From: Candidatus Woesearchaeota archaeon | Lineage (GTDB): Archaea; Nanobdellota; Nanobdellia; SCGC-AAA011-G17; JACPNG01 | Assembly: GCA_017609525.1 (NCBI GenBank) | Contig: JAFCDT010000002.1 | Span: forward strand, 4,885 to 68,884 | Length of the DNA stretch: 64,000 bases | Reading direction: 5' to 3' | In this document: piece after piece, positions 1 through 64,000 of the stretch | Numbering within the stretch: the first letter of the stretch is position 1 | How the letters are laid out: every line of letters starts with the position of its first letter | Made by a program: the position numbers and the translations under genes | The notes under the pieces: model-generated | The model's input: the letters and a program-made list of their open reading frames with translations, nothing else | Database searches by the model: none | Told to the model about the DNA's origin: nothing

Positions 1-969
1 CTTTGTTAGAATTTCTTCAATTATTTGGTCAGTGGTTATATTCTCTGCTTGACCTTCATAAGAAAGAAGTATCCTATGGCGTAAGACACTTTTTGCAATA
101 TTCTTAATGTTTTGAGGAGTGACGTATGTTTTTCCATTTAGCAGTGCGTCAGCTTTGGAAGCAATAAATAAACTTATTGAGGCTCTTGGAGAGGCCCCAT
201 ATAGAATATATTTCCCAAATTTTAGTTTTTGACTTTCTCTCGTAGCGTTAACAATTCTTACAATATAGTCTTCCAATTCCTTACTAAGATAGATATCTTG
301 GGTTAGTTTTTGTAAATGGTTTATTAATGAAGGTGTTAATACTGGTTTAAGATCAAATTCATCAAAATCTTTTAAGGAAATGTTTTGATTTAGTATTTTT
401 TGTTCTTCTTTGGTAGAAGGGTAACCCATATAAAGTTTAAACAAGAACCTATCTATCTGTGCTTCTGGTAATGGATAAACCCCTTCAGATTCTATTGGGT
501 TCATTGTTGCCATTACAAAAAAAGGCGATTCAAGAGGGTATGTTTTTTTAGCTAAGGTGACCTGCCTTTCTTGCATTGCTTCTAATAAAGCAGATTGTGT
601 TTTTGGAGAGCTTCTGTTTATTTCGTCTGCTAAGATAAAATTAGAAAATATTGGACCTTTTTGGGTAGTAAAGCCTTTCTTTGGATCGTAGGTTGTAATT
701 CCAATTATGTCTGTAGGTAATAAATCAACTGTGAATTGTATTCTAGAAAAGGTGCATCCTGTTGTTTTTGCTAGTGTTTTAATTAGCAATGTTTTTGCTA
801 TTCCTGGAACTCCTTCAACCAACACGTGCCCCTTGCATAAGATGGTTCTAAGTAATCCATCGAGTACTTCTTCTTGTCCAACAATTACCTTAGATACTTC
901 TTGTTTTAGTTTTTTAAAAAGAAGATTATATTTTTTAACCTCTTTTTCTTTTAATTTTGTTTTGGGCAT
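1..969 (-). CDS. MoxR-like AAA+ ATPase (C-terminus runs off window edge)
   Basis: Reverse-strand translation from ATG (complement of 967-969) gives MPKTKLKEKEV...VGQEEVLDGLLRTILCKGHVLVEGVPGIAKT (Walker A) ...ILADEINRSSPKTQSALLEAMQERQVT... with RHRILLSYEGQAENITTDQIIEEIL at the edge. This is a typical MoxR family protein. It is absent from the ORF track because no stop falls inside the window. Confidence 0.8.
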   Translation of the reverse strand, partial: MPKTKLKEKEVKKYNLLFKKLKQEVSKVIVGQEEVLDGLLRTILCKGHVLVEGVPGIAKTLLIKTLAKTTGCTFSRIQFTVDLLPTDIIGITTYDPKKGFTTQKGPIFSNFILADEINRSSPKTQSALLEAMQERQVTLAKKTYPLESPFFVMATMNPIESEGVYPLPEAQIDRFLFKLYMGYPSTKEEQKILNQNISLKDFDEFDLKPVLTPSLINHLQKLTQDIYLSKELEDYIVRIVNATRESQKLKFGKYILYGASPRASISLFIASKADALLNGKTYVTPQNIKNIAKSVLRHRILLSYEGQAENITTDQIIEEILTK

Positions 970-1040
970 TATATCTATTTTAGATTAATTGTGTTTAAAT
1001 AATTTACGCATTACTTGAGGATGGTGTTTGTTTAATTAGG

Positions 1041-2261
1041 TTAGATTTTATTAAGATAATCAATATCTTGTTTTTCAAGTTCTAGTTGTTCTTGTAATTC
1101 TTTGCTGTTTTTTAATAAAATTTTCAGATAGGGCAATTCTTCTAGGTTTCTTTGTGTTGATAGTCTTGTTTGTGTGGCTAATTTATCTGCAATCAGATAT
1201 TTTCTTTTTGAAACCAGGGACCATAGCCTAAAGTTCTGTTTTGGGGACCTTCTTGTTTTTTTTAGGATTATTTTTTCTGGTTTTTTATCCTTTGCATTTG
1301 CAATGCCTGCAGAAAGCAAAGAACCAATGTAAACTAAGAATCTGTAATGTTGGGATTTCATTATTTGTCTTTGGAATACATCTACTTTAGATAGGATATC
1401 AAATGCCTGGCTTAGTTCATTTAGTTGATAATTTCTTGGAATATTTTCTTCTATCCAGTATATTAATGCATTATCATCTGAGAAAACTGCAGGAGACCTG
1501 TTTGTTTTTCCAAAGTCGATTAGATTGACTACTGATTTTTTATCTGAAATAGCTTCATAAGCGATGTTTATATCTTTTGTTTTGAAAATTTTCAGAAGTA
1601 CATTTTTTATTTCTTCTGTTTTTTCCCTTGTTCCTAGTTCCAGTATTGCTTCTTTTGTTATTTTTTTGTTAGATAAAACTTGCAAGTCTGTTATTGCTGC
1701 CCTTAGGTCCCCTGAGGAGTATCTTGCAAGATAATCCAATGCAGAAGGTTCGTAGTCTAACTTTTCTTTTTTGGCTATTTCCTCTAGTTTTTTTGCTATT
1801 GCTTCTCTAGTTAGTGGTTCAAATTCTAATATTTGGCAATATTTTTTTAATGGCTCAATTTTATCTGCATCAAAACTAGTTGTAGTTAAGATTATTGGAA
1901 AGCTTGTATTTTGAATCACTTCAATTATGGCTTTTACTGCGCCCCTATCTATTGCTGAAAGTCCTTCTAATTCATCAATTAGGATTACCTTTCCATTGTT
2001 AAATAATGATTTTTGTTGAGTAGATGTTCCTAAGAGGGAGAGTATCTTTTCTTTGTTCCTAAAATTGCTTGCATTTAGTTCATATAATTCGTAATTTAAT
2101 TCCTGGGCTAATGCATATATCGTAGAGGTTTTACCAATTCCTGTTGGACCATAGATTAAAAGTGCTGATTTTGAATTTAATACAAATTTTTTTAGTTTTT
2201 CAACTGGGTGTTGTATTACTTGGTTAAGTTTTGTTGGTTTATATTTTTCTGTCCATAACAT
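1041..2261 (-). CDS. rfcL: replication factor C large subunit
   Basis: MLWTEKYKPTKL...LLIYGPTGIGKTS (Walker A), DELEGLS, and AAA+ clamp-loader domain order. Last gene of the rfcS-hyp-rfcL operon. Confidence 0.85.
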   Translation of the reverse strand: MLWTEKYKPTKLNQVIQHPVEKLKKFVLNSKSALLIYGPTGIGKTSTIYALAQELNYELYELNASNFRNKEKILSLLGTSTQQKSLFNNGKVILIDELEGLSAIDRGAVKAIIEVIQNTSFPIILTTTSFDADKIEPLKKYCQILEFEPLTREAIAKKLEEIAKKEKLDYEPSALDYLARYSSGDLRAAITDLQVLSNKKITKEAILELGTREKTEEIKNVLLKIFKTKDINIAYEAISDKKSVVNLIDFGKTNRSPAVFSDDNALIYWIEENIPRNYQLNELSQAFDILSKVDVFQRQIMKSQHYRFLVYIGSLLSAGIANAKDKKPEKIILKKTRRSPKQNFRLWSLVSKRKYLIADKLATQTRLSTQRNLEELPYLKILLKNSKELQEQLELEKQDIDYLNKI

Positions 2262-2832
2262 TTTGGAAAAATCTAACTATATCTGTATTGAATTTAGGAT
2301 ATAATTTGTTCGCAACCGGCCAAACTTCATCTTCTTCATCTGAAAGAAGTTCTTTTTCTAAGACTTTTTTGAAATATGCTTTTCCATAAAGATTTTCAAC
2401 TACTTTTCTTTCTACTAAACATAAAGGGATGTGAACTTTAAAGAAAACATCTTTTTCTGGGTAGAGATTGTGTAATGCTTTTATTAGTATTCTGCTTTTT
2501 TTTATGTTTCTTACAAATAAGATATGAATTAATTCATGGAGGATTGTTAGTTTTGTTTCCTCTAGGTTTTGATTCATTTTAATTGTAAATGGGTGAGAAA
2601 GTGCTTCGTATTCCATATTTTTAACTACATAACATTTTTCGTCGTGTCCGAATCTGAGTTTTGAAACCTTTTCTATTTCTTTTATGATCTTTTTCTGATA
2701 TTTATCCCAGAACTCTTCTATTTCATCGATATAGAGCTTGACTTCTGTAATTTGTTCTTCATGGTAAGGCAGATTGCTCATTATAGTAAGCATTCTGTCA
2801 TATGGAGCAGAATATATGAAATTTATTTTCAT
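2239..2832 (-). CDS. hypothetical protein with HExxH (HELIH) motif inside the RFC operon; possible metallopeptidase-like fold
   Basis: 197-aa ORF overlapping the rfcS stop by 4 nt (ATGA) and the rfcL start by 23 nt. LTILHELIHILF contains HExxH. No other recognisable family. Confidence 0.45.
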   Translation of the reverse strand: MKINFIYSAPYDRMLTIMSNLPYHEEQITEVKLYIDEIEEFWDKYQKKIIKEIEKVSKLRFGHDEKCYVVKNMEYEALSHPFTIKMNQNLEETKLTILHELIHILFVRNIKKSRILIKALHNLYPEKDVFFKVHIPLCLVERKVVENLYGKAYFKKVLEKELLSDEEDEVWPVANKLYPKFNTDIVRFFQNVMDRKI

Positions 2833-3767
2833 TTTTTAACAAAATTTGCAAGGAGTGCTTCAAGTTGGATGAACTCGTCAGAACCTTCTACCATCCTAAA
2901 CTCTATTTCCCCACATTTATTTATTAAATCTATTTTTTTATTATCAGGAATGTCTAAATTCCATATTTCTTTTTGTATTTGTTTTATTATGTCTAAACCA
3001 GTTAAACTATGTTCAAGCATTGTTTTTAGTAATATTTTTCGTGCTGTTAGAAAATCTCCTTTAATTGCTAAGTTTAATACTTCTTTTACTTCTTTGGGTC
3101 GTGCTGCAGAAACAATTTCGTATGTTAAAGATTCTGTTATGTTTTTATTTATTGAGGCACAGCTTTGTAAAATATTTTCAACTCTTCTTAGGTCTCCATT
3201 TGAAAGTTCATGGAGAATTCCATAAACTTTTTTATCTATCTTTAGTTTTTCTTCTTTAGCTATTTTATCCATTACTTTTGTTACTTGTTCTAAGGTTAAT
3301 GGTTTAAATCTAAAGATTGCACATCTTGATTGGATTGGGTCTATTATTCTTGTTGAATAGTTACATGAAAGAATAAATCTAACTGAATTAGAATAAGTTT
3401 CCATTGTTCTTCTTAATGCTTGTTGTGCATCTTTTGTTAAAGCATCTGATTCATCTAAGAATATTATTTTGTGGGTGCTTGTACTTAATGATCTAGTTCT
3501 AGCAAAGTCTTTTACTTCGTTTCTAATTATATCTATCCCCCTTGAGTCTGAAGCATTAAGTTCAAGAAAGTTGTGTTTCCAAGTATCTCCAAATAGTTTT
3601 TTAGCTATTATCAATGCTAATGTAGACTTGCCCACCCCTGCTGGACCCGAAAATAACAAATGAGGAATGTTTTTTTGCTCAACAAAAGCCTTAATTCTCT
3701 TAGCTACATGCTCTTGTCCCACAAAATCTTCAAAATCTTCTGGTCTGTATTTTTCAATCCATAGCAT
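2829..3767 (-). CDS. rfcS: replication factor C small subunit
   Basis: MLWIEKYRPEDFEDFVGQEHV...LLFSGPAGVGKST, DESDALT, SRC motif (QSRCAIFRF). Confidence 0.9.
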   Translation of the reverse strand: MLWIEKYRPEDFEDFVGQEHVAKRIKAFVEQKNIPHLLFSGPAGVGKSTLALIIAKKLFGDTWKHNFLELNASDSRGIDIIRNEVKDFARTRSLSTSTHKIIFLDESDALTKDAQQALRRTMETYSNSVRFILSCNYSTRIIDPIQSRCAIFRFKPLTLEQVTKVMDKIAKEEKLKIDKKVYGILHELSNGDLRRVENILQSCASINKNITESLTYEIVSAARPKEVKEVLNLAIKGDFLTARKILLKTMLEHSLTGLDIIKQIQKEIWNLDIPDNKKIDLINKCGEIEFRMVEGSDEFIQLEALLANFVKK

Positions 3768-3959
3768 AAGAAGTTTGAGTTTAATATGATTAAATAGGTT
3801 TTATATTGTGGAGTATATACATCATAAAATATCAAGATTTTTTTCAAAAACTATATAAACATCCTCTAAATCAGTAAACCTATGGTTTTGACTATTGAAT
3901 ACAAAATTATTTCTATCATTATATAGTCATACCTATTTTATGTGGGTGATTCTCAATGG

Positions 3960-3998
3960 CAAAATATTTATATTATAAGTGGGGGTTAAGGATTTAAG
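3960..3998 (+). promoter_or_regulatory. putative archaeal TATA/BRE and short leader for ileS, in the divergent rfcS/ileS intergenic region
   Basis: TTTATATTATAAG lies about 25-30 nt upstream of the ATG at 3999, followed by a G-rich SD-like GTGGGGG. Confidence 0.3.
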
Positions 3999-6827
3999 AT
4001 GTATGATTTTAAAGCTGTAGAACCAAAGATTTTTGATTTTTGGAAAAAGAATAAGATTTTAGAAAAAGCAAAAGAAAAGAATAAAGATAAAAAAACATTC
4101 TATTTCTTAGATGGGCCACCATATACTTCTGGACGGGTCCATATTGGTACTGCCTGGAATCAATGTCTGAAAGACCAAGTATTAAGATACAAAAGAATGC
4201 GTGGGTTTGATGTGTGGGATCGTGGGGGATATGACATGCATGGATTGCCTACTGCCCATAAGGTTCAAGCAAAATATAACCTAAATTATAAAGAAGATAT
4301 AGAAAAGTTTGGTGTTGATAAATTTGTTAAAGAATGTAAAGATTTCTCTATAAGAATGATGAAACGGATGAATGAAGAATTTGATCAACTGGCTGTTTCT
4401 TTAGACCATAAAAATCCCTATATGACAATAAGTGATGAATATATTGAAGGAATCTGGTGGTTGGTTAAGAAGGCGGATGAAAACAAGAGACTGTATCTTG
4501 GTGAAAAATCTATGACTTGGTGTTATGATTGTGAAACTGCTTTGGCCAAACATGAGTTAGAGTATAAAGAAGTTGAAGAGGACTCTATCTTTGTTAAGTT
4601 TAAGGTTCAAGGTAAAAAAAACGAGTATCTAATTATTTGGACAACAACTCCTTGGACCATTCCTTTTAATTTAGGGGTTATGGTAAATCCGGAATTAGAT
4701 TATGTTAGAGCTAAGGTTGATGATGAAATCTGGATTTTAGCTAAAGGTCTGGCTGCGCCTGTTGTAAGAAGTGTCGCCAATAAGAATCTAAAAATTATTG
4801 AAGAATTTAAAGGAGAAAAATTAAAAGGATTAAAGTATGAACATCCGTTTTATAACATTCTAAAGCATAAATATGATGAATTAACAAAAGAGTCTGATAA
4901 AGTTTTTACTGTGGTGTTATCTAAAGAATATGTAAACTTAAGTGCGGGTACTGGTTTGGTTCATATGGCTCCTGGCTGTGGTCCAGAAGATTATGAAGTT
5001 GGAAAAGAAAATGGAATTCCTCCATTTAACAATTTAACCCAATCTGGATTTTATCCTGATGATATGGGGAAATTTTCTGGTTTGAATGCTAAAAAAGATA
5101 ATGAAAAATTTATAGAGGCATTGGAAGAAAATGGGATGCTAATTGCAACTACTAAAGTTAGCCATGATTATGCTCATTGTTGGAGATGCAAGAATCCTGT
5201 TATCTATAGACTAACAAAACAGTGGTTCTTTAGGGTTGAAGATTTAGTTCCTAAGATGTTAGAACAAAATAAAAAAGTTAAATGGATTCCTAAAGAAATA
5301 AGTGATAGATATGAATTGTGGATTAAAAATCTCAAAGATAATTCTATTACAAGGCAAAGGTATTGGGGAACTCCTATGCCTTTATGGAAATGTGAAAACT
5401 GTGAAGAATACACCGTTGTTGGGTCTATTAAGGAATTAAAAAAATTATCTGGTAAAACTCCTAAAGATTTACATATTCCTTGGATCGATAAGATAACAAT
5501 TCCTTGCAAGAAATGTAAAGGGATTATGAAAAGAATTCCTGATGTTGTTGATGTATGGATGGATTCTGCAACTGCATCTTGGACTTGTTTAGATTATCCT
5601 GTAAGAGAAGATTTATTCAAAAAGTATTGGCCTGCTGATTTTATTTTAGAAGCTTCTGAACAAGCGAGACTATGGTTTTATGTTTTACAAGTAGCTTCAA
5701 ATATTACCATGGGTAAGAATTGTTACAAGGCAGTATATTCTCATGGCATGTTAAGGGATATTGAAGGAGAGAAAATGAGCAAGAGTTTGGGAAATATCAT
5801 TTCTCCTAAAGAGGTTACTGATAAGTATGGGGTTGACACTTTTAGATTATATACCATAACTGCAAAAGCAGGAGTTGATTTGAATTTTTCATGGGAAGAG
5901 ATTAAACTAAGATATAGGAATTTGGATGTGTTATTGAATATTGCTAATTATTTGATTAATTATTGTGATAAAATTCCTGCAAATTTGCCTGAAAAATTAG
6001 AAAAAGAGGATAGATGGATTTTATCTAGGTTGAATTCTGTAATCAAGGAATCAACTGAATTGTTAGATAGTTATCAATTGGATGTTGCTCCCCAGTTGGT
6101 AGAGAGATTATTTTTAGATTTAAGTAGGGAGTATATTAAATATACAAGAGACAGGGTTGATGATAAAGGAATCTTTAGAGTGATTTATGATATTTTAATT
6201 GAGATTGTTAAGATGATTTCGATTACTTGTCCTTATATTGCAGAACATCTTTATTTAAAATTAAAAGAAAAGTATGGTTTGAAAGAAGAAAGTGTTTTCT
6301 TATTAGACTGGCCCAAAGCAAATGAGAAAATAATTGATAAGGAATTAGAAAATAATATGGAGTTTGTGAGAGAGGTGATTCAAAAAATATTTGCTGAAAG
6401 AGAAAAAGCTAGAGTTGGGGTAAGGTGGCCCTTACTTAGGGTAGAGGTTCCATGTAAAGAACCTAAAAAATATGAAGGATTTAAAGATATAATCAAAAAA
6501 CAGGTTAATGTTAAAGAGGTTTTATTTTCAGACAAAATTGAAGATGTAAATTTAGATATAACTATGACTCCTGAATTAGAGTTGGAGGGTTTTGCGAGAG
6601 AATTAATTAGGAGGATCCAAAGCTTGAGAAAAGCAGCTAAATTAAGGAAGAGTAATAAGATAAGCTTGTATGTAAAAGGAGATTATGATTTGACCAATAT
6701 GGCTGAAGAAATTATGGAAAAAGTAGGAGCAGATAGCCTAGAATTTGGTGAAACAGAAACCGAGTTCAAATTGAATGTAAAAATAAAAGAGAAAGAATTT
6801 TTTATTGGTTTTGACATTTTGAAGTGA
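3999..6827 (+). CDS. ileS: isoleucyl-tRNA synthetase
   Basis: Class I aaRS. HIGH-like HIGTAW, KMSKSLGN, IleRS-specific WCYDCETA and HCWRCKNPVIYR zinc/editing motifs, 942 aa. Confidence 0.8.
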   Translation: MYDFKAVEPKIFDFWKKNKILEKAKEKNKDKKTFYFLDGPPYTSGRVHIGTAWNQCLKDQVLRYKRMRGFDVWDRGGYDMHGLPTAHKVQAKYNLNYKEDIEKFGVDKFVKECKDFSIRMMKRMNEEFDQLAVSLDHKNPYMTISDEYIEGIWWLVKKADENKRLYLGEKSMTWCYDCETALAKHELEYKEVEEDSIFVKFKVQGKKNEYLIIWTTTPWTIPFNLGVMVNPELDYVRAKVDDEIWILAKGLAAPVVRSVANKNLKIIEEFKGEKLKGLKYEHPFYNILKHKYDELTKESDKVFTVVLSKEYVNLSAGTGLVHMAPGCGPEDYEVGKENGIPPFNNLTQSGFYPDDMGKFSGLNAKKDNEKFIEALEENGMLIATTKVSHDYAHCWRCKNPVIYRLTKQWFFRVEDLVPKMLEQNKKVKWIPKEISDRYELWIKNLKDNSITRQRYWGTPMPLWKCENCEEYTVVGSIKELKKLSGKTPKDLHIPWIDKITIPCKKCKGIMKRIPDVVDVWMDSATASWTCLDYPVREDLFKKYWPADFILEASEQARLWFYVLQVASNITMGKNCYKAVYSHGMLRDIEGEKMSKSLGNIISPKEVTDKYGVDTFRLYTITAKAGVDLNFSWEEIKLRYRNLDVLLNIANYLINYCDKIPANLPEKLEKEDRWILSRLNSVIKESTELLDSYQLDVAPQLVERLFLDLSREYIKYTRDRVDDKGIFRVIYDILIEIVKMISITCPYIAEHLYLKLKEKYGLKEESVFLLDWPKANEKIIDKELENNMEFVREVIQKIFAEREKARVGVRWPLLRVEVPCKEPKKYEGFKDIIKKQVNVKEVLFSDKIEDVNLDITMTPELELEGFARELIRRIQSLRKAAKLRKSNKISLYVKGDYDLTNMAEEIMEKVGADSLEFGETETEFKLNVKIKEKEFFIGFDILK

Positions 6828-6911
6828 TGGCTTTTTTTAAATAGCTTTAAATATTTTTCTATATCTTTATAAATACTATTTATAAATGAAAATTTAGGGG
6901 GGATCAAAATT

Positions 6912-7475
6912 TGTGCTAAAAAATCTTCATCTAAAAAAGAGGTTAAACTACAGAATATTGTTGCTACGACGTCCTTAGGAAGAGATATTCCTTTGATTAA
7001 ACTTGCTGAGGCTTTGCCTAATACAGAATACAATCCAGAACAGTTTCCTGGTCTGGTAATGAGAATTAGGGATCCAAAAACAAGTGCTTTAATCTTTAGT
7101 TCCGGTAATGTTGTTTGTACTGGGGCAAAGTCTATGAAAAAAGTAAAAGAGTCTATTAAAGCAATTATTGCAAATATAGCAAAAATTAAGATAAGGATAA
7201 AAGAAGAGGGCGTACTTAAGAAAATAAAAGTGCAAAATATGGTGGCTTCAGGCAATATTGGCATGGATCTTAATCTTAATTCCTTAGCAATTCAGCTTGA
7301 GAATACAGAATATGAGCCAGAGCAGTTTCCAGGATTGGTGTATAAATTGGCAGGGACTAGGGCTACTTTCTTGTTGTTTAGCAATGGAAAGATTGTTTGC
7401 ACTGGCACCAGATCTGAGAAGAAACTTCATGAAGCAATAGATCAACTTGTTATTAATTTAAAAAAACAGAAATAG
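6912..7475 (+). CDS. tbp: TATA-box binding protein (5' boundary unresolved; first canonical start is TTG at 6993)
   Basis: Two TBP repeats (NIVATTSLGRDIPLIKLAEALPNTEYNPEQFPGLVMR... and NMVASGNIGMDLNLNSLAIQLENTEYEPEQFPGLVYK...). The conserved first-repeat residues lie upstream of any in-frame ATG/GTG/TTG. Confidence 0.8.
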   Translation, partial: CAKKSSSKKEVKLQNIVATTSLGRDIPLIKLAEALPNTEYNPEQFPGLVMRIRDPKTSALIFSSGNVVCTGAKSMKKVKESIKAIIANIAKIKIRIKEEGVLKKIKVQNMVASGNIGMDLNLNSLAIQLENTEYEPEQFPGLVYKLAGTRATFLLFSNGKIVCTGTRSEKKLHEAIDQLVINLKKQK

Positions 7476-7539
7476 TTTTTTGATTTTATATTGTTTTGTA
7501 TATATAAGTTTATAACTTTGAAGGTTCTCTCTTTTAAAA

Positions 7540-9558
7540 ATGGTAGATGCTCATGAACAGATTGAAAAATTCCAGGATTTTATAGATAGTGAGTATAAAA
7601 AAGAACTAAATAAAATAATTAACAAAGGTCTAAGGTCTCTGGTTGTGGATTTCAACGATATAGCTGAGTTTGATCACGTGTTGGCAGAACAGTTGTTAGA
7701 AGAGCCAGAAGATTCTATCAGGGCTGCAGAAATTGCTTTAGATAATTTGGGATTGGGGGGAAAGAGTATAAAATTTAGAGTGAAAAATTTGCCCAAGGCT
7801 CAGATGACTTTAATAAGAAATATAAGAAGCAATCATTTAAACAAGTTAATCAGTTTTGAAGGCATTGTCAGGCAGAGTTCTGATGTAAGACCTCAGGTTA
7901 CTCAAGCAAGGTTTGAATGTCCCAGCTGCGGGGATATAATTACTATCCTTCAGGTGGATACTAGTTTTAAGGAACCAAGAAGGTGCAGTTGTGGTAGAAA
8001 GGGAAAATTCAGATTATTAAGTAAAGACCTTGTTGATGCTCAACGATTAGTTATAGAAGAATCTCCTGAGCTGTTAGAAGGCGGAGAACAACCTAAAAGA
8101 CTGTCTGTTTTTCTAAAAGAGGATTTGGTTGAACCTAAGATGGAAAGAAAAACTACACCAGGAAGCAAAATTAAAATCACTGGTATAATAAAAGAGATTC
8201 CTGTTTATCTTCGGACCGGAGCCCAATCCATAAGGTATGACCTGATTGCAGAGACAAATTATATAGAGCCTGTTCAAGAAACCTTAGAGGATATTGAAAT
8301 TAGTGAAGAAGATGAAGATGCAATAAAATCTTTAGCTAAAGATCCTAAAATATACGAGAAATTGGTTATGAGTGTTGCTCCTTCAATATGGGGGCATGAA
8401 AAAATAAAAGAAGCATTAATCTTGCAATTGATGGGTGGGGTTAGAAAAGTAAGAGATGATGGTACTAAGACACGGGGGGATATGCACATTTTATTAGTTG
8501 GAGATCCAGGTAGTGGAAAATCACAGTTACTTCAATTTATTTCTAAGGCAGCTCCAAGAGCAAGATTTGTTTCTGGTAAAGGTGCTTCGTCTGCTGGATT
8601 AACTGCTTCTGTGGTCAGAGATGAGTTTCTTAAAGGTTGGGCTTTAGAAGCTGGTGCACTTATTTTAGCTAACTCAGGAATATTGTGCATAGATGAGATG
8701 GACAAGATTCCTCAAGAAGATACTTCTGCATTGCATGAAGCATTAGAACAACAAACAGTTACCATAGCAAAAGCTAATATTCAGGCAGTTTTAAGAGCAG
8801 AAACTGCGGTTTTGGCTGCAGCTAACCCAAAGCTTGGCAGATTCGATCCTTATAAGCCAATTCCTGATCAAATCGATATGCCTCCTACTTTGATTAACAG
8901 GTTTGATCTAATTTTTCCAATTAGGGACTTACCTAATAAAGAAATAGATGAAAAAATTGCTAAGCACATTCTTAAAATACAAAAAGAACCAACGAAAGTT
9001 CAAAGCATCATACCTAGAGATTTGCTTAAGAAGTATATTGCGTATGTTAAACAAAAGGTCCATCCCAAGTTAACTGATGCAGCAATCGAAGAAATAAAAA
9101 ACTTTTATGTTGAATTAAGAAACCAGGGTTCTTTTGGAGACGATGCAATAAAACCAATTCCTATAACAGCTAGACAGCTAGAGGCTTTAGTAAGATTGGC
9201 TGAAGGAAATGCTAGGATTAGGTTGGGCAAGCAAATAACTAAAGCTGATGCAAGACGAGCCATTAATATTTTGAGATACTGTTTAGAAATAGTGGGCTTA
9301 GATCCAGAAACCGGAAAGATAGATATTGATAGAATTTCAACTGGAATAACTGCTTCACAAAGAAGTAAGATTGTTATTATTAGAGAGATAATTTATGACT
9401 TGGAAGAAAGCATTGGCAAATCGATTCCTTTGGAAGAAATAATCAACAATGCTGCAGAAAAGGGAATACAACAAGAACAGGTTGAAGAAGTTATTGAAAG
9501 ATTAAAAAGGGAGGGAGAAGTTTTTGAGCCGCGAAGAGGATTTGTTAGCAGAATATGA
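7540..9558 (+). CDS. mcm: MCM replicative helicase
   Basis: C4 zinc finger CPSCGD...CSCG, Walker A GDPGSGKSQ, IDEMDKI (Walker B), arginine finger region SALHEALEQQTVTIAKA, C-terminal wH. No intein. Confidence 0.9.
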   Translation: MVDAHEQIEKFQDFIDSEYKKELNKIINKGLRSLVVDFNDIAEFDHVLAEQLLEEPEDSIRAAEIALDNLGLGGKSIKFRVKNLPKAQMTLIRNIRSNHLNKLISFEGIVRQSSDVRPQVTQARFECPSCGDIITILQVDTSFKEPRRCSCGRKGKFRLLSKDLVDAQRLVIEESPELLEGGEQPKRLSVFLKEDLVEPKMERKTTPGSKIKITGIIKEIPVYLRTGAQSIRYDLIAETNYIEPVQETLEDIEISEEDEDAIKSLAKDPKIYEKLVMSVAPSIWGHEKIKEALILQLMGGVRKVRDDGTKTRGDMHILLVGDPGSGKSQLLQFISKAAPRARFVSGKGASSAGLTASVVRDEFLKGWALEAGALILANSGILCIDEMDKIPQEDTSALHEALEQQTVTIAKANIQAVLRAETAVLAAANPKLGRFDPYKPIPDQIDMPPTLINRFDLIFPIRDLPNKEIDEKIAKHILKIQKEPTKVQSIIPRDLLKKYIAYVKQKVHPKLTDAAIEEIKNFYVELRNQGSFGDDAIKPIPITARQLEALVRLAEGNARIRLGKQITKADARRAINILRYCLEIVGLDPETGKIDIDRISTGITASQRSKIVIIREIIYDLEESIGKSIPLEEIINNAAEKGIQQEQVEEVIERLKREGEVFEPRRGFVSRI

Positions 9559-9615
9559 AAAATTTACGAATTAATCAATATTATTTTTATTAAAATGGAG
9601 ATTTTAATAAGATAG

Positions 9616-10302
9616 ATGGCACAAGCAATAAAAAGGCAAACAGCAGTAAAAATTTGGATTTCTAATCTCGTTAATGGTAACTATGTAAAGCAGGACGGGG
9701 ATTTTGAATCAAACTATGTTGAGGTCAATGGAAAACAAATTGGGAGAGTTAATATAATTGCCACTGTTGTTTTTAAGTTTCAAAGTGAAGATAACAATTA
9801 CCTGAGTATAACCTTAGATGATGGCAGTTGTCAAATAAGGGTTAAGGCTTGGAATGAGGCAACTGACTTTTTGAAAAATATAAATGTTGGGGATACAATA
9901 AATTTAATAGGAAGACCAAGAGAGTTCAATGAAGAAATTTACATTGTGCCTGAAATAGTTAAAAAAATAGTTGATCTTCATTGGGAGCTTGCTAGGAAAG
10001 CAGAATTGCTTAAGGAGTATGGAAAACCTATGAAGGTTGATTCCACAAAACAGAGCATGCCCCGAGAAAATACAAGGACAACTAAAGAGAGTGAAGTAGT
10101 TGAAGAAAAAGTAGAGGAATCAGAAAATAGGCAAAAAATTCTGGAATTAATTGAGAAATTGGGTGCGGAAGGAGGTGTTGAAACAGAAGAGATCACAAAA
10201 CAAAGCGGTATGGACAAGGACACTGTAGAAGAAGTTGTTTTGGAATTGCTAAAAAATGGTGAGATTTATGAACCCCGGCCTAATGTTTTAAGGGTTCTTT
10301 AA
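9616..10302 (+). CDS. OB-fold nucleic-acid-binding protein with C-terminal winged helix (RPA2/RPA32-like ssDNA-binding candidate)
   Basis: OB-fold-like core (VNGKQIGRVNIIATVV...ITLDDGSCQIRVKAWNE...GDTINLIGRPREFNEEIYI) plus an acidic linker and a wH-like tail (ILELIEKLGAEGGVETEEI...LLKNGEIYEPRPNVLRVL). Immediately downstream of mcm. Confidence 0.4.
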   Translation: MAQAIKRQTAVKIWISNLVNGNYVKQDGDFESNYVEVNGKQIGRVNIIATVVFKFQSEDNNYLSITLDDGSCQIRVKAWNEATDFLKNINVGDTINLIGRPREFNEEIYIVPEIVKKIVDLHWELARKAELLKEYGKPMKVDSTKQSMPRENTRTTKESEVVEEKVEESENRQKILELIEKLGAEGGVETEEITKQSGMDKDTVEEVVLELLKNGEIYEPRPNVLRVL

Positions 10303-10337
10303 AAACATTTATAAATTCAATTAAAATCTTTAGTTCT

Positions 10338-10745
10338 ATGAATTATGATGAATTATTAAAAAAAGCTAGAAAAGCCATGCCTAAAGGTGTAGCTAAGAAA
10401 GAAAGATTTGATGTCCCAAAGGTTAAAGGTCATGTGCAGGGCAATAAAACAGTAATTAGCAATTTTTGTCAACTTTGTGATATTTTTTGTAGAAATGAAA
10501 GCCATGTATTAAAATATTTACAGAGGGAACTTGCATCACCTGCCAGCCTAGATGGACCAAGGTTAGTTTTAGGAAGAAAAATCAGTTCGAGTCTTATTAA
10601 TGAAAAAATACAAAAATATGTTAAAGAATTTGTTCTTTGCAAGGAATGTGGTAAGCCTGATACAAAATTAATTGAAGAAGGCGGCGTGATATATGTAAAA
10701 TGCACAGCTTGCGGAGCCAAATACCCCATAAAATCTAAAATATGA
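10338..10745 (+). CDS. eif2b: translation initiation factor 2 beta subunit
   Basis: aIF2beta core plus a C-terminal C4 zinc ribbon CKEC...CTAC, 135 aa. Confidence 0.8.
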   Translation: MNYDELLKKARKAMPKGVAKKERFDVPKVKGHVQGNKTVISNFCQLCDIFCRNESHVLKYLQRELASPASLDGPRLVLGRKISSSLINEKIQKYVKEFVLCKECGKPDTKLIEEGGVIYVKCTACGAKYPIKSKI

Positions 10746-11029
10746 TCTTTGTCAAAACTCATAAGACTGAGGAAAGAGAAATTACAGCCATGTGTGATGA
10801 AGAGCTCTTGGGTAAATTTTTTGAAGATGGATCTTTATGTTTAGAGGTAAAAGAGAGTTTTTACAAAGGCAGGTTAGTTGACGAAGATGAAGCAGTCAAT
10901 ATCATAAAAAATGCAGACATATTAAACCTTGTTGGAGAAAGGGCTGTTGGCTTGGCTGTTAGGAGTGGAGTTGTGTCTAAAATCCATATAATAAAAATCA
11001 AAGGTATCCCCCATGCCCAGGTCATATAG
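10742..11029 (+). CDS. conserved archaeal small protein (DUF424-like)
   Basis: 95 aa, MIFVKTHKTEEREITAMCDEELLGK... resembles the archaeal DUF424 family often linked to translation-factor genes. 4-nt overlap with eif2b. Confidence 0.35.
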   Translation: MIFVKTHKTEEREITAMCDEELLGKFFEDGSLCLEVKESFYKGRLVDEDEAVNIIKNADILNLVGERAVGLAVRSGVVSKIHIIKIKGIPHAQVI

Positions 11030-11330
11030 GAAAGAATATTATGAAGCTGTAATTCAAATAAGACCTACTGATAAATCTGTTATTGATTTTATTAACAAAC
11101 AAATAGATAAAAGAGAGGATGTTTTTATTTCTAACATAATTAAAAAAAAATATGGAACAGATATCTACATAAGTTCACAAAAGTTTGCGAGAAGTTTAGG
11201 CAAGAAGTTAAAAAGCAATTTCAAGGGAGAACTAAAAATAAGTAAAACACTGCAGGGCAGGGACAAACAAAAGAGTAAATTAATTTATAGGGCTACTGTT
11301 TGTTTTAGGTGTAAACAAGAAGATTTATAA
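11013..11330 (+). CDS. hypothetical basic protein with C-terminal CxxC (possible NMD3-like fragment)
   Basis: 105 aa, YEAVIQIRP...GTDIYISSQKFARSLG...CFRCKQ. Overlaps the previous gene by 17 nt. Confidence 0.3.
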   Translation: MPRSYRKEYYEAVIQIRPTDKSVIDFINKQIDKREDVFISNIIKKKYGTDIYISSQKFARSLGKKLKSNFKGELKISKTLQGRDKQKSKLIYRATVCFRCKQEDL

Positions 11331-11353
11331 ATTTCACTAATTCTTTTTCTGTT

Positions 11354-11677
11354 ATGATAAAGAAACATGTTCCCCAAGAAGAATTTGTAAGAGTCAGATA
11401 TCCTAGAGGTAGAGAGGTAATAGGTACTTTAAAGCAAAGACTTGGAAGCAGCAGGATGAAGGTTGTTTGTATGGATGGCAAAACTAGGATTTGCAGAATT
11501 CCGGGAAGAATGAAAAGAAAGTTGTGGGTAAGGGAGGGAGATATTTTGCTGGTTGAACCATGGGAATTTGGTGGAGATGAAAAGGGGGATGTGGTTTATA
11601 AATATCGTCCAAACCAAGTAGCATTATTAAAGAAAAAAGGTTTAATTAAAGAAATAGAAGATCTAGAAGAATTTTAA
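11354..11677 (+). CDS. eif1a: translation initiation factor 1A
   Basis: S1-like OB fold (GKTRICRIPGRMKRKLWVREGDILLVEPWEF), 107 aa. Confidence 0.8.
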   Translation: MIKKHVPQEEFVRVRYPRGREVIGTLKQRLGSSRMKVVCMDGKTRICRIPGRMKRKLWVREGDILLVEPWEFGGDEKGDVVYKYRPNQVALLKKKGLIKEIEDLEEF

Positions 11678-11678
11678 G

Positions 11679-12203
11679 ATGTACCAAGAAGAAATAAATA
11701 TTCCCGAAGACAGGGTTGCAGTTCTTATTGGAAAAAAAGGAGAAACTAAAGCTGAGTTAGAAAGAAGGCTAAAGATTAGGCTTGAAGTGGATTCTAAGAC
11801 AGGAATGGTATCAATGACTGGAAGGGATAGTGTTGCTGTGTTTAATGCTAAGCCCGTTATTAATGCAATTGCGCATGGATTTCCTCCAGGCATTGCACTC
11901 TTACTTTTAAGAGATGGTTTTTGTTTTGAGATTATAGAAATAGAAAAGTTTAGCGGAAATTCAAAGAAAAAAATGATTAGATTAAAAAGCAGAGTCATTG
12001 GAACAAAAGGAAAATCGAGAGAAATGATTGAAAAAATGACCAATTGCAATATTTGTGTCTATGATAAAACCATTGGTATAATTGGGCAAGTTGAAAATGT
12101 TAATATTGCGAGATTAGCTTTAGTAAAATTACTTGGTGGTGCCCCACATGGTCATGCATATAAGTTGATACAGGATATGAAAATTAAAAACGAGATTAAA
12201 TGA
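11679..12203 (+). CDS. KH-domain RNA-binding protein, aDim2/Pno1-like
   Basis: Two KH-like segments (VAVLIGKKGETKAELERRL, SRVIGTKGKSREMIEKMT). Sits directly after eif1A as in the conserved archaeal eIF1A-(Rio)-Dim2 neighbourhood. No Rio kinase present. Confidence 0.6.
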   Translation: MYQEEINIPEDRVAVLIGKKGETKAELERRLKIRLEVDSKTGMVSMTGRDSVAVFNAKPVINAIAHGFPPGIALLLLRDGFCFEIIEIEKFSGNSKKKMIRLKSRVIGTKGKSREMIEKMTNCNICVYDKTIGIIGQVENVNIARLALVKLLGGAPHGHAYKLIQDMKIKNEIK

Positions 12204-12997
12204 TAGATTTAATAGTAAAAGAAATCAGAAAGAAAAAAGAATTTCAAAATTTAGATGCTCTTTTTGTTAAAAGTTTGATAAAAAAAGAATATGAAAGAGT
12301 TAAGGATGGTTTGATTGGACATGTTAATCCGAAAAAAAGTAAAGATTTTAAAAATATAATAAAAAATTCCAGAAAAATTTTACATGATATTTATGGTGTG
12401 TTTAATATTGATACTAAGAAAAGAAAAGAAATATTAGAAAAGATTAAGAAAAACCCACATAATAAAGATTTGCATAGGCATTTATTGGAAACACACAGAT
12501 CTAGTAAAGAAAGATTATTTTTTTATGAAAATTTATATGAAAAAATATTATCTAAAAAAGATAAAACAATTTTAGATATTGGGTGCGGGTTAAATCCTGT
12601 GAGTTGGATCTTTATGAAAAACAAACCTCAAAAATATATTGCCCTTGAATTAACTAATGAGGATTGTGCTTTTTTAAATGATTATTTTAAAGCTGTTAAA
12701 CTTAATGGTAAGGCATTACGAGTAGATTTATTGAAAGTAAAAAGTTTTGAGGCTGCTGATGTGTGTTTTATCTTTAAGGTTTTAGATTCTCTAGAAGAGG
12801 TTAAAAAAGGAATTAGTAAAGAAATATTAAATAAGCTACAATGCAAAAAAATCATTGTTAGCTTTCCTTCAAGAACTTTATCTGGCAAAGGAAGGATTGG
12901 TACAAGGAGATGGTTTGAAAGGTTAATTAAAAAGTTTGAAAAATTTGAGATAGAAAATGAGATATTTTATATAATAAATAAAGAAAATCTTTATTAA
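12200..12997 (+). CDS. class I SAM-dependent methyltransferase
   Basis: Motif I ILDIGCGLNP plus a downstream acidic motif. 4-nt overlap with the KH gene, suggesting an RNA methyltransferase partner. Confidence 0.55.
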   Translation: MIDLIVKEIRKKKEFQNLDALFVKSLIKKEYERVKDGLIGHVNPKKSKDFKNIIKNSRKILHDIYGVFNIDTKKRKEILEKIKKNPHNKDLHRHLLETHRSSKERLFFYENLYEKILSKKDKTILDIGCGLNPVSWIFMKNKPQKYIALELTNEDCAFLNDYFKAVKLNGKALRVDLLKVKSFEAADVCFIFKVLDSLEEVKKGISKEILNKLQCKKIIVSFPSRTLSGKGRIGTRRWFERLIKKFEKFEIENEIFYIINKENLY

Positions 12998-13021
12998 TGG
13001 GTGATTTGTTTCAGGGTTAAA

Positions 13022-14572
13022 ATGACAAAAACCAGAGCTGATGAATTAGCAAAAAAGCAAAGAGAAATTTCTATTTCTGAGTTTTTTACTAAAAATAGAC
13101 ATTTATTGGGATTTGATAATCCAATCAAAGCTTTAATGACTACAATAAAAGAAGCAGTTGATAATTCTTTAGACGCCTGTGAAGAAATGGGTGTTTTACC
13201 GGATATTTATGTTGGGATAAGACAATTATCAGAAGACAGATTTAAAGTTATTGTTGAGGATAATGGACCCGGTATTGTTAAGGAACAAATTCCAAAGATA
13301 TTTGCTAAACTATTGTATGGAAGCAAGTTCCATAAGTTAAGTCAATCAAGAGGGCAACAAGGAATTGGAATTAGTGCTTCTGTTATGTATGGCCAGCTAA
13401 CAACTGGAAAAAGTGCTAAGATAACATCTAAAACTGGGCCAAGAAAATCTGCACTTTTTTATGAATTACATGTGGATACTAAAACAAATGATCCAGAAAT
13501 CTTAAAGGATCAGGTTGTTGAATGGAAGAAAGACCATGGAACAAGAATAGAGATTGACCTTGAAGCAAAATATCAAAAAGGAAAGAGGGGTGTTGAAGAG
13601 TATTTGAAACAAACAGCAATTGCCAATCCCCATGTTACAATCACTTACAGCCCTCCAAGCGGAGAAGAAATTAAATTCTTAAGAGCTACTAAAGAAATGC
13701 CAAAGGAACCAAAAGAGATCAAACCACATCCTTATGGCGTTGAATTAGGTATGTTAATAAAAATGTTAAAAGATACTAAGGCCAAAACACTGCAATCTTT
13801 TTTAATGAATGATTTTTCAAGGGTTTCTGCCAAAGTTGCTAAAGAGATTTGTGAAAAAGCCAAGTTATATGAAAGATCAAGACCAGGCAGGATTGCTGCA
13901 CAGGAAGCAGACAATCTTTTCAAAGCAATTAAAAATGTAAAAATAATGAATCCTCCTACTAACTGTATTTCTCCTATTGGAGAGGATTTAATAATAAAGG
14001 GTCTGAAAAAAGAAATTAATGCAAGTTTTTATACTTCTGTTACCAGGCCGCCAAGCGTTTATAGAGGAAATCCTTTTCAAATAGAGGCTGGAATTGCTTA
14101 TGGTGGAGATTTACCTGGAGACGAACTTGTTAGATTATTAAGGTTTGCGAATAGAGTTCCCTTACTTTATCAACAAGGAGCATGTGCTATTACAAAGTCT
14201 GTTGTAAGTACACTTTGGAGGAATTATGGATTAAGTCAAAGCAGAGGGGCCTTACCTTCTGGCCCTTGTGTGATTTTGGTCCATATTGCTTCTGTTTGGG
14301 TGCCTTTTACTTCTGAGAGCAAGGAATCTATTGCCCATTATCCTGAGATTATTAAAGAAATTAAGCTAGCTTTGCAAGAATGTGGAAGAAGATTAGCCAG
14401 CCATATCAGGAAAAGGAAAAAAGCTGAACATGAAGCTAAGAAAAAAAGTTATATTGAAAAATACCTTCCTCATATCGGTGTTGGGTTAAGAGATATTCTG
14501 AAATTAAAAGAAAGTGAAGAGAAAAAAATGTTAAAGATTTTGAAAGATATTCTAGAAAGGAGTAGAAAATGA
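13022..14572 (+). CDS. top6B: DNA topoisomerase VI subunit B
   Basis: GHKL ATPase motifs [25 protein letters not shown], plus transducer domain. Start taken at ATG 13022 ([22 protein letters not shown]). Confidence 0.9.
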
Positions 14573-15651
14573 ATAAGACTTTACTAAAGATTAAGCATTC
14601 GGCAAAGGATGTTTATGATAAAATTATGAAGAAACAAAAACCTATTATGAAGTTTCCTATTAGGAGTCTTAATAATGTTAAATATGATCCAAAAAAAGGT
14701 TATTTTGAATTGTTAGGTACTAAAAAAGTAAGAACTTTAACAGTTAATACTGTAAAAACTTTTGCTCAAACATTAAGGATGATGGCTTTGAGTAAAGAGG
14801 TTATTGAGAAAGATGATATTGCTACAAAAAGAGAGGTATATTATGTAAGTAAAAATTGGGAAGATGCTAAATTCAATGAACAACCTGAATCAGATACTGT
14901 GATGGATGATATTGAAGCAATGTTTGCTGTTAATAGGGAACAGCTAGGTTTTATTCCTGAAGAAAAAGGGGGAGATGTTGCTGGAAAATTAATTGTTATA
15001 GATAAAGATCCTACAAGTGGTAAAGGGGTAAGGATAGATTGTACTAAGTTTGGTTCTGGAGCTTATTCTGTTCCAAGCGATGTTGAAAACCTAAAATTTG
15101 AAACTAAAGCAAAATTTATTTTAGCTATTGAAACCGCAGGTATGTTTGAAAGATTAAATAGGCATCAGTTCTGGAAAAAACATAATTGCATTTTAATTTC
15201 AATGGGAGGAGTTCCTTCTAGGGCATGTAGGAGATTTATTAGACGGTTAAGTGATGAAAAAAAAATTGATGTTTATGTATTTTGTGATAATGATCCGTAC
15301 GGTCATATGAATATATACAGAACTTTAAAGGTAGGAAGTGGAAATGCTGCCCATATAAATGAATATTTTTGTGTTCCCAAGGCAAAGTATTTGGGGGTAA
15401 CACCTCAAGATGTTATCGATTATAAATTGCCAACCCACCCACTAAAAGATGTTGATATTAAAAGGGCAAAAGATGCTTTAAAAAACGATCCTTTTGTTCA
15501 AAATCATAAAGAATGGCAAAAAGCCTTACAATTAATGTTGAAAATGGGTGTCAGAGCTGAGCAGCAAGCTCTTGCTAAGTGGGGACTTAATTACGTAATA
15601 GAAAATTATCTTCCAGAAAAGTTAAAGAACCCTAAGAGTTGGCTTCCATAG
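14569..15651 (+). CDS. top6A: DNA topoisomerase VI subunit A (Spo11-like)
   Basis: CAP/5Y-CAP and Toprim domains ([20 protein letters not shown]...[11 protein letters not shown]). 4-nt overlap with top6B. Confidence 0.9.
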
Positions 15652-15664
15652 AAGGCTTTTTTGA

Positions 15665-16747
15665 TTATAGATCAAAAATAAATGAAACAAAATTTTTATT
15701 GTTGATTATTTTTGTTGTTTTTCCTTTTATTCCAGATATATTGCTTATTATTTTATTTCTAGGAATTTTATTTATTTCAGAAAGCCTCAAAACAACACTT
15801 TTGTTAATTAAATTATTTCTGAACTGATAATAGAGGGTTAGGTATTTCATATCTAATTCCTTTGCTAACTTTCTTTTGTTCGTGCCACTTAATAATGTTT
15901 TTTTAAATTTTTCTGAGACTTGAAAATAAAAAGTCATCTGTTTCATATGATTTAAGATAGTTTTCTTCTTTCTTTCAGAAAGACAGATAATACCTTTATT
16001 AAACATTTTCCAATAATTTGACCAACTAGTTATTTGAACTAAAATTTCATTTTTATCTTTTCTTTCTATTAAAGTAGAGGTTATTGCTTCTTTTTCAAGA
16101 CAACTTTTAATTAATTCTGCTAATTTTTTTTCTTTTATAAGAGATAAATGATACCCCATATAAACAATATAATTCTCTTTTTTCATGGTATTTATGCTTC
16201 CTTCTGCTGCAAATAATCCTGACAAAAAAGCCTTTCTTAATGTTGAATTCTCCGTAAACTTAGACTTTAAAATTTGTTTTGTTAATTCTAAAAAAAGGGT
16301 TCTTAGAATCCTACTACCAACTTGTATAGCTAAACATTCATTTTTATGTCTTCGAGATGCCTTCAATCTGATTTTTGAATCATCCAAAGCTAAGTAATTT
16401 TGCCAATTCTTTAGTGAATCTTTTTTAATTTTTCTTGTTCTAAGAGTGTAACTTATTTTATTTTTGTTTATTCCAAAGTATTTCTCGAAAAAATGTAAAA
16501 TATTCTGACAAAGATCTATATCTCTAGAAGTAAACTCCAAATGATATTCATCTTTACTAATTTTTCCATCTCCCAAATATAGTGCCCAACTCTCAATAAA
16601 TTTTGGAGTTATTTTGAGAGTTTTATTTAGAATCATTGGTTTTGGAGAATTTCCTCTACCTTTATTTTGATAATAAACTTTTATTTTCTTTCTTTGTTTT
16701 ATTATTTTCCATTCTTTAGGTAATAATTTTATTATGCTGATTTCCAT
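15665..16747 (-). CDS. free-standing double-motif LAGLIDADG-type homing endonuclease-like protein
   Basis: Two LAGLIDADG-like motifs (WALYLGDGKIS and LSGLFAAEGSIN) about 100 aa apart, a basic C-terminal extension, no flanking intein or host protein sequence. Confidence 0.5.
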   Translation of the reverse strand: MEISIIKLLPKEWKIIKQRKKIKVYYQNKGRGNSPKPMILNKTLKITPKFIESWALYLGDGKISKDEYHLEFTSRDIDLCQNILHFFEKYFGINKNKISYTLRTRKIKKDSLKNWQNYLALDDSKIRLKASRRHKNECLAIQVGSRILRTLFLELTKQILKSKFTENSTLRKAFLSGLFAAEGSINTMKKENYIVYMGYHLSLIKEKKLAELIKSCLEKEAITSTLIERKDKNEILVQITSWSNYWKMFNKGIICLSERKKKTILNHMKQMTFYFQVSEKFKKTLLSGTNKRKLAKELDMKYLTLYYQFRNNLINKSVVLRLSEINKIPRNKIISNISGIKGKTTKIINNKNFVSFIFDL

Positions 16748-17435
16748 ATTGGTTATTTAATATTAAACTTTATAAAGTTGTTGTTTTAGTTTACATATTA
16801 ACTAAGAAATTAAAAGATAAGAAAACATGGTTGCCTTAAGTATATACTACAATCTTAAACATTCGTAGTCTAATTTTTTATTGATCTTCTTCCATTCAAG
16901 GGTGCATTGGAACATTTGTTTTTTCATTAGAGGTTTATGTAATATTGACATAATATCTTTTTGTAAGATTCAGTTTATGATCCACATGTATTTACTATTC
17001 TGAAAAACACATTTATATGATCCTTTTTCCTTACCTAAATCAGAATCTTCGGTACATTTACTCCATTGGTTATTATAACAAAGATATTTTTTAGATGGAT
17101 TCAATGTATCAGAATTTAAACAATCTCCTTTAGAGGATACACAATCAGTTATCTCATCACAACAACCTCCTCCTCCTTGATCAAAATAATACTCATTGTT
17201 ATCATCTCCGCAACAGTTGGGTGTGCCAAAGTTGTTTTGATCATCAAATAAGTTCCAATCTTCAGCAACCTCTTTAACATACGGTGTCCAAGTTCCGATT
17301 ACTATTCTTTTTTCTCCATTTATTGTTATATGTCCATCATCACTTACTCCTACTGTGTAAGGGCTTGTTTTCCAATTACACCCGTATTGGGATAAACAAC
17401 TTTGTTTTGTTTGGTACTTCGAACATAATTCTGCT

Positions 17436-17627
17436 TTTCCAATGCAAGCTACATTAGAATTCCAACTGCAAAGCCTGTTTTGCTTACAGAAAGATTCTGA
17501 CTTTCTACTATCACAAGAAGGTGTTTTCCCTCCATTACATAAAGCATGTACAGTATTTTTTGCAATCATCGCTTCCACAGCATTGATATCTCTTCCACCA
17601 ATTGCATGGTTGTGCTTTTCCTGTACA
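17436..17627. repeat. near-identical direct repeat copy 1 of 3 inside the Cys-rich gene
   Basis: TTTTCCAATGCAAGCTACATTAGAATTCCAACTGCAAAGCCTGTTTTGCTTACAGAAAGATTCTGACTTTCTACTATCACAAGAAGGTGTTTTCCCTCCATTACATAAAGCA...CCACCAATTGCATGGTTGTGCTTTTCCTGTACA shared with the copies at 19469 and 19801. Confidence 0.8.
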
Positions 17628-19468
17628 ACTTCCTGGTGAAGATTGCCATGAACAGCTTTGTTGAGATTCACATAATGATTCAGAATTAAAAAACTCACAT
17701 GTTGTTGCAATCCCTTGACACAACTCGGCTGTTGTATCTTCAGTTAACTCTGTACTTGAACTTCTATAAATCTTATACACTTTAACCTCATACCTTTGTA
17801 AAGTTATTTCGATATTCTGAAGTTGTTTTGGTGCTCCAGAAGGAATACCTTCAACAATCTCTTGTACTTTCCATGTTGTCTCTGTTCTTTTAATCAAATT
17901 CTTAATTACGTAATTAATTTGTATTTGTTGGTTTTTATTATTTAATACGATAAAATAATAATCATCATTATATTTTTTAACCAAATACTCAGGATTGGGA
18001 ACATTTGGGTTTTTAGTTACCAATGCTGGGCGAGGATAACCTTTTGTTGGCCAATAATCAGAATATTTAGGAATGTTTTTATTAATGGTTTTTGCTAAAA
18101 ATATTTTTTCTAATAATTTAATTTCATTTGTTATTCTCTTAACATTCTGAGATACAGGACTTTTAATAAAAGAAAAATACATAATTCCATCTGCGCCGTG
18201 CATTAATGATTGATAAGCCATATTTTTCATTTCAATATAATCAGGGTAACTCTTCCAATCACCAGTCCAAGTTACATTCATTCCTTCTAAAATAACAAAG
18301 AAAGGTTTATTTTTTCCCTCCAACATTTCCTTCATTCTTTCGGTAGTATATGCAACGGAATTAATATCAACATTGCCAAAGAAAGATTTGGCACCAACGT
18401 GAAATGGGTAAATATCAATGCTCACAATATCTGCAGCATCTAAATGTTTGCTTACCATTTCAGGATATCTTGTTTCATAATTCAAAATACGTACCAAATA
18501 ATTTCCATAAACTGGACAGGAAGGACAAACTTCTTTAATTAAAGTATACCCATTTCTAAGTTCTGTTAAACTCTCTTGGGTGGGGAATACATTTCTACCC
18601 CACTTATAATTCCATCCAGAAGGTTCATCAAATCCAATAAAGGTAAATAGGTTAGAATCTTTTATGCATGAATTATAAAAATCCCTAAATTCATTTATTC
18701 TTTGTTGTCTTGTTAATGGAGACGGTTCTCCAGATTTATGGTCATGATCATAATATTTTGAAATTACATAAGCTCCGCCGACATTATTCTGTTTAAGACC
18801 ATTAGAATATCTTTCACACTTCTCCATAGATTCATAGGGCGGTCCCCACCATAAAAAGTCTATATTATATTTATTGCCTTTATAATCAAAATCATAATAA
18901 CTATCATCAGACCATCCAATTCCGCTGTCTCCTGGAGTCTTATCCTGTGCAGATAAACATGTGTTCCTATCTATATCCGGATCTTCTAAATTTGTTATTT
19001 CTGTCCATTTAATTCCTCCATCATTTGCACATATGTAACTTCCAGAAACTTTACCTACATCAGAATCTTCAGTGCATTTGCTCCATTTATGGTTGTAGCA
19101 ATGCCATCCAGTTGAACCTGTGTCAGAATCAAAACACTTACCTATATAATTTACACAATCAGTTATCTCATCACAACAAGCATCTTCTCCTTGAGTAAAA
19201 TAGTACTCATTACTATCATCACCACAACATTTAGGATTTCCAAAGTTATTTGTATCATCAAATAAGCTACCGTCAGGAGAATCATCACTCCACCCAACAC
19301 CATCGTCTCCAGGGGTTTGATCTTGAGTAGCTAAGCACATGCTTCTATCTGTGTCTGGATCGTTTCCTGTTGTTGCCCAACCACACCCTGATTGAGCTTC
19401 ACAAGTTAATGGATCAGAAAAAGCAGAACACATTAAAGGATTTCCTCCACAATATCCTCCAGAATTCT

Positions 19469-19667
19469 CCCAACTGCAAAGCCTGTTTTGCTTACAGAAA
19501 GATTCTGACTTTCTACTATCACAAGAAGGTGTTTTCCCTCCATTACATAAAGCATCACCAGGTCCACAACAGTTCTGTCCGTTGTATGTACAGTATTTTT
19601 TGCAATCTCCACTCCAACAGCATTGATATCTCTTCCACCAATTGCATGGTTGTGCTTTTCCTGTACA
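19469..19667. repeat. direct repeat copy 2 of 3 (carries a roughly 33-nt insertion relative to copy 1)
   Basis: Same sequence as copy 1 read by eye. Located at the junction of ORF pieces 19433-19699/19555-19995 and 17535-19433. Confidence 0.8.
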
Positions 19668-19800
19668 TGCATTGTTGTTGTGTGGAAAAAGCTGAACATG
19701 AATCAGGATTGCCCGTACAAGAACCCTCAGAAGAATGCCAGCTACATCCCATTTGAGATTCGCAATCTAATGGTGTCAGAAGGTTTGAACATGATTTGAC

Positions 19801-19964
19801 TTTTCCAATGCAAGCTACATTAGAATTCCAACTGCAAAGCCTGTTTTGCTTACAGAAAGATTCTGACTTTCTACTATCACAAGAAGGTGTTTTCCCTCCA
19901 TTACATAAAGCATACAGCATTGATATCTCTTCCACCAATTGCATGGTTGTGCTTTTCCTGTACA
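19801..19964. repeat. direct repeat copy 3 of 3 (carries a roughly 30-nt deletion relative to copy 1)
   Basis: Same sequence as copy 1 read by eye. Located at the junction of ORF pieces 19815-20204 and 19555-19995. Confidence 0.8.
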
Positions 19965-20302
19965 GGTGGCTTCTCCTTCCAGATCCCATGTGCATCCTTG
20001 TTGGTTAATGCAATCTGTTTGAGTTTTTATGTCTGCACAATTAACAGATGCTCCTGTGCAGTAACTGCCAGAAGTTGCTTTTCCAGTTAACCTCTCACCC
20101 ATATCAAATTTAGAGATAATCTCGAATAAATTCTGGAAATCAAAAGCTGATACAGAGAATACAAAAACGAGTAAAATGATTAAAGACAGTATTATTTTTT
20201 TCATTGGTCCCTTTTTTATTTTATCTACTTTTAACTAATGGTTAAACTTATTTAAATTTTTTGATAGAAAGTTATTTATTGTAGTCTTGCCTAAATGGAA
20301 GG

Positions 20303-20683
20303 ATGGTTACCTTAAACTTTCAAACAAAGAAAAAATATGAAGTTTTAGATATCACCACTGAGGTTGAAAGAGTTCTAGAAGGGGATGGAGTTGTGATGGT
20401 ATTCGTTCCACATGCTACTGCGGCCATTGTTTTAAACGAAAGTGCTGATCCTAAAGTGGGAGAGGATTTGTTGGATGCTTTAAATAAATTGATTCCCGAA
20501 GGAGTTTGGCAACATGACAGAATTGATGATAATGCTGCTGCACACATTAAGGCTTCTATTCTAGGTCCCAGTGAATTGATTCCTTTTAAAGGTGGCAAAT
20601 TAGTGCTGGGAGCTTGGCAGAACATCTTCCTTGTTGATTTGGATGGTCCAAGAAATAGAAAAGTGATTGTTAAAATATTATAG
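20303..20683 (+). CDS. YjbQ/UPF0047 family protein (secondary thiamine-phosphate synthase-like)
   Basis: VMVFVPHATAAIVLNESADPKVGEDLL...DNAAAHIKASILGPSELIPFKGGKLVLGAWQNIFL is the canonical YjbQ fold signature. Confidence 0.75.
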   Translation: MVTLNFQTKKKYEVLDITTEVERVLEGDGVVMVFVPHATAAIVLNESADPKVGEDLLDALNKLIPEGVWQHDRIDDNAAAHIKASILGPSELIPFKGGKLVLGAWQNIFLVDLDGPRNRKVIVKIL

Positions 20684-20720
20684 AAACCTTTTTAAAGAAT
20701 TTTTGTGGGTTTAAAACTAA

Positions 20721-20792
20721 GTCCCGGTAGCTTAATGGTGGAGCACACGGCTGTTAACCGTGCGGTTACAGGTTCGAGTCCTGTCCGGGACG
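20721..20792 (+). tRNA. tRNA-Asn (GTT)
   Basis: Cloverleaf built by hand: acceptor GTCCCGG/CCGGGAC, D arm GCTTAATGGTGGAGC, anticodon stem CACGG/CCGTG with loop CTGTTAA, T arm ACAGGTTCGAGTCCTGT, discriminator G. No encoded CCA. Confidence 0.8.
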
Positions 20793-20795
20793 TAT

Positions 20796-20870
20796 GGGCC
20801 TGTGGCGTAGTCTGGCTAGCGCACCCGACTGATAATCGGGAGGTCCTGTGTTCAAATCACAGCAGGCCCA
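20796..20870 (+). tRNA. tRNA-Ile (GAT)
   Basis: Acceptor GGGCCTG/CAGGCCC, anticodon stem CCCGA/TCGGG with loop CTGATAA, T arm CTGTGTTCAAATCACAG, discriminator A. Lies 3 nt after tRNA-Asn. Confidence 0.8.
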
Positions 20871-20880
20871 TTTTTTCTTA
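20871..20880 (+). terminator. oligo-T archaeal terminator after the tRNA pair
   Basis: TTTTTTCTTATTT immediately 3' of tRNA-Ile. Confidence 0.3.
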
Positions 20881-20919
20881 TTTAGTTAAATTAATAAAAC
20901 ATTAAAAAAGAAGAATCCC

Positions 20920-21177
20920 ATGGAATTCTTACCAATTTTGACTACAATTACTGGAATTGGGATGAGTATTGGTTATTTTACACAAACCTATAAAATTTTT
21001 AAAAGAAAAAGTGCAATAGATGTTTCGTTAGGAACTTACTTATTTTTTGGTGTTGGTGTTATGGTTTGGTTAATCTATGGAATCTCTTTAAATAATTATG
21101 TCTTAATAATTACAAATGTTGTTGCTCTTGTTGGTGCTTTATCAGTTATAATCTCTTATTTTCTAAATAAACATTAA
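20920..21177 (+). CDS. SemiSWEET / PQ-loop (MtN3-like) three-helix membrane protein
   Basis: 85 aa with three predicted TM helices. GYFTQTYKIFKRKSAIDVSLGTY matches the PQ-loop consensus (PQ replaced by TQ), as in bacterial SemiSWEET sugar transporter units. Confidence 0.55.
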   Translation: MEFLPILTTITGIGMSIGYFTQTYKIFKRKSAIDVSLGTYLFFGVGVMVWLIYGISLNNYVLIITNVVALVGALSVIISYFLNKH

Positions 21178-21569
21178 TTTAATTTTTTAAATCTATATCC
21201 ACATCCTTTTGGCCTTGTTACTTCTGGTGTGGGAAATCTTTGACAAAATGCTGGTTTTTTTGAGTAGCCTCTTTCTTTGTGAATAACACATTTCTTGTTT
21301 TCTAAATATGGACATGTTAAACTTATTGTAAATTTCATTAGGTCTTTTGTTAGCCAGGTGATTCTTGAGGCTTCTACATCCTTGTAGCCTTTTTTTATGT
21401 ATCTTTGTATTTCTTTTTGTTTTTTGATTTTTGCTAATTCTTTTATTGATTTTCCGTTTGGTTCTATTGGTATTTCTACCTCCAACGCGAGATCTTTACA
21501 ACATTGACCACAGAGTTTACAGTTTCCTATTCTCTGGAAATTTTTTCCTTTGTGCTTATATATTCTCAT
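21174..21569 (-). CDS. YkgJ-family (UPF0153) putative zinc/iron-chelating Cys-cluster protein
   Basis: CKLCGQCC (CxxCxxCC) near the N-terminus plus downstream C...C...C. 131 aa. Confidence 0.6.
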   Translation of the reverse strand: MRIYKHKGKNFQRIGNCKLCGQCCKDLALEVEIPIEPNGKSIKELAKIKKQKEIQRYIKKGYKDVEASRITWLTKDLMKFTISLTCPYLENKKCVIHKERGYSKKPAFCQRFPTPEVTRPKGCGYRFKKLN

Positions 21570-21607
21570 TGGAATCTTTCCGCGAAAGAAGTAGTATAAA
21601 AAAGTTT

Positions 21608-21940
21608 CTATGATACTTTTGTTCCTTCTGGAATGTCTTTCTCTGGTGTTATTAAAACTACATTATCGTCTCTGCCGACTACTGCCGCCAATAACATTCC
21701 TTCTGATTTTACTCCCCTTAATACTGCTGGTTCAAGATTAGTAAATACAATTATTTTCTTTCCTATTAATTCTTCTTTTTTATAATGACTTTTTATTCCA
21801 GCCACAATGGTTCTTTGCTCATCACCTAAAGATACCTTTAGAACAAAGAGCTTGTCTGCATTTGGATGGTCTTCTGCTTCTAAAATCTTTGCAACCCTAA
21901 AATCAAATTTTTGCCATTCATTAAAATTTATTTTTTCCAT
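21608..21940 (-). CDS. stand-alone tRNA-binding domain protein (Trbp111/CsaA-like; equivalent to the MetRS C-terminal domain)
   Basis: FDFRVAKILEAEDHPNADKLFVLKVSLGDEQRTIVAGIKSHY...GKKIIVFTNLEPAVLRGVKSEGMLLAA is the OB-fold tRNA-binding domain that is normally fused to archaeal/bacterial MetRS. Confidence 0.7.
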   Translation of the reverse strand: MEKINFNEWQKFDFRVAKILEAEDHPNADKLFVLKVSLGDEQRTIVAGIKSHYKKEELIGKKIIVFTNLEPAVLRGVKSEGMLLAAVVGRDDNVVLITPEKDIPEGTKVS

Positions 21941-21942
21941 TT

Positions 21943-22134
21943 TTAACTCCTGTCTTTTATAAAAGCTTCAAAGCTTCTATCATATGTTGCTTCAGCTTCT
22001 TTTGAGAAACAACATGCTGGAAGCTGATTGCTCTTTAGATGATACTTTAAACATTCGCAACAAATTCCTTTTCTTGAACATCCAGGATAGGTGCATGGAC
22101 ACTCTTTTAAATTTTCATCTTTTTTACATCCCAT
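21943..22134 (-). CDS. small 8-Cys protein between the MetRS core and its detached tRNA-binding domain
   Basis: 63 aa, CPCTYPGCSRKGICCECLKYHLKSNQLPACCF. Start 2 nt after the metG stop and stop 3 nt before the next start, so it is operonic. Confidence 0.4.
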   Translation of the reverse strand: MGCKKDENLKECPCTYPGCSRKGICCECLKYHLKSNQLPACCFSKEAEATYDRSFEAFIKDRS

Positions 22135-22135
22135 T

Positions 22136-23593
22136 TTATATTTTTTTAAATAAATGTTCTCCTTTTTTAATTTTTGTTTTTTTAAGTAAATTGGGTTTAC
22201 AATCCTTTAATGTTCCGAGTTGTATATTTAATTGTTTATTTATTTTTTCTGAGGTTTCTGGTATAAAGGGGTGTAATAAAATTGATATAATTCTCAATGA
22301 GTCTGCTAAGGTATAAAGTATTTTTTCTAATTCTTTTTTATCTTTGATTTCCCATGGCTTTTTGTCGTTAATGTATTTATTACATTTATTAACAAATTTC
22401 CATATTTCTGCTAGTGCCTTATCTAGTTCATAGTTTTGCATTAGTTTGTCTATTTTTTCTATATCAAAAGTTAATTCTGATTTTGATTCTGGAATCTCTG
22501 AATTAAAATTCTTTTCAATTAGCGTTAAGGTTCTTGATAATAAATTACCTAAGTCATTTGCTAATTCGTTATTATTCCTGTTGATTAAAGATTTTTCTGA
22601 AAAGTCTCCATCCTCTCCATGGGGAATGTCCCTTATGATTGCATACCTTATTGGATCTATTTCATATTTATCAATTAAGAAAATTGGATCTATTACATTG
22701 CCTAAGCTTTTACTTATTTTTTTTCCATTTAAGGTTATATAACCGTGCACATAAACTGTTTTAGGTAATGGAATTCCTGCTGACATTAGCATTGCTGGCC
22801 ATATGATTGTATGAAACCAGTTAATTCCTTTTCCAATGTAATGGCAATCTGCTGGCCAGAATTCCTTATAGGGTTTTTCATCTGGATAACCTAATGCAGA
22901 AACATAGTTAATCAGGGCATCAAACCAAACATAAATTTTATGTTTTTTGTCTATTGGGGTTGTGATTCCCCAGTCCAGATTTGTTCTTGAAACACTTAAA
23001 TCTTTAAGACCTTCTGATTTTAATCGAGATATCATCTCGTTTCTTCTTTTTTGGGGCAGAATAAATGTGTTGGTTTCTATGAGTTTTAAGACTTTATCTT
23101 GGTATTTGGATAATTTAAAGAAATAACTTTCTTCTTTTAACCACTCTGGTTCTTTGTTATGTTCTGGGCATTTTCCATCTACTAATTCTTTTTCTGTTAT
23201 AAATGCTTCACAACCTTGACAGTAATAGCCTTCATAATTTCCTTTGTATATATCTCCTTTGTCAAAAACTTTTTTGAATATTTCTTGAGCAACTTTGGTG
23301 TGTCTTGCTTGAGTTGTTCTAATAAAATCATCATTAGAAAGGTTTAGTTTTTTGCATAATTCTTCAAATAATTTTGAGTTTTGATCTACGAACTTTTTTG
23401 TTTCTATCTTAGCTTCTTTTGCTGCCTGCTCGTTTTTTTGAGCATTTTCATCTGTTCCTGTCAAAAAATAAACTTTTTCTCCTTTAAGCCTGTGCCATCT
23501 AGCTATAACATCTGCACAAATTTTTTCATATGCGTGCCCAATGTGTGGGGGGGCATTGACATAGTCAATTGCTGTTGTTATGTAAAATTTCAT
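22136..23593 (-). CDS. metG: methionyl-tRNA synthetase catalytic core (lacks the fused C-terminal tRNA-binding domain)
   Basis: PPHIGHAYEKICADVIARW (HIGH), Zn knuckle region CQGCEAF...CPEH, KISKSLGN (KMSKS), anticodon-binding helical domain. 485 aa. Confidence 0.85.
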   Translation of the reverse strand: MKFYITTAIDYVNAPPHIGHAYEKICADVIARWHRLKGEKVYFLTGTDENAQKNEQAAKEAKIETKKFVDQNSKLFEELCKKLNLSNDDFIRTTQARHTKVAQEIFKKVFDKGDIYKGNYEGYYCQGCEAFITEKELVDGKCPEHNKEPEWLKEESYFFKLSKYQDKVLKLIETNTFILPQKRRNEMISRLKSEGLKDLSVSRTNLDWGITTPIDKKHKIYVWFDALINYVSALGYPDEKPYKEFWPADCHYIGKGINWFHTIIWPAMLMSAGIPLPKTVYVHGYITLNGKKISKSLGNVIDPIFLIDKYEIDPIRYAIIRDIPHGEDGDFSEKSLINRNNNELANDLGNLLSRTLTLIEKNFNSEIPESKSELTFDIEKIDKLMQNYELDKALAEIWKFVNKCNKYINDKKPWEIKDKKELEKILYTLADSLRIISILLHPFIPETSEKINKQLNIQLGTLKDCKPNLLKKTKIKKGEHLFKKI

Positions 23594-23644
23594 AGAGTTG
23601 AGCTAGAATAAATTTATTTAAAGGTTTTGATAGGTTTTAGGAAT

Positions 23645-23671
23645 ATAATTATTCTTAAAAGAATAAAGAAG
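23645..23671 (-). terminator. putative hairpin plus T-run terminator for the minus-strand tRNA-Glu/Val pair
   Basis: TTATTCTTAAAAGAATAA inverted repeat followed (minus-strand sense) by an oligo-T run immediately 3' of tRNA-Val. Confidence 0.25.
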
Positions 23672-23743
23672 TGGGCCCGGTGAGAATCGAACTCACTACC
23701 TTTACCGTGTGAGGGTAATGTCATACCAATAGACCACGGGCCC
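23672..23743 (-). tRNA. tRNA-Val (CAC)
   Basis: Reverse complement folds as acceptor GGGCCCG/CGGGCCC, anticodon stem TTACC/GGTAA with loop CTCACAC, T arm GTGAGTTCGATTCTCAC, discriminator A. Confidence 0.75.
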
Positions 23744-23745
23744 AA

Positions 23746-24883
<1,138 letters not shown>

Positions 24884-24886
<3 letters not shown>

Positions 24887-24956
24887 CCCCGGGAGGATTT
24901 GAACCTCCGTCCACAGATCCAGAGTCTGTAATGCTTGACCGCTACACCACAGGGCT
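24884..24956 (-). tRNA. tRNA-Gln (CTG)
   Basis: Reverse complement: A1:U72 acceptor AGCCCTG/CGGGGCT, anticodon stem ACAGA/TCTGT with loop CTCTGGA, T arm GGAGGTTCAAATCCTCC. The 3' end overlaps the gmd TAG stop codon. Confidence 0.7.
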
Positions 24957-25011
24957 TTAAATCACTTAAATTCAATAAGTTATTTAAATTTATCTTCCAT
25001 TCTAATAAATT

Positions 25012-25524
25012 ATGACAAAAGCTACTATTGTTAAAAAAGAAAAAAGAAAACCCAATCTTGCTGAGACAAAAGACTCTTGGTGGTTGGGGGAACTTGATTT
25101 AGCTAGACGTTTATTAAGAAGGTATAGGCGGGAAATAAAAACGCTGGAGGGAATTCCAGAAATAAGAGATGGTTTAAATGGGAATGATTTGGGGCTCTTA
25201 TTAAGTAGGGATACAAAAAAGATATATGCTTCTATTAAAATTGAACTAATTCCTTTAATCATAGATTTATTTCTTGGAGAAAGAGAAAAGGATTACAAGA
25301 TGCATCCGGGAACTGAGTCGTGCGAAAATCCAGACCACATTCGTGTTAAATGTAGCCGTAAAGGGGGAATCACGGCTTATTATTGGCCAGATGTTCTTCT
25401 TCATATATTGACTGTAAAGAAAAAAAACGTAAAGGGGGGGTATTGTTTAGAAGATTTTTGTTCTATAAATATAGAAAAAAGAAAAGGGAGAAATGACTGG
25501 TATGGAAGAAATCATTGGGTTTAG
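25012..25524 (+). CDS. hypothetical protein (basic N-terminus, His/Cys-containing C-terminal half)
   Basis: 170-aa ORF, no recognisable family. Confidence 0.35.
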   Translation: MTKATIVKKEKRKPNLAETKDSWWLGELDLARRLLRRYRREIKTLEGIPEIRDGLNGNDLGLLLSRDTKKIYASIKIELIPLIIDLFLGEREKDYKMHPGTESCENPDHIRVKCSRKGGITAYYWPDVLLHILTVKKKNVKGGYCLEDFCSINIEKRKGRNDWYGRNHWV

Positions 25525-26284
25525 TAAAGATTTAATTAGAAAGTTAATAAATAAAAAAAATATTTATCTTGTAAGTAAAGGGAATAAAGCAATAAAAATT
25601 ATTTCTAGAAAATTTAAAGATAAAACTTTCTTAATTCAAGATCAAGGAGGATGGATAACTTACTATCAATATCCTAAAAAGATTAAAAGATTAAAAACAG
25701 ATTATGGTGTTGTTGATGTTAACGATTTAAAGAAAAAGGTTAATAGTAATTCTGTTTTATTGATCAATAGTTTAACCGGATATTTTTCAGAGCAACCAAT
25801 GAAAGAAATTTATAATATTTGTAAAAAGAAAAAATGTTTAGTTATTAACGATGTTTCTGGGAGTATTGGTCTGGAAATTTCCAAAATAGGGGACATTATT
25901 CTTGGCAGCTTTGGTAAATGGAAAGTTATCGAGTTGGGCTATGGAGGGTTTATTGCCAGTAATGAGAATTTAAATATAAAAGAAGATTTTAAGGGAGATT
26001 ATAAAAAATTAAATGAACAATTAAAAAATATTAAAAAAAGATGGAAAGGATTTGATAGGTTAAACAAAAAAGTTAAGAATAACTTAAAGGAGCATGATAT
26101 AATTCATAAAAGTAAAAGAGGAATTAATGTTGTTGTTAGATTCCATAATAAAAAAGAAAAAGAAGAAATAATAAAATATTGTGAAAGTAATAATTATGAA
26201 TATACCTTATGTCCCAGATACATAAGAGTTAATTGTGATGCAATAAGTATTGAATTAAAAAGAAAAGATTTAAATAAAAAATAG
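25493..26284 (+). CDS. compact DegT/DnrJ/EryC1-family PLP-dependent sugar aminotransferase-like protein
   Basis: LVINDVSGSIG...GDIILGSFGKWKVIELGYGGFIAS matches the DegT active-site region (SF-x-x-K PLP lysine, GEGG-like). Lies downstream of gmd, consistent with GDP-4-keto-6-deoxymannose amination. Only 263 aa. Confidence 0.5.
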   Translation: MTGMEEIIGFSKDLIRKLINKKNIYLVSKGNKAIKIISRKFKDKTFLIQDQGGWITYYQYPKKIKRLKTDYGVVDVNDLKKKVNSNSVLLINSLTGYFSEQPMKEIYNICKKKKCLVINDVSGSIGLEISKIGDIILGSFGKWKVIELGYGGFIASNENLNIKEDFKGDYKKLNEQLKNIKKRWKGFDRLNKKVKNNLKEHDIIHKSKRGINVVVRFHNKKEKEEIIKYCESNNYEYTLCPRYIRVNCDAISIELKRKDLNKK

Positions 26285-26285
26285 A

Positions 26286-26714
26286 TTGCTTAGTAATAAA
26301 ATGTTAAAAGAACCAGAATCAATAGAGGAATGTGTATACTTTACTAGAAGGCTTATTGGGGAAGGCAAAGTTGTAGCGTGGGTTTTCAAGGCAAAGTGTA
26401 AAAAATGTGGCGAAGGGTTAATGGGTAAGCCCAAAGATCCTAAAACTGGAAAACCTAAAATAAGAGCTACTGAGTATGTGTGCCCAAGCTGTGGAAATGT
26501 TGAAGAAAAAAAAGAGTATGAAGAAAGATTAACTGTTAATATTAAATATAAATGTCCTCACTGTAGTTTTGAAGGAGAAATACAAATACCATTTAAAAGA
26601 AAAAAAGTTTCTAGAATTAATGAAGAAACTGGAAAAAGAGAAAGTGTGGATGCTTTAAGATTTCAATGCAATAAATGTGAAAAGAATATAGATATAACAA
26701 AAAAGATGAAATGA
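26286..26714 (+). CDS. zinc-ribbon protein (three CxxC pairs), function unknown
   Basis: CKKCG...CPSCG...CPHC...CNKC. 142 aa. Confidence 0.4.
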   Translation: MLSNKMLKEPESIEECVYFTRRLIGEGKVVAWVFKAKCKKCGEGLMGKPKDPKTGKPKIRATEYVCPSCGNVEEKKEYEERLTVNIKYKCPHCSFEGEIQIPFKRKKVSRINEETGKRESVDALRFQCNKCEKNIDITKKMK

Positions 26715-26927
26715 TTAACTTTTGTGGGCTAATTTAATGTCTATATCTTTTATTGTTTTTCTTCCAGAATGATTGGCTAATCTAACTGCTTTCTCGCCAA
26801 TTTCTTGTCCAATTTCTTCAAGAATATCTCTTAAAGCTTCTTTTGCACTATTGCTTACTCTTACTGCACTGGATTTTTTCTTTAAAAGGTGCTCCATTGC
26901 AGCCAAGGGCAAAATTCTTTTTGACAT
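26715..26927 (-). CDS. archaeal histone (HMf-type histone fold)
   Basis: 70 aa, LPLAAMEHLLKK...RVSNSAKEALRDILEEIGQEIGEKAVRLANHSGRKTIKDIDIKLA aligns with the HMfA/B histone fold including the RKTI L2 loop. Confidence 0.85.
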   Translation of the reverse strand: MSKRILPLAAMEHLLKKKSSAVRVSNSAKEALRDILEEIGQEIGEKAVRLANHSGRKTIKDIDIKLAHKS

Positions 26928-27039
26928 TTTAAATCACTTAAAACAGGAATATAACTAAAATATAAAAAGATTTCTGTTTTTTAAGGTATTTTTGGGGTTT
27001 TTTCTTTAAAAAAAGGGTTTTATGTGGATAATTTTAAAA

Positions 27040-27189
27040 ACAAAAAGCTTTATAAATAAGTTAATAAAAAGGAAAAATACCCTACTGATTATTTTAAAAT
27101 AGCCTTAGGCTATTAACAAGAAACAGCCGCTGATTCTAAAGGCGAGCGCAAGTTGACGTCTTTAACTTGCTACTTCTCGAAAGAGAAGT
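27040..27189 (+). promoter_or_regulatory. promoter (TATA CTTTATAAATAAG around 27048) and structured roughly 100-nt leader of the ribosomal L3 operon
   Basis: TATA-like box, then two hairpins in the leader: GCAAGTT-GACGTCTTT-AACTTGC (7 bp) and CTTCTC-GAAA-GAGAAG (6 bp, GNRA loop) ending 4 nt before the L3 ATG. Confidence 0.3.
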
Positions 27190-28152
27190 ATGGATACAGT
27201 CAAAATGGCAAAGAAGCATGCACCTAGAAGAGGAAGTTGGCAGTTTTGGCCTAGAAAGAGGAGTAAAAAATCAACCCCCAGGATAAGAAGCTGGTTTAAA
27301 CCTCAAGAGCCTAAAATTGCTGGATTTGCTGGCTACAAAGCTGGAATGACTCATATAGAGATGAAAGATAATCCAAAATCCCCAAATAAAGATAATTTTA
27401 AGATCACACCGGTGACAGTTATTGAGTGTCCGCCACTCAAGGTCATTGGTCTAAGGTTTTATAAAAAACACAATAAAAATCTTGTTTCTTTTTCTCATCT
27501 TCTTTCTTCAAACGTCGATAAGGAGCTACTGAGAAGAACAAAGTTAGGTAAATCAGAAGAGCCCCAAGAGTTTGATGAAGTAAGGTTATTAGTTCATACT
27601 CAACCAAAATTAACAGGTATTGGCAAGAAAAAGCCAGAATTATTTGAAATTGGGCTGGGTGGAAATAAAAAAGAAGCTTTAGAATTGGGTAAAAGTTATC
27701 TTGGCAAGGAGCTTACTATCAACGATGTTTTTAAGGAAGGCCAATTTTTAGATCTACATGGCATAACTAAAGGAAAGGGTTTTCAAGGAACTGTTAAGAG
27801 GTTTGGTGTAATAATTAGGCAACATAAATCTGAAAAAACTAAGAGGGGAATTGGAAATTTGGGTTCATGGACTCCTAAAAGGGTGCAGTATACTGTTCCT
27901 CAGCCAGGCAAGATGGGTTATCATCTTAGAACAGAATATAATAAATGGAATTTGATGATAGGGGATAATCCTGAAGATATAAACCCAAAAGGCGGATTTT
28001 TGCATTATGGGTTGGTTAAAAACAACTATTTATTACTAAAAGGCTCTGTACCAGGTCCTGCAAAAAGACTTGTCATATTAACAAATGCAAGAAGGTCTCA
28101 CAAAAGCCATCCAATAGAATTGAAGTATATCAGTAAGGAAAGTAAACAATGA
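27190..28152 (+). CDS. rpl3: ribosomal protein uL3
   Basis: FAGYKAGMTHIE... W-rich N-terminus. First gene of the archaeal L3-L4-L23-L2 cluster. Confidence 0.9.
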   Translation: MDTVKMAKKHAPRRGSWQFWPRKRSKKSTPRIRSWFKPQEPKIAGFAGYKAGMTHIEMKDNPKSPNKDNFKITPVTVIECPPLKVIGLRFYKKHNKNLVSFSHLLSSNVDKELLRRTKLGKSEEPQEFDEVRLLVHTQPKLTGIGKKKPELFEIGLGGNKKEALELGKSYLGKELTINDVFKEGQFLDLHGITKGKGFQGTVKRFGVIIRQHKSEKTKRGIGNLGSWTPKRVQYTVPQPGKMGYHLRTEYNKWNLMIGDNPEDINPKGGFLHYGLVKNNYLLLKGSVPGPAKRLVILTNARRSHKSHPIELKYISKESKQ

Positions 28153-28961
28153 ATATAATAAATTTAGATGGGACTAAAGGAAAGAGTTTTAATTTCCCTA
28201 GTCAGTTTAATGAAGAAATAAGGCCTGATTTAATTAAAAGGGCTGTTTTAGTTATTCAGAAGAATAAAAGACAGAGATATGGTGCCAAGCCTGATGCAGG
28301 AATGAGGGCTAGTGCAAAGGTATCAAGAAGGAGAAGAAAATATAGAGGAGCTTATGGGAGGGGTATTTCCAGGGTTCCCAGGAAAGTAGTATTAAAAAGA
28401 GGAACAAACATAATTTTTACTGCGGCATTTGCTCCAGGCACTGTTTCTGGTAGAAGAGCACATCCTCCTAAAGCTGAAAAAGAACTTGGAAGCAAGATAA
28501 ACATTAAAGAAAGAAGAAAGGCAATAAGATCTGCATTAGCTGCTACAAAAGATAAAGAATTAGTTAAAAAGAGAGGTCATTTGTTTAAAGAATATCCTTT
28601 GGTTGTTGATTCTAAGATTGAATCATTAAAGAAAACAAAAGATGTTAAAGATTTATTGTTAAAATTAGGATTAGAAAAAGAACTAGAAAGAATCGAAGAT
28701 AAAAAAGTCAGAAGCAAAAAAATCCGAAGCAGGGGGAGAAAATACAAAATAAAAAAAGGGCCTTTGATTGTAACTAGCAATGATTGCGATTTAATTAAGG
28801 CTGGAACCAACATACAAGGAGTTGATATTGTTAAGGTTGATTTGCTTAATACTGAATTGTTGGCTCCTGGAACTCATCCTGGAAGACTCACCATCTATAG
28901 TGAAAAAGCACTTGAAAGGATGGAAAAAGAAAAATTGTTTTTTGATAAAAAGAAAAAATGA
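28149..28961 (+). CDS. rpl4: ribosomal protein uL4
   Basis: Archaeal L4/L1e family, RYGAKPDAGMRASAKVSRRRRKYRG. Confidence 0.9.
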   Translation: MNIINLDGTKGKSFNFPSQFNEEIRPDLIKRAVLVIQKNKRQRYGAKPDAGMRASAKVSRRRRKYRGAYGRGISRVPRKVVLKRGTNIIFTAAFAPGTVSGRRAHPPKAEKELGSKINIKERRKAIRSALAATKDKELVKKRGHLFKEYPLVVDSKIESLKKTKDVKDLLLKLGLEKELERIEDKKVRSKKIRSRGRKYKIKKGPLIVTSNDCDLIKAGTNIQGVDIVKVDLLNTELLAPGTHPGRLTIYSEKALERMEKEKLFFDKKKK

Positions 28962-29203
28962 AAGGATATCCATTAACTACTGAAAAATCTGTAAGACTAA
29001 TGCAGTCGGAGAACAAATTAACATTCATCTTTGATAAAAGAATGAGTAAAGAAGAAATAAAAAAAGAGGTAGAAAAAGAATTTAAGGTTAAGGTGAAAAA
29101 AATCACTACAACCATTTTGCCTAATAATAAAAAAAAGGCTTTTTTGAAGCTTGACGAATCAACTCCTGCAATGGATGTAGCAACTCAGCTAGGGTTAATG
29201 TAA
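28958..29203 (+). CDS. rpl23: ribosomal protein uL23
   Basis: 81 aa, conserved position and fold signature (KLTFIFDKRMSKEEIKKEVEKEFKVKV). Confidence 0.85.
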   Translation: MKGYPLTTEKSVRLMQSENKLTFIFDKRMSKEEIKKEVEKEFKVKVKKITTTILPNNKKKAFLKLDESTPAMDVATQLGLM

Positions 29204-29204
29204 G

Positions 29205-29912
29205 ATGGGTAAATTAATTATAACACAAAGACGGGGAAAGGGAAGCTCAACTTATAGAGCTAGCGGACACAGGAATAAAGGCAGGATCAAGAATAAAAGT
29301 TTTGGCACAAAAAAAGAAAAAGGAGTTATAAAAGATATTGTTAATAGCAGAGGACATTCTGCACCCTTACTAGAAATATCTTATGAAAAAGAAAAGGTAT
29401 TAATCCCTGCTTCTTACGGATTGAAGGTCGGGGATGAAGTTTTAAGTGGTGAAAATATAGATGTGAATGTGGGAAATACATTGCCTTTAAAGAATATTCC
29501 TGAAGGAACACAGATTTATAATATTGAAGCTAAACCCGGAAAATCTGCATTTTGCAGATCTGCAGGAACTTTTGCAAAAGTAATTGCGAAATTTCCAGAC
29601 AGGGTTGTTATAAATCTTCCATCAAAGAAGAAAAAAAGTTTAAATCCAGAGTGCAGGGCTACTATTGGAATTGTAGCTGGAGGGGGAAGGAAAGAAAAAC
29701 CTTTTGTTAAAGCTGGAAAAAGGCATCATGCTATGAGAGCAAAAGGCAAACTTTATCCAAGAACAAGTGGAGTTGCAATGAACGCTGTTGATCATCCATT
29801 TGGATCTGGTAGGGGAAGACATATTGGTAAACCTAAAACAGCACCTAGACATGCTCCACCTGGAAGAAATGTTGGTTTAATAAAAGCAAGGAGAACTGGA
29901 AAGAAAAAGTAA
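29205..29912 (+). CDS. rpl2: ribosomal protein uL2
   Basis: [43 protein letters not shown]. Confidence 0.9.
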
Positions 29913-29913
29913 A

Positions 29914-30309
29914 ATGGCAAAAGAATTCACGCTTGGAGGAAAAACACTTGAAGAATTAAAACAAATGAGTATTAAAGATTTTGCTAAATTAATACCTGCA
30001 AGACAAAGAAGGTCTATAAGCAGAGGATTTACTGATGCGCAAAAAGTTTTGTTAGCTAAAATTAGAGCTACTAATAAAGGAACCTATAAAAAACCAATCA
30101 AAACTCATTGTAGAAATATGATTATTCTGCCTGAGATGGTTGGTTTAACCATTCATATTCATAGAGGAAAAGATTTTGTTCCAATAAATATTGTTCCTGA
30201 AATGTTGGGACATTATCTTGGAGAATTTAGTTTAACAAGAGGAAAGGTTGCACATTCTGCTCCGGGCGTAGGAGCAACTAAATCAAGTGCAGCAGTTAAG
30301 GTCAAATGA
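29914..30309 (+). CDS. rps19: ribosomal protein uS19
   Basis: [42 protein letters not shown]. Confidence 0.85.
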
Positions 30310-30746
30310 GTGAAGAACATATTGCAAAGGTTAATGGTAAGGATTTACCAATATCTACAAAGAACAGTATCGAAGTGTGTAATTTTATTAGAAATAAGAC
30401 TGTTGCTGATTCAAAAAGAATCCTGCAGGGCGTTTTAGAAGAAAAAAGGGCAATTCCTGCTAAAAGGTTCAATAAAGACAGAGGCCATAAAAGAGGGAGG
30501 ATTGCTGCAGGAATCTACCCGAAAAATGTTTGTAGGCAGATAATGATGTTGTTGGAATCGGCTGAAGCAAATGCTCAAAATAAAGGACTTAATGTTGACA
30601 ATTTAATAATTAAATCCATCACTGTTAACAAGGCTTCTGCGCCTTGGAGATATGGAAGATTTAGGAGAAGAAAAACAAAAAGGACACACATTAGTGTTGT
30701 TGTTGAAGAAGTAGAAAAAAAGCCAAAAGAGGGGGCTAAGAAATGA
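30306..30746 (+). CDS. rpl22: ribosomal protein uL22
   Basis: Position and conserved core ([18 protein letters not shown]..., [18 protein letters not shown]). Confidence 0.85.
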
Positions 30747-31504
30747 TAGAAAGAAAATTTGTATCTCAAAAAATAAAAGAACATATGGTCCAGGAATTTA
30801 TAGCTAATGAGCTTGATAAGTCTGGACACAATAGAATAGAAATAAAAAGAACCCCTCTTGGAGAGAAAATTATCATTTATACTCCTCGCCCTGGTTTAAT
30901 TGTGGGTAGAAAGGGAGAAAACATCAAGAAATTAACTGCTACTTTAAAAAATAAATTTCAAATGGAAAACCCTCAAATAGAGGTTTCTGAAATAGAAGAT
31001 CCATTTTTAGATCCCAATGCTGTTGTTGATAAGATAGTCTATACTCTTGAGAGGTTTGGACCTAAGCGGTTTAAATTTGTAGGTTATCAAACTCTTCAAA
31101 GGATCATGGATGCTGGAGCACTTGGAGCTGAGATTGTAATTGGAGGAGTGGGGGTGCCTGGAGCTAGAGCAAAGAGTTGGAGATTTTCAGATGGTTACTT
31201 GAAAAAAGTTGGGAATGTTTCTCAAACACAGGTGTTAAGAGCTGAGGCTGTGGCAAACCTTAGAAGGGGGAGCATTGGAGTTAAGATTAGTATCTTGCCA
31301 CCGGACTTGAAGCTACCTGACAAAATCTTAATTAAAAAAGAGGAAAAAGAAGTTGAGAAGGTGGAAGAAAAAACTCAGGAAATTGTTAAAGAAGAACCTG
31401 AAGAAAAGAAAGAGGAAAACGAAAAGAAACCTAAGGAAGAAAAATCAGAAGAAAATAATAAAAAAACCGTAAAGGAAAAAGATGGCAATAATAAAAAAAA
31501 GTGA
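30743..31504 (+). CDS. rps3: ribosomal protein uS3, with a roughly 60-aa Lys/Glu-rich C-terminal extension
   Basis: KH domain (IEIKRTPLGEKIIIYTPRPGLIVGRKGENIKKL) and S3 C-domain. The tail [53 protein letters not shown] is low complexity. Confidence 0.9.
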   Translation: MIERKFVSQKIKEHMVQEFIANELDKSGHNRIEIKRTPLGEKIIIYTPRPGLIVGRKGENIKKLTATLKNKFQMENPQIEVSEIEDPFLDPNAVVDKIVYTLERFGPKRFKFVGYQTLQRIMDAGALGAEIVIGGVGVPGARAKSWRFSDGYLKKVGNVSQTQVLRAEAVANLRRGSIGVKISILPPDLKLPDKILIKKEEKEVEKVEEKTQEIVKEEPEEKKEENEKKPKEEKSEENNKKTVKEKDGNNKKK

Positions 31505-31700
31505 AATGAAAAATATGGGTGAAGCTCAACTAAAGGCTAAACTCAAAGATCTCAATACAGAATTAATTAAAATAAATGCTCAAATTTCAAGTGGAACTGC
31601 ACCTCAAAATCCAGGGAATGTTCGCGAAATTAAAAAAACAATTGCAAAAATATTAACAAAACTAAATGAAAAGAAAAGGGAGGGTAAAGAAAAGGAATGA
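31482..31700 (+). CDS. rpl29: ribosomal protein uL29
   Basis: [30 protein letters not shown], 72 aa. Confidence 0.8.
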
Positions 31701-32011
31701 CTGAAATATGCCCCAAATGTGGGCTTCCAAAAGATACTCTTTGCATGTGCGAAGTTATAGCCAAAGAAGATCAAAAAATCAAGATAAAAACTGTAAAAAG
31801 AAAGTTTGGAAAGTTAATGACTGTGATTGAGGGCATAAATCAAAAGGAGATTGGTATCAAGGACCTTACAAAAAAACTTAAATCACAGCTTGCATGTGGA
31901 GGTACTGCTAAAGGAGGTATAATTGAACTCCAAGGGAATCATGCTGATAAAGTTGTTGAGGCATTAATTGGATTGGGATTTTCAAAGGAGAGCATCACAA
32001 AAACCAAATAA
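31697..32011 (+). CDS. sui1: translation initiation factor SUI1 (aSUI1/eIF1)
   Basis: Zn-ribbon N-terminus [14 protein letters not shown] plus SUI1 fold (KLMTVIEGI...[26 protein letters not shown]). Confidence 0.8.
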
Positions 32012-32012
32012 G

Positions 32013-32288
32013 ATGGGGGTTTATGATTATATCGCAAAAGGTGAATTGATAGGTTTAAATTTAAAGATAATTGAATCAAAAAACCAAGATTTGGTGGGAT
32101 TGCAAGGAAAGGTAATTGATGAAACAAAAAACATGCTAACAATCGAAACAAAAAAAGGAATTAAAAAAATAATAAAATCAGAAATCAAAATGAGATTGAA
32201 CGTAAAAGGGAAAGAATTTGATGTTGATGGAAAAATATTAGTGAGAAGACCAGAAGATCGGATAAAAAAAGTAAGAGGATTAAAATGA
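32013..32288 (+). CDS. rnp1: RNase P protein subunit Rpp29/Pop4 (Rnp1)
   Basis: GELIGLNLKIIESKNQDLVGLQGKVIDETKNMLTIETKKG...ILVRRPEDR (Sm-like fold), in the conserved position between L29/SUI1 and S17. Start taken at ATG 32013. Confidence 0.65.
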   Translation: MGVYDYIAKGELIGLNLKIIESKNQDLVGLQGKVIDETKNMLTIETKKGIKKIIKSEIKMRLNVKGKEFDVDGKILVRRPEDRIKKVRGLK

Positions 32289-32602
32289 ACATTGGAATTA
32301 ATGTAAAGCTGCCTAAGAAAAAATGTGAAGACAAAAAATGTCCCTTTCATGGAAAGATTAAACCTAGGGGAAGATCTTTTTTAGGTGAAGTTTTGAAAGT
32401 CAATCTGCATAAAACAATTGTTGTGGGATGGAAGCGAACAATTTATCTTCCAAAATATGAGAGATATGAAAAAAGAAATACAAAATTACATGTTCACAAA
32501 CCAGATTGTATTGATGTTAATGTGGGTGATAAGGTTAGGATTATGGAAGTCAGGCCTATTAGCAAAATGAAGAATTTTGTTGTTATTGAGGTAATGAAAT
32601 GA
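32285..32602 (+). CDS. rps17: ribosomal protein uS17
   Basis: CEDKKCPFHGKIKPRGRSFLGEVLKV...VGDKVRIMEVRPISKMKNFVVIEV. Confidence 0.85.
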   Translation: MNIGINVKLPKKKCEDKKCPFHGKIKPRGRSFLGEVLKVNLHKTIVVGWKRTIYLPKYERYEKRNTKLHVHKPDCIDVNVGDKVRIMEVRPISKMKNFVVIEVMK

Positions 32603-33000
32603 AAGCAAAGAATGCTAGAGTAACAAGGGGAATACCTACCGGTGCCAGAGTTAAAACATGCGATAACTCTGGAGCAAAAATAGTTAGAATATTTACAGTT
32701 TATGGAGTTGGTACTACAAAGAGAAGAAGAGCTGCGGCTGGTGTGGGGGATAAAGTTATGGGCTCTGTGATTAAAGGAAGGCCCGATATGAGAAAAAAAG
32801 TAGTACAATGCGTGATTGTCAGGCAAAAAAAAGAATACAGAAGACCTAATGGAAGGAGAATAAAATTTGAAGATAATGCCTTAGTGGTATTAAAAGATGA
32901 AAAAGGGAATCCAAAAGGTACTATGTTTAAGGGACCTATTGCTAAGGAGGCAGCTACTCGTTGGCCTGCAATATCTAAGATAGCGGGGATGATAGTATGA
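32599..33000 (+). CDS. rpl14: ribosomal protein uL14
   Basis: TCDNSGAKIVRIF...GDKVMGSVIKGRPDMRKKVVQCVIVRQKKEYRRPNG. Confidence 0.9.
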   Translation: MKAKNARVTRGIPTGARVKTCDNSGAKIVRIFTVYGVGTTKRRRAAAGVGDKVMGSVIKGRPDMRKKVVQCVIVRQKKEYRRPNGRRIKFEDNALVVLKDEKGNPKGTMFKGPIAKEAATRWPAISKIAGMIV

Positions 33001-33389
33001 AAGAGTGGTCTAATGCATGGAAAAGTAGTAAGAACCCTGGGAAACAAAGAAAGTATAGATATAATGCTCCTTTGCACATTAAAAAAAGGTTCTTAACTGT
33101 CAATCTGGCTAAAGACCTTAGAACCAAATTTAAAAGGAGAAATATAGGAGTAAGAAAAAAAGATAAAGTAAAGATCCTTCGGGGGCAGTTTAAAAATAAA
33201 ACTGGGATAGTGAATAAAATTAGTGTAAAAAAATGTAAGGTTTATGTGGATGGTATTGAGCAAGTGAGGAAAGACGGAACAAAATCATTTTATCCATTAA
33301 CTCCCTCAAATCTTCAAATAATTGAATTGAATTTAGATGATAAAAGGAGAATTAAAATAAAGAAAGATGGTAAAGAGACACCTAAGTAG
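32997..33389 (+). CDS. rpl24: ribosomal protein uL24 (KOW)
   Basis: KKDKVKILRGQFKNKTGIVNKISVKKCKVYVDGIE. Confidence 0.85.
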   Translation: MKEWSNAWKSSKNPGKQRKYRYNAPLHIKKRFLTVNLAKDLRTKFKRRNIGVRKKDKVKILRGQFKNKTGIVNKISVKKCKVYVDGIEQVRKDGTKSFYPLTPSNLQIIELNLDDKRRIKIKKDGKETPK

Positions 33390-34056
33390 ATTAAATGCGC
33401 CAAAAAATTGGCCAATAAAGAGGAAAGGAATTAAATTTATAGCTAGACCTCTGCCAGGTGCGCACCCATTAAGACAATGTATTACATTAAGTGTTGTTAT
33501 GAAAGATATCTTGAATTATGCTAAAACTGCAAGGGAACTTAAGACAATATTGAATGCGGGCAAGGTTTTAGTTAATAAAAAAATAATAAAAAATCCTAGA
33601 TTTAGTATGGGGATAATGGATATTCTGGAGATTCCTGAGACAAAGGAAACTTATGTGCTATTGCTAAATAAAAAAAATAAATTTTATCTCAATAAAATTA
33701 AAGATAGTGAAGATAAATTTTGTAAGATAAATGGTAAGACTATTTTAAAGAAAGGAAAACTGCAATTAAATCTTTTTGATGGAAGAAATGTATTGGTGGA
33801 TAAAAAAGACGGATACAATGTAGGAGATAGTATCATCTTAGATCTTACCAAAAATAAGATTAAAAAGCATTTAAAATTGGAAAAAGGAGCATTAATCTAT
33901 TTAATTGGCGGAAAACACCTTGGTATGGTTGGTGTTGTAGAGGATATTAAAAAGAAAGAAAATGAAAAGCCAAAAATTACATTCAAAACAAAAAAAGACC
34001 GATTTGAAACACTTAAGGAATATGCTTTTGTTATTAGCGGAGATATTGTGAAATGA
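33367..34056 (+). CDS. rps4e: ribosomal protein eS4
   Basis: MVKRHLSRLNAPKNWPIKRKGIKFIARPLPGAHPLRQCITL (S4e N-domain), KOW region. Confidence 0.85.
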   Translation: MVKRHLSRLNAPKNWPIKRKGIKFIARPLPGAHPLRQCITLSVVMKDILNYAKTARELKTILNAGKVLVNKKIIKNPRFSMGIMDILEIPETKETYVLLLNKKNKFYLNKIKDSEDKFCKINGKTILKKGKLQLNLFDGRNVLVDKKDGYNVGDSIILDLTKNKIKKHLKLEKGALIYLIGGKHLGMVGVVEDIKKKENEKPKITFKTKKDRFETLKEYAFVISGDIVK

Positions 34057-34550
34057 AAGAAATAAAGATAGACAAGGTTACTTTGAACATTGGGGTTGGA
34101 GAACCTGGTGATAGGTTGGATAAAGCAATGAAATTATTGGCTAATCTCACTGGGTCTAAGCCTGTACAAACAAAGGCCAAGGATAGAATTCCTACCTGGA
34201 GCATAAGGCCTGGTTTAGCAATTGCAGCAAAAATAACCTTAAGAAAAGAAAAAGCTAAGGAGATTTTGAAAAGATTACTTGAAGCTGTTAACAATGAACT
34301 TAACAATAGGTGTTTTGATAATGAAGGAAACTTTTCATTTGGGATTAAGGAATACCTTGACATTCCTGGAACTAAATATGATGCCAGCGTTGGAATGATG
34401 GGATTGGAAGTTGCAGTTACCCTTATGAGGCCAGGATTTAGGGTTAAAAGAAGAAGGATTCGCCGATGTAAGATTCCGGCTAAGCACAGAATAAGTAAGG
34501 AGGAAACCATTGAATTCATGAAAAAAGAATTCGGTGTGATTGTAAAATGA
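34053..34550 (+). CDS. rpl5: ribosomal protein uL5
   Basis: [20 protein letters not shown]...[18 protein letters not shown]. Confidence 0.9.
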
Positions 34551-34777
34551 CCATAAGTGATTACAAGAAGGTTTTCAAACAATTGAAGAATAACCCTGTG
34601 AAGTTAAAGAAATTTTTAAAGCATAATAAACCAAAAGCTAGGAGGTTTGGTAAATCAACTAAGAAGTGCAAAAGGTGTGGTACAAGCAGAGGCTATATTG
34701 GGAAATATCACCTTGGATATTGTAGGCGGTGCTTTAGAGAGAATGCACGAGAGTTAGGTTTCCAAAAATACCGATAA
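34547..34777 (+). CDS. rps14: ribosomal protein uS14 (zinc-binding type)
   Basis: [25 protein letters not shown]. Confidence 0.85.
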
Positions 34778-34778
34778 A

Positions 34779-35168
34779 ATGATGAATGATATATTGGCTA
34801 ATGCATTATCTAATATTATTAATGCAGAACGCGTTGGAAAAGAGTTTTGCATAGTCAAGCCTACCTCAAAAGTTATTAAAAAAGTGTTGGATATTTTGCA
34901 TGAAAATCATTATATTGGAGAGATAAAATATATTGAAAATAACAAAGGAGGAATTTATAAAATAAATTTGATAGGAAAAATAAACAATGTAGGAGTTGTT
35001 AAGCCAAAGTTTTCTGTTAAAAGCGGAGGTTTTGAGAAATTTGAAAAAAGATTTCTTCCTGCACAGGACTTCGGTTTATTGGTGGTTTCTACTTCTCAAG
35101 GCATTATGACTCATTATCAAGCTAAAGAAAAGAAAATTGGAGGAAAATTGCTAGCCTTTTGTTATTAA
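34779..35168 (+). CDS. rps8: ribosomal protein uS8
   Basis: MMNDILANALSNIINAERVGK... Confidence 0.85.
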   Translation: MMNDILANALSNIINAERVGKEFCIVKPTSKVIKKVLDILHENHYIGEIKYIENNKGGIYKINLIGKINNVGVVKPKFSVKSGGFEKFEKRFLPAQDFGLLVVSTSQGIMTHYQAKEKKIGGKLLAFCY

Positions 35169-35169
35169 A

Positions 35170-35715
35170 ATGAAGAAAGATATCAAGGTAGAAATAGAAA
35201 TTCCAGAAAATGTGGAAGTTGAACTAGCTGGAAAAAAATTAAGAGTTAAGGCAGGCAATAATGAAGTAGAAAGAAGTTTTTTGGATCCTTGCATTGAGAT
35301 TAAAAAAGAGGGCAATAAAATAGTTTTATTTTCAAAAAAAGGCACTAAAAGAGAAAAGGCAATGGTTGGGACATTCAAGGCACACATAGCCAACATAATG
35401 AAGGGTGTCAGTGAAGGATTTGAATATAGGTTAAAGATTTGTTCTAGCCATTTTCCGATGTCAGTTAATGTGGAGGATAATCATGTATTAATAAAAAATT
35501 TCTTGGGAGAAAAAATTCCAAGAAAAGCTAAAATCTTGAAGGGTGTGGATATTAAAATAGATGGAGAAGAGATTGTTGTGAAAGGGGATGATATTGAAAA
35601 AGTTGGACAAACTGCTGCAAATATAGAACAAGCATGCAGGATTAATAAAAGAGACAGAAGAGTTTTCCAAGATGGATGTTATATTACAAAAAAAGCTAGA
35701 GGAGATTTAGCATGA
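35170..35715 (+). CDS. rpl6: ribosomal protein uL6
   Basis: Two L6 repeats. Conserved cluster position. Confidence 0.85.
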   Translation: MKKDIKVEIEIPENVEVELAGKKLRVKAGNNEVERSFLDPCIEIKKEGNKIVLFSKKGTKREKAMVGTFKAHIANIMKGVSEGFEYRLKICSSHFPMSVNVEDNHVLIKNFLGEKIPRKAKILKGVDIKIDGEEIVVKGDDIEKVGQTAANIEQACRINKRDRRVFQDGCYITKKARGDLA

Positions 35716-36287
35716 AAGAATTATTAAATGTCAGGAAGGAATTAAAAAAGAAGAAACCAACCTTTCTTAGACAGGATGCTCATAAAGTAAAAAGACTAAA
35801 GAAAAATTGGCGGAGGCCTAAAGGAAGACACTCAAAGATGAGGTTAAGATTCGGGGGGTATAGGAAATTGCCGGCAGTGGGTTATTCTTCTCCTAAAAAA
35901 GTAAGAGGATTAACCAGAGAAGGATTTAAGGAAATTATTGTCAACAATATCAAAGATTTAGACAGGATAAATGAGAACTCTGTCGCTGTTATCGGGAGTA
36001 CTGTTGGATTGAAGAAAAGGTTGGAGATATTAAAAAAAATAAAAGAACTGAAACTTAAATGTAATTTTAAAGATATTGATGGTTTTATTAAAAAGGCTAT
36101 GGAAAACATTGAGAAGAAAAAAGCCCTAGCAAAGAAAAAAATTGAACTTAAAGAAAAAGCAAAGAAAGAAGCATTGAAAAAAGTAGAACAAAAGAAAGAG
36201 AAAAAACCCACTGAAAAAGAGATAAAAGAAGAGAAAAAGAAAGTACTAGAGAAAAGAAGAAAAGGAAGAGAGGGTGAGCTTACATGA
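35712..36287 (+). CDS. rpl32e: ribosomal protein eL32, with a roughly 70-aa Lys/Glu-rich C-terminal extension
   Basis: FLRQDAHKVKRLKKNWRRPKGRHSKMRLRFGGYRKLPAVGYSSPKKVRG core, then KKIELKEKAKKEALKKVEQKKEKKPTEKEIKEEKKKVLEKRRKG tail. Confidence 0.8.
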   Translation: MKELLNVRKELKKKKPTFLRQDAHKVKRLKKNWRRPKGRHSKMRLRFGGYRKLPAVGYSSPKKVRGLTREGFKEIIVNNIKDLDRINENSVAVIGSTVGLKKRLEILKKIKELKLKCNFKDIDGFIKKAMENIEKKKALAKKKIELKEKAKKEALKKVEQKKEKKPTEKEIKEEKKKVLEKRRKGREGELT

Positions 36288-36772
36288 AAGGGTTAGCTAA
36301 TAAAAAAAGACTGGCCGCCCAATTATTGAAGGTGGGGGAAAATCGAGTCTGGTTAGATAGATCCCGATTAGATGAAATAAAAGAAGCTATTACCAAGGTT
36401 GATGTTAAAGGTTTAATCAAAGATAGAGCAATTCAGGCTAGACCTGTCAGTGGACAGTCTGGTCATAGGAGAAGAAAAAAGATAGTCCAAAAAAGAAAGG
36501 GAAGACTTAGAGGACCTGGATCAAGAAAAGGGAAAAGAACCGCCAGGTTATCAAAAAAAGAAGCATGGATGATTAAAATCAGAAAGCAGAGGGCAACCTT
36601 AAAAGATTTGAAAGATAAAAAATTAATATCCACTAAGGATTATCGTATGGCTTATAAAAAAGCAAAAGGAGGTTTTTTTAGGAGCAAAAGACATGTCTTG
36701 TTGTTTTTAGAGGAACAAGGATTATTGAAGAAAAATGAAAGGGTTCAAGAGAAAAAAACAGGGAAAAACTGA
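36284..36772 (+). CDS. rpl19e: ribosomal protein eL19
   Basis: MKGLANKKRLAAQLLKVGENRVWLD... Confidence 0.8.
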   Translation: MKGLANKKRLAAQLLKVGENRVWLDRSRLDEIKEAITKVDVKGLIKDRAIQARPVSGQSGHRRRKKIVQKRKGRLRGPGSRKGKRTARLSKKEAWMIKIRKQRATLKDLKDKKLISTKDYRMAYKKAKGGFFRSKRHVLLFLEEQGLLKKNERVQEKKTGKN

Positions 36773-37292
36773 TTATAAACAAAGATTAAGATTAATCAGT
36801 TCAGGGAAAATAAGACTAGTAATTAGAAAAACGAATAAGAATGTGATCGTTCAGTTTATTGAATACGCTCCTAAAGGAGATCTTATCAAGGTTTCAAGTC
36901 ACACCAATGAACTAAAAAAATATGGATGGAATGGTTCAAGAAGGAATAGCTATTGCGCATATCTTGCAGGATTATTAGCAGGATTAAAGGCTATTAAAAA
37001 AGATATACCCTCGGCCATTTTAGACATTGGGCTTAATAAATCTATTAAAGGGAGCATCTTATATGCTGCACTTAAAGGAGTATTAGACTCTGGTGTAAAT
37101 GTTCCACATTCAAAAGATATCTTACCAAAAGAGGAAAGAATTAAAGGACAACAAGTTGCAGAATATGCTAAAAAAATTGGAGAAGAAAAAAATAAAAGAT
37201 TTTCAGGGTACTTAAAGAATAAAGTTAATCCAGAAGAAATACCTAAACTTTTTGAAGTTGTTAAGAAGAAAATATTAGAAAAATGGAAATAA
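36735..37292 (+). CDS. rpl18: ribosomal protein uL18
   Basis: GKTDYKQRLRLISSGKIRLVIRKTNKNVIVQFIEY. Confidence 0.8.
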   Translation: MKGFKRKKQGKTDYKQRLRLISSGKIRLVIRKTNKNVIVQFIEYAPKGDLIKVSSHTNELKKYGWNGSRRNSYCAYLAGLLAGLKAIKKDIPSAILDIGLNKSIKGSILYAALKGVLDSGVNVPHSKDILPKEERIKGQQVAEYAKKIGEEKNKRFSGYLKNKVNPEEIPKLFEVVKKKILEKWK

Positions 37293-37999
37293 AAAAGGAA
37301 AATACTGGGGAAAAAGGGAAAAAGAATCCTTCATTTGATAAAGAAAGCTGGAAGCCTAAAACAAAATTGGGTAAAATGATTAAGGCTGGAAAAGTAAAAA
37401 CCATGGATGAAGTTTTAGAAAAGGGTTATAAGATTTTAGAGCCTGAAATAGTTGATTGTCTTTTACCTAATTTAGAGTCTGATTTACTCTCATTTGGACA
37501 GTCTAAAGGTAAGTTTGGAGGAGGCAAAAAAAGTATTTGGAGACAAACTCAGAAAAAAACAAAAGAAGGCAATAAACCAAGATTCTCAGCTTTAGCTATT
37601 GTTGGTACCAAAGATGGTTACATTGGTGTTGGCAGAGGCAAAGCAAAAGAAACAGTACCTGCCAGAGAAAAGGCAGTTAGAAGAGCTAAACTAAATATAA
37701 TCAAGATTAAAAAAGGGTGTGGTTCTTGGGAGGGTGATCCAAGCGGAGATAATTCAATTCCTTTTAAGGTTAGAGGAAAATGCGGAAGTGTTATTATTGA
37801 ATTAATTCCTGCTCCAGTGGGAAGTGACTTAAAGGTAGAAGAAGAATGTAAAAAACTGCTAAGCTTAGCAGGAATAAGAGATCTTTATTCCAGGACATAT
37901 GGTAAGACTAAAACTAAAATAAACTTAATTTATGCTTGTTTTAATGCATTAAAACAACTAACTAAAATGAAGGTTAATGAAGGACTAAAGAAAAAGTGA
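37283..37999 (+). CDS. rps5: ribosomal protein uS5
   Basis: dsRBD-like and S5 C-domain (RFSALAIVGTKDGYIGVGRGKAKETVPAREKAVRRAK...). Confidence 0.85.
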   Translation: MEIKKENTGEKGKKNPSFDKESWKPKTKLGKMIKAGKVKTMDEVLEKGYKILEPEIVDCLLPNLESDLLSFGQSKGKFGGGKKSIWRQTQKKTKEGNKPRFSALAIVGTKDGYIGVGRGKAKETVPAREKAVRRAKLNIIKIKKGCGSWEGDPSGDNSIPFKVRGKCGSVIIELIPAPVGSDLKVEEECKKLLSLAGIRDLYSRTYGKTKTKINLIYACFNALKQLTKMKVNEGLKKK

Positions 38000-38466
38000 A
38001 AAGAATAGCAATAATCAGGATTAGAGGAAGAGTAAAGGTAAAGAAAGAAATAGAAGATACTATGAGATTATTAAGGTTATTCAATAAACACTCTTGCGTT
38101 GTGGTGAGCAGTACTGAAAGTGTTGTTGGTATGATTAAAAAGATTAAAGATTATGTAACTTGGGGCGAAATTAATGAAGAAACTTTCAAAAATTTATTAG
38201 AGAAAAGAGGAAAACTGGCTGGAAAACAGAAGTTTAGTGAAGCATATTTAAAAGAAAAAACAAAACTTAATTTAAATGATTTCGTTAAAGAGTTTTTTGA
38301 ATTTAAAAAAGAACTTAAAGACATTCCGGGTTTAAAACTCTTCTTTAAATTATGTTCTCCCCGAAAGGGATTTGAAAAAAAAGGTATTAAGGTTCCTTTT
38401 TCTCTAGGAGGGGTTTTGGGCTATAGAAAAGAAAAGATAAATGATCTTATTATGAGGATGCTGTAA
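37996..38466 (+). CDS. rpl30: ribosomal protein uL30
   Basis: MKRIAIIRIRGRVKVKKEIEDTMRLLRL... archaeal long-form L30. Confidence 0.8.
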   Translation: MKRIAIIRIRGRVKVKKEIEDTMRLLRLFNKHSCVVVSSTESVVGMIKKIKDYVTWGEINEETFKNLLEKRGKLAGKQKFSEAYLKEKTKLNLNDFVKEFFEFKKELKDIPGLKLFFKLCSPRKGFEKKGIKVPFSLGGVLGYRKEKINDLIMRML

Positions 38467-38467
38467 G

Positions 38468-38872
38468 ATGATTAGCAGAAGAAAAAAGAAAGTAAAGAGA
38501 AGAGGACATAAAACTCATGGTTGGGGTAGTAAGAAAAAGAGAAGGGGGGCAGGAAATCGTGGAGGAAGAGGAATGGCTGGATCTGGAAAGAGAGCAGATC
38601 AGAAAAAGCCCAGCATAATAAAAAAGTATGGCAATAAATACTTTGGAAAAAGAGGGTTTAAAAGACCTCAAAATCAAATTAAGAAAATAAAAACAATTAA
38701 TGTTCATGAGCTAAATCAGTTTAAGGACAAGGTAGATTTAATAGAGTTAGGTTATAATAAGTTATTAGGCAAGGGAAAAATAGAAAAAGCCATTGAGGTT
38801 AAAGTTGCTTTTGCTTCAAAAAAAGCTGTAGAAAAAGTAGAAAAAGTTGGAGGAAAAGTAATAAACGAGTAA
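38468..38872 (+). CDS. rpl15: ribosomal protein uL15
   Basis: RRGHKTHGWGSKKKRRGAGNRGGRGMAGSGKR. Confidence 0.8.
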   Translation: MISRRKKKVKRRGHKTHGWGSKKKRRGAGNRGGRGMAGSGKRADQKKPSIIKKYGNKYFGKRGFKRPQNQIKKIKTINVHELNQFKDKVDLIELGYNKLLGKGKIEKAIEVKVAFASKKAVEKVEKVGGKVINE

Positions 38873-38873
38873 A

Positions 38874-40277
38874 ATGGGATTTTTTAAGAATCTCTTAATG
38901 AATTTGCCTGAGGTAAGGGGTCCTGCTCAGAAAAAACTTTCTTTTAAGGAAAAGCTAAGATGGACCCTGCTTATGCTAGTTGCTTTTTTTGTATTATCTG
39001 TTATCCCTCTTTTTGGACTGGGTGATAACCAATTAGCACAGTTTGAACAATTATCTATCATTCTTGGAGCAAACTTTGGTTCCATTATGTCCTTAGGGAT
39101 AGGACCAATTGTTACTGCATCTATTGTATTACAATTATTAAAAGGGTCTGGATTACTGAAGTTGGATACAACTACTCATGAAGGAAGGACTTTTTTTCAA
39201 GGTATTCAAAAAGTATTGGCTGTATTTTTTATTGTATTTGAAGCAATTATTTATGTTTTAATGGGCGGTTTGGCGCCATCTGCTACTTTGATGCCGGCGG
39301 CACATTCTTTTGCTCAATTTTTATTGATAATCCAATTATGTTTTGGTGGGTTTTTAGTATTATTCATGGATGAAGTAATACAGAAATGGGGATTTGGTTC
39401 TGGTATTAGTTTATTCATTGCAGCCGGAGTATCTAGCCAACTGGTTGTAAGAGCATTTTCACCCTTAACAGTTAATGGTTTGTGGGCTTTTGGCACATCC
39501 CAGGCACCTGTTGGACAAATTTGGGTGTTCTTTGGATCATTACTCTCAAGAAATCCTGTCGGGGCTTCTTTGGCACTTAGTGCAATATTGGCAACCATTG
39601 TAGTTTTTATGTTTTCCATATATGGTCAAGCAATGAAGGTAGAGATACCACTAAGCTTTGGAAGGATAAGGGGGCATGGTATCAGATGGCCTTTGAATTT
39701 TATTTATACAAGCAATATTCCAGTAATTTTGGTTGCTGCTTTGTTAGCGAATATACAGTTATGGGCGAAGTTATTAGAAAGATGGGGCCATCCTATTTTA
39801 GGAACTTTTGTTGGAAACCAGCCAGTGAGCGGGTTTGTTTCGTGGATCTTTGCCCCGAGTATCATAGGTGATATTATTAAAGGAACTTTTACTCCTTCAG
39901 TATTAGTTCATGCTTTAGTATACTGTCTATTCATGATTGGAGGAGCAGTACTATTTTCTATTTTTTGGATGCAAACTGCTGGAATGGACGCAAGAAGTCA
40001 GGCTCAGCAAATAATGAGTTCTGGATTACAGATTCCAGGTTTTAGAAGAGACCCAAGAGTCATAGAGCAAATTTTAAAAAGGTATATCTTTCCTTTAACT
40101 GTGATGGGCGGAGCGACTGTTGGTTTTTTAGCAGCATCTGCTGACTTATTGGGGGCACTAAGCAGAGGGACAGGGATATTATTGACTGTTATGATTGTGT
40201 ATAGGCTATATGAAGAAATTGCGCAACAACACATGGTGGATATGAATCCTATGTTTAGGAAAATGATGGGTAAATAA
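38874..40277 (+). CDS. secY: preprotein translocase subunit SecY
   Basis: 467 aa, 10 TM pattern, plug/hinge motifs (SLGIGPIVTASIVLQLL, GISLFI), terminal gene of the spc-like cluster. Confidence 0.9.
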   Translation: MGFFKNLLMNLPEVRGPAQKKLSFKEKLRWTLLMLVAFFVLSVIPLFGLGDNQLAQFEQLSIILGANFGSIMSLGIGPIVTASIVLQLLKGSGLLKLDTTTHEGRTFFQGIQKVLAVFFIVFEAIIYVLMGGLAPSATLMPAAHSFAQFLLIIQLCFGGFLVLFMDEVIQKWGFGSGISLFIAAGVSSQLVVRAFSPLTVNGLWAFGTSQAPVGQIWVFFGSLLSRNPVGASLALSAILATIVVFMFSIYGQAMKVEIPLSFGRIRGHGIRWPLNFIYTSNIPVILVAALLANIQLWAKLLERWGHPILGTFVGNQPVSGFVSWIFAPSIIGDIIKGTFTPSVLVHALVYCLFMIGGAVLFSIFWMQTAGMDARSQAQQIMSSGLQIPGFRRDPRVIEQILKRYIFPLTVMGGATVGFLAASADLLGALSRGTGILLTVMIVYRLYEEIAQQHMVDMNPMFRKMMGK

Positions 40278-40278
40278 A

Positions 40279-40722
40279 ATGTTTAATGATTTTTTTAATG
40301 CAATTTTTGGAAGATTAATCGAGTACAATCCCTTATATGGGCTGTTAGTAATTTCATTTATTATTACTTTGATTGTTACTTTAGTATATAAGTTTGCAAC
40401 AGATCAAAAAGAGCTTAAAAGAATTAAAGAAGAAACTAAAGGGATAAGGGAACAGATGAAGATTCATAAAGATAACCCGCAAAAGGTTTCTGAATTACAA
40501 AAAAAATCTTTGGAAATCAGCATGGGCAGTTTTAAACACCAGTTTAAACCAATGATTATAACTATTATCCCTGTTCTTATAATCTTCGGATGGTTAAAAG
40601 AGACTTACGCTAACTACAGTAACCTTAATTTTTTGGGTTTTATAGATACATGGATTTGGGCATATATCGTAAGTGCATTGATATTTAGTATTATATTAAG
40701 GAAGATATTTAAGGTTCATTAA
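40279..40722 (+). CDS. DUF106-family membrane protein (archaeal Oxa1/EMC3-like insertase candidate)
   Basis: 147 aa. TM1, a charged coiled-coil loop (KELKRIKEETKGIREQMKIHKDNPQKVSELQKK), then TM2-3. Directly after secY, where archaea usually carry adk plus DUF106. Confidence 0.5.
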   Translation: MFNDFFNAIFGRLIEYNPLYGLLVISFIITLIVTLVYKFATDQKELKRIKEETKGIREQMKIHKDNPQKVSELQKKSLEISMGSFKHQFKPMIITIIPVLIIFGWLKETYANYSNLNFLGFIDTWIWAYIVSALIFSIILRKIFKVH

Positions 40723-40723
40723 A

Positions 40724-40969
40724 ATGAAAAAAAGAAAAGTTTATGTTAGAACAATAAGCAAAACAAGAAGTATGCTAAAAACCAGAAAACCAAGTGGAGC
40801 TAAGTGTGCGGGATGCGGGGTTAAACTTAAAGGAGTTCCAAGAATGACCAAATCTAAAATGAGAAATATGGCTAAAACTGTCAAAAGACCCTCAAGACCA
40901 TATGGAGGAGTTCTATGCCCCAAATGTTTAAAAATAAAAATAAGAAAGGAGTCTAGAAAAAATGTTTGA
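40724..40969 (+). CDS. rpl34e: ribosomal protein eL34
   Basis: C4 zinc ribbon (CAGCG...CPKC) in a basic 81-aa protein. Confidence 0.8.
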   Translation: MKKRKVYVRTISKTRSMLKTRKPSGAKCAGCGVKLKGVPRMTKSKMRNMAKTVKRPSRPYGGVLCPKCLKIKIRKESRKNV

Positions 40970-41312
40970 GGTTGGAAGATTATGCTTAAAACTGTCTGGG
41001 AGAGATGCTAACCAATATTGTGTAGTAGTTGACAAGATTGACAAGAACCATGTGTTAATCGATGGCAATACTAGGAGGAGAAAGTGTAATGTTAAACATC
41101 TAGAGCCTTTAGATCAGGTTTTCAAAATAAGTAAAGGTGCCAAAACTGAAGAAATCCATAAATTGTTTGTTGCATCTAAGATTAAGGTAACTAAAAAAGA
41201 AATTAAAAAAGAAAAAAAATCTAAAGAAAAACCAGTAAAGCAGAGAAAGGGGAAAGGGGGAGAGTTGGATACTAAAAAAGATGGCGGAAAAAAACCAGAA
41301 AAAAGTACTTGA
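40962..41312 (+). CDS. rpl14e: ribosomal protein eL14 (KOW) with a Lys-rich tail
   Basis: MFEVGRLCLKLSGRDANQYCVVVDKIDKNHVLIDG plus a KKEIKKEKKSKEKPVKQRKGKGG tail. Confidence 0.75.
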   Translation: MFEVGRLCLKLSGRDANQYCVVVDKIDKNHVLIDGNTRRRKCNVKHLEPLDQVFKISKGAKTEEIHKLFVASKIKVTKKEIKKEKKSKEKPVKQRKGKGGELDTKKDGGKKPEKST

Positions 41313-41676
41313 ATTTTATTCTTTAAATCAAAAGATTAAACAAATACAGGAGCAGTTGGAGCTTTTGAATCATCAAATCACAGAGCTGTTTGTTTTAGAA
41401 GAGAGTATCAAAGATGTTGAGAAAGGTAAGAAAGAAGTTTTTATGCCTCTTGGTGGAGGAGTTTTTATAAATGCAGAAATAAAAGATACTGAAAAACTCC
41501 TAGTAAATGTTGGCGGGGGTGTTTTTGTTAAAAAGGGACTAAAAGAATCCAATGTGTTAGTCAGAGAACAACAAGAGGAGATAAGGCAAGCAATGGAGAG
41601 GTTGGATGTTGAACTCAAGAGCGGCATTAAGGAGCTTAAGCTCTTGCAAAAAGAAATATCTAAAGAAGAACAATAA
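41281..41676 (+). CDS. pfdA: prefoldin alpha subunit
   Basis: Coiled coil - two beta hairpins (MPLGGGVFINAEIKD, VNVGGGVFVKKGLKE) - coiled coil. 131 aa. Confidence 0.65.
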   Translation: MAEKNQKKVLEFYSLNQKIKQIQEQLELLNHQITELFVLEESIKDVEKGKKEVFMPLGGGVFINAEIKDTEKLLVNVGGGVFVKKGLKESNVLVREQQEEIRQAMERLDVELKSGIKELKLLQKEISKEEQ

Positions 41677-41707
41677 TAATTATATAATCATTCTTTAATT
41701 CCTTAGG

Positions 41708-42943
41708 TTGATGTTGGATTATTATTCTAGGCCAGATATTCAGGAAGAGATTTTTATAGCTTCTAGACACAGGGAAATTGGGGTGATGTATAAAGACAGG
41801 GGTTTTGGTAAAAGGCCAGATATCTTACAATTTAAAAGTGATGTAGGAGAGTTCGCTAAACAAGGGGCAAGTTCTTTTCATATTTCATTGGAAAGGTGGA
41901 AAAATCCTTTAGAGTTAAAGTCTGGTATGTCTAAAAAAGAGTTAGATGGCTTAAGAGAGGGGTGGGATTTTATAGCTGACATAGATTGTAAATATTTTGA
42001 ATTTTCAAAGATTGCTGCTTTTCTTTTAATTGAAGCTCTAAGATTTCACGAAATTGAGAATATAAGCTTAAAGTTTTCTGGGAATCGCTCTTTTCATGTT
42101 GGTGTTGCATTTGAAACCTTTCCTAAAGTGGTAAATAATATACAAATAAAGGATATTTTTCCACAAGGAGTTAGAATTATTGCTGATTACTTAAAATCAA
42201 TGATCAAAAATGAATTAAGGGAAAGAATATTAAAAATAAGTCCTGAAATGGGAGAAAATTTCGATCCTTTTTCAATCGTTGATATTGATTCTGTGGCTAT
42301 TTCAAGCAGGCATATGATTCGAGCACCTTATTCACTAAATGAAAAATCTGGATTGGTTAGTTTGCCCATAAAGATTGAGGAGTTAAAAAATTTTGAACTT
42401 AAACAGGCAAGAGTAGAAAATGTTAAAACCAAAGTCAGGTTTCTTGATAAAGGTGAACCAAATGAGGCTTCTAACCTACTTGTACAAGCTTTTGATTGGA
42501 ATATGAAAGCTAAAAGGAATGAGCCAGAAGTAATTGTTAAAAAAAGAGAATACGAAATTCCTAGCGTAGCGATTAAAGAAGAATTTTTTCCTCCATGTAT
42601 AAAACAAATATTAAATGGAATAGAAAAAGATGGAAGAAAACGGGCAGTATTTATTTTAATTAATTTTTTAGGACAAATGGGATGGGATTATAATGCTATA
42701 AAAAAGATTTTGTTAGAATGGAACAAGAAGAACTATGAAGAATTAAAAGAAGGGTATATTTTAAGTCAACTAAGCTGGCATAAAAGACAGGGTAAAAAAA
42801 TTTTGCCGCCTAATTGTGACAATAAGTCATACTACTTTGATATAGGTGTGAAGTGCGATGACCCCTTATGTAAAAAAGTGAAGAATCCTGTTAATTATGC
42901 CATGAGAAAGGTGAGCTTTAAAAAAAATATTAGGAAGAGATAG
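41708..42943 (+). CDS. priS: DNA primase small (catalytic) subunit PriS
   Basis: DFIADIDCKY (DxD), SGNRSFHVGV, RAPYSLNEKSGLVSLPI. C-terminal Cys cluster CDNKSYYFDIGVKCDDPLC. Confidence 0.7.
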   Translation: MMLDYYSRPDIQEEIFIASRHREIGVMYKDRGFGKRPDILQFKSDVGEFAKQGASSFHISLERWKNPLELKSGMSKKELDGLREGWDFIADIDCKYFEFSKIAAFLLIEALRFHEIENISLKFSGNRSFHVGVAFETFPKVVNNIQIKDIFPQGVRIIADYLKSMIKNELRERILKISPEMGENFDPFSIVDIDSVAISSRHMIRAPYSLNEKSGLVSLPIKIEELKNFELKQARVENVKTKVRFLDKGEPNEASNLLVQAFDWNMKAKRNEPEVIVKKREYEIPSVAIKEEFFPPCIKQILNGIEKDGRKRAVFILINFLGQMGWDYNAIKKILLEWNKKNYEELKEGYILSQLSWHKRQGKKILPPNCDNKSYYFDIGVKCDDPLCKKVKNPVNYAMRKVSFKKNIRKR

Positions 42944-45263
42944 CCATCCTATCCAATTGCTGGAAGAGTTGCTCTTCCTCTTTTGTGAGCTTTTTGAACT
43001 TATTCGTTTTTTTGTATCTTATTTCTGAAGCTTTTTTGATCCATTCATAATTTGGTTGTTCTTTTATTCTTATTTTGGGGAAGGCTTCTATTATTTGTTC
43101 TTTTTGGGTTTTGTATTTCATTTGTTCAAGTTTATTCATCTTTTCTTCTAATTCTATCTCCTGTTTATCTAATTCTGTTGTTTTTTGCGATATTTTTGGA
43201 GTTATTTCTGGTATGTTCAGGTGAAGTTTAACTTTTGGTTTTTCTATTTCTTTCAATGCTTCTTGCATTTGCTGTTGTCTCCTGAGGTTTTCAAGGTTAA
43301 CCATCTTGGACACTAGGCTAAGTTCCTGTTTTTCAAGAAGTTTATTTTGCAGAGTTTTGATTTGTTTAGGCGGAGTTATTTTAAGCTCATCTAAAGATAC
43401 CAATCTATCTGAAATAGGTGTACCCCTCAGTTTAGCAACCCTTATCATTTCCTGTAAAGATTTTTTGATTATTGGTGCTTGTTCTGATAATTTGTGTGCC
43501 CCATGTTCTTGGATTTGCTGTATGCTTGTTAGTAATGAACTTAAAGGATTAGTTAGGCGCGGAGTTTTTTTGATTTGTGGCAACATTACTCTTTCTGGTT
43601 TTAGGAGCTTGGGTTGAAATCTTTTTTGAATTTTATCTAAGAAGGCAAGTTCGGTTTTATGTAGTTGGTATATTCCCTCTCTTTGTTTTATATTTATTTC
43701 CTGAAGCATGTCTTGGATTTTGTGAATTATTTTTATTTCACCTTTTTTGAGTCTATAAAAGTAAAGTTCTATTGAATCTTTTAGATTTTCTAAATTCTGA
43801 TTAATTTTTTCAAGAGCTTTATATTCTTTTACAGTGGGGTACTGTAATTCTTCAATCTTTATCTGTTCTAGGTCTTTCTTTTTTTGTATTTCTATATTGA
43901 ATTTAAGATGTTTTCTTTTTTCATAATTTTTTTGTAATTGGTTTAGTTGATTTTTAATTGAGAATAGTTGCTGTTTAACCTTTGTTTTTTCTGCAGTGAG
44001 GGTTCCTTTTATTCCTTCTTTGAGTTTTTCTTCTTTTTCTATTGTTTTATGTTTTTTCTCTTTTAATTTTGTTATTTGGTTTTTTATTTTATTTGCTAGT
44101 TGTTTTTCTTTTTCATGAAGGTTATGGGCCCATTTATGCTCTATTTGGGCTAACTGGGGCAATGTAGTTTTGTAAATGTCTTTGATCCAGTTATGTTTGT
44201 ATTTAGAAAATAAAGATAGAGAAGATTTTATAGTTGAAAGATAGTGTTTTTCCTCTTTTGTAACTATCCCACCTTTTTCGGTTACTTGATTCAGTTGTTG
44301 GGTCAATAGATCCAGTTTTCTCGATTCCTCATTAAGTCGTTCTTGCTCTATTCTATTATAAAGATTTACCAAAGAGATTCCATACTCTTTTTCTTGCTCT
44401 ATTGGTAATTTATAATATAGCATCAATGCTTGAGAGTAAAGTTTCTTTGCTTCTGGAATTTGATGTATGTTTCTTGTTGCTTTTTTAAGTATTTTATTGA
44501 TCTTTCTTTTTTGGAAACATAGCGTAAACGGATTCAAAAACCGCAGTATTTCTGGTTTTTCTTCTTCTAGCCTTATCTTGAATCTTTTTATCTCTCTTTT
44601 TGATACCTTAGGAGCTTTTTTAAGTGGTTTGAGCCTTTCTTTTACTAATTGGATGAACTCTTTGAAACTTTTTTGCCTGCCTATTAATATTTGCTTTAAT
44701 GTTTCTATTCTGCGTTGGGGTTTTTTAACAGGAATACGTTTTTTTAATTCTGTAATCTCTATAAACTGGTCAGAAATTTCTTTTATGTTTTGTTTTGTGT
44801 ATGTCTTTCCACTATATTTATATTCTAAGATTTTTTCTATAATCTCTTTTAATTGTGGTTTCTTTTTTTCTAGTTTTGCTACTAATTCTTCATGCGTTAA
44901 TTCATGTTTTATTTCTAAAATATTGTAAGCATATTCTTTTATTAATCCTGACAGTTGTTTAAGCGCTGTTTCTTCAGAAAGAGAACGAAGTTTTTTTGCA
45001 AATATTAATGCTTCTTTGTGATAGTCTGTTTCTGGTAGTTCTTGTATTTCTTTTTTTAGTCTTTTCTTTTTGACGTTAATCTTGGGAATTTTAAATTTTG
45101 GTAAGTGGTCTTTGATAAAAATTACTAAAAATACAAGGAGGGAAAGCAAAATTAAAACTAAAGGTGCAAGAAAAAATGGGGAATACGATCTTGAGCCTAT
45201 AGTTATTTCTTGCGCATATGCAAAAGGCATAGTTAAAAGAAATATTGCGACCTCTTTTTTCAT
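42930..45263 (-). CDS. 777-aa signal-anchored coiled-coil protein (Lys/Glu/Gln-rich)
   Basis: N-terminus MKKEVAIFLLTMPFAYAQ (signal) then a TM (FFLAPLVLILLSLLVFLVIFI), followed by about 700 aa of heptad-like K/E/Q/L sequence. Converges on and overlaps priS by 14 nt. Confidence 0.5.
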   Translation of the reverse strand: MKKEVAIFLLTMPFAYAQEITIGSRSYSPFFLAPLVLILLSLLVFLVIFIKDHLPKFKIPKINVKKKRLKKEIQELPETDYHKEALIFAKKLRSLSEETALKQLSGLIKEYAYNILEIKHELTHEELVAKLEKKKPQLKEIIEKILEYKYSGKTYTKQNIKEISDQFIEITELKKRIPVKKPQRRIETLKQILIGRQKSFKEFIQLVKERLKPLKKAPKVSKREIKRFKIRLEEEKPEILRFLNPFTLCFQKRKINKILKKATRNIHQIPEAKKLYSQALMLYYKLPIEQEKEYGISLVNLYNRIEQERLNEESRKLDLLTQQLNQVTEKGGIVTKEEKHYLSTIKSSLSLFSKYKHNWIKDIYKTTLPQLAQIEHKWAHNLHEKEKQLANKIKNQITKLKEKKHKTIEKEEKLKEGIKGTLTAEKTKVKQQLFSIKNQLNQLQKNYEKRKHLKFNIEIQKKKDLEQIKIEELQYPTVKEYKALEKINQNLENLKDSIELYFYRLKKGEIKIIHKIQDMLQEINIKQREGIYQLHKTELAFLDKIQKRFQPKLLKPERVMLPQIKKTPRLTNPLSSLLTSIQQIQEHGAHKLSEQAPIIKKSLQEMIRVAKLRGTPISDRLVSLDELKITPPKQIKTLQNKLLEKQELSLVSKMVNLENLRRQQQMQEALKEIEKPKVKLHLNIPEITPKISQKTTELDKQEIELEEKMNKLEQMKYKTQKEQIIEAFPKIRIKEQPNYEWIKKASEIRYKKTNKFKKLTKEEEQLFQQLDRMAISS

Positions 45264-45298
45264 GTTAATTGTGTGTAATCTTTAATATAAAAATGTTA

Positions 45299-46291
45299 TC
45301 ATATTACTTTTAATGCTCTTTTGAGGTATCGCTTAGCAAGTTCTGTTTCATGTTCTGATAAAGCTCCCTCTTTTAGTTTGTTAAACAAGAAGAGGATCTC
45401 CTGTTTGAGGTTGCCCTCGATTCCCTCCTTGTGTAATTTGTTGTTTAATTCTGATAGGGAAGAATTAGCAGTAATGCCCAGTTTTTGGAAAAAAGTTTCA
45501 ATTAAATAGAAAATATGCGCGGATGCGGTTGCTTTAGGCATTTTTTTAATTTTTGTTAGGCCACTTTTTATTGTTTTTTCATGTTTTGTTTTTTTGAACT
45601 TTAATCCCTCAGTTGCTTTTTTGATTGAGAATGCAATAATAATCAGTATTAGTATGACAAGGGTGATCATAATTGGTTTTTTTACATTGAATTTTAATGC
45701 ACTTTCATCCACTGCTCCTTGTTTGTTTAATAGTTGGATGGAGTATGTGGGAACATCATCTTTAATGGAAACATTAATTTCTACTTCGTCATTGATTACA
45801 ACAAATAAATGATCTTCCAAAATTCTTGAATAAATTTTTTCTATTGGTTTTTCTTCTATCTCTCTTAGTAAGGGCAAAAGGTTGATGGTTTCATTAAACA
45901 TTTCCCTAGTTTTTGCAGAAGAAATTATTTTTGGATAATCCTGGATTAATTTTGTTATATTTACTACTTGTGATGCTTCATATAGCTCTTCTTTTTCAAT
46001 TAATACTGATTCATTAACTGCAAATATAACTGTTTCTGATCCAGTAAATGAATTTAAAGGAGTAATTGTAGCGGTTCCATCTTTTACTGTAACTTGAACA
46101 TTTTCTGTATAATTTATGAAATAATCGGCCTGTTTTGGAAGATGTTTATAAAGATTTATTACAACTTCGTTTGGAGAATGCAATCTTATTATTAATTTGT
46201 CTTCCAAGGCTAAGGAAAATGGAATTAATAATATAATGATTGAGATAATCCGTAAGATTTGCGGAATTTTTTTGTCTTTTTGTTTGGACAT
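45299..46291 (-). CDS. type-I membrane protein (signal peptide, ectodomain, one TM, basic cytoplasmic tail)
   Basis: ILRIISIIILLIPFSLA signal. TM ITLVILILIIIAFSI near residue 215. Co-directional, 35 nt upstream of the coiled-coil gene. Confidence 0.45.
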   Translation of the reverse strand: MSKQKDKKIPQILRIISIIILLIPFSLALEDKLIIRLHSPNEVVINLYKHLPKQADYFINYTENVQVTVKDGTATITPLNSFTGSETVIFAVNESVLIEKEELYEASQVVNITKLIQDYPKIISSAKTREMFNETINLLPLLREIEEKPIEKIYSRILEDHLFVVINDEVEINVSIKDDVPTYSIQLLNKQGAVDESALKFNVKKPIMITLVILILIIIAFSIKKATEGLKFKKTKHEKTIKSGLTKIKKMPKATASAHIFYLIETFFQKLGITANSSLSELNNKLHKEGIEGNLKQEILFLFNKLKEGALSEHETELAKRYLKRALKVI

Positions 46292-46378
46292 TTATATCAC
46301 TTTACTCTTTTTTAAGTTTCTCTTTTATTAAATTGATCAATTTTTTTATTTTTTATTTCAAATGAAATTGTTTTCTTC

Positions 46379-46792
46379 CTATCCAAGTTTCTTCTCTATT
46401 GTTCTCATTAATTTTTTAATTATCTTTTTAATATCTCCTAGCTTTCTTTTAATATAATCTTTTTCTACAAAGAAACCATCATAAGCTATTTTATTTCTCA
46501 CGTTTCTTAAATCATCAATGAGAAATGTTTCATAACCATCAAATTCTGCATAATTATTTTTGAGGTAGCCTATTAGTTTCTTATGGGCACCTTCTCCATA
46601 TGTTTTATAGCCGTCCAGCAAAAGGATCACACTTAATAGTTCCCTTATAATCTCATAGTATTCTTTAGTAACATTTGATGGAAATTTATTTATATCTATG
46701 CTTTTAACTAATTCTAGGGTAGTTTCCACCATTTTTAAGATAGATCTTGCTTTTTCTTTATCTGGTGTGACTTTAATTAAATTTTCTTCCAT
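46379..46792 (-). CDS. HEPN-domain protein (putative toxin-like partner of the adjacent nucleotidyltransferase)
   Basis: 137 aa, all-alpha, contains LRNVRNKIAYDG (Rx4-6 HEPN-like motif; His replaced by Tyr). Lies 1 nt downstream of the MNT gene. Confidence 0.5.
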   Translation of the reverse strand: MEENLIKVTPDKEKARSILKMVETTLELVKSIDINKFPSNVTKEYYEIIRELLSVILLLDGYKTYGEGAHKKLIGYLKNNYAEFDGYETFLIDDLRNVRNKIAYDGFFVEKDYIKRKLGDIKKIIKKLMRTIEKKLG

Positions 46793-46793
46793 T

Positions 46794-47333
46794 TTAAAAA
46801 ACCTTTAGGTACCCTTTTAGTATTATGCCATTAATTACATTATTTTTTAATTCTTTACTTAACTTCTTAAAATCTTCACTAAAAAAAAGATTTATTCTCC
46901 TATTTAATTTTTTTTCATATTGATTTAAATCTAATTTTTTTTCCTTGCATAATAAAAATAAATCCATATCGCTGTCCTTCAGATCCTCTCCTTTTGAAGC
47001 TGAACCAAAGAGAATAATGGTGTCGGGCATACAGCTGTCTAATAAATAATTCAATAAACCAGATTCCTCTATCCTTATGATATTATCTATTTTTTTAAGA
47101 AATATAAAATTCTCGTTATCTTTATTTGCATAGTAAATAGGATAACCATGTATCCTGTGTTTTTCTTTAACGATTAATCTTTCTTTTTCAAGCTCACCTA
47201 AATATCTCTTAACAGATGCTGGTGCAAGACTTATTTTTCTGCTTATCTCTCTAAGCTGAAAGCCTATGCCTTTAGGTAGCGGATCCTCAAAAAATATTTC
47301 CAAAATCCTATGCCTGTTATCTTTTTGTAACAT
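46794..47333 (-). CDS. winged-helix + minimal nucleotidyltransferase (MNT) protein
   Basis: N-terminal wHTH (ISRKISLAPASVKRYLGELEKERLIV) plus NTase signature ILFGSASKGEDLKDSDMDLFLL (GS...D-x-D). Confidence 0.65.
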   Translation of the reverse strand: MLQKDNRHRILEIFFEDPLPKGIGFQLREISRKISLAPASVKRYLGELEKERLIVKEKHRIHGYPIYYANKDNENFIFLKKIDNIIRIEESGLLNYLLDSCMPDTIILFGSASKGEDLKDSDMDLFLLCKEKKLDLNQYEKKLNRRINLFFSEDFKKLSKELKNNVINGIILKGYLKVF

Positions 47334-47748
47334 ATGTAATAATATTATTACAACTGTTATTTAAATATTGCTATCTTGAGGCATATATGTTTCACTAGTT
47401 ATAACTTTGTTTTTAACTATAAATGTGTAACTTTATGTTTTATAAATTAAATTTACTTAAATATCATGTTTATTTACTTATTTAGAGGATGGTTTTACTT
47501 ATATTATAAGTATTATTACTGATATTCTTTTATTTTATATATTATGTATATTTTATATTAATAGAAATATTTATATAGAAGTTAGTATACTAAATATATT
47601 GGTGAATTTGTGAATTTAACTGGATGAAATAACTACAATAAGAGTTAGTAAAAAAACTAAGTTTCGTTTAATGAAGCATGGTAAAATGATCGAAACAATG
47701 GATGATCTCATAAATAGAGTTCTTGATGCTTTTGAAAGAGAGGAGGAG

Positions 47749-47932
47749 AATGAAAAGTAAAAAGATTATTCTTATTTTAATTATTTTAGTGATTATTTTG
47801 GGTATTGGTTATATGATAATTAGTTTTAATGATTGGGAAAAAGAGGATATGGTTAAAGGAGACATAGTAAAAAATAACCTTGGAGAGGGTGGAGGGTATA
47901 GAATCCAAATCTTAGAAAAGGGGGCTGGTTGA
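47749..47932 (+). CDS. small single-TM protein heading the surface locus
   Basis: MKSKKIILILIILVIILGIGYMII then a Gly-rich tail. 4-nt overlap with the next gene. The start could also be 47723. Confidence 0.3.
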
Positions 47933-50844
47933 TGAAAGGAGGGATAGCAGTAATCATATTTATTGTACTTATTGGGTTAGTTGGTGCTATCGATGATTTG
48001 TTGGCTTTACAAGGAAAGGTTGATCAAAGCGGAACATTGGTTGAATCAGGAGATATTGTAGTAGAGATATGGGATGATGCGACTGCTGGAAATTTAATTT
48101 ATAATTCTACTTCGGATTTTAATGGCGCAATCCAGGGAGGCTTTTTTGATATTGTACTTGGTAGCGGAAGCAATAGCTTAACTTTGAATTTAAGTCAGAC
48201 TTACTATATGGATATAGCTATTGAAGGACAAGACATTGATTGGGGAGGTGATGAAAGGAGGCAGTTTCAGGCTACTGTCGGAAGGCCTTACTTTGAAGAA
48301 GAGGTTGTTTTGAATGATACACTATATACTAAAGATGGAAATGTTGGAATCAACGATGCAAATCCGGGCCATACTTTAAGTGTTGAGGGAAATTTAAGTT
48401 TGGATTCTTCTGTATATGCAAGTTGTACTGCACTGGAGACCGATTCTGCTGGAGGGATAGTCTGTGGAACTGATGATGCTGGAACTTCATCCACCTCATT
48501 TTGGGCAGGAAGTGCTGTAAATGAAATTTATAATGATACTACTGCTGGAGTTGGTATTGGAACTAATAATCCAAGTTATAAATTAGAGGTAAATTCTGTA
48601 GATAGTGCATTAAATGTAAGTGGGATGTTGTATGTTAATTCAAGTAGTGTTGGTATTGGGACTGACGTTCCTGGCAACCCTATATCTATAAGCGGAGTTA
48701 TTGGGATTACAGACAACATTCTTTTTGATAATGGTGTTGATTTCTTTTGGAAAAATTCTTCTGGGACTTCATGGAGCATAATAACATTGCACACAAATAA
48801 CAATCTTTATTTAACATCGCCCGCAGATGCAGATATGATATTTAGAGTTGGTGGATATACTGAAAGAATGAGAATAGACAGTTCAGGAAATGTAGGTATA
48901 GGAACAACAAGTCCAAATAAAACTCTTACAATATTAGGTAATTTGAGTTTGGCTGGTCCTGAGTATATTAGCTGTACTTCTTTGGAGACTGATGCTGAGG
49001 GAGGAATTAGGTGTGGGACTGATGACACTGGCTCTGGGGGAATAACTAATTGGGACAGCAATATTGCTTTCTTGAATGAAAGTCAAACTTTTGCTGAGAA
49101 TAATACCTTTGATGAGAATGTTGTTATTAATACGAGACTAGGAGTTGGAATCGATAACCCCGATGTTACCATGCATGTAAATTCTTCAGCAATTGGGGGA
49201 ATCAAGATCTCGGGAAATTTTCCTCTTTTACAACTACACGACTTCGCTACTGAGAATAAAATGAATATTGAACTTGGAAGAATTGATGCAGGAATGACTA
49301 TATATGATAATGGTTTTGGTGGTGTTGTCTTCTATATTGAAAATACTACAGGAAATGTTGGAATTGGAACTACTACTGTAAATAAAACATTAACAATATT
49401 GGGTAATTTAAGTTTGGCTGGTCCTGAGTATATTAGCTGTACTTCTTTGGAGACTGATGCTGAAGGAGGGATTAGGTGTGGGGCTGATGCTGGAGAGGGA
49501 GGAGGAGTATTTCTTGGATGGGACTCTAATCTGGTGTGGCATAATCAAAGCTTAAATTCAACAATAGCATTGTGGATTGAAAATGATACAACATTAACAG
49601 ACGCGCAAGTAGATGATTTTGCTTTCAATGATAATTCTTCATTGGATACAAGGTATGTAAGCAGGAGCGATTGGACTACAATAGATAACTATCCTTCTGC
49701 TTGTGCTGGAGGACAGTATGTAAGCGGGATAGGGGATACCTTAACTTGTTCAACACCTTCAGGAGGTACAACCTATTGGACAGGAAGTGGAAATTTAATT
49801 TATAATGATACTACTGCTGGAGTTGGAATTGGTACTAATAATCCAAGTTATAAATTAGAAGTAAATGATGCTTCAACAAGCTCTGTTAATCTTTCTGGAG
49901 CTTTATATGTTGATGGAAGCGAAAGGCTTATTGGTATTGGAACTGATAGTCCGTTTAAGGCACTAACGGTTTTGGGAAAGGCGGCTATTGGAGATTCAAT
50001 TAATAGCTCAAGAGCTTCAAGAGCCTTTAATGTTATTGATACTAATGCCGTAGTTAAAATTATGAGGATTAGTGATGATTCTATACTAGCAGCTCCTGCT
50101 TTTGAATTAATACATGAGAACGCTGATGGAGCAAGAGATGTCTATTGGGATTTCTTTGCTAGTGTTGATGGTATAAGTATGAGAGATAGACTGGCGGGAG
50201 AGCAAAGATCTCTCTTTATAGAGGCAGCCACACCAACCAATACCCTTTATTTATCAAGTGGTGGTAATGTAGGTATAAGAACAGCAAGTCCAAATAAAAC
50301 TCTTACAATATTAGGTAATTTGAGTTTGGCTGGTCCTGAGTATATTAGCTGTACTTCTTTGGAGACTGATGCTGAGGGAGGAATTAGGTGTGGAACAGAT
50401 GCTACTGGGACTTCATCCCCTTCATTTTGGGCAGGAAGTGCTGTAAATGAAATTTACAATGATACTACTGTTGGAGTTGGAATTGGTACTAATAATCCAA
50501 GTTATAAATTAGAAGTAAATTCTGTAGATAATGCTATGAATGTAAGTGGGATGTTGTATGTTAATTCAAGTAGTGTTGGTATTGGTGTTATCAACCCAAG
50601 ATATGAATTAGATTTGGATACAGGCACTATAAGGGCACATAGAGTTGTAGGTTCAAGTGGATTAAACTTAACTACAACAGGAAATGTGCCTGTTGTTATT
50701 TATACATCTGACACAGAAAGAATGAGAATTGATTCTTCTGGAAATGTAGGTATAGGAACTAATAATCCAGATTTTAAGTTAGATGTTATAGGAACAATAA
50801 AAGCTAATGATAGCATTAAAATAGGCACATGGTGGAAAGAGTAA
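47929..50844 (+). CDS. giant secreted tail-fibre-like repeat protein (N-terminal part; may be continuous with 50852-52657)
   Basis: Signal-anchor MMKGGIAVIIFIVLIGLVGA. More than 12 copies of the NVGIGTxxPxxxLxVxG fibre repeat. Three copies of LTILGNLSLAGPEYISCTSLETDAEGGIRCG. Long near-identical nucleotide repeats. Confidence 0.65.
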   Translation: MMKGGIAVIIFIVLIGLVGAIDDLLALQGKVDQSGTLVESGDIVVEIWDDATAGNLIYNSTSDFNGAIQGGFFDIVLGSGSNSLTLNLSQTYYMDIAIEGQDIDWGGDERRQFQATVGRPYFEEEVVLNDTLYTKDGNVGINDANPGHTLSVEGNLSLDSSVYASCTALETDSAGGIVCGTDDAGTSSTSFWAGSAVNEIYNDTTAGVGIGTNNPSYKLEVNSVDSALNVSGMLYVNSSSVGIGTDVPGNPISISGVIGITDNILFDNGVDFFWKNSSGTSWSIITLHTNNNLYLTSPADADMIFRVGGYTERMRIDSSGNVGIGTTSPNKTLTILGNLSLAGPEYISCTSLETDAEGGIRCGTDDTGSGGITNWDSNIAFLNESQTFAENNTFDENVVINTRLGVGIDNPDVTMHVNSSAIGGIKISGNFPLLQLHDFATENKMNIELGRIDAGMTIYDNGFGGVVFYIENTTGNVGIGTTTVNKTLTILGNLSLAGPEYISCTSLETDAEGGIRCGADAGEGGGVFLGWDSNLVWHNQSLNSTIALWIENDTTLTDAQVDDFAFNDNSSLDTRYVSRSDWTTIDNYPSACAGGQYVSGIGDTLTCSTPSGGTTYWTGSGNLIYNDTTAGVGIGTNNPSYKLEVNDASTSSVNLSGALYVDGSERLIGIGTDSPFKALTVLGKAAIGDSINSSRASRAFNVIDTNAVVKIMRISDDSILAAPAFELIHENADGARDVYWDFFASVDGISMRDRLAGEQRSLFIEAATPTNTLYLSSGGNVGIRTASPNKTLTILGNLSLAGPEYISCTSLETDAEGGIRCGTDATGTSSPSFWAGSAVNEIYNDTTVGVGIGTNNPSYKLEVNSVDNAMNVSGMLYVNSSSVGIGVINPRYELDLDTGTIRAHRVVGSSGLNLTTTGNVPVVIYTSDTERMRIDSSGNVGIGTNNPDFKLDVIGTIKANDSIKIGTWWKE
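48500..48660. repeat. intragenic repeat B, copy 1 (copy 2 at 50424-50585; partial copies near 49790 and 51000)
   Basis: TTTTGGGCAGGAAGTGCTGTAAATGAAATTTATAATGATACTACTGCTGGAGTTGG...AATTCTGTAGATAGTGCATTAAATGTAAGTGGGATGTTGTATGTTAATTCAAGTAGTGTTGGTATTGG. Confidence 0.75.
48895..49013. repeat. intragenic near-identical repeat A, copy 1 (other copies 49396-49483 and 50272-50392)
   Basis: GGTATAGGAACAACAAGTCCAAATAAAACTCTTACAATATTAGGTAATTTGAGTTTGGCTGGTCCTGAGTATATTAGCTGTACTTCTTTGGAGACTGATGCTGAGGGAGGAATTAGGTGTGG repeated almost exactly at 50272. Confidence 0.8.
50272..50392. repeat. intragenic repeat A, copy 3
   Basis: Identical by eye to 48895-49013 over about 120 nt. Copy 2 (49396-49483) is more diverged. 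Confidence 0.8.
50424..50585. repeat. intragenic repeat B, copy 2
   Basis: About 160 nt nearly identical to 48500-48660. Confidence 0.75.
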
Positions 50845-50851
50845 TACTGGG

Positions 50852-52657
50852 GTGATGATTGGCTCAAACAATGATTTTTCTGGATGGGGAAATCAGATAG
50901 ATGGAATGGATACAGATAATTCTGGTAGTTATTCTAGTTTATATTTAAATTACAGGGGTGGAAAGAAAATCATTTTAACAAATTCGAGTGATGGTAATGT
51001 AGGTATAGGAACAACAAATCCTAGTTATAAATTAGAAGTAAATTCTGTAGATAGTGCATTAAATGTAAGTGGAAATTTGTATGTTAATTCTAGTAATGTT
51101 GGTATAGGGTTTGACAATCCACAACATACCCTTCATATTGAAAACTCATCTGGAGATCTTGTAAGTGCAGTAAAGGTTACTGATGGAAGAAATAGTGTCT
51201 TTTTACAAGCAAGCAGAAGCGTGGGGGATGGGGGGGTTATAGGCACAAGATTGGTCTTGGATGATAATGGGGCGAGCGGTAAAAGATGGGATATTACTAC
51301 AGGAATTAAAGAGGGGGGTTTAGTATTTAGGAATAATGATGATGGAATTAACGCTTTGACATTAAATTCTTCTGGAGATGTAGGTATAGGAACAACAAGT
51401 CCAGATAGAAATTTAGAAGTATCAGGAACGGGAGCACAACAAATTGAAGTAGAATCTACATCAACCGACGCTGATTTAATTATTGATGCCAATACTGATT
51501 CAGATGCAAGAATTATTTTACAAGAAGCAGGAGTAAATTTAGGTTGGATAAGATTAGATGGAGATGATGGTAATAAAATAAAATTTCAGTATAGCACAAG
51601 TGCTACTGATGCAATGACTATCGACCAAACTGGAAAAATAGGTATAGGAACTGCTTTTCCTGGTGCTAAATTACATGTTTCTGAAACAAATAATTCTGCC
51701 TTTGATGCTGCAGTTGCTATTACTAGAACCGCCAGCGGAGGAGACTCTCTTGCATTCCTCAATATAGGTAGTAATTGGTACTTTGGAAGAGATAGTGCGG
51801 GAAACGCTTTTCAGGCTAGATACGCTAATTGGGACTTGACCGAAGACAGGTGGGAATCTACTTATACTGGTAGTATTGTGGGGCCTGTTTTTACCCAATA
51901 TGAGTACAATGGAGACATAAACTTTAAATCAATGGCTCCTCAATCCTTGACAGAAGGGGATGCTTTAAGTTTCGTAAATGTTATGACTTTGAAAGGGGGA
52001 GGAAATGTGGGTATAGTGACAACAAATCCACAGGCAAGATTAGAGGTTGATGATAATAATTATTGGTATAGTACAAAATATCCTGCGGTTGGTATTAAAA
52101 GCATAAGGCCTGCACTTGCTTTTTATGATGATAATTCAGAAGGTAAAAATGTAACAGTCCTTTATCAAGACCAGCAAACTTTCAAGATAGCTAAAACTGC
52201 ATTTACTACTAATGATTGGGGTTATGATGAGAAAATAGATGCATTAAAAATAGATTCAGACGCGAGCATAACATTTCCATATGTTTATTCTGATATTGTT
52301 GGTGGAACGAATAGAGATTTATATATAGACAATACAGGTTTGATAGGTTATGTTAGTTCTAGTATAAGATATAAAGAAAACATAAAAGATATTGGAAATG
52401 GTTCAGAAAAGCTTTATGATTTAAGACCCGTTTCCTTTAATTATAAAGGAGATAATTCCTCTAGCCTTCAATATGGTTTAATTGCTGAAGAAGTTGAAGA
52501 GGTTATGCCTGAGATAGTAAGCTATGATGAAGAAGGTAATCCAGAAACAGTAAGCTACAGTAAGCTAATAAGCCCAATGCTTAATGAGATCCAACAACTT
52601 AAGGAAGAGAATGAAGAATTAAAAAAGAGGATTGAAGTTTTAGAAAAAAAGATTTAG
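50852..52657 (+). CDS. tail-fibre-like repeat protein with a C-terminal intramolecular chaperone (peptidase S74-like) auto-processing domain
   Basis: NVGIGTTNP fibre repeats, then SSSIRYKENIKDIGNGSEKLYDLRPVSFNYKGDNSSSLQYGLIAEEVEEVMPEIVSYDEEGNPETVSYSKLISPMLNEIQQLKEENEELKKRIEVLEKKI. This matches the phage tail-spike/endosialidase C-terminal chaperone domain (Ser in S-x-R-x-K, LIAQEVEEV-like box, terminal coiled coil). No signal peptide of its own. Confidence 0.7.
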   Translation: MMIGSNNDFSGWGNQIDGMDTDNSGSYSSLYLNYRGGKKIILTNSSDGNVGIGTTNPSYKLEVNSVDSALNVSGNLYVNSSNVGIGFDNPQHTLHIENSSGDLVSAVKVTDGRNSVFLQASRSVGDGGVIGTRLVLDDNGASGKRWDITTGIKEGGLVFRNNDDGINALTLNSSGDVGIGTTSPDRNLEVSGTGAQQIEVESTSTDADLIIDANTDSDARIILQEAGVNLGWIRLDGDDGNKIKFQYSTSATDAMTIDQTGKIGIGTAFPGAKLHVSETNNSAFDAAVAITRTASGGDSLAFLNIGSNWYFGRDSAGNAFQARYANWDLTEDRWESTYTGSIVGPVFTQYEYNGDINFKSMAPQSLTEGDALSFVNVMTLKGGGNVGIVTTNPQARLEVDDNNYWYSTKYPAVGIKSIRPALAFYDDNSEGKNVTVLYQDQQTFKIAKTAFTTNDWGYDEKIDALKIDSDASITFPYVYSDIVGGTNRDLYIDNTGLIGYVSSSIRYKENIKDIGNGSEKLYDLRPVSFNYKGDNSSSLQYGLIAEEVEEVMPEIVSYDEEGNPETVSYSKLISPMLNEIQQLKEENEELKKRIEVLEKKI

Positions 52658-52762
52658 TATGATACTTACATAACAAGTAAAAACATAAGCTTTATATACT
52701 ATTTTACTTACTTTATGAGTAGAAAACCATTATAAGTAAAATTACTTATATAGTGAGTATTA

Positions 52763-53248
52763 ATGGATAAATTAAATAAAAAAGAGGGAATTAGTTCTGA
52801 TAAAGACTTTGAAAAATTAAAAAAAATATTAAGCTCCTTAGAAATAAAGTATAAGAAAACTAAAAAAGAAATTCTCAATTTGATTGAAGAAATGGAAACA
52901 ATGCCTGTTTCAATCTTTAATAACACTAAGCTTTCCATACCAGAATCAATTGTTAAGTATTTTGTTGAAGAAAAAAATTACAAATATAGTAAGATTTCTA
53001 AGATCATCAAACGGGACCAAAGGACTGTTTGGGGCTTTTATAACAAAGCTAGGAAGAAATTTCCTAAAAAGTTGAAAATTAATGATTCTAAATTAATTCC
53101 TGTTTCAATTTTTAGTAAAAAAAGCTTGCTAGAAACTATTGCGATTTATCTTAAGAAAAATTTTGATTTAAGTTACCATGATGTTGCTGTTTTACTTAAT
53201 AGAGATGATAGAACGATTTGGACTGTTTGTAATAGGAAGAAAAAATGA
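52763..53248 (+). CDS. tandem helix-turn-helix DNA-binding protein (two sigma-r4/LuxR-like HTH units), candidate locus regulator
   Basis: Internal duplication: IPESIVKYFVEEKNYKYSKISKIIKRDQRTVWGFYNKARKKF and IPVSIFSKKSLLETIAIYLKKNFDLSYHDVAVLLNRDDRTIWTVCNRKKK. 4-nt overlap with the 1070-aa gene. Confidence 0.5.
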   Translation: MDKLNKKEGISSDKDFEKLKKILSSLEIKYKKTKKEILNLIEEMETMPVSIFNNTKLSIPESIVKYFVEEKNYKYSKISKIIKRDQRTVWGFYNKARKKFPKKLKINDSKLIPVSIFSKKSLLETIAIYLKKNFDLSYHDVAVLLNRDDRTIWTVCNRKKK

Positions 53249-56200
53249 ACGAAAGTATCAAGGCAATTATGATTAGTATAATGGTTTTCGTAGTGTTAAG
53301 TGGGCTAATTTATGGTGCCTTTATCTTTACGAGTTATACGGGTTTTGCTGTTAAGGAAATAGTAAGCATTCCTTATGAAGAAGGATTTGAAAATGGAACC
53401 ATAAAGGTAAGTTTAAATGAAACTATTTGGGAGTTTGAAGTTCAAGAACTTGTTAAAGATAAAGATATCATTTTGAATTTAACTAGTCTGGAAACTAATG
53501 AATATGGAGAATTATATATCGACATCATTGTTAATGGAACTGTTGTTGAAAGTAAAAAAGTGATTATTGAAGGAAAGGAAGAAAAACCTTTTGTTACAGA
53601 AGAAGTTAATGAGACAGTTGAAGAAAAATTTTCTGAAGCTAATAATAGTGCTTTTGGAGAAATAAATGTGTCTGTTGAGGAAATTAACAAAACTATTGGG
53701 CTGGTTAATAAGACAGTTGAAGAATCTGATAATGAGATTGTAAATCAAACAGAACCACTAAGAAAGATCAATAAAACCTTAGAAATAAATGAAACGGTTG
53801 AAGAAGTTAATATTACTCTACCAAAAAATATTACTGAAAATTTGAATGAATCTAAGGTAGTAGATAAAGTTTCTATTGTAGAAGAGACAGAAGAAGTAAT
53901 ACAACCTTTAGTTGTGATAAATCAGCCAGTTAGGTGGGTTAAAAAGGTTAGATTAGAGAATTATTCAAATAGTCTTACTGTTGAGGTTCCTAAAGAAGCA
54001 AAGAACATTAGTGTTAAAAAAATTGAAGATGGAAAGGGAAGAGCAATTGAAGAGAAAAAAATCAAGGTTAAAGAAAAAGGAGAAATTAAAGACTTAGAAG
54101 AATTTAATACAATAACTGCGCAGGCGGTCGCTGTTGGTTCTGGCAAACCTTATTTAAGAAACTTTTTCGACTTGATTTCGAAATTTATTAATTCTTTACT
54201 CAAAAAACCCGCAGTAACTGGATTAGTTACTGGTGAAGATAAAGGAACTAAAGAGGTTATTATTGGAGAGTCTGTTAAGGAAGTAGAAATCAAGTATGAA
54301 ATTCCTGGTCCAGGTGTAATAGAATCAGACAAGGCAGATGGTAAGATCATAACAATATTTTCTGAGATTCACTATGAGAATATATTAGCATATACAGAAG
54401 TAGAAGAAACGGATCCAGAGGGTATAAAACTTTACTGGAAACAAAATGGTTCTAGTATTTTGGTTGAAAATGTGGATTACCTAGATGAAAATCAAAATGG
54501 ATTGATAGATAAAATCCAGTGGATTGTTCCACATTTAAGCAATCAGACATATGAGATTGATTTAATTGTTTTAAATGTTCAGAGTTATCCTTATGTTGGG
54601 GGCAATTGGACAGTAAAATTTAACACTACCGGAATAGCAAATTTAACGATAAGTGCATTTAATGGTACTACTTTTGAAGATTATCATAATGATAGCGTGA
54701 TTCATGATTTAGAATTTTTAGAGTTAAGATGTGGCTCTGAATTAATTGCTAATAATCTTACTGCTAATAATAGTTTATTTGTTTCAGATTATAGTTGTAC
54801 AAGTACTAGCTTTGAAACAAGTAAAGTTTTAACACCAGGTGACCACTATATTAAATTTGAGTTTGGACCAATAACTAAATATGCAAAAAACCTTGCTGGT
54901 GAATTTGGAGGGTTGGCTGGAGGAGGAAATGCTAGTGGTACAATGAATTTAATTACCGGTGCCTTTGGTTTTACTGGTTCTAACGAAACAACTGGATCAT
55001 ATACCACTATGCTGCATGGACTACTGAGTGTAGGAAAAAACATAACTTCTGGCGTTTATACATTAGGTTTAGGTTATATTTACATGCTTGATATTGTTCA
55101 GAAGGTTTTTGTTAACCTTGTTAGCCCCGCAGAAGGGGAAACAATTGCTACTGCTACTTTTATTTATATTCCAAACGCTGATGAAATACACAGTTGTAGT
55201 TTGTATGGTAATTGGACCACTGGTTGGCATGCCAATCAAACTGATTATTCTATAGCATTAAGTTCCACTAACCAGTTTACACTAGGTGAATTAGAAGAAG
55301 GCAGGTTTCAGTGGAATGTTATGTGCAACAATAGCCAGGGGGATTTTTTTGCAGAAAACAATTATACTTTTGTACTAAACCGTGTACCAAGTGTGCCAGA
55401 CTTGAATGAACCTTTAAATAACAGCATGTGGAATAGTAGCATTCCTGAACTTAATTGGTCCAACAGCACAGATACAACAGGAGATGATATATTTTATTAT
55501 TTGGAAATTGATGATTCAATAGCTTTTGATAGTGTGGATTATGCAAATAGTACAATAAAAGAAAATGTAAATACAACATCGGATCTTCCTAGCGGACTAG
55601 TTGCAGGAAACTATTGGTGGAGGGTTTTAGCTTATGATGGCAACGCAAACTCTTCATGGTCAGAGGTAAGAAATTTATCAATAAGATTTAATGATGCTCC
55701 TAGTGTTCCTGAATTATTTTTGCCATATAACGATACACAAATAACAGATAGGACTCCTACTTTTAGCTGGAGCAATTCTACTGATCCAGATGGAGATACT
55801 ATCACATATCACATTCAAATAGATGGAGTTATAGACTTTTCAAGTCCTGAGGTGGATGGTTTTGATGTAGGGGGCATTGCTGAAACTGCAAATACAACAA
55901 ACTGGACTGCAACATCTGATTTGCAACAATTAGACACAGAGTACTTTTGGAGGGTTAGAGCGTATGATGGAATTGCTTATAGCAATTGGTCTGAAATAAG
56001 GAATTTTTCGATTGCCAGTACAGTGATTATCACTCTTCCAACAGACAGCATAAACTTTACTGTTGCTAATCCAGGGGATAGTGACGACACTAGTGATGAT
56101 TCCCCTACTCCGATTGTAATAAGAAATAGCGGAAATACTGGTGCTGATGTTAATATCAGTTTGGCCTCTGGGAGCACTGGTCTTTGGGCAAGCAAAGTAA

Positions 56201-56457
56201 GTCCTACGAGTTATTTTCAATATAAAATAGATAATAAGACAGGAGAGGAGGGGGCTTTTAACTGGTCGGATTCTATTACTGGATGGACCGATGTTGATGT
56301 TGCTAACTCAAGTTACAAAATTAGAAATCTTAACTATAGTGATTCTACTGATGAAGCAGAGTTAGACATTAAAATTATTGTGCCAAATGATGAACCTTCT
56401 GGGGAAAAGTCGGCAAGTTTGGTTATAACGGGGGCGATTACAAGTGAAATCCCATAA
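53245..56457 (+). CDS. 1070-aa signal-anchored glycoprotein with many N-x-S/T sequons, tandem repeats of about 95 aa (FSWSNSTDPDGD...YFWRVRAYDG) and a conserved C-terminal EPSGEK...TG motif
   Basis: N-terminal TM MISIMVFVVLSGLIYGAFIF. More than 50 N-x-S/T sequons. Three clear repeats (NWSNSTDTTGDDIFYYLEID...YWWRVLAYDG; FSWSNSTDPDGDTITYHIQID...YFWRVRAYDG; plus a degenerate copy). C-terminus IVPNDEPSGEKSASLVITGAITSEIP. Confidence 0.65.
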   Translation: MNESIKAIMISIMVFVVLSGLIYGAFIFTSYTGFAVKEIVSIPYEEGFENGTIKVSLNETIWEFEVQELVKDKDIILNLTSLETNEYGELYIDIIVNGTVVESKKVIIEGKEEKPFVTEEVNETVEEKFSEANNSAFGEINVSVEEINKTIGLVNKTVEESDNEIVNQTEPLRKINKTLEINETVEEVNITLPKNITENLNESKVVDKVSIVEETEEVIQPLVVINQPVRWVKKVRLENYSNSLTVEVPKEAKNISVKKIEDGKGRAIEEKKIKVKEKGEIKDLEEFNTITAQAVAVGSGKPYLRNFFDLISKFINSLLKKPAVTGLVTGEDKGTKEVIIGESVKEVEIKYEIPGPGVIESDKADGKIITIFSEIHYENILAYTEVEETDPEGIKLYWKQNGSSILVENVDYLDENQNGLIDKIQWIVPHLSNQTYEIDLIVLNVQSYPYVGGNWTVKFNTTGIANLTISAFNGTTFEDYHNDSVIHDLEFLELRCGSELIANNLTANNSLFVSDYSCTSTSFETSKVLTPGDHYIKFEFGPITKYAKNLAGEFGGLAGGGNASGTMNLITGAFGFTGSNETTGSYTTMLHGLLSVGKNITSGVYTLGLGYIYMLDIVQKVFVNLVSPAEGETIATATFIYIPNADEIHSCSLYGNWTTGWHANQTDYSIALSSTNQFTLGELEEGRFQWNVMCNNSQGDFFAENNYTFVLNRVPSVPDLNEPLNNSMWNSSIPELNWSNSTDTTGDDIFYYLEIDDSIAFDSVDYANSTIKENVNTTSDLPSGLVAGNYWWRVLAYDGNANSSWSEVRNLSIRFNDAPSVPELFLPYNDTQITDRTPTFSWSNSTDPDGDTITYHIQIDGVIDFSSPEVDGFDVGGIAETANTTNWTATSDLQQLDTEYFWRVRAYDGIAYSNWSEIRNFSIASTVIITLPTDSINFTVANPGDSDDTSDDSPTPIVIRNSGNTGADVNISLASGSTGLWASKVSPTSYFQYKIDNKTGEEGAFNWSDSITGWTDVDVANSSYKIRNLNYSDSTDEAELDIKIIVPNDEPSGEKSASLVITGAITSEIP

Positions 56458-56926
56458 ATGGTTTGTGATCCTGAATATCGCGTTTGTGATTTTAATAGTT
56501 GGAACAATCTTTTATATCACTCCAAGGGGGCCGGAAGGAAAAATCTACGATCGGCGTCCCTTGTTTAGTTGGACTGGTTATGCAACTAAATTGATAATCG
56601 ATGATAATCCGGATTTTTCCAGTCCGCAAGTCATTGACCTAAAAGGAAGAGATTATCAATTTAAAGAAAATCTTGATTTGGGGGATTATTTCTGGAAATT
56701 AAAGGGGCTTTATGAAACCAAACCCAAGAAATTTAATTTAGAGTCTGAGGTGGCAATAAAACTGTACAAGACTGAATCTTTGAATCTAGAAAACGATGGC
56801 AATACTCGACTGAATGTTACTATTGAAGAACATGATTCTGGGGTGACTGGTCAGATTGTTCTTGATTTGGGGGAAATTGCTGTTGTGAAAGAAAATTCGG
56901 ACATTAAAGCAAAGCAAGATGAATAA
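56444..56926 (+). CDS. single-domain membrane-anchored paralog carrying one copy of the FSW...YFWK repeat
   Basis: TM FVILNIAFVILIVGTIFYI, then RPLFSWTGYATKLIIDDNPDFSSPQVIDL...LGDYFWKLKG. Confidence 0.5.
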   Translation: MKSHKWFVILNIAFVILIVGTIFYITPRGPEGKIYDRRPLFSWTGYATKLIIDDNPDFSSPQVIDLKGRDYQFKENLDLGDYFWKLKGLYETKPKKFNLESEVAIKLYKTESLNLENDGNTRLNVTIEEHDSGVTGQIVLDLGEIAVVKENSDIKAKQDE

Positions 56927-58118
56927 GAAATTATGGTTGGGAATTGTAGCAATTTTGATAGTTTCAAGTATCAATGTTTTTGCAATAGGAATTAGTCCAG
57001 GTAAAACAATTTTAGATTTTTCGCCAAACACCCAACAAGACATTGTATTCAGGGTGCTAAATAATGAAAAAAAAGAGATGGATGTTTTGTTATATGTGGG
57101 AGAAAGTGAATTAAGTGATATTGTTACCCTCTATGATTCTATTATTAGCTTTAAATCTGAAGAAGAAAGTAAAGAATTCAGATACACTGTGAATTTTCCT
57201 GACAAAATTGACACTCCCGGAGATCATGAAATACAAATTATTGCTTTAGAGATTCCCAAAGGTACAAAAGGAAATAATTTTGTTGGTGCTACTGCTGCTG
57301 TTGCAACCATCCTAAAAGTCAGGGTCCCATATCCTGGAAAATATGCGAAAATTGAATTAGCGGTTTCTGATGCTAAAGTCGGAGAAGAAATGACTTTTGT
57401 TGTTCCTGTCTGGAATCTGGGAACAGATGATATTATTAATGCCCAAGCAAGTATTGATATCTTGGGGCCTACTAATGAAAAAATTGCTACGCTTAGTACA
57501 GAAAAAAAAGGGATTAAATCCAAAAGCAAGAGCGAATTAGTTGCAAAATGGGAAGCAGATACAAATGCCGGCAAGTATTTTGCTGTGGCTACTTTAACAT
57601 ATGATGGAAAAACTGCAAGGGCTGAAAAAATTTTTGCCTTAGGTGATCTGTTTATTGATATTATTGATATTAATGTTAAAAACTTTAATTTGGGTGAAGT
57701 AGCTAAATTTAATATTTTAGTTGAAAATAAATGGAATGATTTAATCACAAATATTGTTCCAGAAATTAAGATTAGTGATAAGAATGGCAATGAAGTTGCT
57801 GTATTTAAAGGAGCAGGAGCGGATGTAGATGCTTTAAGTAAAGCAGAATTAAATGCATATTGGGATACTGAAGGAGTTAAAGAAGGAGTTTATGATGGTA
57901 AAGCAATTTTGCATTATTCTGGAAAGACTACAGAAAAACAACTTAAAACAGATATTAGTTTAAATGGAATTAAGGTTTCATTTTTGGGACAGACCGCTCA
58001 AGTTGTTAGGGGAGGAGCAGGTGTTGGAAGGAACTCTGTATTAGTGATTTTAGTTATGATCTTAATTATTATAAATGTGGGTTGGTTTATATATATCAAA
58101 AGGATGAAAAGAGGATAG
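56919..58118 (+). CDS. CARDB-like surface protein with signal peptide and C-terminal TM plus KRMKRG tail (paralog of 59008-60129)
   Basis: Signal WLGIVAILIVSSINVFA. Repeated Ig-like units starting PYPGKYAKIELAVSDAKVGEEMTFVVPVWNLG. C-terminal VLVILVMILIIINVGWFIYIKRMKRG. Confidence 0.55.
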   Translation: MNKKLWLGIVAILIVSSINVFAIGISPGKTILDFSPNTQQDIVFRVLNNEKKEMDVLLYVGESELSDIVTLYDSIISFKSEEESKEFRYTVNFPDKIDTPGDHEIQIIALEIPKGTKGNNFVGATAAVATILKVRVPYPGKYAKIELAVSDAKVGEEMTFVVPVWNLGTDDIINAQASIDILGPTNEKIATLSTEKKGIKSKSKSELVAKWEADTNAGKYFAVATLTYDGKTARAEKIFALGDLFIDIIDINVKNFNLGEVAKFNILVENKWNDLITNIVPEIKISDKNGNEVAVFKGAGADVDALSKAELNAYWDTEGVKEGVYDGKAILHYSGKTTEKQLKTDISLNGIKVSFLGQTAQVVRGGAGVGRNSVLVILVMILIIINVGWFIYIKRMKRG

Positions 58119-58156
58119 AAAAACTTAAAAATATTGAATATCAGATAGGATACAGA

Positions 58157-58369
58157 ATGGTCAAAAAAAGGGGCAAAAAAAAGGTTTCTAAAAATTTGTT
58201 AGCCATACTTTTAGTTATTGCAATTTTGTTATCTGTTGTAGGGACCTATATGGCTATTTACAATGCCAATGTTGTAAGGGTAATTGAGATTGAGCCCGCT
58301 TCCTTGGGAAAGGTCGGGGTTTATGTTAACAATCCAGAACTCCCCGCAGGAGATGAAGGTGGCGGATAA
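58157..58369 (+). CDS. small N-terminally anchored protein (pilin-like candidate)
   Basis: MVKKRGKKKVSKNLLAILLVIAILLSVVGTYMAI: basic N-terminus plus one hydrophobic helix, 70 aa. The six-frame ORF 58082-58369 extends it upstream of the likely start. Confidence 0.35.
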   Translation: MVKKRGKKKVSKNLLAILLVIAILLSVVGTYMAIYNANVVRVIEIEPASLGKVGVYVNNPELPAGDEGGG

Positions 58370-58979
58370 AAAAGAAGTTTCCAATGGGGTCTTAGTAGCT
58401 TTAGCTGGAATTGCCATAATTGTTTCTTTAGTAGGCATACTTACAATGATTGGTAAGCCAATGCCAATTCTTGGTGCTGTTGTGGGTACTGTAAATGTTA
58501 CCATAAATGAAAGTGTTGGTATAAGTTTGGTTACTGAAAGTATTAACTTTACAACTTCAGGTATAAACGATGTGAAAGACACGACGACTGCGACAGATGT
58601 TCAGGGTTGTAGTGCTGCTCCTTGTGGATTCAATATCACAAACGATGGGAGCATCAATATCAACATTAGTATAGATGTAACCTCGGATATGTTTGTAAGC
58701 TCTAGTACAAATGCTAGTTCATTTATGTGTAATGCTACTAACTTTGATTCAAATAGTAATGCCTCTGCACAAGGGTGGACAGGAGATTGCACATACGCAG
58801 AATGGGTAGACTGCAGAGATGGTCAGGCAGTTGAAACTGGCAATTGTTTTGCTGATATTAATTTTACAGATGGTGCTGATACTGTTTACTTAGAGGTACA
58901 AATCGCGGTTCCAGATGCAGAACCTTCTGGGGATAAGCAGGCATCAATTACATTTACTGGAACTAGTGCTGGAACTTAA
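58353..58979 (+). CDS. N-terminally anchored secreted protein with sequons, a Cys pattern and the C-terminal EPSGDK...TG motif (pilin-like or adhesin subunit candidate)
   Basis: Start at ATG 58353 (MKVADKKEVSNGVLVALAGIAIIVSLVG). Ectodomain with 6 Cys and multiple N-x-T/S. C-terminus IAVPDAEPSGDKQASITFTGTSAGT is shared with the 1070-aa protein. Confidence 0.5.
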   Translation: MKVADKKEVSNGVLVALAGIAIIVSLVGILTMIGKPMPILGAVVGTVNVTINESVGISLVTESINFTTSGINDVKDTTTATDVQGCSAAPCGFNITNDGSININISIDVTSDMFVSSSTNASSFMCNATNFDSNSNASAQGWTGDCTYAEWVDCRDGQAVETGNCFADINFTDGADTVYLEVQIAVPDAEPSGDKQASITFTGTSAGT

Positions 58980-59007
58980 TTATTTAGAAAGTTTTATATA
59001 AAAAGTT

Positions 59008-60129
59008 TTGTTTAAAGTTCTTATGAAAAGGGGTTTTTTATTTGTGTTATTCTTTTTGTTTTTGGCTAATTCTGTTTTTGCTATTCTAATCACTCCTGCT
59101 AGTTTGGAGATGGAATTTGCTCCGAACAAAGAGTATGATTGTAGTTTTATTGTTAGAGTAAATAAACAAACCGACTTACTGGTATATGCCCGTGGAGAGC
59201 TAAATCAAAGTGTGAGTTTTTCTAAGAATAAACTAAAAGCTGTTCCTGGTGAATGGAATAGTGTGGGGTGCAAAATAAAAATGCCTCAGGATATGAAACC
59301 AGGGTTAAACAAAAATTTTGTTGGAGTTGTAGAAGATACTAGTGGCAAGGGGGTTGTTGGAGGTGTGACTGGCGTGGAGGTCACATTATTTATAAGAAAA
59401 CCTTACCCTGGGAAATACTTAGAATTAGAGAAATTTGAAGCCAATAATGCAGAAATAAATGAAAAAGTTAATTTTTTAATTGAGGTTATTAATAGGGGAA
59501 AAGAAAAAATAAACAATGCCTTTGCATTGATAGAAGTGTATGATAAAGATAAAAAAATTGATCAGGTTGAATCAAATCATATTGAGATTGTTAGTAATGG
59601 TGTTTTTAAAGCAGAATGGAAAACAAGTGTGGCGGGAAGATATAAAGCTTTGGCAAGAATAAATTATGATGGCTCTATTTTAGAAGAAAAAAAGAATTTT
59701 AATGTAGGAGAGCGTTTAGCTAAGATTCTAAATATTTCTGATGCAAAGGTAAAAAAAGGAGACATTGCTAAATTTGATATCAATATTCAAAGTTATTGGA
59801 ATGAAATAATAAAAGATGTCTACTTAGAGTTAAAGGTGGTTGGGCAAGAGGTGAATTCTAGGACAGAGTCCATATCCTTGGGTCCTTGGGACAGTAGGAC
59901 CATTACTGGTTTCTTGGAGACTTCTTCGCTAGAAGAAGGGGAATATGAAGTTGATGTTACTTTAAATTATGATGATAAATATTCAGAAGCTAAAACGAGT
60001 TTGGTGGTAACAAAGGGGTTTAGTCTCTCTGTGACTACAATTGTTCTAATCGTAATTATAGCTATCCTTATCTTGCTGGTTATTATTAATATTGTTATGT
60101 TTAAGAAAAAATGGAAAAAAAGAAAGTAA
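59008..60129 (+). CDS. CARDB-like surface protein, paralog of 56919-58118, with C-terminal TM plus KKKWKKRK
   Basis: Signal FLFVLFFLFLANSVFA. PYPGKYLELEKFEANNAEINEKVNFLIEVINRG unit. C-terminal TIVLIVIIAILILLVIINIVMFKKKWKKRK. Confidence 0.55.
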   Translation: MFKVLMKRGFLFVLFFLFLANSVFAILITPASLEMEFAPNKEYDCSFIVRVNKQTDLLVYARGELNQSVSFSKNKLKAVPGEWNSVGCKIKMPQDMKPGLNKNFVGVVEDTSGKGVVGGVTGVEVTLFIRKPYPGKYLELEKFEANNAEINEKVNFLIEVINRGKEKINNAFALIEVYDKDKKIDQVESNHIEIVSNGVFKAEWKTSVAGRYKALARINYDGSILEEKKNFNVGERLAKILNISDAKVKKGDIAKFDINIQSYWNEIIKDVYLELKVVGQEVNSRTESISLGPWDSRTITGFLETSSLEEGEYEVDVTLNYDDKYSEAKTSLVVTKGFSLSVTTIVLIVIIAILILLVIINIVMFKKKWKKRK

Positions 60130-60524
60130 TCTTCTTATTTAGTGGAATTGCTATTGTCATCTTTTTCCTATTTATCTTTTTTTATAATTTCTTTTTTGTT
60201 CTGGGCGTGAAAAACATTGATTTTTCTATTAAAGTAGGAGATACAATTGGATTAAATGTTGATACTGACAAATTGTATTTTGGTACTGTTCCAAGAGGGG
60301 GAACAGCTGATAGGGGCATCCTAGTAAAAAACGAAGAACATTCCTTGGTTAAAACTAATATAAAAGTGCAGAGCGATATTAAAGACTGGCTGTATGTTAA
60401 TAACAATAATTTCTTTTTAAAAAAAGATGAGAAAAAAGATATTAATTTTAAGGTTAAGGTGCCTTTGGATGCTGAATATGGGGAATATGATGGACAGATA
60501 ATCCTTATTTTTACCCGGTTCTAG
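60111..60524 (+). CDS. small signal-anchored beta-rich protein
   Basis: TM VIFLFSGIAIVIFFLFIFFYNFFFVL then a 100-aa domain. 19-nt overlap with the preceding gene. Confidence 0.45.
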   Translation: MEKKKVIFLFSGIAIVIFFLFIFFYNFFFVLGVKNIDFSIKVGDTIGLNVDTDKLYFGTVPRGGTADRGILVKNEEHSLVKTNIKVQSDIKDWLYVNNNNFFLKKDEKKDINFKVKVPLDAEYGEYDGQIILIFTRF

Positions 60525-60563
60525 AAATCTATATAAATAACCATACTCTAATTTTATCTAACA

Positions 60564-62321
60564 ATGAAAGAGGTTCCAGATAAGTTACTGTTATTTTTAT
60601 ACATAACTTTTATTTTCACATTTCTAATTGGTTTGATATTAATTGTTACTAATGCTCCTCTATTTTTAAGTATAATCACTGGAAAAGTTGCAAGTACTGG
60701 TTTGGTTGGTTTATGTGTGGGTGTTACTCCTGCCATAAGCAGCATAGGGTATCAGGAAGGTTTTGTTGATACAGAATTTTATTATGATGTTGAAGCTTCT
60801 GCCGGAGATGATCCTATAAGTTTTAGTGATGATAGTGATTTGTTTGTTATTGATGCAGACAGCGGGGAAATCAATTTTACTCCAAGTTCTACAGATAAAG
60901 GCAACTATTCGATAACTATCACAGTAACCAACACTATTTGTGCTGACGGGGGTCCAACTGCTGAGGAAGTGTTTACACTTGAAATTAAGTCTGAACCACC
61001 TGTTTTGGATCCCATAGGAAATCAGACACTTACAGAAGATGTGGCTTATTACTATGATGTCAATGCTTCTGATCCTGACCCCGGAGATAATGCAAGCTTA
61101 GTATTTTTAGATGACACTGGTTTGTTTGATATTAATGAAAGCACTGGAATTATTAGTTTTACTCCTGTAAATGATGATGTGGGGGTTCATGAAGTTAGAA
61201 TAACTGTTACTGATCCTAGCGGAGCTTCTGATTTCGAAGACCTTAATTTTACTGTGGAGAATGTAAATGATGCTCCTGTATTAGATGAGATCCCTAATTT
61301 TACTGTTGCTGATGCAATAAGTGAAGATGTTGAATTCTACTATGATGTAAATGCAACTGACATAGATGTTGGTGATATTTTGAGGTATACTGATAATACT
61401 CCGCTATTTGTGATTGGTGAAACTTTTGGAATAATACAGTGGACACCAAGCAATGCGCAAATTGGTAATTATTCAATAACGATTTATGTTGATGATGGTG
61501 AAGCATTAGACTCTCAGGTGTTTAATGTTGAAGTGCTGGCAGTTGATGATCGTCCAATCTTAGAACCAATTGGTGCCCAGACTGCTGATGTAAATGTTAG
61601 TTTCTTTTTGGATGTTGAAGCTTCTGATGAAGAAGATGGGGATGAGTCAACTGGAAATCTTACATTTAGTGACAATACTACTTTGTTTAATATTAGTTCT
61701 AGCAATGGACAAATAAACTTTACTCCTACAGATAGTGATATTGGCACATATAATATAAATATAAGTGTTAATGATTCTACTGGCCAGGTTAGTTCTGAAG
61801 TGATATCTTTTACTGTGGCAGTAATTAATGATGCTCCAACTATTGATTCTTATGTTCCAACTGATTTAACTCCTTCAGTAGATGAAGGTGATACTTTATT
61901 CTTCAATATAACAATGTCTGATCCTGATGGGTCTGATCCTGATGGAACAACCCCGAGTGTCCAGTGGTATTTAGATGCGGCCGCTATAAGTGGAGAAACC
62001 AACATGCATTATAATTATAATCCTAATTTTGACTCACAAGGGACACATAATATGACTGTAATCATTACAGATGGATCTTTATATGACTCTGTGGAATGGA
62101 TAGTAACTGTAAATAATGTGGTACAGGTTGATAAAGGTCCTTCTGGTGGAGGGGGTGGTGGAGGAAGCAAGGGTTGTAGTGAAAGGTGGAATTGTAGTGA
62201 TTGGAGTCCTTGTCAGTATCCTGGAATACAAATCAGAACATGCAGTGATATGAAAAATTGTGGTACAACCCGATTTAAGCCTGGCGAGAGAAAACGGTGT
62301 GAATTTTTGATGGAATATTAA
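60564..62321 (+). CDS. cadherin-like repeat surface protein (N-terminal 585 aa; frame-broken from its CGG-x-C/TM C-terminus)
   Basis: Signal-anchor, at least five cadherin-like units with YYYDVxAxD...NDAP(V/T)(L/I) boundaries, a Gly7 linker, and a Cys-rich CSERWNCSDWSPCQYPGIQIRTCSDMKNCG knot. Stops 2 codons after a T5 run. Confidence 0.6.
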   Translation: MKEVPDKLLLFLYITFIFTFLIGLILIVTNAPLFLSIITGKVASTGLVGLCVGVTPAISSIGYQEGFVDTEFYYDVEASAGDDPISFSDDSDLFVIDADSGEINFTPSSTDKGNYSITITVTNTICADGGPTAEEVFTLEIKSEPPVLDPIGNQTLTEDVAYYYDVNASDPDPGDNASLVFLDDTGLFDINESTGIISFTPVNDDVGVHEVRITVTDPSGASDFEDLNFTVENVNDAPVLDEIPNFTVADAISEDVEFYYDVNATDIDVGDILRYTDNTPLFVIGETFGIIQWTPSNAQIGNYSITIYVDDGEALDSQVFNVEVLAVDDRPILEPIGAQTADVNVSFFLDVEASDEEDGDESTGNLTFSDNTTLFNISSSNGQINFTPTDSDIGTYNINISVNDSTGQVSSEVISFTVAVINDAPTIDSYVPTDLTPSVDEGDTLFFNITMSDPDGSDPDGTTPSVQWYLDAAAISGETNMHYNYNPNFDSQGTHNMTVIITDGSLYDSVEWIVTVNNVVQVDKGPSGGGGGGGSKGCSERWNCSDWSPCQYPGIQIRTCSDMKNCGTTRFKPGERKRCEFLMEY

Positions 62322-62335
62322 ACCAAGATGAAATT

Positions 62336-62833
62336 TTGGTAGATTGTGGTGGAGTTTGTAAAGCTTGTCCTACTTGTGATGATGGAATTAAAAATCAAGG
62401 AGAGGTGGAGATAGATTGCGGTGGACCATGTCCTGGTTGTCCTAAAACAGAAAAACCCTCTAGATTGGTTACAATTTTATGTGGAAATGGTCAAATAGAC
62501 AGAGTTGGTGAGATATTTACATGCTTCAAGGATAGTTGGTATATCTGGTTAATTGTCTTGGTTGTCATTTTATTACTCTTATTAAGAAAAAGAATAAAGA
62601 AAGCTAAGAAATCTTTAGAATTTACAAACCTAGATAGAGAGAGGATTGGTAGGATAAAAAGATTGATTAAGGTTGCTGATCTGGCCTTGAGAGAAAAGCA
62701 AATCAGTAAACTAAAAGTTACTTGCGATAGAATTGAGATTCTATACAATGGTTTACAAAGTGAGAGAAGCAAGAGAAAAGTCTATAGAAAGATTAAGAAA
62801 CTTAATAATAGGATAAATAATTTTAAATCTTAG
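62336..62833 (+). CDS. C-terminal module: tandem DCGG-x-C cysteine knot, TM and a coiled-coil cytoplasmic tail. Very likely the continuation of 60564-62321 after a single-nucleotide frame error
   Basis: The reading frame is open from 62303 (IFDGILNQDEILVDCGGVCKACPTCDDGIKNQGEVEIDCGGPCPGCPK...) with no start codon until the TTG at 62336. A +1 shift in TTTTT (62304-62308) fuses it to the upstream ORF. TM IWLIVLVVILLLLL plus a basic tail. Confidence 0.5.
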   Translation: MVDCGGVCKACPTCDDGIKNQGEVEIDCGGPCPGCPKTEKPSRLVTILCGNGQIDRVGEIFTCFKDSWYIWLIVLVVILLLLLRKRIKKAKKSLEFTNLDRERIGRIKRLIKVADLALREKQISKLKVTCDRIEILYNGLQSERSKRKVYRKIKKLNNRINNFKS

Positions 62834-62906
62834 AAATCTTTATAAGTTAGTTATACTACATTTTTCTCAGTTATTTTATTTGTTATACTACAAAAAGAGG
62901 GATTTG

Positions 62907-63380
62907 ATGGTTCATAAGAGGTATATTAAAAAAGGGGGCAAAGTGTATGGTCCTTATTTCTATAAAACAGTAAGAGATAAGGACGGAAGCGTTAAAAATA
63001 TATATCTTGGAAGCGTTGAAAAAGAAAAAAAAAGTGTAGTACAACCAAAATATCTCTATGTTTTTTTAAGTTTATTCTTAATGGTTTTAGTTTTAGCTGG
63101 TTTTTATTTTAGTGAATATACAGGAAATGTTGTAAGGTTAGGAGAAATCTCTTTACCTGATTTTAAAAGCCAAAATTTAAGCAGGGGTGATTTTTTTTCT
63201 GCTAAAGTTGTTTCTGATTTGAGAGCGGCTTATTTTACAGATGATAGTGATCTCTTTAACATTAGTTCAGATGGATTTATTGAGTTTAGAGCGGAAGAAA
63301 GAGGAGAATATCCTGTGGCCATAATTGCCAAATCTGAAGAAGGATTTGAGTATCAGATTGTTAAATTTTTAATAAAATGA
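62907..63380 (+). CDS. small signal-anchored protein with a cadherin-like N-terminal unit
   Basis: Likely start MVHKRYIKKGGKVYGPYFY at 62907. TM YLYVFLSLFLMVLVLAGFYF. YFTDDSDLFNISSDGFIEF resembles the start of the neighbouring cadherin-like units. Confidence 0.4.
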   Translation: MVHKRYIKKGGKVYGPYFYKTVRDKDGSVKNIYLGSVEKEKKSVVQPKYLYVFLSLFLMVLVLAGFYFSEYTGNVVRLGEISLPDFKSQNLSRGDFFSAKVVSDLRAAYFTDDSDLFNISSDGFIEFRAEERGEYPVAIIAKSEEGFEYQIVKFLIK

Positions 63381-64000
63381 AAAAAACGTGGTTTATACTC
63401 ATTTTTGTATTTTTAATAAGTATTGTAATTGCTACTAATCCTGTTTTTGATGAAGGTTTGCCTCCAGATGGAGTTACTTTGACTGAAGATGTTGCTGTTT
63501 ATTATGATATTAATGCAAGCGATGCAGAAGATGGTGATGAAAGTTCTGGGAATCTCACTTATAGCGATGATACTGATTTGTTTGATATTAATGAAACAAC
63601 CGGGATTATTAGTTTTACTCCTGACAATAACAGTGTGGGGGTTTATAACTCAACATACAATAATTCTGTGGCTATAATTGTGAAAGATTCCACTGAAGAG
63701 GCCACTATAGACATCTGGACATTTGAGATTGTGGCTGTTAATGATGCACCGAACATAACCACTGTTAGTTTAGCTGATGCTACAGAAGATAGTGCTTATA
63801 CTGCCACTATTGAGGCGACTGATGAAGAAGGAAATACTCCTCTTGGGTTTGAAGCAAATGAAACTTTTGTGAATATGACAAATCTAACAGCTACTAGCGG
63901 GATAATAGCTTTCACGCCCAATAACACCCAGGTTGGAACATGGAATATTAATATTACTGTAACCGATAGTAATGGGAGCGACTCTAAGAGTGGGAGCAAG
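63377..64000 (+). CDS. cadherin-like repeat surface protein (5' part; continues beyond window)
   Basis: ATG 63377 overlaps the previous stop. Signal MKKTWFILIFVFLISIVIA. Units VYYDINASDAEDGDESSGNLTYSDDTDLFDINETTGIISFTP...VAVNDAPNITTV... The frame is open to the window end. Confidence 0.55.
   Translation, partial: MKKTWFILIFVFLISIVIATNPVFDEGLPPDGVTLTEDVAVYYDINASDAEDGDESSGNLTYSDDTDLFDINETTGIISFTPDNNSVGVYNSTYNNSVAIIVKDSTEEATIDIWTFEIVAVNDAPNITTVSLADATEDSAYTATIEATDEEGNTPLGFEANETFVNMTNLTATSGIIAFTPNNTQVGTWNINITVTDSNGSDSKSGSK

What the first reader, a model, noticed from the sequence alone, without database searches (positions are those of the whole stretch)
56250..58979. Shared C-terminal motif VP-[DN]-x-EPSG-[DE]-K-x-AS-[LI]-x-[FI]-TG on two otherwise unrelated surface proteins
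The 1070-aa glycoprotein ends ...IVPNDEPSGEKSASLVITGAITSEIP. The 208-aa protein at 58353-58979 ends ...IAVPDAEPSGDKQASITFTGTSAGT. The motif sits in the last 25 residues and is not followed by a TM or a PGF-CTERM-like hydrophobic stretch. It therefore resembles a novel C-terminal sorting, processing or lipid/glycan-attachment tag, or an inter-subunit docking strand (for example donor-strand-like).
Basis: seen in the sequence. Interest (0 to 1): 0.6.

Follow-up and report, generated by a model that had tools for sequence, protein, structure and literature searches.

The report
C-terminal docking domain of DPANN surface proteins
The shared "tag" is the conserved last loop and strand of an unannotated ~150-residue domain that sits at the very end of hundreds of surface proteins of tiny DPANN archaea, and it is always encoded next to the same membrane-anchored partner proteins, so it is most likely a pilus-like docking or assembly module and not a sorting signal.

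Summary
The motif is real: both copies lie in the last 25 residues, and they are the only two EPSG[DE]K matches in six frames. But the two proteins are not "otherwise unrelated". They share a ~150-aa C-terminal domain (BLASTP E 4e-8). A profile of that domain finds 663 cluster representatives. In 151 of the 153 sequences examined the domain ends within 5 aa of the C-terminus, in one copy, in proteins of 132-4376 aa. Every member that carries a taxon name is a DPANN archaeon. Pfam and NCBIfam have no model for the domain.

The motif is its last loop, P(.99)-x-D-E(.97)-P-x-G(.96)-x-K/R(.97), plus the final beta-strand. AF2 (pLDDT 84) gives an Ig-like sandwich. Its best PDB matches are weak but consistently donor-strand-exchange pilins.

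All 10 loci examined encode the same partners: a ~65-aa membrane-anchor-plus-strand protein that mimics the pilin-like protein's N-terminus, a ~375-aa protein of Ig-like domains with a C-terminal TM, and a ~137-aa PapD/ASH-like protein. No protease or sortase is present.

Best reading: a pilin-like docking domain held or polymerised by beta-strand complementation. The layout parallels chaperone-usher pili and Firmicute WxL clusters. The mechanism is inferred, not shown.

The parts
53245..56457 (+). Large (1070-aa) surface protein: N-terminal anchor, a long sequon-rich region, fn3-like domains and the C-terminal CTD
   Evidence: ORF. Ig_Rha78A_N/fn3 hits at residues 829-923. CTD profile hit E 4e-50.
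56002..56454 (+). CTD domain of the large protein (residues ~920-1070)
   Evidence: BLASTP alignment with the 208-aa protein, E 4e-8; alignment A1.
56380..56433 (+). Motif copy 1, VPNDEPSGEKSASLVITG: conserved loop plus last beta-strand
56444..56926 (+). 160-aa protein: N-terminal TM, fn3-like domain and a truncated N-terminal half of a CTD
   Evidence: Alignment A6 with L001 4055-4558 and with both CTDs; weak CTD-profile hit E 3e-5.
56919..58118 (+). C-family partner, paralog 1 (399 aa): signal peptide, Ig-like domains, C-terminal TM
   Evidence: Alignment A3. Weak DUF11/CARDB hits. Across the family, 6/8 members hit WxLIP_HBD and 6/8 hit CARDB.
58157..58369 (+). Tiny protein (70 aa): N-terminal anchor plus the 'LGKVGVYV' strand. 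It is homologous to the N-terminal module of the stand-alone CTD protein and overlaps the next gene by 17 nt.
   Evidence: Alignment A5. CTD-profile positions 1-50 hit it at E ~6e-5. Joint alignment.
58353..58979 (+). Stand-alone CTD protein (208 aa): anchor helix 11-33, unstructured linker containing 'GTVNVTI', beta-sandwich 57-205
   Evidence: AF2 model with pLDDT 84; close homologs P0001 and P0002.
58908..58961 (+). Motif copy 2, VPDAEPSGDKQASITFTG: loop 186-197 plus last strand 198-205
59008..60129 (+). C-family partner, paralog 2 (373 aa): signal peptide, PapD/ASH-like first domain, CARDB-like domain, WxLIP_HBD-like domain, C-terminal TM
60111..60524 (+). D-family partner (137 aa): N-terminal TM plus one ASH/PapD-like Ig domain. 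It ends in VPLDAEYGEYDGQIILIFTRF.
   Evidence: Alignment A4. ASH hits in 4/5 members. hhalign to the first domain of the C family gives 95.5% probability, E 1e-8.
60564..62321 (+). 585-aa He_PIG/Big_9/PKD/cadherin-like surface protein. It is a syntenic neighbour without a CTD, and its membership of the system is uncertain.
   Evidence: Pfam hits. The same neighbour is present in L001 and L010.

Best explanation
The motif is the terminal loop, P-x-[DN]-E-P-x-G-x-K, plus the last beta-strand, [ST]-[ILV]-x-F-T-[AG], of a previously unannotated ~150-residue Ig-like beta-sandwich domain. I call it the CTD. It occupies the extreme C-terminus of DPANN-archaeal surface proteins.

The CTD comes in two architectures. 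One is a ~200-aa stand-alone subunit. The other is a large adhesin-like protein carrying LamG, beta-helix, FG-GAP or fn3-like modules, with the CTD last.

I propose that the CTD is a pilin-type docking and assembly domain held by beta-strand complementation. In this model the stand-alone subunits carry an N-terminal 'TG-x-V-x-V-x-V' strand. That strand is released by cleavage at, or exposed beyond, a conserved [ILV]-[TS]-G site and inserts next to the last strand of a neighbouring CTD, so the subunits polymerise. The large proteins, which have no free N-terminal strand, are tip adhesins or cargo. The ~65-aa protein consists only of the anchor plus that strand, and it anchors or terminates the assembly at the membrane. 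The two membrane-tethered PapD/ASH-like proteins (C and D) act as chaperone or platform.

Shown: the domain family, its strict terminal position, the motif conservation, the fold class and the conserved operon. Inferred: strand insertion, polymerisation and the role of each partner.
For: 1. Shared domain: BLASTP E 4e-8.
2. Family size: 663 representatives at E<=1e-3 and 102 at E<=1e-10.
3. Position: in 151/153 sequences the domain ends within 5 aa of the C-terminus, with a single significant copy, in proteins of 132-4376 aa.
4. Motif conservation: P .99, E .97, G .96 and K/R .97 are the most conserved columns across 189 sequences.
5. Structure: AF2 pLDDT 84. The motif maps to strand 177-185, loop 186-197 and the last strand 198-205. 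The N-terminal 'GTVNVTI' segment is unpaired.
6. Fold neighbours: the Foldseek PDB top hits are donor-strand-exchange pilins, namely TLP-1a (prob .98), CupE, Csu, FimA, PapA and CfaB. In TLP-1 the donor strand inserts between beta2 and the last strand, and AF2 leaves that N-terminal strand disordered in the monomer (PMC11494351).
7. Operon: CTD genes lie beside C, D and tiny-protein genes in all 10 loci, including loci not used to build the models (L008-L011).
8. Tiny protein: it aligns with the anchor-plus-strand module of the stand-alone subunit.
9. Tandem stand-alone paralogs, as with major and minor pilins: three in L007 and five in L011.
10. Large members carry LamG, beta-helix or FG-GAP adhesin modules, and 85/89 have an fn3-like domain directly before the CTD.
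11. D and the first domain of C are homologous ASH/PapD-like Ig domains.
Against: - The fold matches are weak (E 2e-3 to 0.5, TM 0.3-0.5). I could not inspect coordinates, so an open acceptor groove is not demonstrated.
- hhalign links the first half of the CTD to complete ASH-type Ig domains (76% probability), so the sandwich may be self-sufficient.
- No complex prediction could be run.
- Cleavage of the N-terminal anchor is unproven. Its hydrophobic segment is long (19-23 aa). If it is retained, the geometry of the model changes.
- One member (L005 4897-5718) carries a 70-aa Cys-rich tail after the CTD, so a free C-terminus right after the last strand is not obligatory.
- The PapD-like and WxLIP-like assignments of C and D are all below Pfam gathering thresholds.
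Confidence: 0.42

Rival explanations
1. A WxL-like static surface complex with no polymer. The CTD of one small and one large protein docks non-covalently onto the membrane-anchored C-family protein, an analogue of WxLIP. That protein, or the tiny protein, inserts a strand or hairpin to complete the CTD sandwich and so displays the adhesin modules on the cell.
For: The gene logic is the same as in Firmicute WxL clusters: a small protein that is only the domain, a large protein with the domain always C-terminal, and an Ig-Ig-TM protein. AF2 predicts that a WxLIP strand completes the WxL sandwich (PMC10599100 and PMC9772566). In 6/8 C-family members the last Ig domain before the TM hits WxLIP_HBD (best E 1.9e-4). 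In the window and in L001 and L010 each CTD gene is paired with its own C paralog.
Against: None of 58 members hits Pfam WxL, and the dual WxL motif is absent. The WxLIP hits are below threshold, and CARDB scores as well or better. hhalign between the CTD and the C family finds nothing. Archaea have no peptidoglycan. Tandem arrays of three to five stand-alone paralogs fit a fibre better than a 1:1:1 complex.
Confidence: 0.25
2. A distal ligand- or host-binding tip domain. The N-terminal anchors are not cleaved, so the CTD is the membrane-distal end of each protein, and its invariant acidic/basic loop (E...K) is a binding site for host envelope or glycan.
For: The N-terminal hydrophobic segments are long (19-23 aa) and unlike the classical signal peptide of the C family. 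The loop, not the core strands, is the most conserved part of the domain. DPANN archaea are episymbionts that need host-binding tips, and filamentous links are seen at contact sites (bioRxiv 10.1101/2023.10.27.564410).
Against: This reading does not explain the tiny anchor-plus-strand protein, the two membrane-tethered PapD-like partners, or the tandem stand-alone paralogs. A binding domain conserved across Woese-, Pace-, Nano- and Aenigmarchaeota, which have different hosts, would be expected to vary at its binding loop rather than be invariant there.
Confidence: 0.13
3. The stand-alone proteins are archaeal type IV pilin- or archaellin-like subunits, with an N-terminal hydrophobic helix and an Ig-like head, assembled by a type IV filament machinery encoded elsewhere.
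For: AF2 gives an N-terminal helix plus a beta-sandwich. A few members have K-G directly before the conserved ISNN segment (P0026, P0047, P0018). DPANN archaea commonly make type IV filaments.
Against: Most members lack a [KR]-[GA] site. A ~20-aa unstructured linker separates the helix from the sandwich. No archaeal pilin or archaellin appears in the Foldseek top 50. The same domain ends proteins of up to 4376 aa. None of the 10 loci encodes a type IV filament ATPase, platform protein or peptidase.
Confidence: 0.07
4. A C-terminal sorting, processing or lipid/glycan-attachment signal recognised by a dedicated enzyme.
For: The location is strictly terminal and the sequence is conserved.
Against: The motif is a confidently folded hairpin inside a domain. 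There is no hydrophobic or basic tail, and the residues after the last strand vary. No conserved sortase or protease lies nearby. One member has a 70-aa extension after the domain.
Confidence: 0.03

Closest known systems
WxL domain / WxLIP (DUF916-DUF3324) clusters of Lactobacillales and Bacillales (Csc clusters)
   Same: The cluster holds a small protein that is essentially only the domain, a large adhesin with the domain always at the C-terminus, and a protein of Ig-like domains with a C-terminal TM. The large proteins carry beta-helix and Ig-like adhesin modules. In WxL clusters AF2 predicts that a strand from the membrane protein completes the incomplete WxL sandwich (PMC10599100, PMC9772566).
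   Different: There is no sequence match to Pfam WxL and no dual Trp-x-Leu motif. The host is archaeal and lacks peptidoglycan. The partners differ: a tiny anchor-plus-strand protein and a single-domain PapD/ASH-like protein are present, and there is no LPxTG protein. Similarity of the C family to WxLIP_HBD is below threshold only.
Chaperone-usher pili (Fim, Pap, and the archaic Csu and CupE types)
   Same: These are the best solved-structure matches to the AF2 model. From my own knowledge of Pap/Fim biology: all subunits, including the two-domain tip adhesin, end in a pilin domain whose conserved C-terminal strand lines the donor-strand groove; minor and major subunits are paralogs in one operon; and the chaperones are PapD-like Ig proteins.
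   Different: There is no outer membrane and no usher gene. The putative chaperones are membrane-tethered, with one or three Ig-like domains instead of the soluble two-domain PapD. No Pfam Fimbrial or SCPU match was found. Groove incompleteness is not demonstrated.
Archaeal donor-strand filaments (Sulfolobus threads Saci_0406/0405, bundling pili AbpA, cannulae) and the environmental TLP-1 fibril
   Same: Archaeal and environmental precedents exist for chaperone-free donor-strand complementation by an N-terminal strand that follows a Sec signal, with heavy N-glycosylation. Threads have a putative cap subunit that donates a strand but cannot accept one (PMC9715654), which is conceptually like the tiny protein here. 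TLP-1a is the top Foldseek hit (PMC11494351).
   Different: Threads, AbpA and cannulae are not among the top 50 structural matches, and none of 58 members hits any Pfam model. Those systems have no large adhesins ending in the subunit domain and no membrane-tethered Ig partners.
ASH / PapD-like / CARDB-type prokaryotic Ig domains
   Same: The pattern '...V-P-x-D-x-E-x-G-x-[YK]-x-[GAS]-x-[IL]-x-[IF]' as the final hairpin is shared with the D-family protein of this cluster. hhalign between the CTD and the D family gives 76% probability over the first half of the domain.
   Different: Those domains occur internally and in tandem. The CTD is single-copy and strictly terminal, with an invariant P/E/G/K loop.

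Membership tests
WxL domain (Pfam PF13731) / WxL cluster | Two conserved Trp-x-Leu motifs in a 160-190-aa domain, and a match to the Pfam WxL model | tested here: not met
   No WxL hit in 58 members at E<=1. There is only one moderately conserved Trp (.72), and the last strand is [ILV]-x-F-T with no WxL.
WxL domain (Pfam PF13731) / WxL cluster | The domain is always C-terminal and occurs in a small (domain-only) and a large (adhesin) form | tested here: met
   151/153 terminal. 63 proteins are <=240 aa and 38 are >600 aa. Adhesin modules are present in the large forms.
WxL domain (Pfam PF13731) / WxL cluster | Clustered with a WxLIP protein (DUF916 + DUF3324 + C-terminal TM) | tested here: inconclusive
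   A protein of Ig-like domains with a C-terminal TM is adjacent in the clusters. WxLIP_HBD hits occur in 6/8 members but below the gathering score (best E 1.9e-4). WxLIP_PGBD is hit only once, at E 0.068, by the D-family protein.
WxL domain (Pfam PF13731) / WxL cluster | Binds peptidoglycan of Firmicutes | not testable with these tools
   The host is an archaeon (S4e, L32e, L19e and MCM). All named members are DPANN archaea.
Chaperone-usher pilins | Incomplete Ig fold lacking the G strand, with an open groove beside the C-terminal F strand | tested here: inconclusive
Chaperone-usher pilins | N-terminal extension with alternating hydrophobic residues that acts as donor strand | tested here: inconclusive
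   A conserved 'G-x-V-N-V-T-I' segment follows the [ILV]-[TS]-G site in stand-alone members (50/58) and is unpaired in the AF2 model. The tiny protein carries the same strand. Insertion was not tested.
Chaperone-usher pilins | Outer-membrane usher and soluble two-domain PapD chaperone in the operon; match to Pfam Fimbrial or SCPU | tested here: not met
   No usher-sized beta-barrel gene is present. The partners are membrane-tethered ASH/PapD-like proteins. No Fimbrial or SCPU hit was found.
Archaeal donor-strand filaments (threads, TasA-like AbpA) | Sequence or fold match to Saci_0406 or to TasA/Peptidase_M73 | tested here: not met
   No Pfam hit. None of these structures appears in the Foldseek top 50. 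The profile search against PDB sequences found nothing significant.
C-terminal sorting signals (PGF-CTERM/archaeosortase, LPXTG, PEP-CTERM) | A short motif followed by a hydrophobic helix and a basic tail, with a cognate sortase encoded in the genome or neighbourhood | tested here: not met
   The tail after the motif is 0-6 variable polar residues. No such enzyme is encoded in the 10 loci or in window flanks 40-64 kb.
Archaeal type IV pilins (class III signal peptide) | A [KR]-[GA] cleavage site directly before the hydrophobic helix, with the helix continuous with the globular head | tested here: not met
   Most N-termini read M-K-E-V-S-N-N with no Gly. A ~20-aa unstructured linker follows the helix. 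No pilin or archaellin structural hits were found.

The most novel reading that the evidence does not exclude
DPANN archaea (Woese-, Pace-, Nano- and Aenigmarchaeota) possess a previously unrecognised adhesin-display and pilus system built on donor-strand complementation and assisted by chaperones. In it, membrane-tethered PapD/ASH-like proteins replace the periplasmic chaperone and usher. A ~65-aa 'anchor-plus-donor-strand' protein terminates or anchors the fibre. Giant lectin and beta-helix adhesins are mounted through a universal C-terminal pilin domain. This would be the apparatus by which these episymbionts attach to their hosts. It would be either a convergent counterpart or a deep homolog of bacterial chaperone-usher and WxL systems.
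Probability: 0.3. Interest if true: 0.85.

Novelty: new variant of a known kind. Interest (0 to 1): 0.66.

Why it matters
How the ultra-small DPANN archaea hold on to their hosts is an open question. Their genomes are full of giant 'hypothetical' surface proteins.

This finding gives a single handle on many of them. There is one unannotated C-terminal domain with at least 663 50%-identity clusters, one nearly invariant loop, and one conserved four-gene partner set. It turns a list of orphan proteins into a testable assembly model with defined subunit, tip-adhesin, anchor and chaperone candidates.

If the strand-complementation model holds, the donor-strand principle extends to a third archaeal context, and to membrane-tethered chaperones in a cell without a periplasm. 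It would also supply a marker domain for finding DPANN adhesins in metagenomes.

Tried and rejected
- Word-indexed homolog searches found almost nothing: three close relatives for the 208-aa protein and none for the C-terminus of the 1070-aa protein. Only the exhaustive profile search found the family.
- AF2 on the 4-sequence alignment failed (pLDDT 35). The 58-sequence alignment worked.
- Profile searches of the CTD, C and D families against PDB sequences gave nothing significant. The CTD gave borderline CBM3 hits (E 3e-3), which I treat as chance because Foldseek did not support them. C and D both touched 2qsv weakly.
- Pfam and NCBIfam have no model for the CTD.
- hhalign between the CTD and the C family found nothing.
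- Sorting-signal, type IV pilin and chance explanations were considered and ranked low, for the reasons given under the rival explanations.
- I considered an isopeptide triad (invariant K, E and D at -12, -17 and -31). It cannot be tested without coordinates, so I make no claim.
- Literature searches found no description of this domain or operon in DPANN archaea.

Full report
**1. Observation**

ORF 53245-56457 (1070 aa) ends ...KIIVPNDEPSGEKSASLVITGAITSEIP. ORF 58353-58979 (208 aa) ends ...QIAVPDAEPSGDKQASITFTGTSAGT.

In the six-frame translation of the window, EPSG[DE]K occurs only at these two places. Both are 19-21 residues before a stop codon. No hydrophobic or basic segment follows either copy.

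The window comes from a low-GC (~33%) archaeon. It carries the ribosomal proteins S4e, L32e and L19e, an archaeal MCM and a fused PriS-PriL primase.

**2. The proteins are not otherwise unrelated**

BLASTP aligns the last ~155 residues of both proteins (26% identity, E 4e-8). The match begins at a shared '...ISL/ITL..(D/E)SINFT...' segment and ends at the motif. The motif is therefore the best-conserved end of a shared domain, which I call the CTD.

Pfam and NCBIfam have no model for it. Scanning 58 family members individually against Pfam gives no recurrent hit. In particular there is no hit to WxL, Fimbrial, SCPU or TasA.

**3. The family**

Word-indexed searches found only three close relatives. 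An exhaustive HMM search with the four-sequence domain alignment (A1) found 663 representatives of 50%-identity clusters at E<=1e-3, and 102 at E<=1e-10.

I re-mapped the domain on the 150 listed proteins plus the three close relatives:
- In 151 of 153 the domain envelope ends within 5 residues of the C-terminus.
- Each protein has only one significant copy.
- Protein lengths run from 132 to 4376 aa.

Every member that carries a taxon name is a DPANN archaeon or an unclassified 'archaeon': Woesearchaeota, Pacearchaeota, Nanoarchaeia/Nanoarchaeota and Aenigmarchaeota. Nearly all are annotated 'hypothetical'.

Column statistics over 189 sequences give the following pattern:
L(.84) N(.71) Y [ST] D ... 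D(.92) x A E [IV] D [IL] x [IV] x V(.84) P(.99) x D(.58) E(.97) P(.63) x G(.96) x K/R(.97) x [SA] T [ILV] x F(.69) T [AG], followed by 0-6 variable residues.
P, E, G and K are the most conserved positions of the whole domain.

I saw one exception to terminal placement. L005 4897-5718 carries a 70-aa Cys-rich tail after the CTD.

**4. Two architectures**

(a) Stand-alone proteins of about 200 aa. They have a conserved N-terminus (often K-[EQ]-[VI]-S-N-N), a 19-23-residue hydrophobic helix, an [ILV]-[TS]-G-A-A-x-G site about 27 residues after the start of the helix (50 of 58), then 'x-V-N-V-T-I' and the domain.

(b) Large proteins. In 85 of 89 the CTD directly follows an fn3-like 'YYWRVRAxDG...WS..WNFTI' domain. 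Their N-terminal parts carry LamG, right-handed beta-helix or FG-GAP modules.

The 'VNVTI' strand of the stand-alone form aligns with the last strand of that fn3-like domain. It is therefore a free strand only in the stand-alone form.

**5. Structure**

AF2 with a 58-sequence alignment (A2) gave mean pLDDT 84. The model has a helix at 11-33, an unstructured segment at 34-56 that contains GTVNVTINES, and a beta-sandwich at 57-205.

The motif maps onto strand 177-185 (...YLEVQIA), loop 186-197 (VPDAEPSGDKQA) and the last strand 198-205 (SITFTGTS). pLDDT there is about 95. The motif is thus a folded hairpin, not a flexible tag.

Foldseek against the PDB gave no strong hit. The list is nevertheless headed and dominated by donor-strand-exchange pilins:
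- TLP-1a (E 2e-3, prob .98)
- CupE
- Csu
- CfaB
- FimA (TM 0.54 on the target)
- PapA

In TLP-1 the N-terminal strand of another protomer inserts between beta2 and the last strand, and AF2 leaves that strand disordered in the monomer (PMC11494351). That matches what is seen here.

Two caveats apply. hhalign links the first half of the CTD to the D-family ASH-type Ig domain (76% probability, E 2e-5), so a complete sandwich is not excluded. I also could not inspect coordinates.

**6. Gene neighbourhood**

I examined ten independent loci: the window, L001, L003, L005, L006, L007, L008, L009, L010 and L011. A further JGI locus without DNA was also seen. In all of them CTD genes sit next to the same partners. 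Loci L008-L011 were not used to build the partner models, so they are independent confirmations.

The partners are:
- **Tiny protein (~60-75 aa).** It overlaps the start of the stand-alone CTD gene. It consists of the same N-terminal anchor plus a '[ST]-G-x-V-x-[VL]-x-V' strand and little else. The CTD profile hits it over positions 1-50 (E 3e-5 to 6e-5), and it aligns column for column with the pilin-like N-terminus.
- **C family (~370-400 aa).** It has a classical signal peptide, Ig-like domains and a C-terminal TM. Six of 8 members hit CARDB (best E 1.4e-5). Six of 8 hit WxLIP_HBD (best E 1.9e-4), in the window's 373-aa member at the last domain before the TM. All these hits are below Pfam thresholds.
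- **D family (~137 aa).** It has an N-terminal TM and one ASH/PapD-like Ig domain (4/5 members hit ASH, best E 2e-5). It is homologous to the first domain of C (hhalign 95.5% probability, E 1e-8).

Gene order in the window is: large CTD protein, 160-aa protein, C (399 aa), tiny protein, stand-alone CTD protein, C (373 aa), D, He_PIG/PKD protein. L001 and L010 have the same order.

Stand-alone CTD genes occur in tandem: three in L007 and five in L011.

No protease, sortase, type IV filament ATPase or platform gene is conserved in the neighbourhood. None is present in the window's flanks either.

**7. Interpretation**

What is shown:
- The motif is the terminal loop plus strand of an unannotated, DPANN-wide Ig-like domain.
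- The domain is single-copy and strictly C-terminal.
- It exists as a stand-alone subunit and as the last domain of adhesin-like giants.
- It is genetically coupled to three membrane-anchored partners.

What I infer is assembly by beta-strand complementation:
- The fold class and the best structural neighbours are donor-strand pilins.
- The stand-alone subunits have a conserved free N-terminal strand, and the large proteins do not.
- The tiny protein is that strand attached to a membrane anchor. It would be an anchor or terminator, conceptually like the thread cap Saci_0405, which donates a strand but cannot accept one (PMC9715654).
- C and D provide PapD/ASH-like domains tethered to the membrane. 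That is what a chaperone or platform would need in a cell without a periplasm.

From my own knowledge, not tested here: this mirrors the conserved C-termini shared by all Pap and Fim subunits, including the tip adhesin.

**8. Comparison with known systems**

By gene logic, the closest known system is the Firmicute WxL cluster. [quoted passage not shown] AF2 predicts that a WxLIP strand completes the WxL sandwich (PMC10599100, PMC9772566).

Membership in that family fails on sequence. There is no WxL model hit and no dual WxL motif, and the peptidoglycan-binding role does not apply to archaea.

Membership in the chaperone-usher pilins also fails, because there is no usher and no Pfam match. Membership in the known archaeal donor-strand filaments fails too, because there is no sequence or fold match.

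The system therefore 'works like' these families at most. It is not a member of any of them.

**9. Rivals**

The main rival is a static WxL-like complex without polymerisation. Next come a distal host-binding tip domain on N-terminally anchored proteins, a type IV pilin-like subunit, and a sorting or processing tag. The last two are disfavoured by tests run here. They are detailed in the rival explanations.

**10. Verdict**

Literature searches found no description of this domain or operon.

I rate it a new variant of a known kind, namely surface assemblies based on strand complementation, with interest about 0.66. The decisive work is complex structure prediction, which could not be run here, and experiments on a cultivated DPANN archaeon.

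Noticed in passing
window 50852-52657 (+), with 47929-50844 upstream: A 601-aa protein with repeated 'GIGTTxP' segments and a C-terminal Peptidase_S74 'chaperone of endosialidase' domain (E 3.5e-15). This is the self-cleaving trimerisation module of phage tail fibres, found here in an archaeal chromosome just upstream of the surface-protein cluster. It is preceded by a 971-aa ORF with no Pfam hit.
   Followed up: no
window 56444-56926 (+); L001 4055-4558: A 160-aa protein made of an N-terminal TM, one fn3-like 'FWKLKG' domain and only the N-terminal half of a CTD (ESEVAIKL...LNLENDGNTRLNVTIEE). It lacks the C-terminal half and the motif. It is conserved at the same position in L001. Its role is unknown; it could be a half-domain partner or a decoy.
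   Followed up: partly
window 53245-53360, 58353-58490, 60564-60700, 62880-63100; family-wide in P0007-P0143: Many secreted proteins here have a long N-terminal hydrophobic anchor followed ~27 residues later by [ILV/Y]-[TS]-G-[AFL] (SYTGFAV, ILGAVVG, IITGKVA, EYTGNVV). The site is present in 50/58 stand-alone CTD proteins. It fits the -3/-1 rule for signal peptidase I but lies unusually far from the helix, so it may be a lineage-specific processing motif.
   Followed up: partly
window 52763-53248 (+): A 161-aa protein with two internal repeats, each giving weak HTH / sigma-70 region-4-like hits (...RDQRTVWGFYNKARKK / ...RDDRTIWTVCNRKKK). It lies immediately upstream of the 1070-aa gene and is a candidate regulator of the cluster.
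   Followed up: no
window 60111-60524 (+): The D-family protein also ends, at its very C-terminus, with the same hairpin layout as the finding (VPLDAEYGEYDGQIILIFTRF*). This P-x-D-x-E-x-G-x-[YK] hairpin is a general end of the Ig-like domains in this cluster. Only the CTD version has the invariant E-P-x-G-x-K.
   Followed up: yes
L005 4897-5718; window 62336-62833 and the end of 60564-62321: Cys-rich modules occur in several places. One CTD protein carries a ~70-aa Cys-rich tail after the domain, the only non-terminal CTD seen. Similar Cys-rich segments end the 585-aa He_PIG/PKD protein and open the 165-aa ORF in the window.
   Followed up: no
CTD alignment columns -37..-35 and the domain start; window 58485-58560, 58860-58875: N-x-[ST] sequons are conserved at fixed positions of the CTD: N-[VF]-T just before the domain, I-N-F-T, and L-N-Y-[ST]-D. 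This suggests conserved N-glycosylation. The motif loop itself is sequon-free.
   Followed up: partly
L007 2882-4782; L011 552-5305; L005 4897-6579; L008 3256-4534: Stand-alone CTD genes occur as tandem paralog arrays: three, five, two and two copies respectively. This is as expected for major and minor subunits of one fibre, or for antigenic or variant sets.
   Followed up: partly
window 41708-42943 (+): A single 411-aa ORF hits both the small and the large subunit of DNA primase (a PriS-PriL fusion). This fits a DPANN/Nanoarchaeota-type genome.
   Followed up: no

Follow-up and report, generated by a model that had tools for sequence, protein, structure and literature searches.

The window analysed here, a stretch of 64,000 nucleotides from a DPANN archaeon, carries at 60564-62833 a single gene for a 762-residue protein, which is split into two open frames by the absence of 19 nucleotides. 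An allele with these 19 nucleotides in place and identical flanks is present in a contig from another sample. On balance, we regard the gene as encoding a type-I membrane adhesin, and the copy in the window as a real 19-nt deletion allele that coexists with the intact one.

The two open frames and the 19-nt difference

The interruption is defined by two features:

60564-62321, + strand: upstream ORF of 585 amino acids, ending in KRCEFLMEY and the stop codon TAA (62319-62321), four codons past the lesion
62304-62308, + strand: TTTTT run at the deletion junction, in which the left flank supplies TTT and the right flank TT (microhomology of 2 nt)

The downstream frame opens at 62303, directly after a TGA (62300-62302), starts with IFDGILNQDEILVDCGGVCKAC, and runs for 176 codons to a TAG at 62831-62833. 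The two frames overlap only at 62303-62318, and the T run lies inside this interval; the coordinates of the ORF, the second frame and the run agree with those in the first-pass annotation. Gene callers list two separate proteins of 585 and 165 amino acids (P0035 and P0001), and inspection of the 176 downstream codons found no ATG, promoter or signal of their own. The chance of an open frame of this length in DNA of 33% GC is about 2e-7 to 3e-6, and comparison of two strains (the window and L003) gave 11 synonymous and 5 non-synonymous changes in this frame. Therefore, the downstream frame is real coding sequence that has been split off rather than an open frame arising by chance, and the substitution pattern points to purifying selection.

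A contig from another sample (JGI 3300033148, Ga0366832_1118822; hereafter L009) matches the window at 62193-64000 with 0 mismatches and 19 extra nucleotides, ACAGTTGTGGCAAGTTGTT, placed between 62306 and 62307. L009 reads ...KRCEFTVVASCFDGILNQ..., which gives a single ORF of 762 amino acids that is continuous through ...KRCEFTVVASCFDG... and reads CEFTVVASCFDG at the former gap. The junction is ...GGTGTGAATTT/TTGATGGAATATT... (GAATTT/TTGATGG) in the deleted form and ...GGTGTGAATTT/ACAGTTGTGGCAAGTTGTT/TTGATGG... (GAATTT/ACAGTTG) in the intact form. The missing nucleotides are part of the codons for TVVASC, and the lost segment carries a cysteine that is kept in all 62 related cassettes and is the first cysteine of a repeat described below (DCGG unit 1). 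At this site the sister species, too, is longer by 19 nucleotides. A second contig from the same sample as L009 (L005) stops exactly at window position 62306, the last base common to both alleles, and its final 114 nt are the initial 114 nt of L009, which is the pattern expected of an unresolved 19-nt indel bubble in an assembly graph.

The interruption had originally been put down to a frame error at the T run. This view was right in that one gene is broken, as the intact relatives show, but the lesion in comparison with L009 is the absence of 19 nucleotides and not of one T. A homopolymer sequencing error can be set aside because the length difference is 19 nt rather than 1 and the run is made by the junction itself. 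A fixed pseudogene is contradicted by the intact allele with 0 mismatches and by the 11 synonymous versus 5 non-synonymous changes downstream. The deletion would have formed at the 2-nt microhomology, with both alleles present in the population. Translation of the deletion allele would end at 585 amino acids; because the DCGG units, the membrane anchor and the tail would be lost, the product would be null or a shed form.

Domain organization and relatives of the intact protein

The features of the protein, given in the coordinates of the window, are as follows:

60564-60683, + strand: predicted N-terminal hydrophobic signal peptide or signal anchor MKEVPDKLLLFLYITFIFTFLIGLILIVTNAPLFLSIITG (Kyte-Doolittle windows >1.8, residues 4-42)
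60717-62120, + strand: five tandem Ig-like domains with acidic xNDAPx/DDRP boundaries between them (D1 60717-60995, D2 60996-61271, D3 61272-61550, D4 61551-61832, D5 61833-62120)
61916-61945, + strand: perfect 15-nt tandem duplication, GTCTGATCCTGATGG twice (SDPDG-SDPDG); relatives have a single DPDG
62121-62174, + strand: Gly-rich hinge VQVDKGPSGGGGGGGSKG, also in P0034, P0284, P0300 and P0268
62175-62300, + strand: six-Cys Trp-rich module (alignment of 93 modules, AF2)
62306-62374, + strand: DCGG unit 1 FDGILNQDEILVDCGGVCKACPT, with its first Cys absent in this contig
62375-62446, + strand: DCGG unit 2 CDDGIKNQGEVEIDCGGPCPGCPK, complete (24 amino acids, 4 Cys)
62447-62536, + strand: juxtamembrane segment LCGNGQIDRVGEIFTC, which contains a Cys pair and is conserved in P0034, P0284 and P0281
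62537-62584, + strand: transmembrane helix WYIWLIVLVVILLLLL by hydropathy, followed by the basic stop-transfer sequence RKRIKKAKK
62585-62833, + strand: cytoplasmic helical tail of 82 amino acids and TAG, with a conserved ...KVTCDRIEILYNGL...VYRKIKKLNNRI motif

The cadherin-like character proposed earlier for the N-terminal part is borne out by Pfam, in which the Ig region matches He_PIG (1.3e-23), Big_9 (2.2e-20), PKD_4 (4.4e-9), Cadherin (6.7e-7) and Cadherin_5 (7.9e-7). He_PIG reaches 83.7 bits in four stretches (cut-off 24) and Big_9 reaches 73.8 bits in five (cut-off 23.6), as in a tandem repeat. The match to Cadherin (PF00028) is marginal, with 30.1 bits against a cut-off of 28.8; NVNDAP, INDAP and VDDRP lie at domain boundaries. 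Hydropathy gives two hydrophobic segments, in agreement with the type-I membrane topology that had been proposed. The transmembrane segment is a helix in the first AF2 model, which was built from a 3-sequence alignment and has a pLDDT of 39.8. The tail motif is common to P0284, P0300, P0191 and P0268; the tail is helical and carries a conserved LY motif, and its earlier description as a coiled coil is unproven.

The six-Cys module follows the pattern C-x3-W-x-C-x2-W-S-x-C-...-G-x-Q-x-R-x-C-x-D-x3-C-G-T-x3-K-P-x5-C, with eight invariant columns in the alignment of 93 modules. The DCGG unit consists of 24 amino acids with four invariant cysteines (C1, C15, C19, C22) and is repeated up to about 20 times; a single protein had as many as 23 matched stretches. 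Between the two lies a C-x-F-x5-C linker, both cysteines of which are kept in 62 of 62 cassettes. The AF2 pLDDT is 85-95 for the six-Cys module but only 66-79, a moderate value, for the DCGG units. The six-Cys module gave no sequence match in the copies of Pfam, NCBIfam and PDB that were searched, the DCGG profile matched no PDB sequence at E<=10, and proteins with 3-5 DCGG units had no match in Pfam or NCBIfam (E<=10 or E<=1). This part of the protein thus matches no named family, as had been supposed, and a literature search that included literal DCGG motif strings returned nothing relevant on the modules. The stalk profile matches 6,845 cluster representatives (E<=1e-3), among them DPANN archaea and T9SS proteins of Bacteroidota. 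Judged from these searches, the stalk appears to be built of two widespread small modules, so far undescribed, and they are easy candidates for new families because they occur in thousands of sequence clusters and have no counterpart in the database copies searched. The term Cys-knot used in the first-pass annotation does not apply to the DCGG unit, which has four cysteines only; a cystine knot needs at least three disulfides, of which one passes through the ring formed by two others.

These features suggest the following arrangement. A Sec signal peptide would export the five Ca-cadherin-like/He_PIG Ig domains, possibly with calcium bound, as a distal binding rod. After the rod would come the Gly7 hinge and, at about residues 538-650 of the 762-residue form, a compact 16-Cys stalk, putatively disulfide-bonded, consisting of the six-Cys Trp-rich module, the C-x-F-x5-C linker, the two 24-residue four-Cys DCGG units and the Cys pair, which would keep the rod away from the membrane. 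A single transmembrane helix and the basic stop-transfer sequence would serve as the anchor, with the 82-residue helical tail on the cytoplasmic side.

The same architecture is found intact in P0034 (at least 709 amino acids), P0284 (763 amino acids), P0300 and P0281, and P0284 is intact in three assemblies with unchanged gene order. Comparison with orthologues, which had been suggested as a means of telling one gene from two, favoured one, since the positional orthologues are intact; in NCBI, the positional orthologue goes by the name 'Ig-like domain-containing protein'. A search for related loci found one distant locus (L004) in metagenome contigs and none in genome contigs, in collections that include neither the genome of the window nor the L001/L002 species. 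The SecY of the window is 70-75% identical to that of Nanoarchaeota/Woesearchaeota MAGs, which puts the window in DPANN, in line with the earlier assignment. An NCBI contig of 97.9% identity is labelled 'Heimdallarchaeaceae', but SecY speaks against an Asgard origin. Other genes for surface proteins are clustered with this one, which would encode an ordinary surface adhesin of a tiny DPANN archaeon. The cluster is conserved and syntenic, and its proteins probably serve in host-cell attachment, which is the central unknown of DPANN episymbionts.

Alternative explanations of the interruption

The most serious alternative is that the 19-nt gap was made by the assembler, for example where a low-coverage gap was closed on a 2-3-nt overlap, and that all cells carry the intact gene for the same 762-residue protein. 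We give this a substantial probability, short of even. The contigs of sample 3300033148 differ from near-identical assemblies by many other indels of 18-55 nt and by almost no SNPs; among the indels are tandem duplications of 55 nt (exact) and 25 nt and deletions of 29, 43, 44 and 53 nt, located in the window at 59288-59342, about 59527-59555, 61931-61973 and about 62860 or seen between L001 and L002. A common k-mer size is 55. Because this pattern resembles assembler behaviour, the gap in the window could be an artefact too. The existence of the intact sequence at 100% flank identity, the invariance of the missing cysteine in relatives and the purifying selection on the downstream frame also agree with an artefact. 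However, the compared regions of the 64-kb window contain no other broken gene, and the independent contig L005 ends at the last shared base; reads covering both junctions would produce just such an end point, but an artefact in another assembly would not readily account for it. On balance, we infer that the deletion is present in the reads rather than created during assembly. A broader proposal takes the 19-nt deletion to be one of many indels of 18-55 nt with flanking microhomology that are real, break frames and segregate in populations of DPANN archaea. They would gather in the surface-adhesin cluster (about 59.3-64 kb and the sister-species orthologues) and switch adhesins on and off at the population level, with hosts or viruses as a possible source of selection; a separate part of the proposal holds that both stalk modules (DCGG and six-Cys Trp) are large undescribed extracellular families shared by DPANN archaea and Bacteroidota. 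We consider this proposal as a whole unlikely, but the clustered indels, if true rather than artefacts of the assembler, would point to indel-driven adhesin switching.

Loss of a single T from T6, by sequencing error or replication slippage, has very little probability. One added T does restore the frame, and a shift can rescue the ORF nowhere but in a 16-nt interval that contains the run; the DNA would then read GAATTTTTTGATGG and the protein ...KRCEFFDGILNQ..., and the repair gives the 756-residue product (CEFFDG) that was first proposed. However, the same population (L009) and the sister species have 19 more bases and not one, the intact allele encodes 762 amino acids with CEFTVVASCFDG at this point, and the T6 product lacks the first cysteine of DCGG unit 1, leaving an odd 15 cysteines in the stalk in place of 16. 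The missing cysteine also argues against joining of the two frames at A-TTT-TTG by programmed -1 ribosomal frameshifting or by transcriptional slippage, which has a negligible probability even though the site has a short T run and a -1 shift is what would be needed: A TTT TTG is no X XXY YYZ heptamer, the fold of the 92 nt downstream is no better than that of shuffles (z = 0.13), and this point is read through without any T run in the orthologues and in the sister allele. Equally improbable are two genuine genes, a secreted Ig-repeat protein of 585 amino acids and a membrane protein of 165 amino acids starting from TTG at 62336. They are listed apart by gene callers, but the downstream ORF lacks a Met, a promoter and a ribosome-binding context, its Cys-rich N-terminal part has no signal peptide, the architecture is fused in every relative, and the split would cut through a DCGG unit. 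In the annotation, the 585- and 165-residue proteins are therefore to be merged into one putative 762-residue adhesin, and the correct repair is the 19-nt insertion; a one-base fix yields a wrong protein without a structural cysteine.

Comparison with known systems

The six-Cys module is similar to the thrombospondin type-1 repeat (TSP_1, PF00090) in W-x-x-W, W-S-x-C, G-x-Q-x-R-x-C and its length of approximately 45 residues. The weak Foldseek matches of the model (best E-value 0.54) are mostly proteins with this repeat, namely the C6 and C8/C9 complexes, MIC2, Unc5, TSP-1 and Sema5A. However, the Cys spacing differs, with two extra N-terminal cysteines and no C-S-x-T-C. Homology was rejected because there is no Pfam match at E<=1 and hhalign against a verified alignment of the repeat gave a probability of 1.6%, with only WSxC aligned.

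The DCGG unit was compared with the N-terminal segment of the ADAM/reprolysin disintegrin (C-G-N-G-x-x-E-x-G-E-E-C-D-C-G) and the related Myxococcus Cys-rich repeat. Its sequence, C-x-D-G-x-x-N-x-x-E-x-x-x-D-C-G-G, has the C, [DN]G, E and DCG elements in the same order as disintegrin, and in the bacterial protein P0161 a DCGG array comes after a reprolysin M12B protease, in a parallel to the pairing of reprolysin and disintegrin in ADAMs. In contrast to the disintegrin domain, the spacing is off by one residue and the 24-residue four-Cys unit is repeated. Homology is unsupported (hhalign probability 3.7% against the disintegrin N-terminus), and proteins with 3-5 DCGG units have no match (E<=10 or E<=1) to the Pfam or NCBIfam models of the small Ca-binding Cys modules Disintegrin, Myxococcus Cys-rich repeat, LDL-A or Notch LNR.

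The layout of the whole protein (signal peptide, tandem cadherin-like domains, membrane-proximal region, single transmembrane helix and tail) is like that of eukaryotic classical cadherins and protocadherins, but the evident homology ends at the Ig/cadherin-like fold class, nothing in the tail resembles a catenin-binding sequence, and the stalk modules are prokaryotic. A further parallel is with prokaryotic Ig-/cadherin-like adhesins (He_PIG PF05345, Big_9 PF17963, Cadherin_5 PF17892, PKD_4 PF18911), which share the five tandem beta-sandwich repeats above the Pfam cut-offs, the acidic NDAP-type boundaries between domains and the surface location. The protein described here differs from them in its uncurated stalk modules and in its attachment, for which it has no sortase, PGF-CTERM, T9SS or S-layer anchor but a eukaryote-style type-I arrangement of Cys-rich stalk, one transmembrane helix and cytoplasmic tail.

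A single gene split across two frames

Reading window positions 60300-64000 reproduced the two open frames and the T run placed by the first-pass annotation. ORF 60564-62321 encodes 585 residues ending in KRCEFLMEY, with its TAA stop at 62319-62321. A second frame is open from 62303, directly after a TGA at 62300-62302, and runs for 176 codons to the TAG at 62831-62833; the chance probability of such a frame, computed from base composition, is about 2e-7 to 3e-6. The sole interval in which a shift could join the frames is 62303-62318 (16 nt), which contains the TTTTT run (62304-62308).

The proposal that both frames belong to one gene is borne out by relatives with the fused architecture. A search with the C-terminal part matched P0002, and a cluster look-up then gave P0034 (709 aa, truncated solely where its contig stops), in which a single ORF spans the Ig repeats, Cys-rich part, TM segment, and tail. 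Among the best matches to the profile of the stalk alignment (A2), P0284 (763 aa), P0300 (658 aa), and P0281 (966 aa) have the full architecture of the window gene. P0284 (NCBI MDD5332012.1, "Ig-like domain-containing protein", Candidatus Nanoarchaeia archaeon) is unbroken in three independent assemblies, where the gene order is that of the window. The orthologue comparison that the annotation had proposed returned a fused gene. A reading as two separate genes is rejected on the strength of these relatives and of the downstream ORF, in whose sequence a Met codon, promoter context, and signal peptide are all absent. Compared with strain contig L003, the tail frame shows 11 synonymous and 5 non-synonymous differences, indicating that the tail was translated through most of the divergence between the two.

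Programmed frameshifting is also rejected. The site, A TTT TTG, does not have the form of a canonical slippery heptamer, the fold of the 92 nt downstream is no better than those of shuffled sequences (z = 0.13), and orthologues read through, with no T run or shift at this site in the sister allele or any orthologue.

The missing 19 nucleotides

Looking up the exact sequence of the 157-aa protein encoded next downstream led to contig L009 (Ga0366832_1118822, JGI sample 3300033148), which has 0 mismatches to window 62193-64000. Between 62306 and 62307 it carries the additional bases ACAGTTGTGGCAAGTTGTT and reads ...KRCEFTVVASCFDGILNQDEILVDCGG... in a single frame. Because L009 has 19 extra nucleotides at 62306/62307, the T5 run is a deletion junction and not a shortened homopolymer; by its sequence, the left flank supplies TTT and the right flank TT, joined at 2-nt microhomology. 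DNA alignment with the sister-species contigs L001 and L002 likewise places 19 nt, not 1, as missing from the window. Among the residues lost with them is the first Cys of DCGG unit 1. The annotation's repair by one extra T therefore fails. Its product has only 15 stalk Cys; joining 60564-62306, the 19 nt, and 62307-62833 restores a 762-aa ORF with 16. In the linker (C-x-[YF]-x3-5-C), both Cys are kept in 62/62 stalk cassettes extracted from relatives.

We lean slightly toward a real segregating deletion allele as the source of the gap. Contig L005, from the same sample as L009, is essentially identical to window 51647-62306 and terminates exactly at 62306, the last base that the two versions share; its final 114 nt also form the start of L009. 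This is the picture expected of an unresolved 19-nt indel bubble, with reads for both junctions in sample 3300033148, and it favours a real allele. An assembly artefact is possible, at somewhat below even chances, and it draws on the several other indels, with hardly any SNPs, between contigs of that sample and near-identical assemblies:

Indels between near-identical assemblies
L005 compared with the window: 55-nt tandem duplication, 29-nt deletion, 43-nt deletion
L009 compared with the window: 25-nt tandem duplication
L009 compared with L003: further gaps, in the next adhesin gene
L001 compared with L002: 44-nt and 53-nt deletions

None exceeds 55 nt, a k-mer size that assemblers commonly use, which makes an assembler origin plausible for this class. 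Whether allele or artefact, the intact gene exists in the population. The split is real in this contig, but the gene, for a DPANN Ig-repeat adhesin, is of an ordinary kind. Its copy in the window is 19 nt shorter than an intact allele from that population.

The deletions and exact tandem duplications (18-55 nt) cluster at window 59288-59342, ~59527-59555, 61931-61973, 62306/62307, and ~62860, at L001 9907 and 11376, and at L009 ~2388 and ~2829. They lie entirely within adhesin genes, almost without SNPs, and all coding indels are frame-breaking apart from one gap of 18 nt in the next adhesin gene; upstream, a stretch of 7.7 kb (51647-59342) is 100% identical. The cluster may come from the assembler or may reflect true indel hypervariability. 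Ig domain 5 contains a perfect 15-nt tandem duplication (61916-61945, SDPDG-SDPDG; a single DPDG in relatives), and the 43-nt deletion of L005 begins immediately after its first copy.

Architecture and genomic setting

Pfam models match residues ~52-519 as four to five Ig-like repeats in tandem (He_PIG 1.3e-23, Big_9 2.2e-20, PKD_4 4.4e-9, Cadherin_5 7.9e-7, and Cadherin 6.7e-7 at 30.1 bits against a 28.8-bit cut-off); NCBIfam tandem-95 and CshA-type repeats score under their cut-offs. Hydropathy gives two hydrophobic segments (~4-42 and ~651-680), consistent with a type-I layout. The cadherin-like, type-I architecture first described holds, as does the view that the Cys-rich part fits no nameable family: the Cys-rich C-terminal 220 residues have no Pfam or NCBIfam match at E<=1.

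The protein would be exported via Sec through its signal peptide. Five Ig-like domains may form a distal binding rod, divided by acidic boundaries of the NDAP type that resemble those of Ca-stiffened cadherin-like arrays, and the Gly7 stretch a hinge. With 16 Cys, the stalk could hold up to eight disulfides as a compact, protease-resistant spacer at the membrane, and the TM helix and an RKRIKKAKK stop-transfer would anchor the protein. The 82-aa helical tail has a conserved ...Y..I..LY..L....VY.KI..L motif, also present in relatives' tails and a 777-aa membrane protein, which may mediate oligomerisation or contact with a partner in the cytoplasm. The adhesin may attach this presumably episymbiotic archaeon to a host or substrate, a role that its position in a syntenic surface-protein cluster (~47.9-64 kb) fits. 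The deleted form would stop at residue 585 and so lack the DCGG units, the anchor, and the tail, leaving a variant that is either shed or null.

Features of the window
15665-16744 (-): free-standing LAGLIDADG_3 protein adjoining the topoisomerase VI genes
17535-19430 (-): 631-aa putative exported protein, Cys-rich in its N- and C-terminal parts, with a weak Glyco_hydro_42-like centre (E 1e-7)
42930-45263 (-): the 777-aa membrane protein
47929-50841 (+): 971-aa protein with many ...NVGIGTT.P...L.V.G... repeats
50852-52654 (+): 601-aa protein with the same repeats and a C-terminal Peptidase_S74 "chaperone of endosialidase" domain (E 3.5e-15)
60564-62833 (+): adhesin gene

A cytoplasmic helical motif, A.KLY..A/I..LY..LP....K......L..LYN.I, follows the TM segment in the 44441 region of ORF 42930-45263 and in the tails of P0191, P0268, P0281, and P0300. 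Within this lineage it is carried by several membrane proteins that look unrelated (P0281 gives weak TPR matches), and it may be a common tail-docking element. Peptidase_S74 is a self-cleaving module of phage tail fibres; the 971-aa and 601-aa proteins make up a pair of surface proteins resembling tail fibres, here encoded by a DPANN archaeon.

Further genes of the window are those for RFC, IleRS, MCM, topoisomerase VI A/B, MetRS, ribosomal proteins, SecY, and primase. The DPANN attribution holds because SecY shares 70-75% identity with proteins listed under the names Nanoarchaeota, Woesearchaeota, or Nanoarchaeia archaeon. L003 (JBQSKD010000083.1, GCA_054387635.1) matches window 62541-64000 at 97.9% identity without gaps. 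Its MAG is labelled "Candidatus Heimdallarchaeaceae archaeon", and L003 was probably binned wrongly into this Asgard MAG. The adhesin tail (62541-62833) differs from L003 at 5.5% (16/293) and the next gene (62907-63377) at 0.6% (3/474); the tail is a local divergence hot spot, possibly via recombination between strains. The gene after the big adhesin in L003 (4265-5326) matches Intein_splicing and LAGLIDADG; L006 has a HerA-like (DUF87) gene there.

Cysteine-rich modules of the stalk

Of remaining interest are two large, uncurated families of Cys-rich modules, along with the unexplained medium-sized indels that cluster in adhesin genes. An exhaustive search with the stalk profile retrieved 6,845 cluster representatives at E<=1e-3, 2,407 at <=1e-10, and 275 at <=1e-30.

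The six-Cys Trp-rich module has the consensus C-x-E-x-W-x-C-x-x-W-S-x-C-...-G-x-Q-T-R-x-C-x-D-x-N-x-C-G-T-x3-K-P-x3-Q-x-C (alignment A5, 93 modules). It precedes the DCGG units as a single copy in 62 of the proteins compared and occurs alone in up to 10 copies in others. AF2, run with a 59-sequence alignment, gave pLDDT 85-95 for this module and 66-79 for the DCGG units. By eye it resembles the thrombospondin type-1 repeat (TSR). Foldseek matches of the model in the PDB were weak and mostly TSR proteins, none significant (best E 0.54), and hhalign against verified TSRs gave a probability of 1.6%; TSP_1 membership is not supported.

The DCGG unit is a 24-aa repeat, C-x-D-G-[IV]-x-N-Q-x-E-x-x-[VI]-D-C-G-G-x-C-x-x-C-x-x, in which C1, D3, G4, E10, D14, C15, G16, G17, C19, and C22 are invariant among 62 distinct units. 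Because it has four Cys, it cannot be a cystine knot, and the earlier "Cys-knot" label does not suit it. Its profile (A1) found no PDB sequence at E<=10, and Pfam and NCBIfam gave nothing on the DCGG region of proteins with 3-5 units. Carriers include DPANN proteins and Bacteroidota T9SS proteins such as P0159 (purple acid phosphatase, GEVED domains, DCGG units, T9SS tail) and P0161, in which a DCGG array and a T9SS sorting tail come after a reprolysin M12B metalloprotease. ADAMs show a parallel arrangement, with reprolysin before disintegrin, and the C-[DN]G-E-DCG succession within the unit, in that reprolysin context, recalls the start of the disintegrin domain. The hhalign probability against disintegrin is only 3.7%, however, and we take the likeness as a lead, not as membership.
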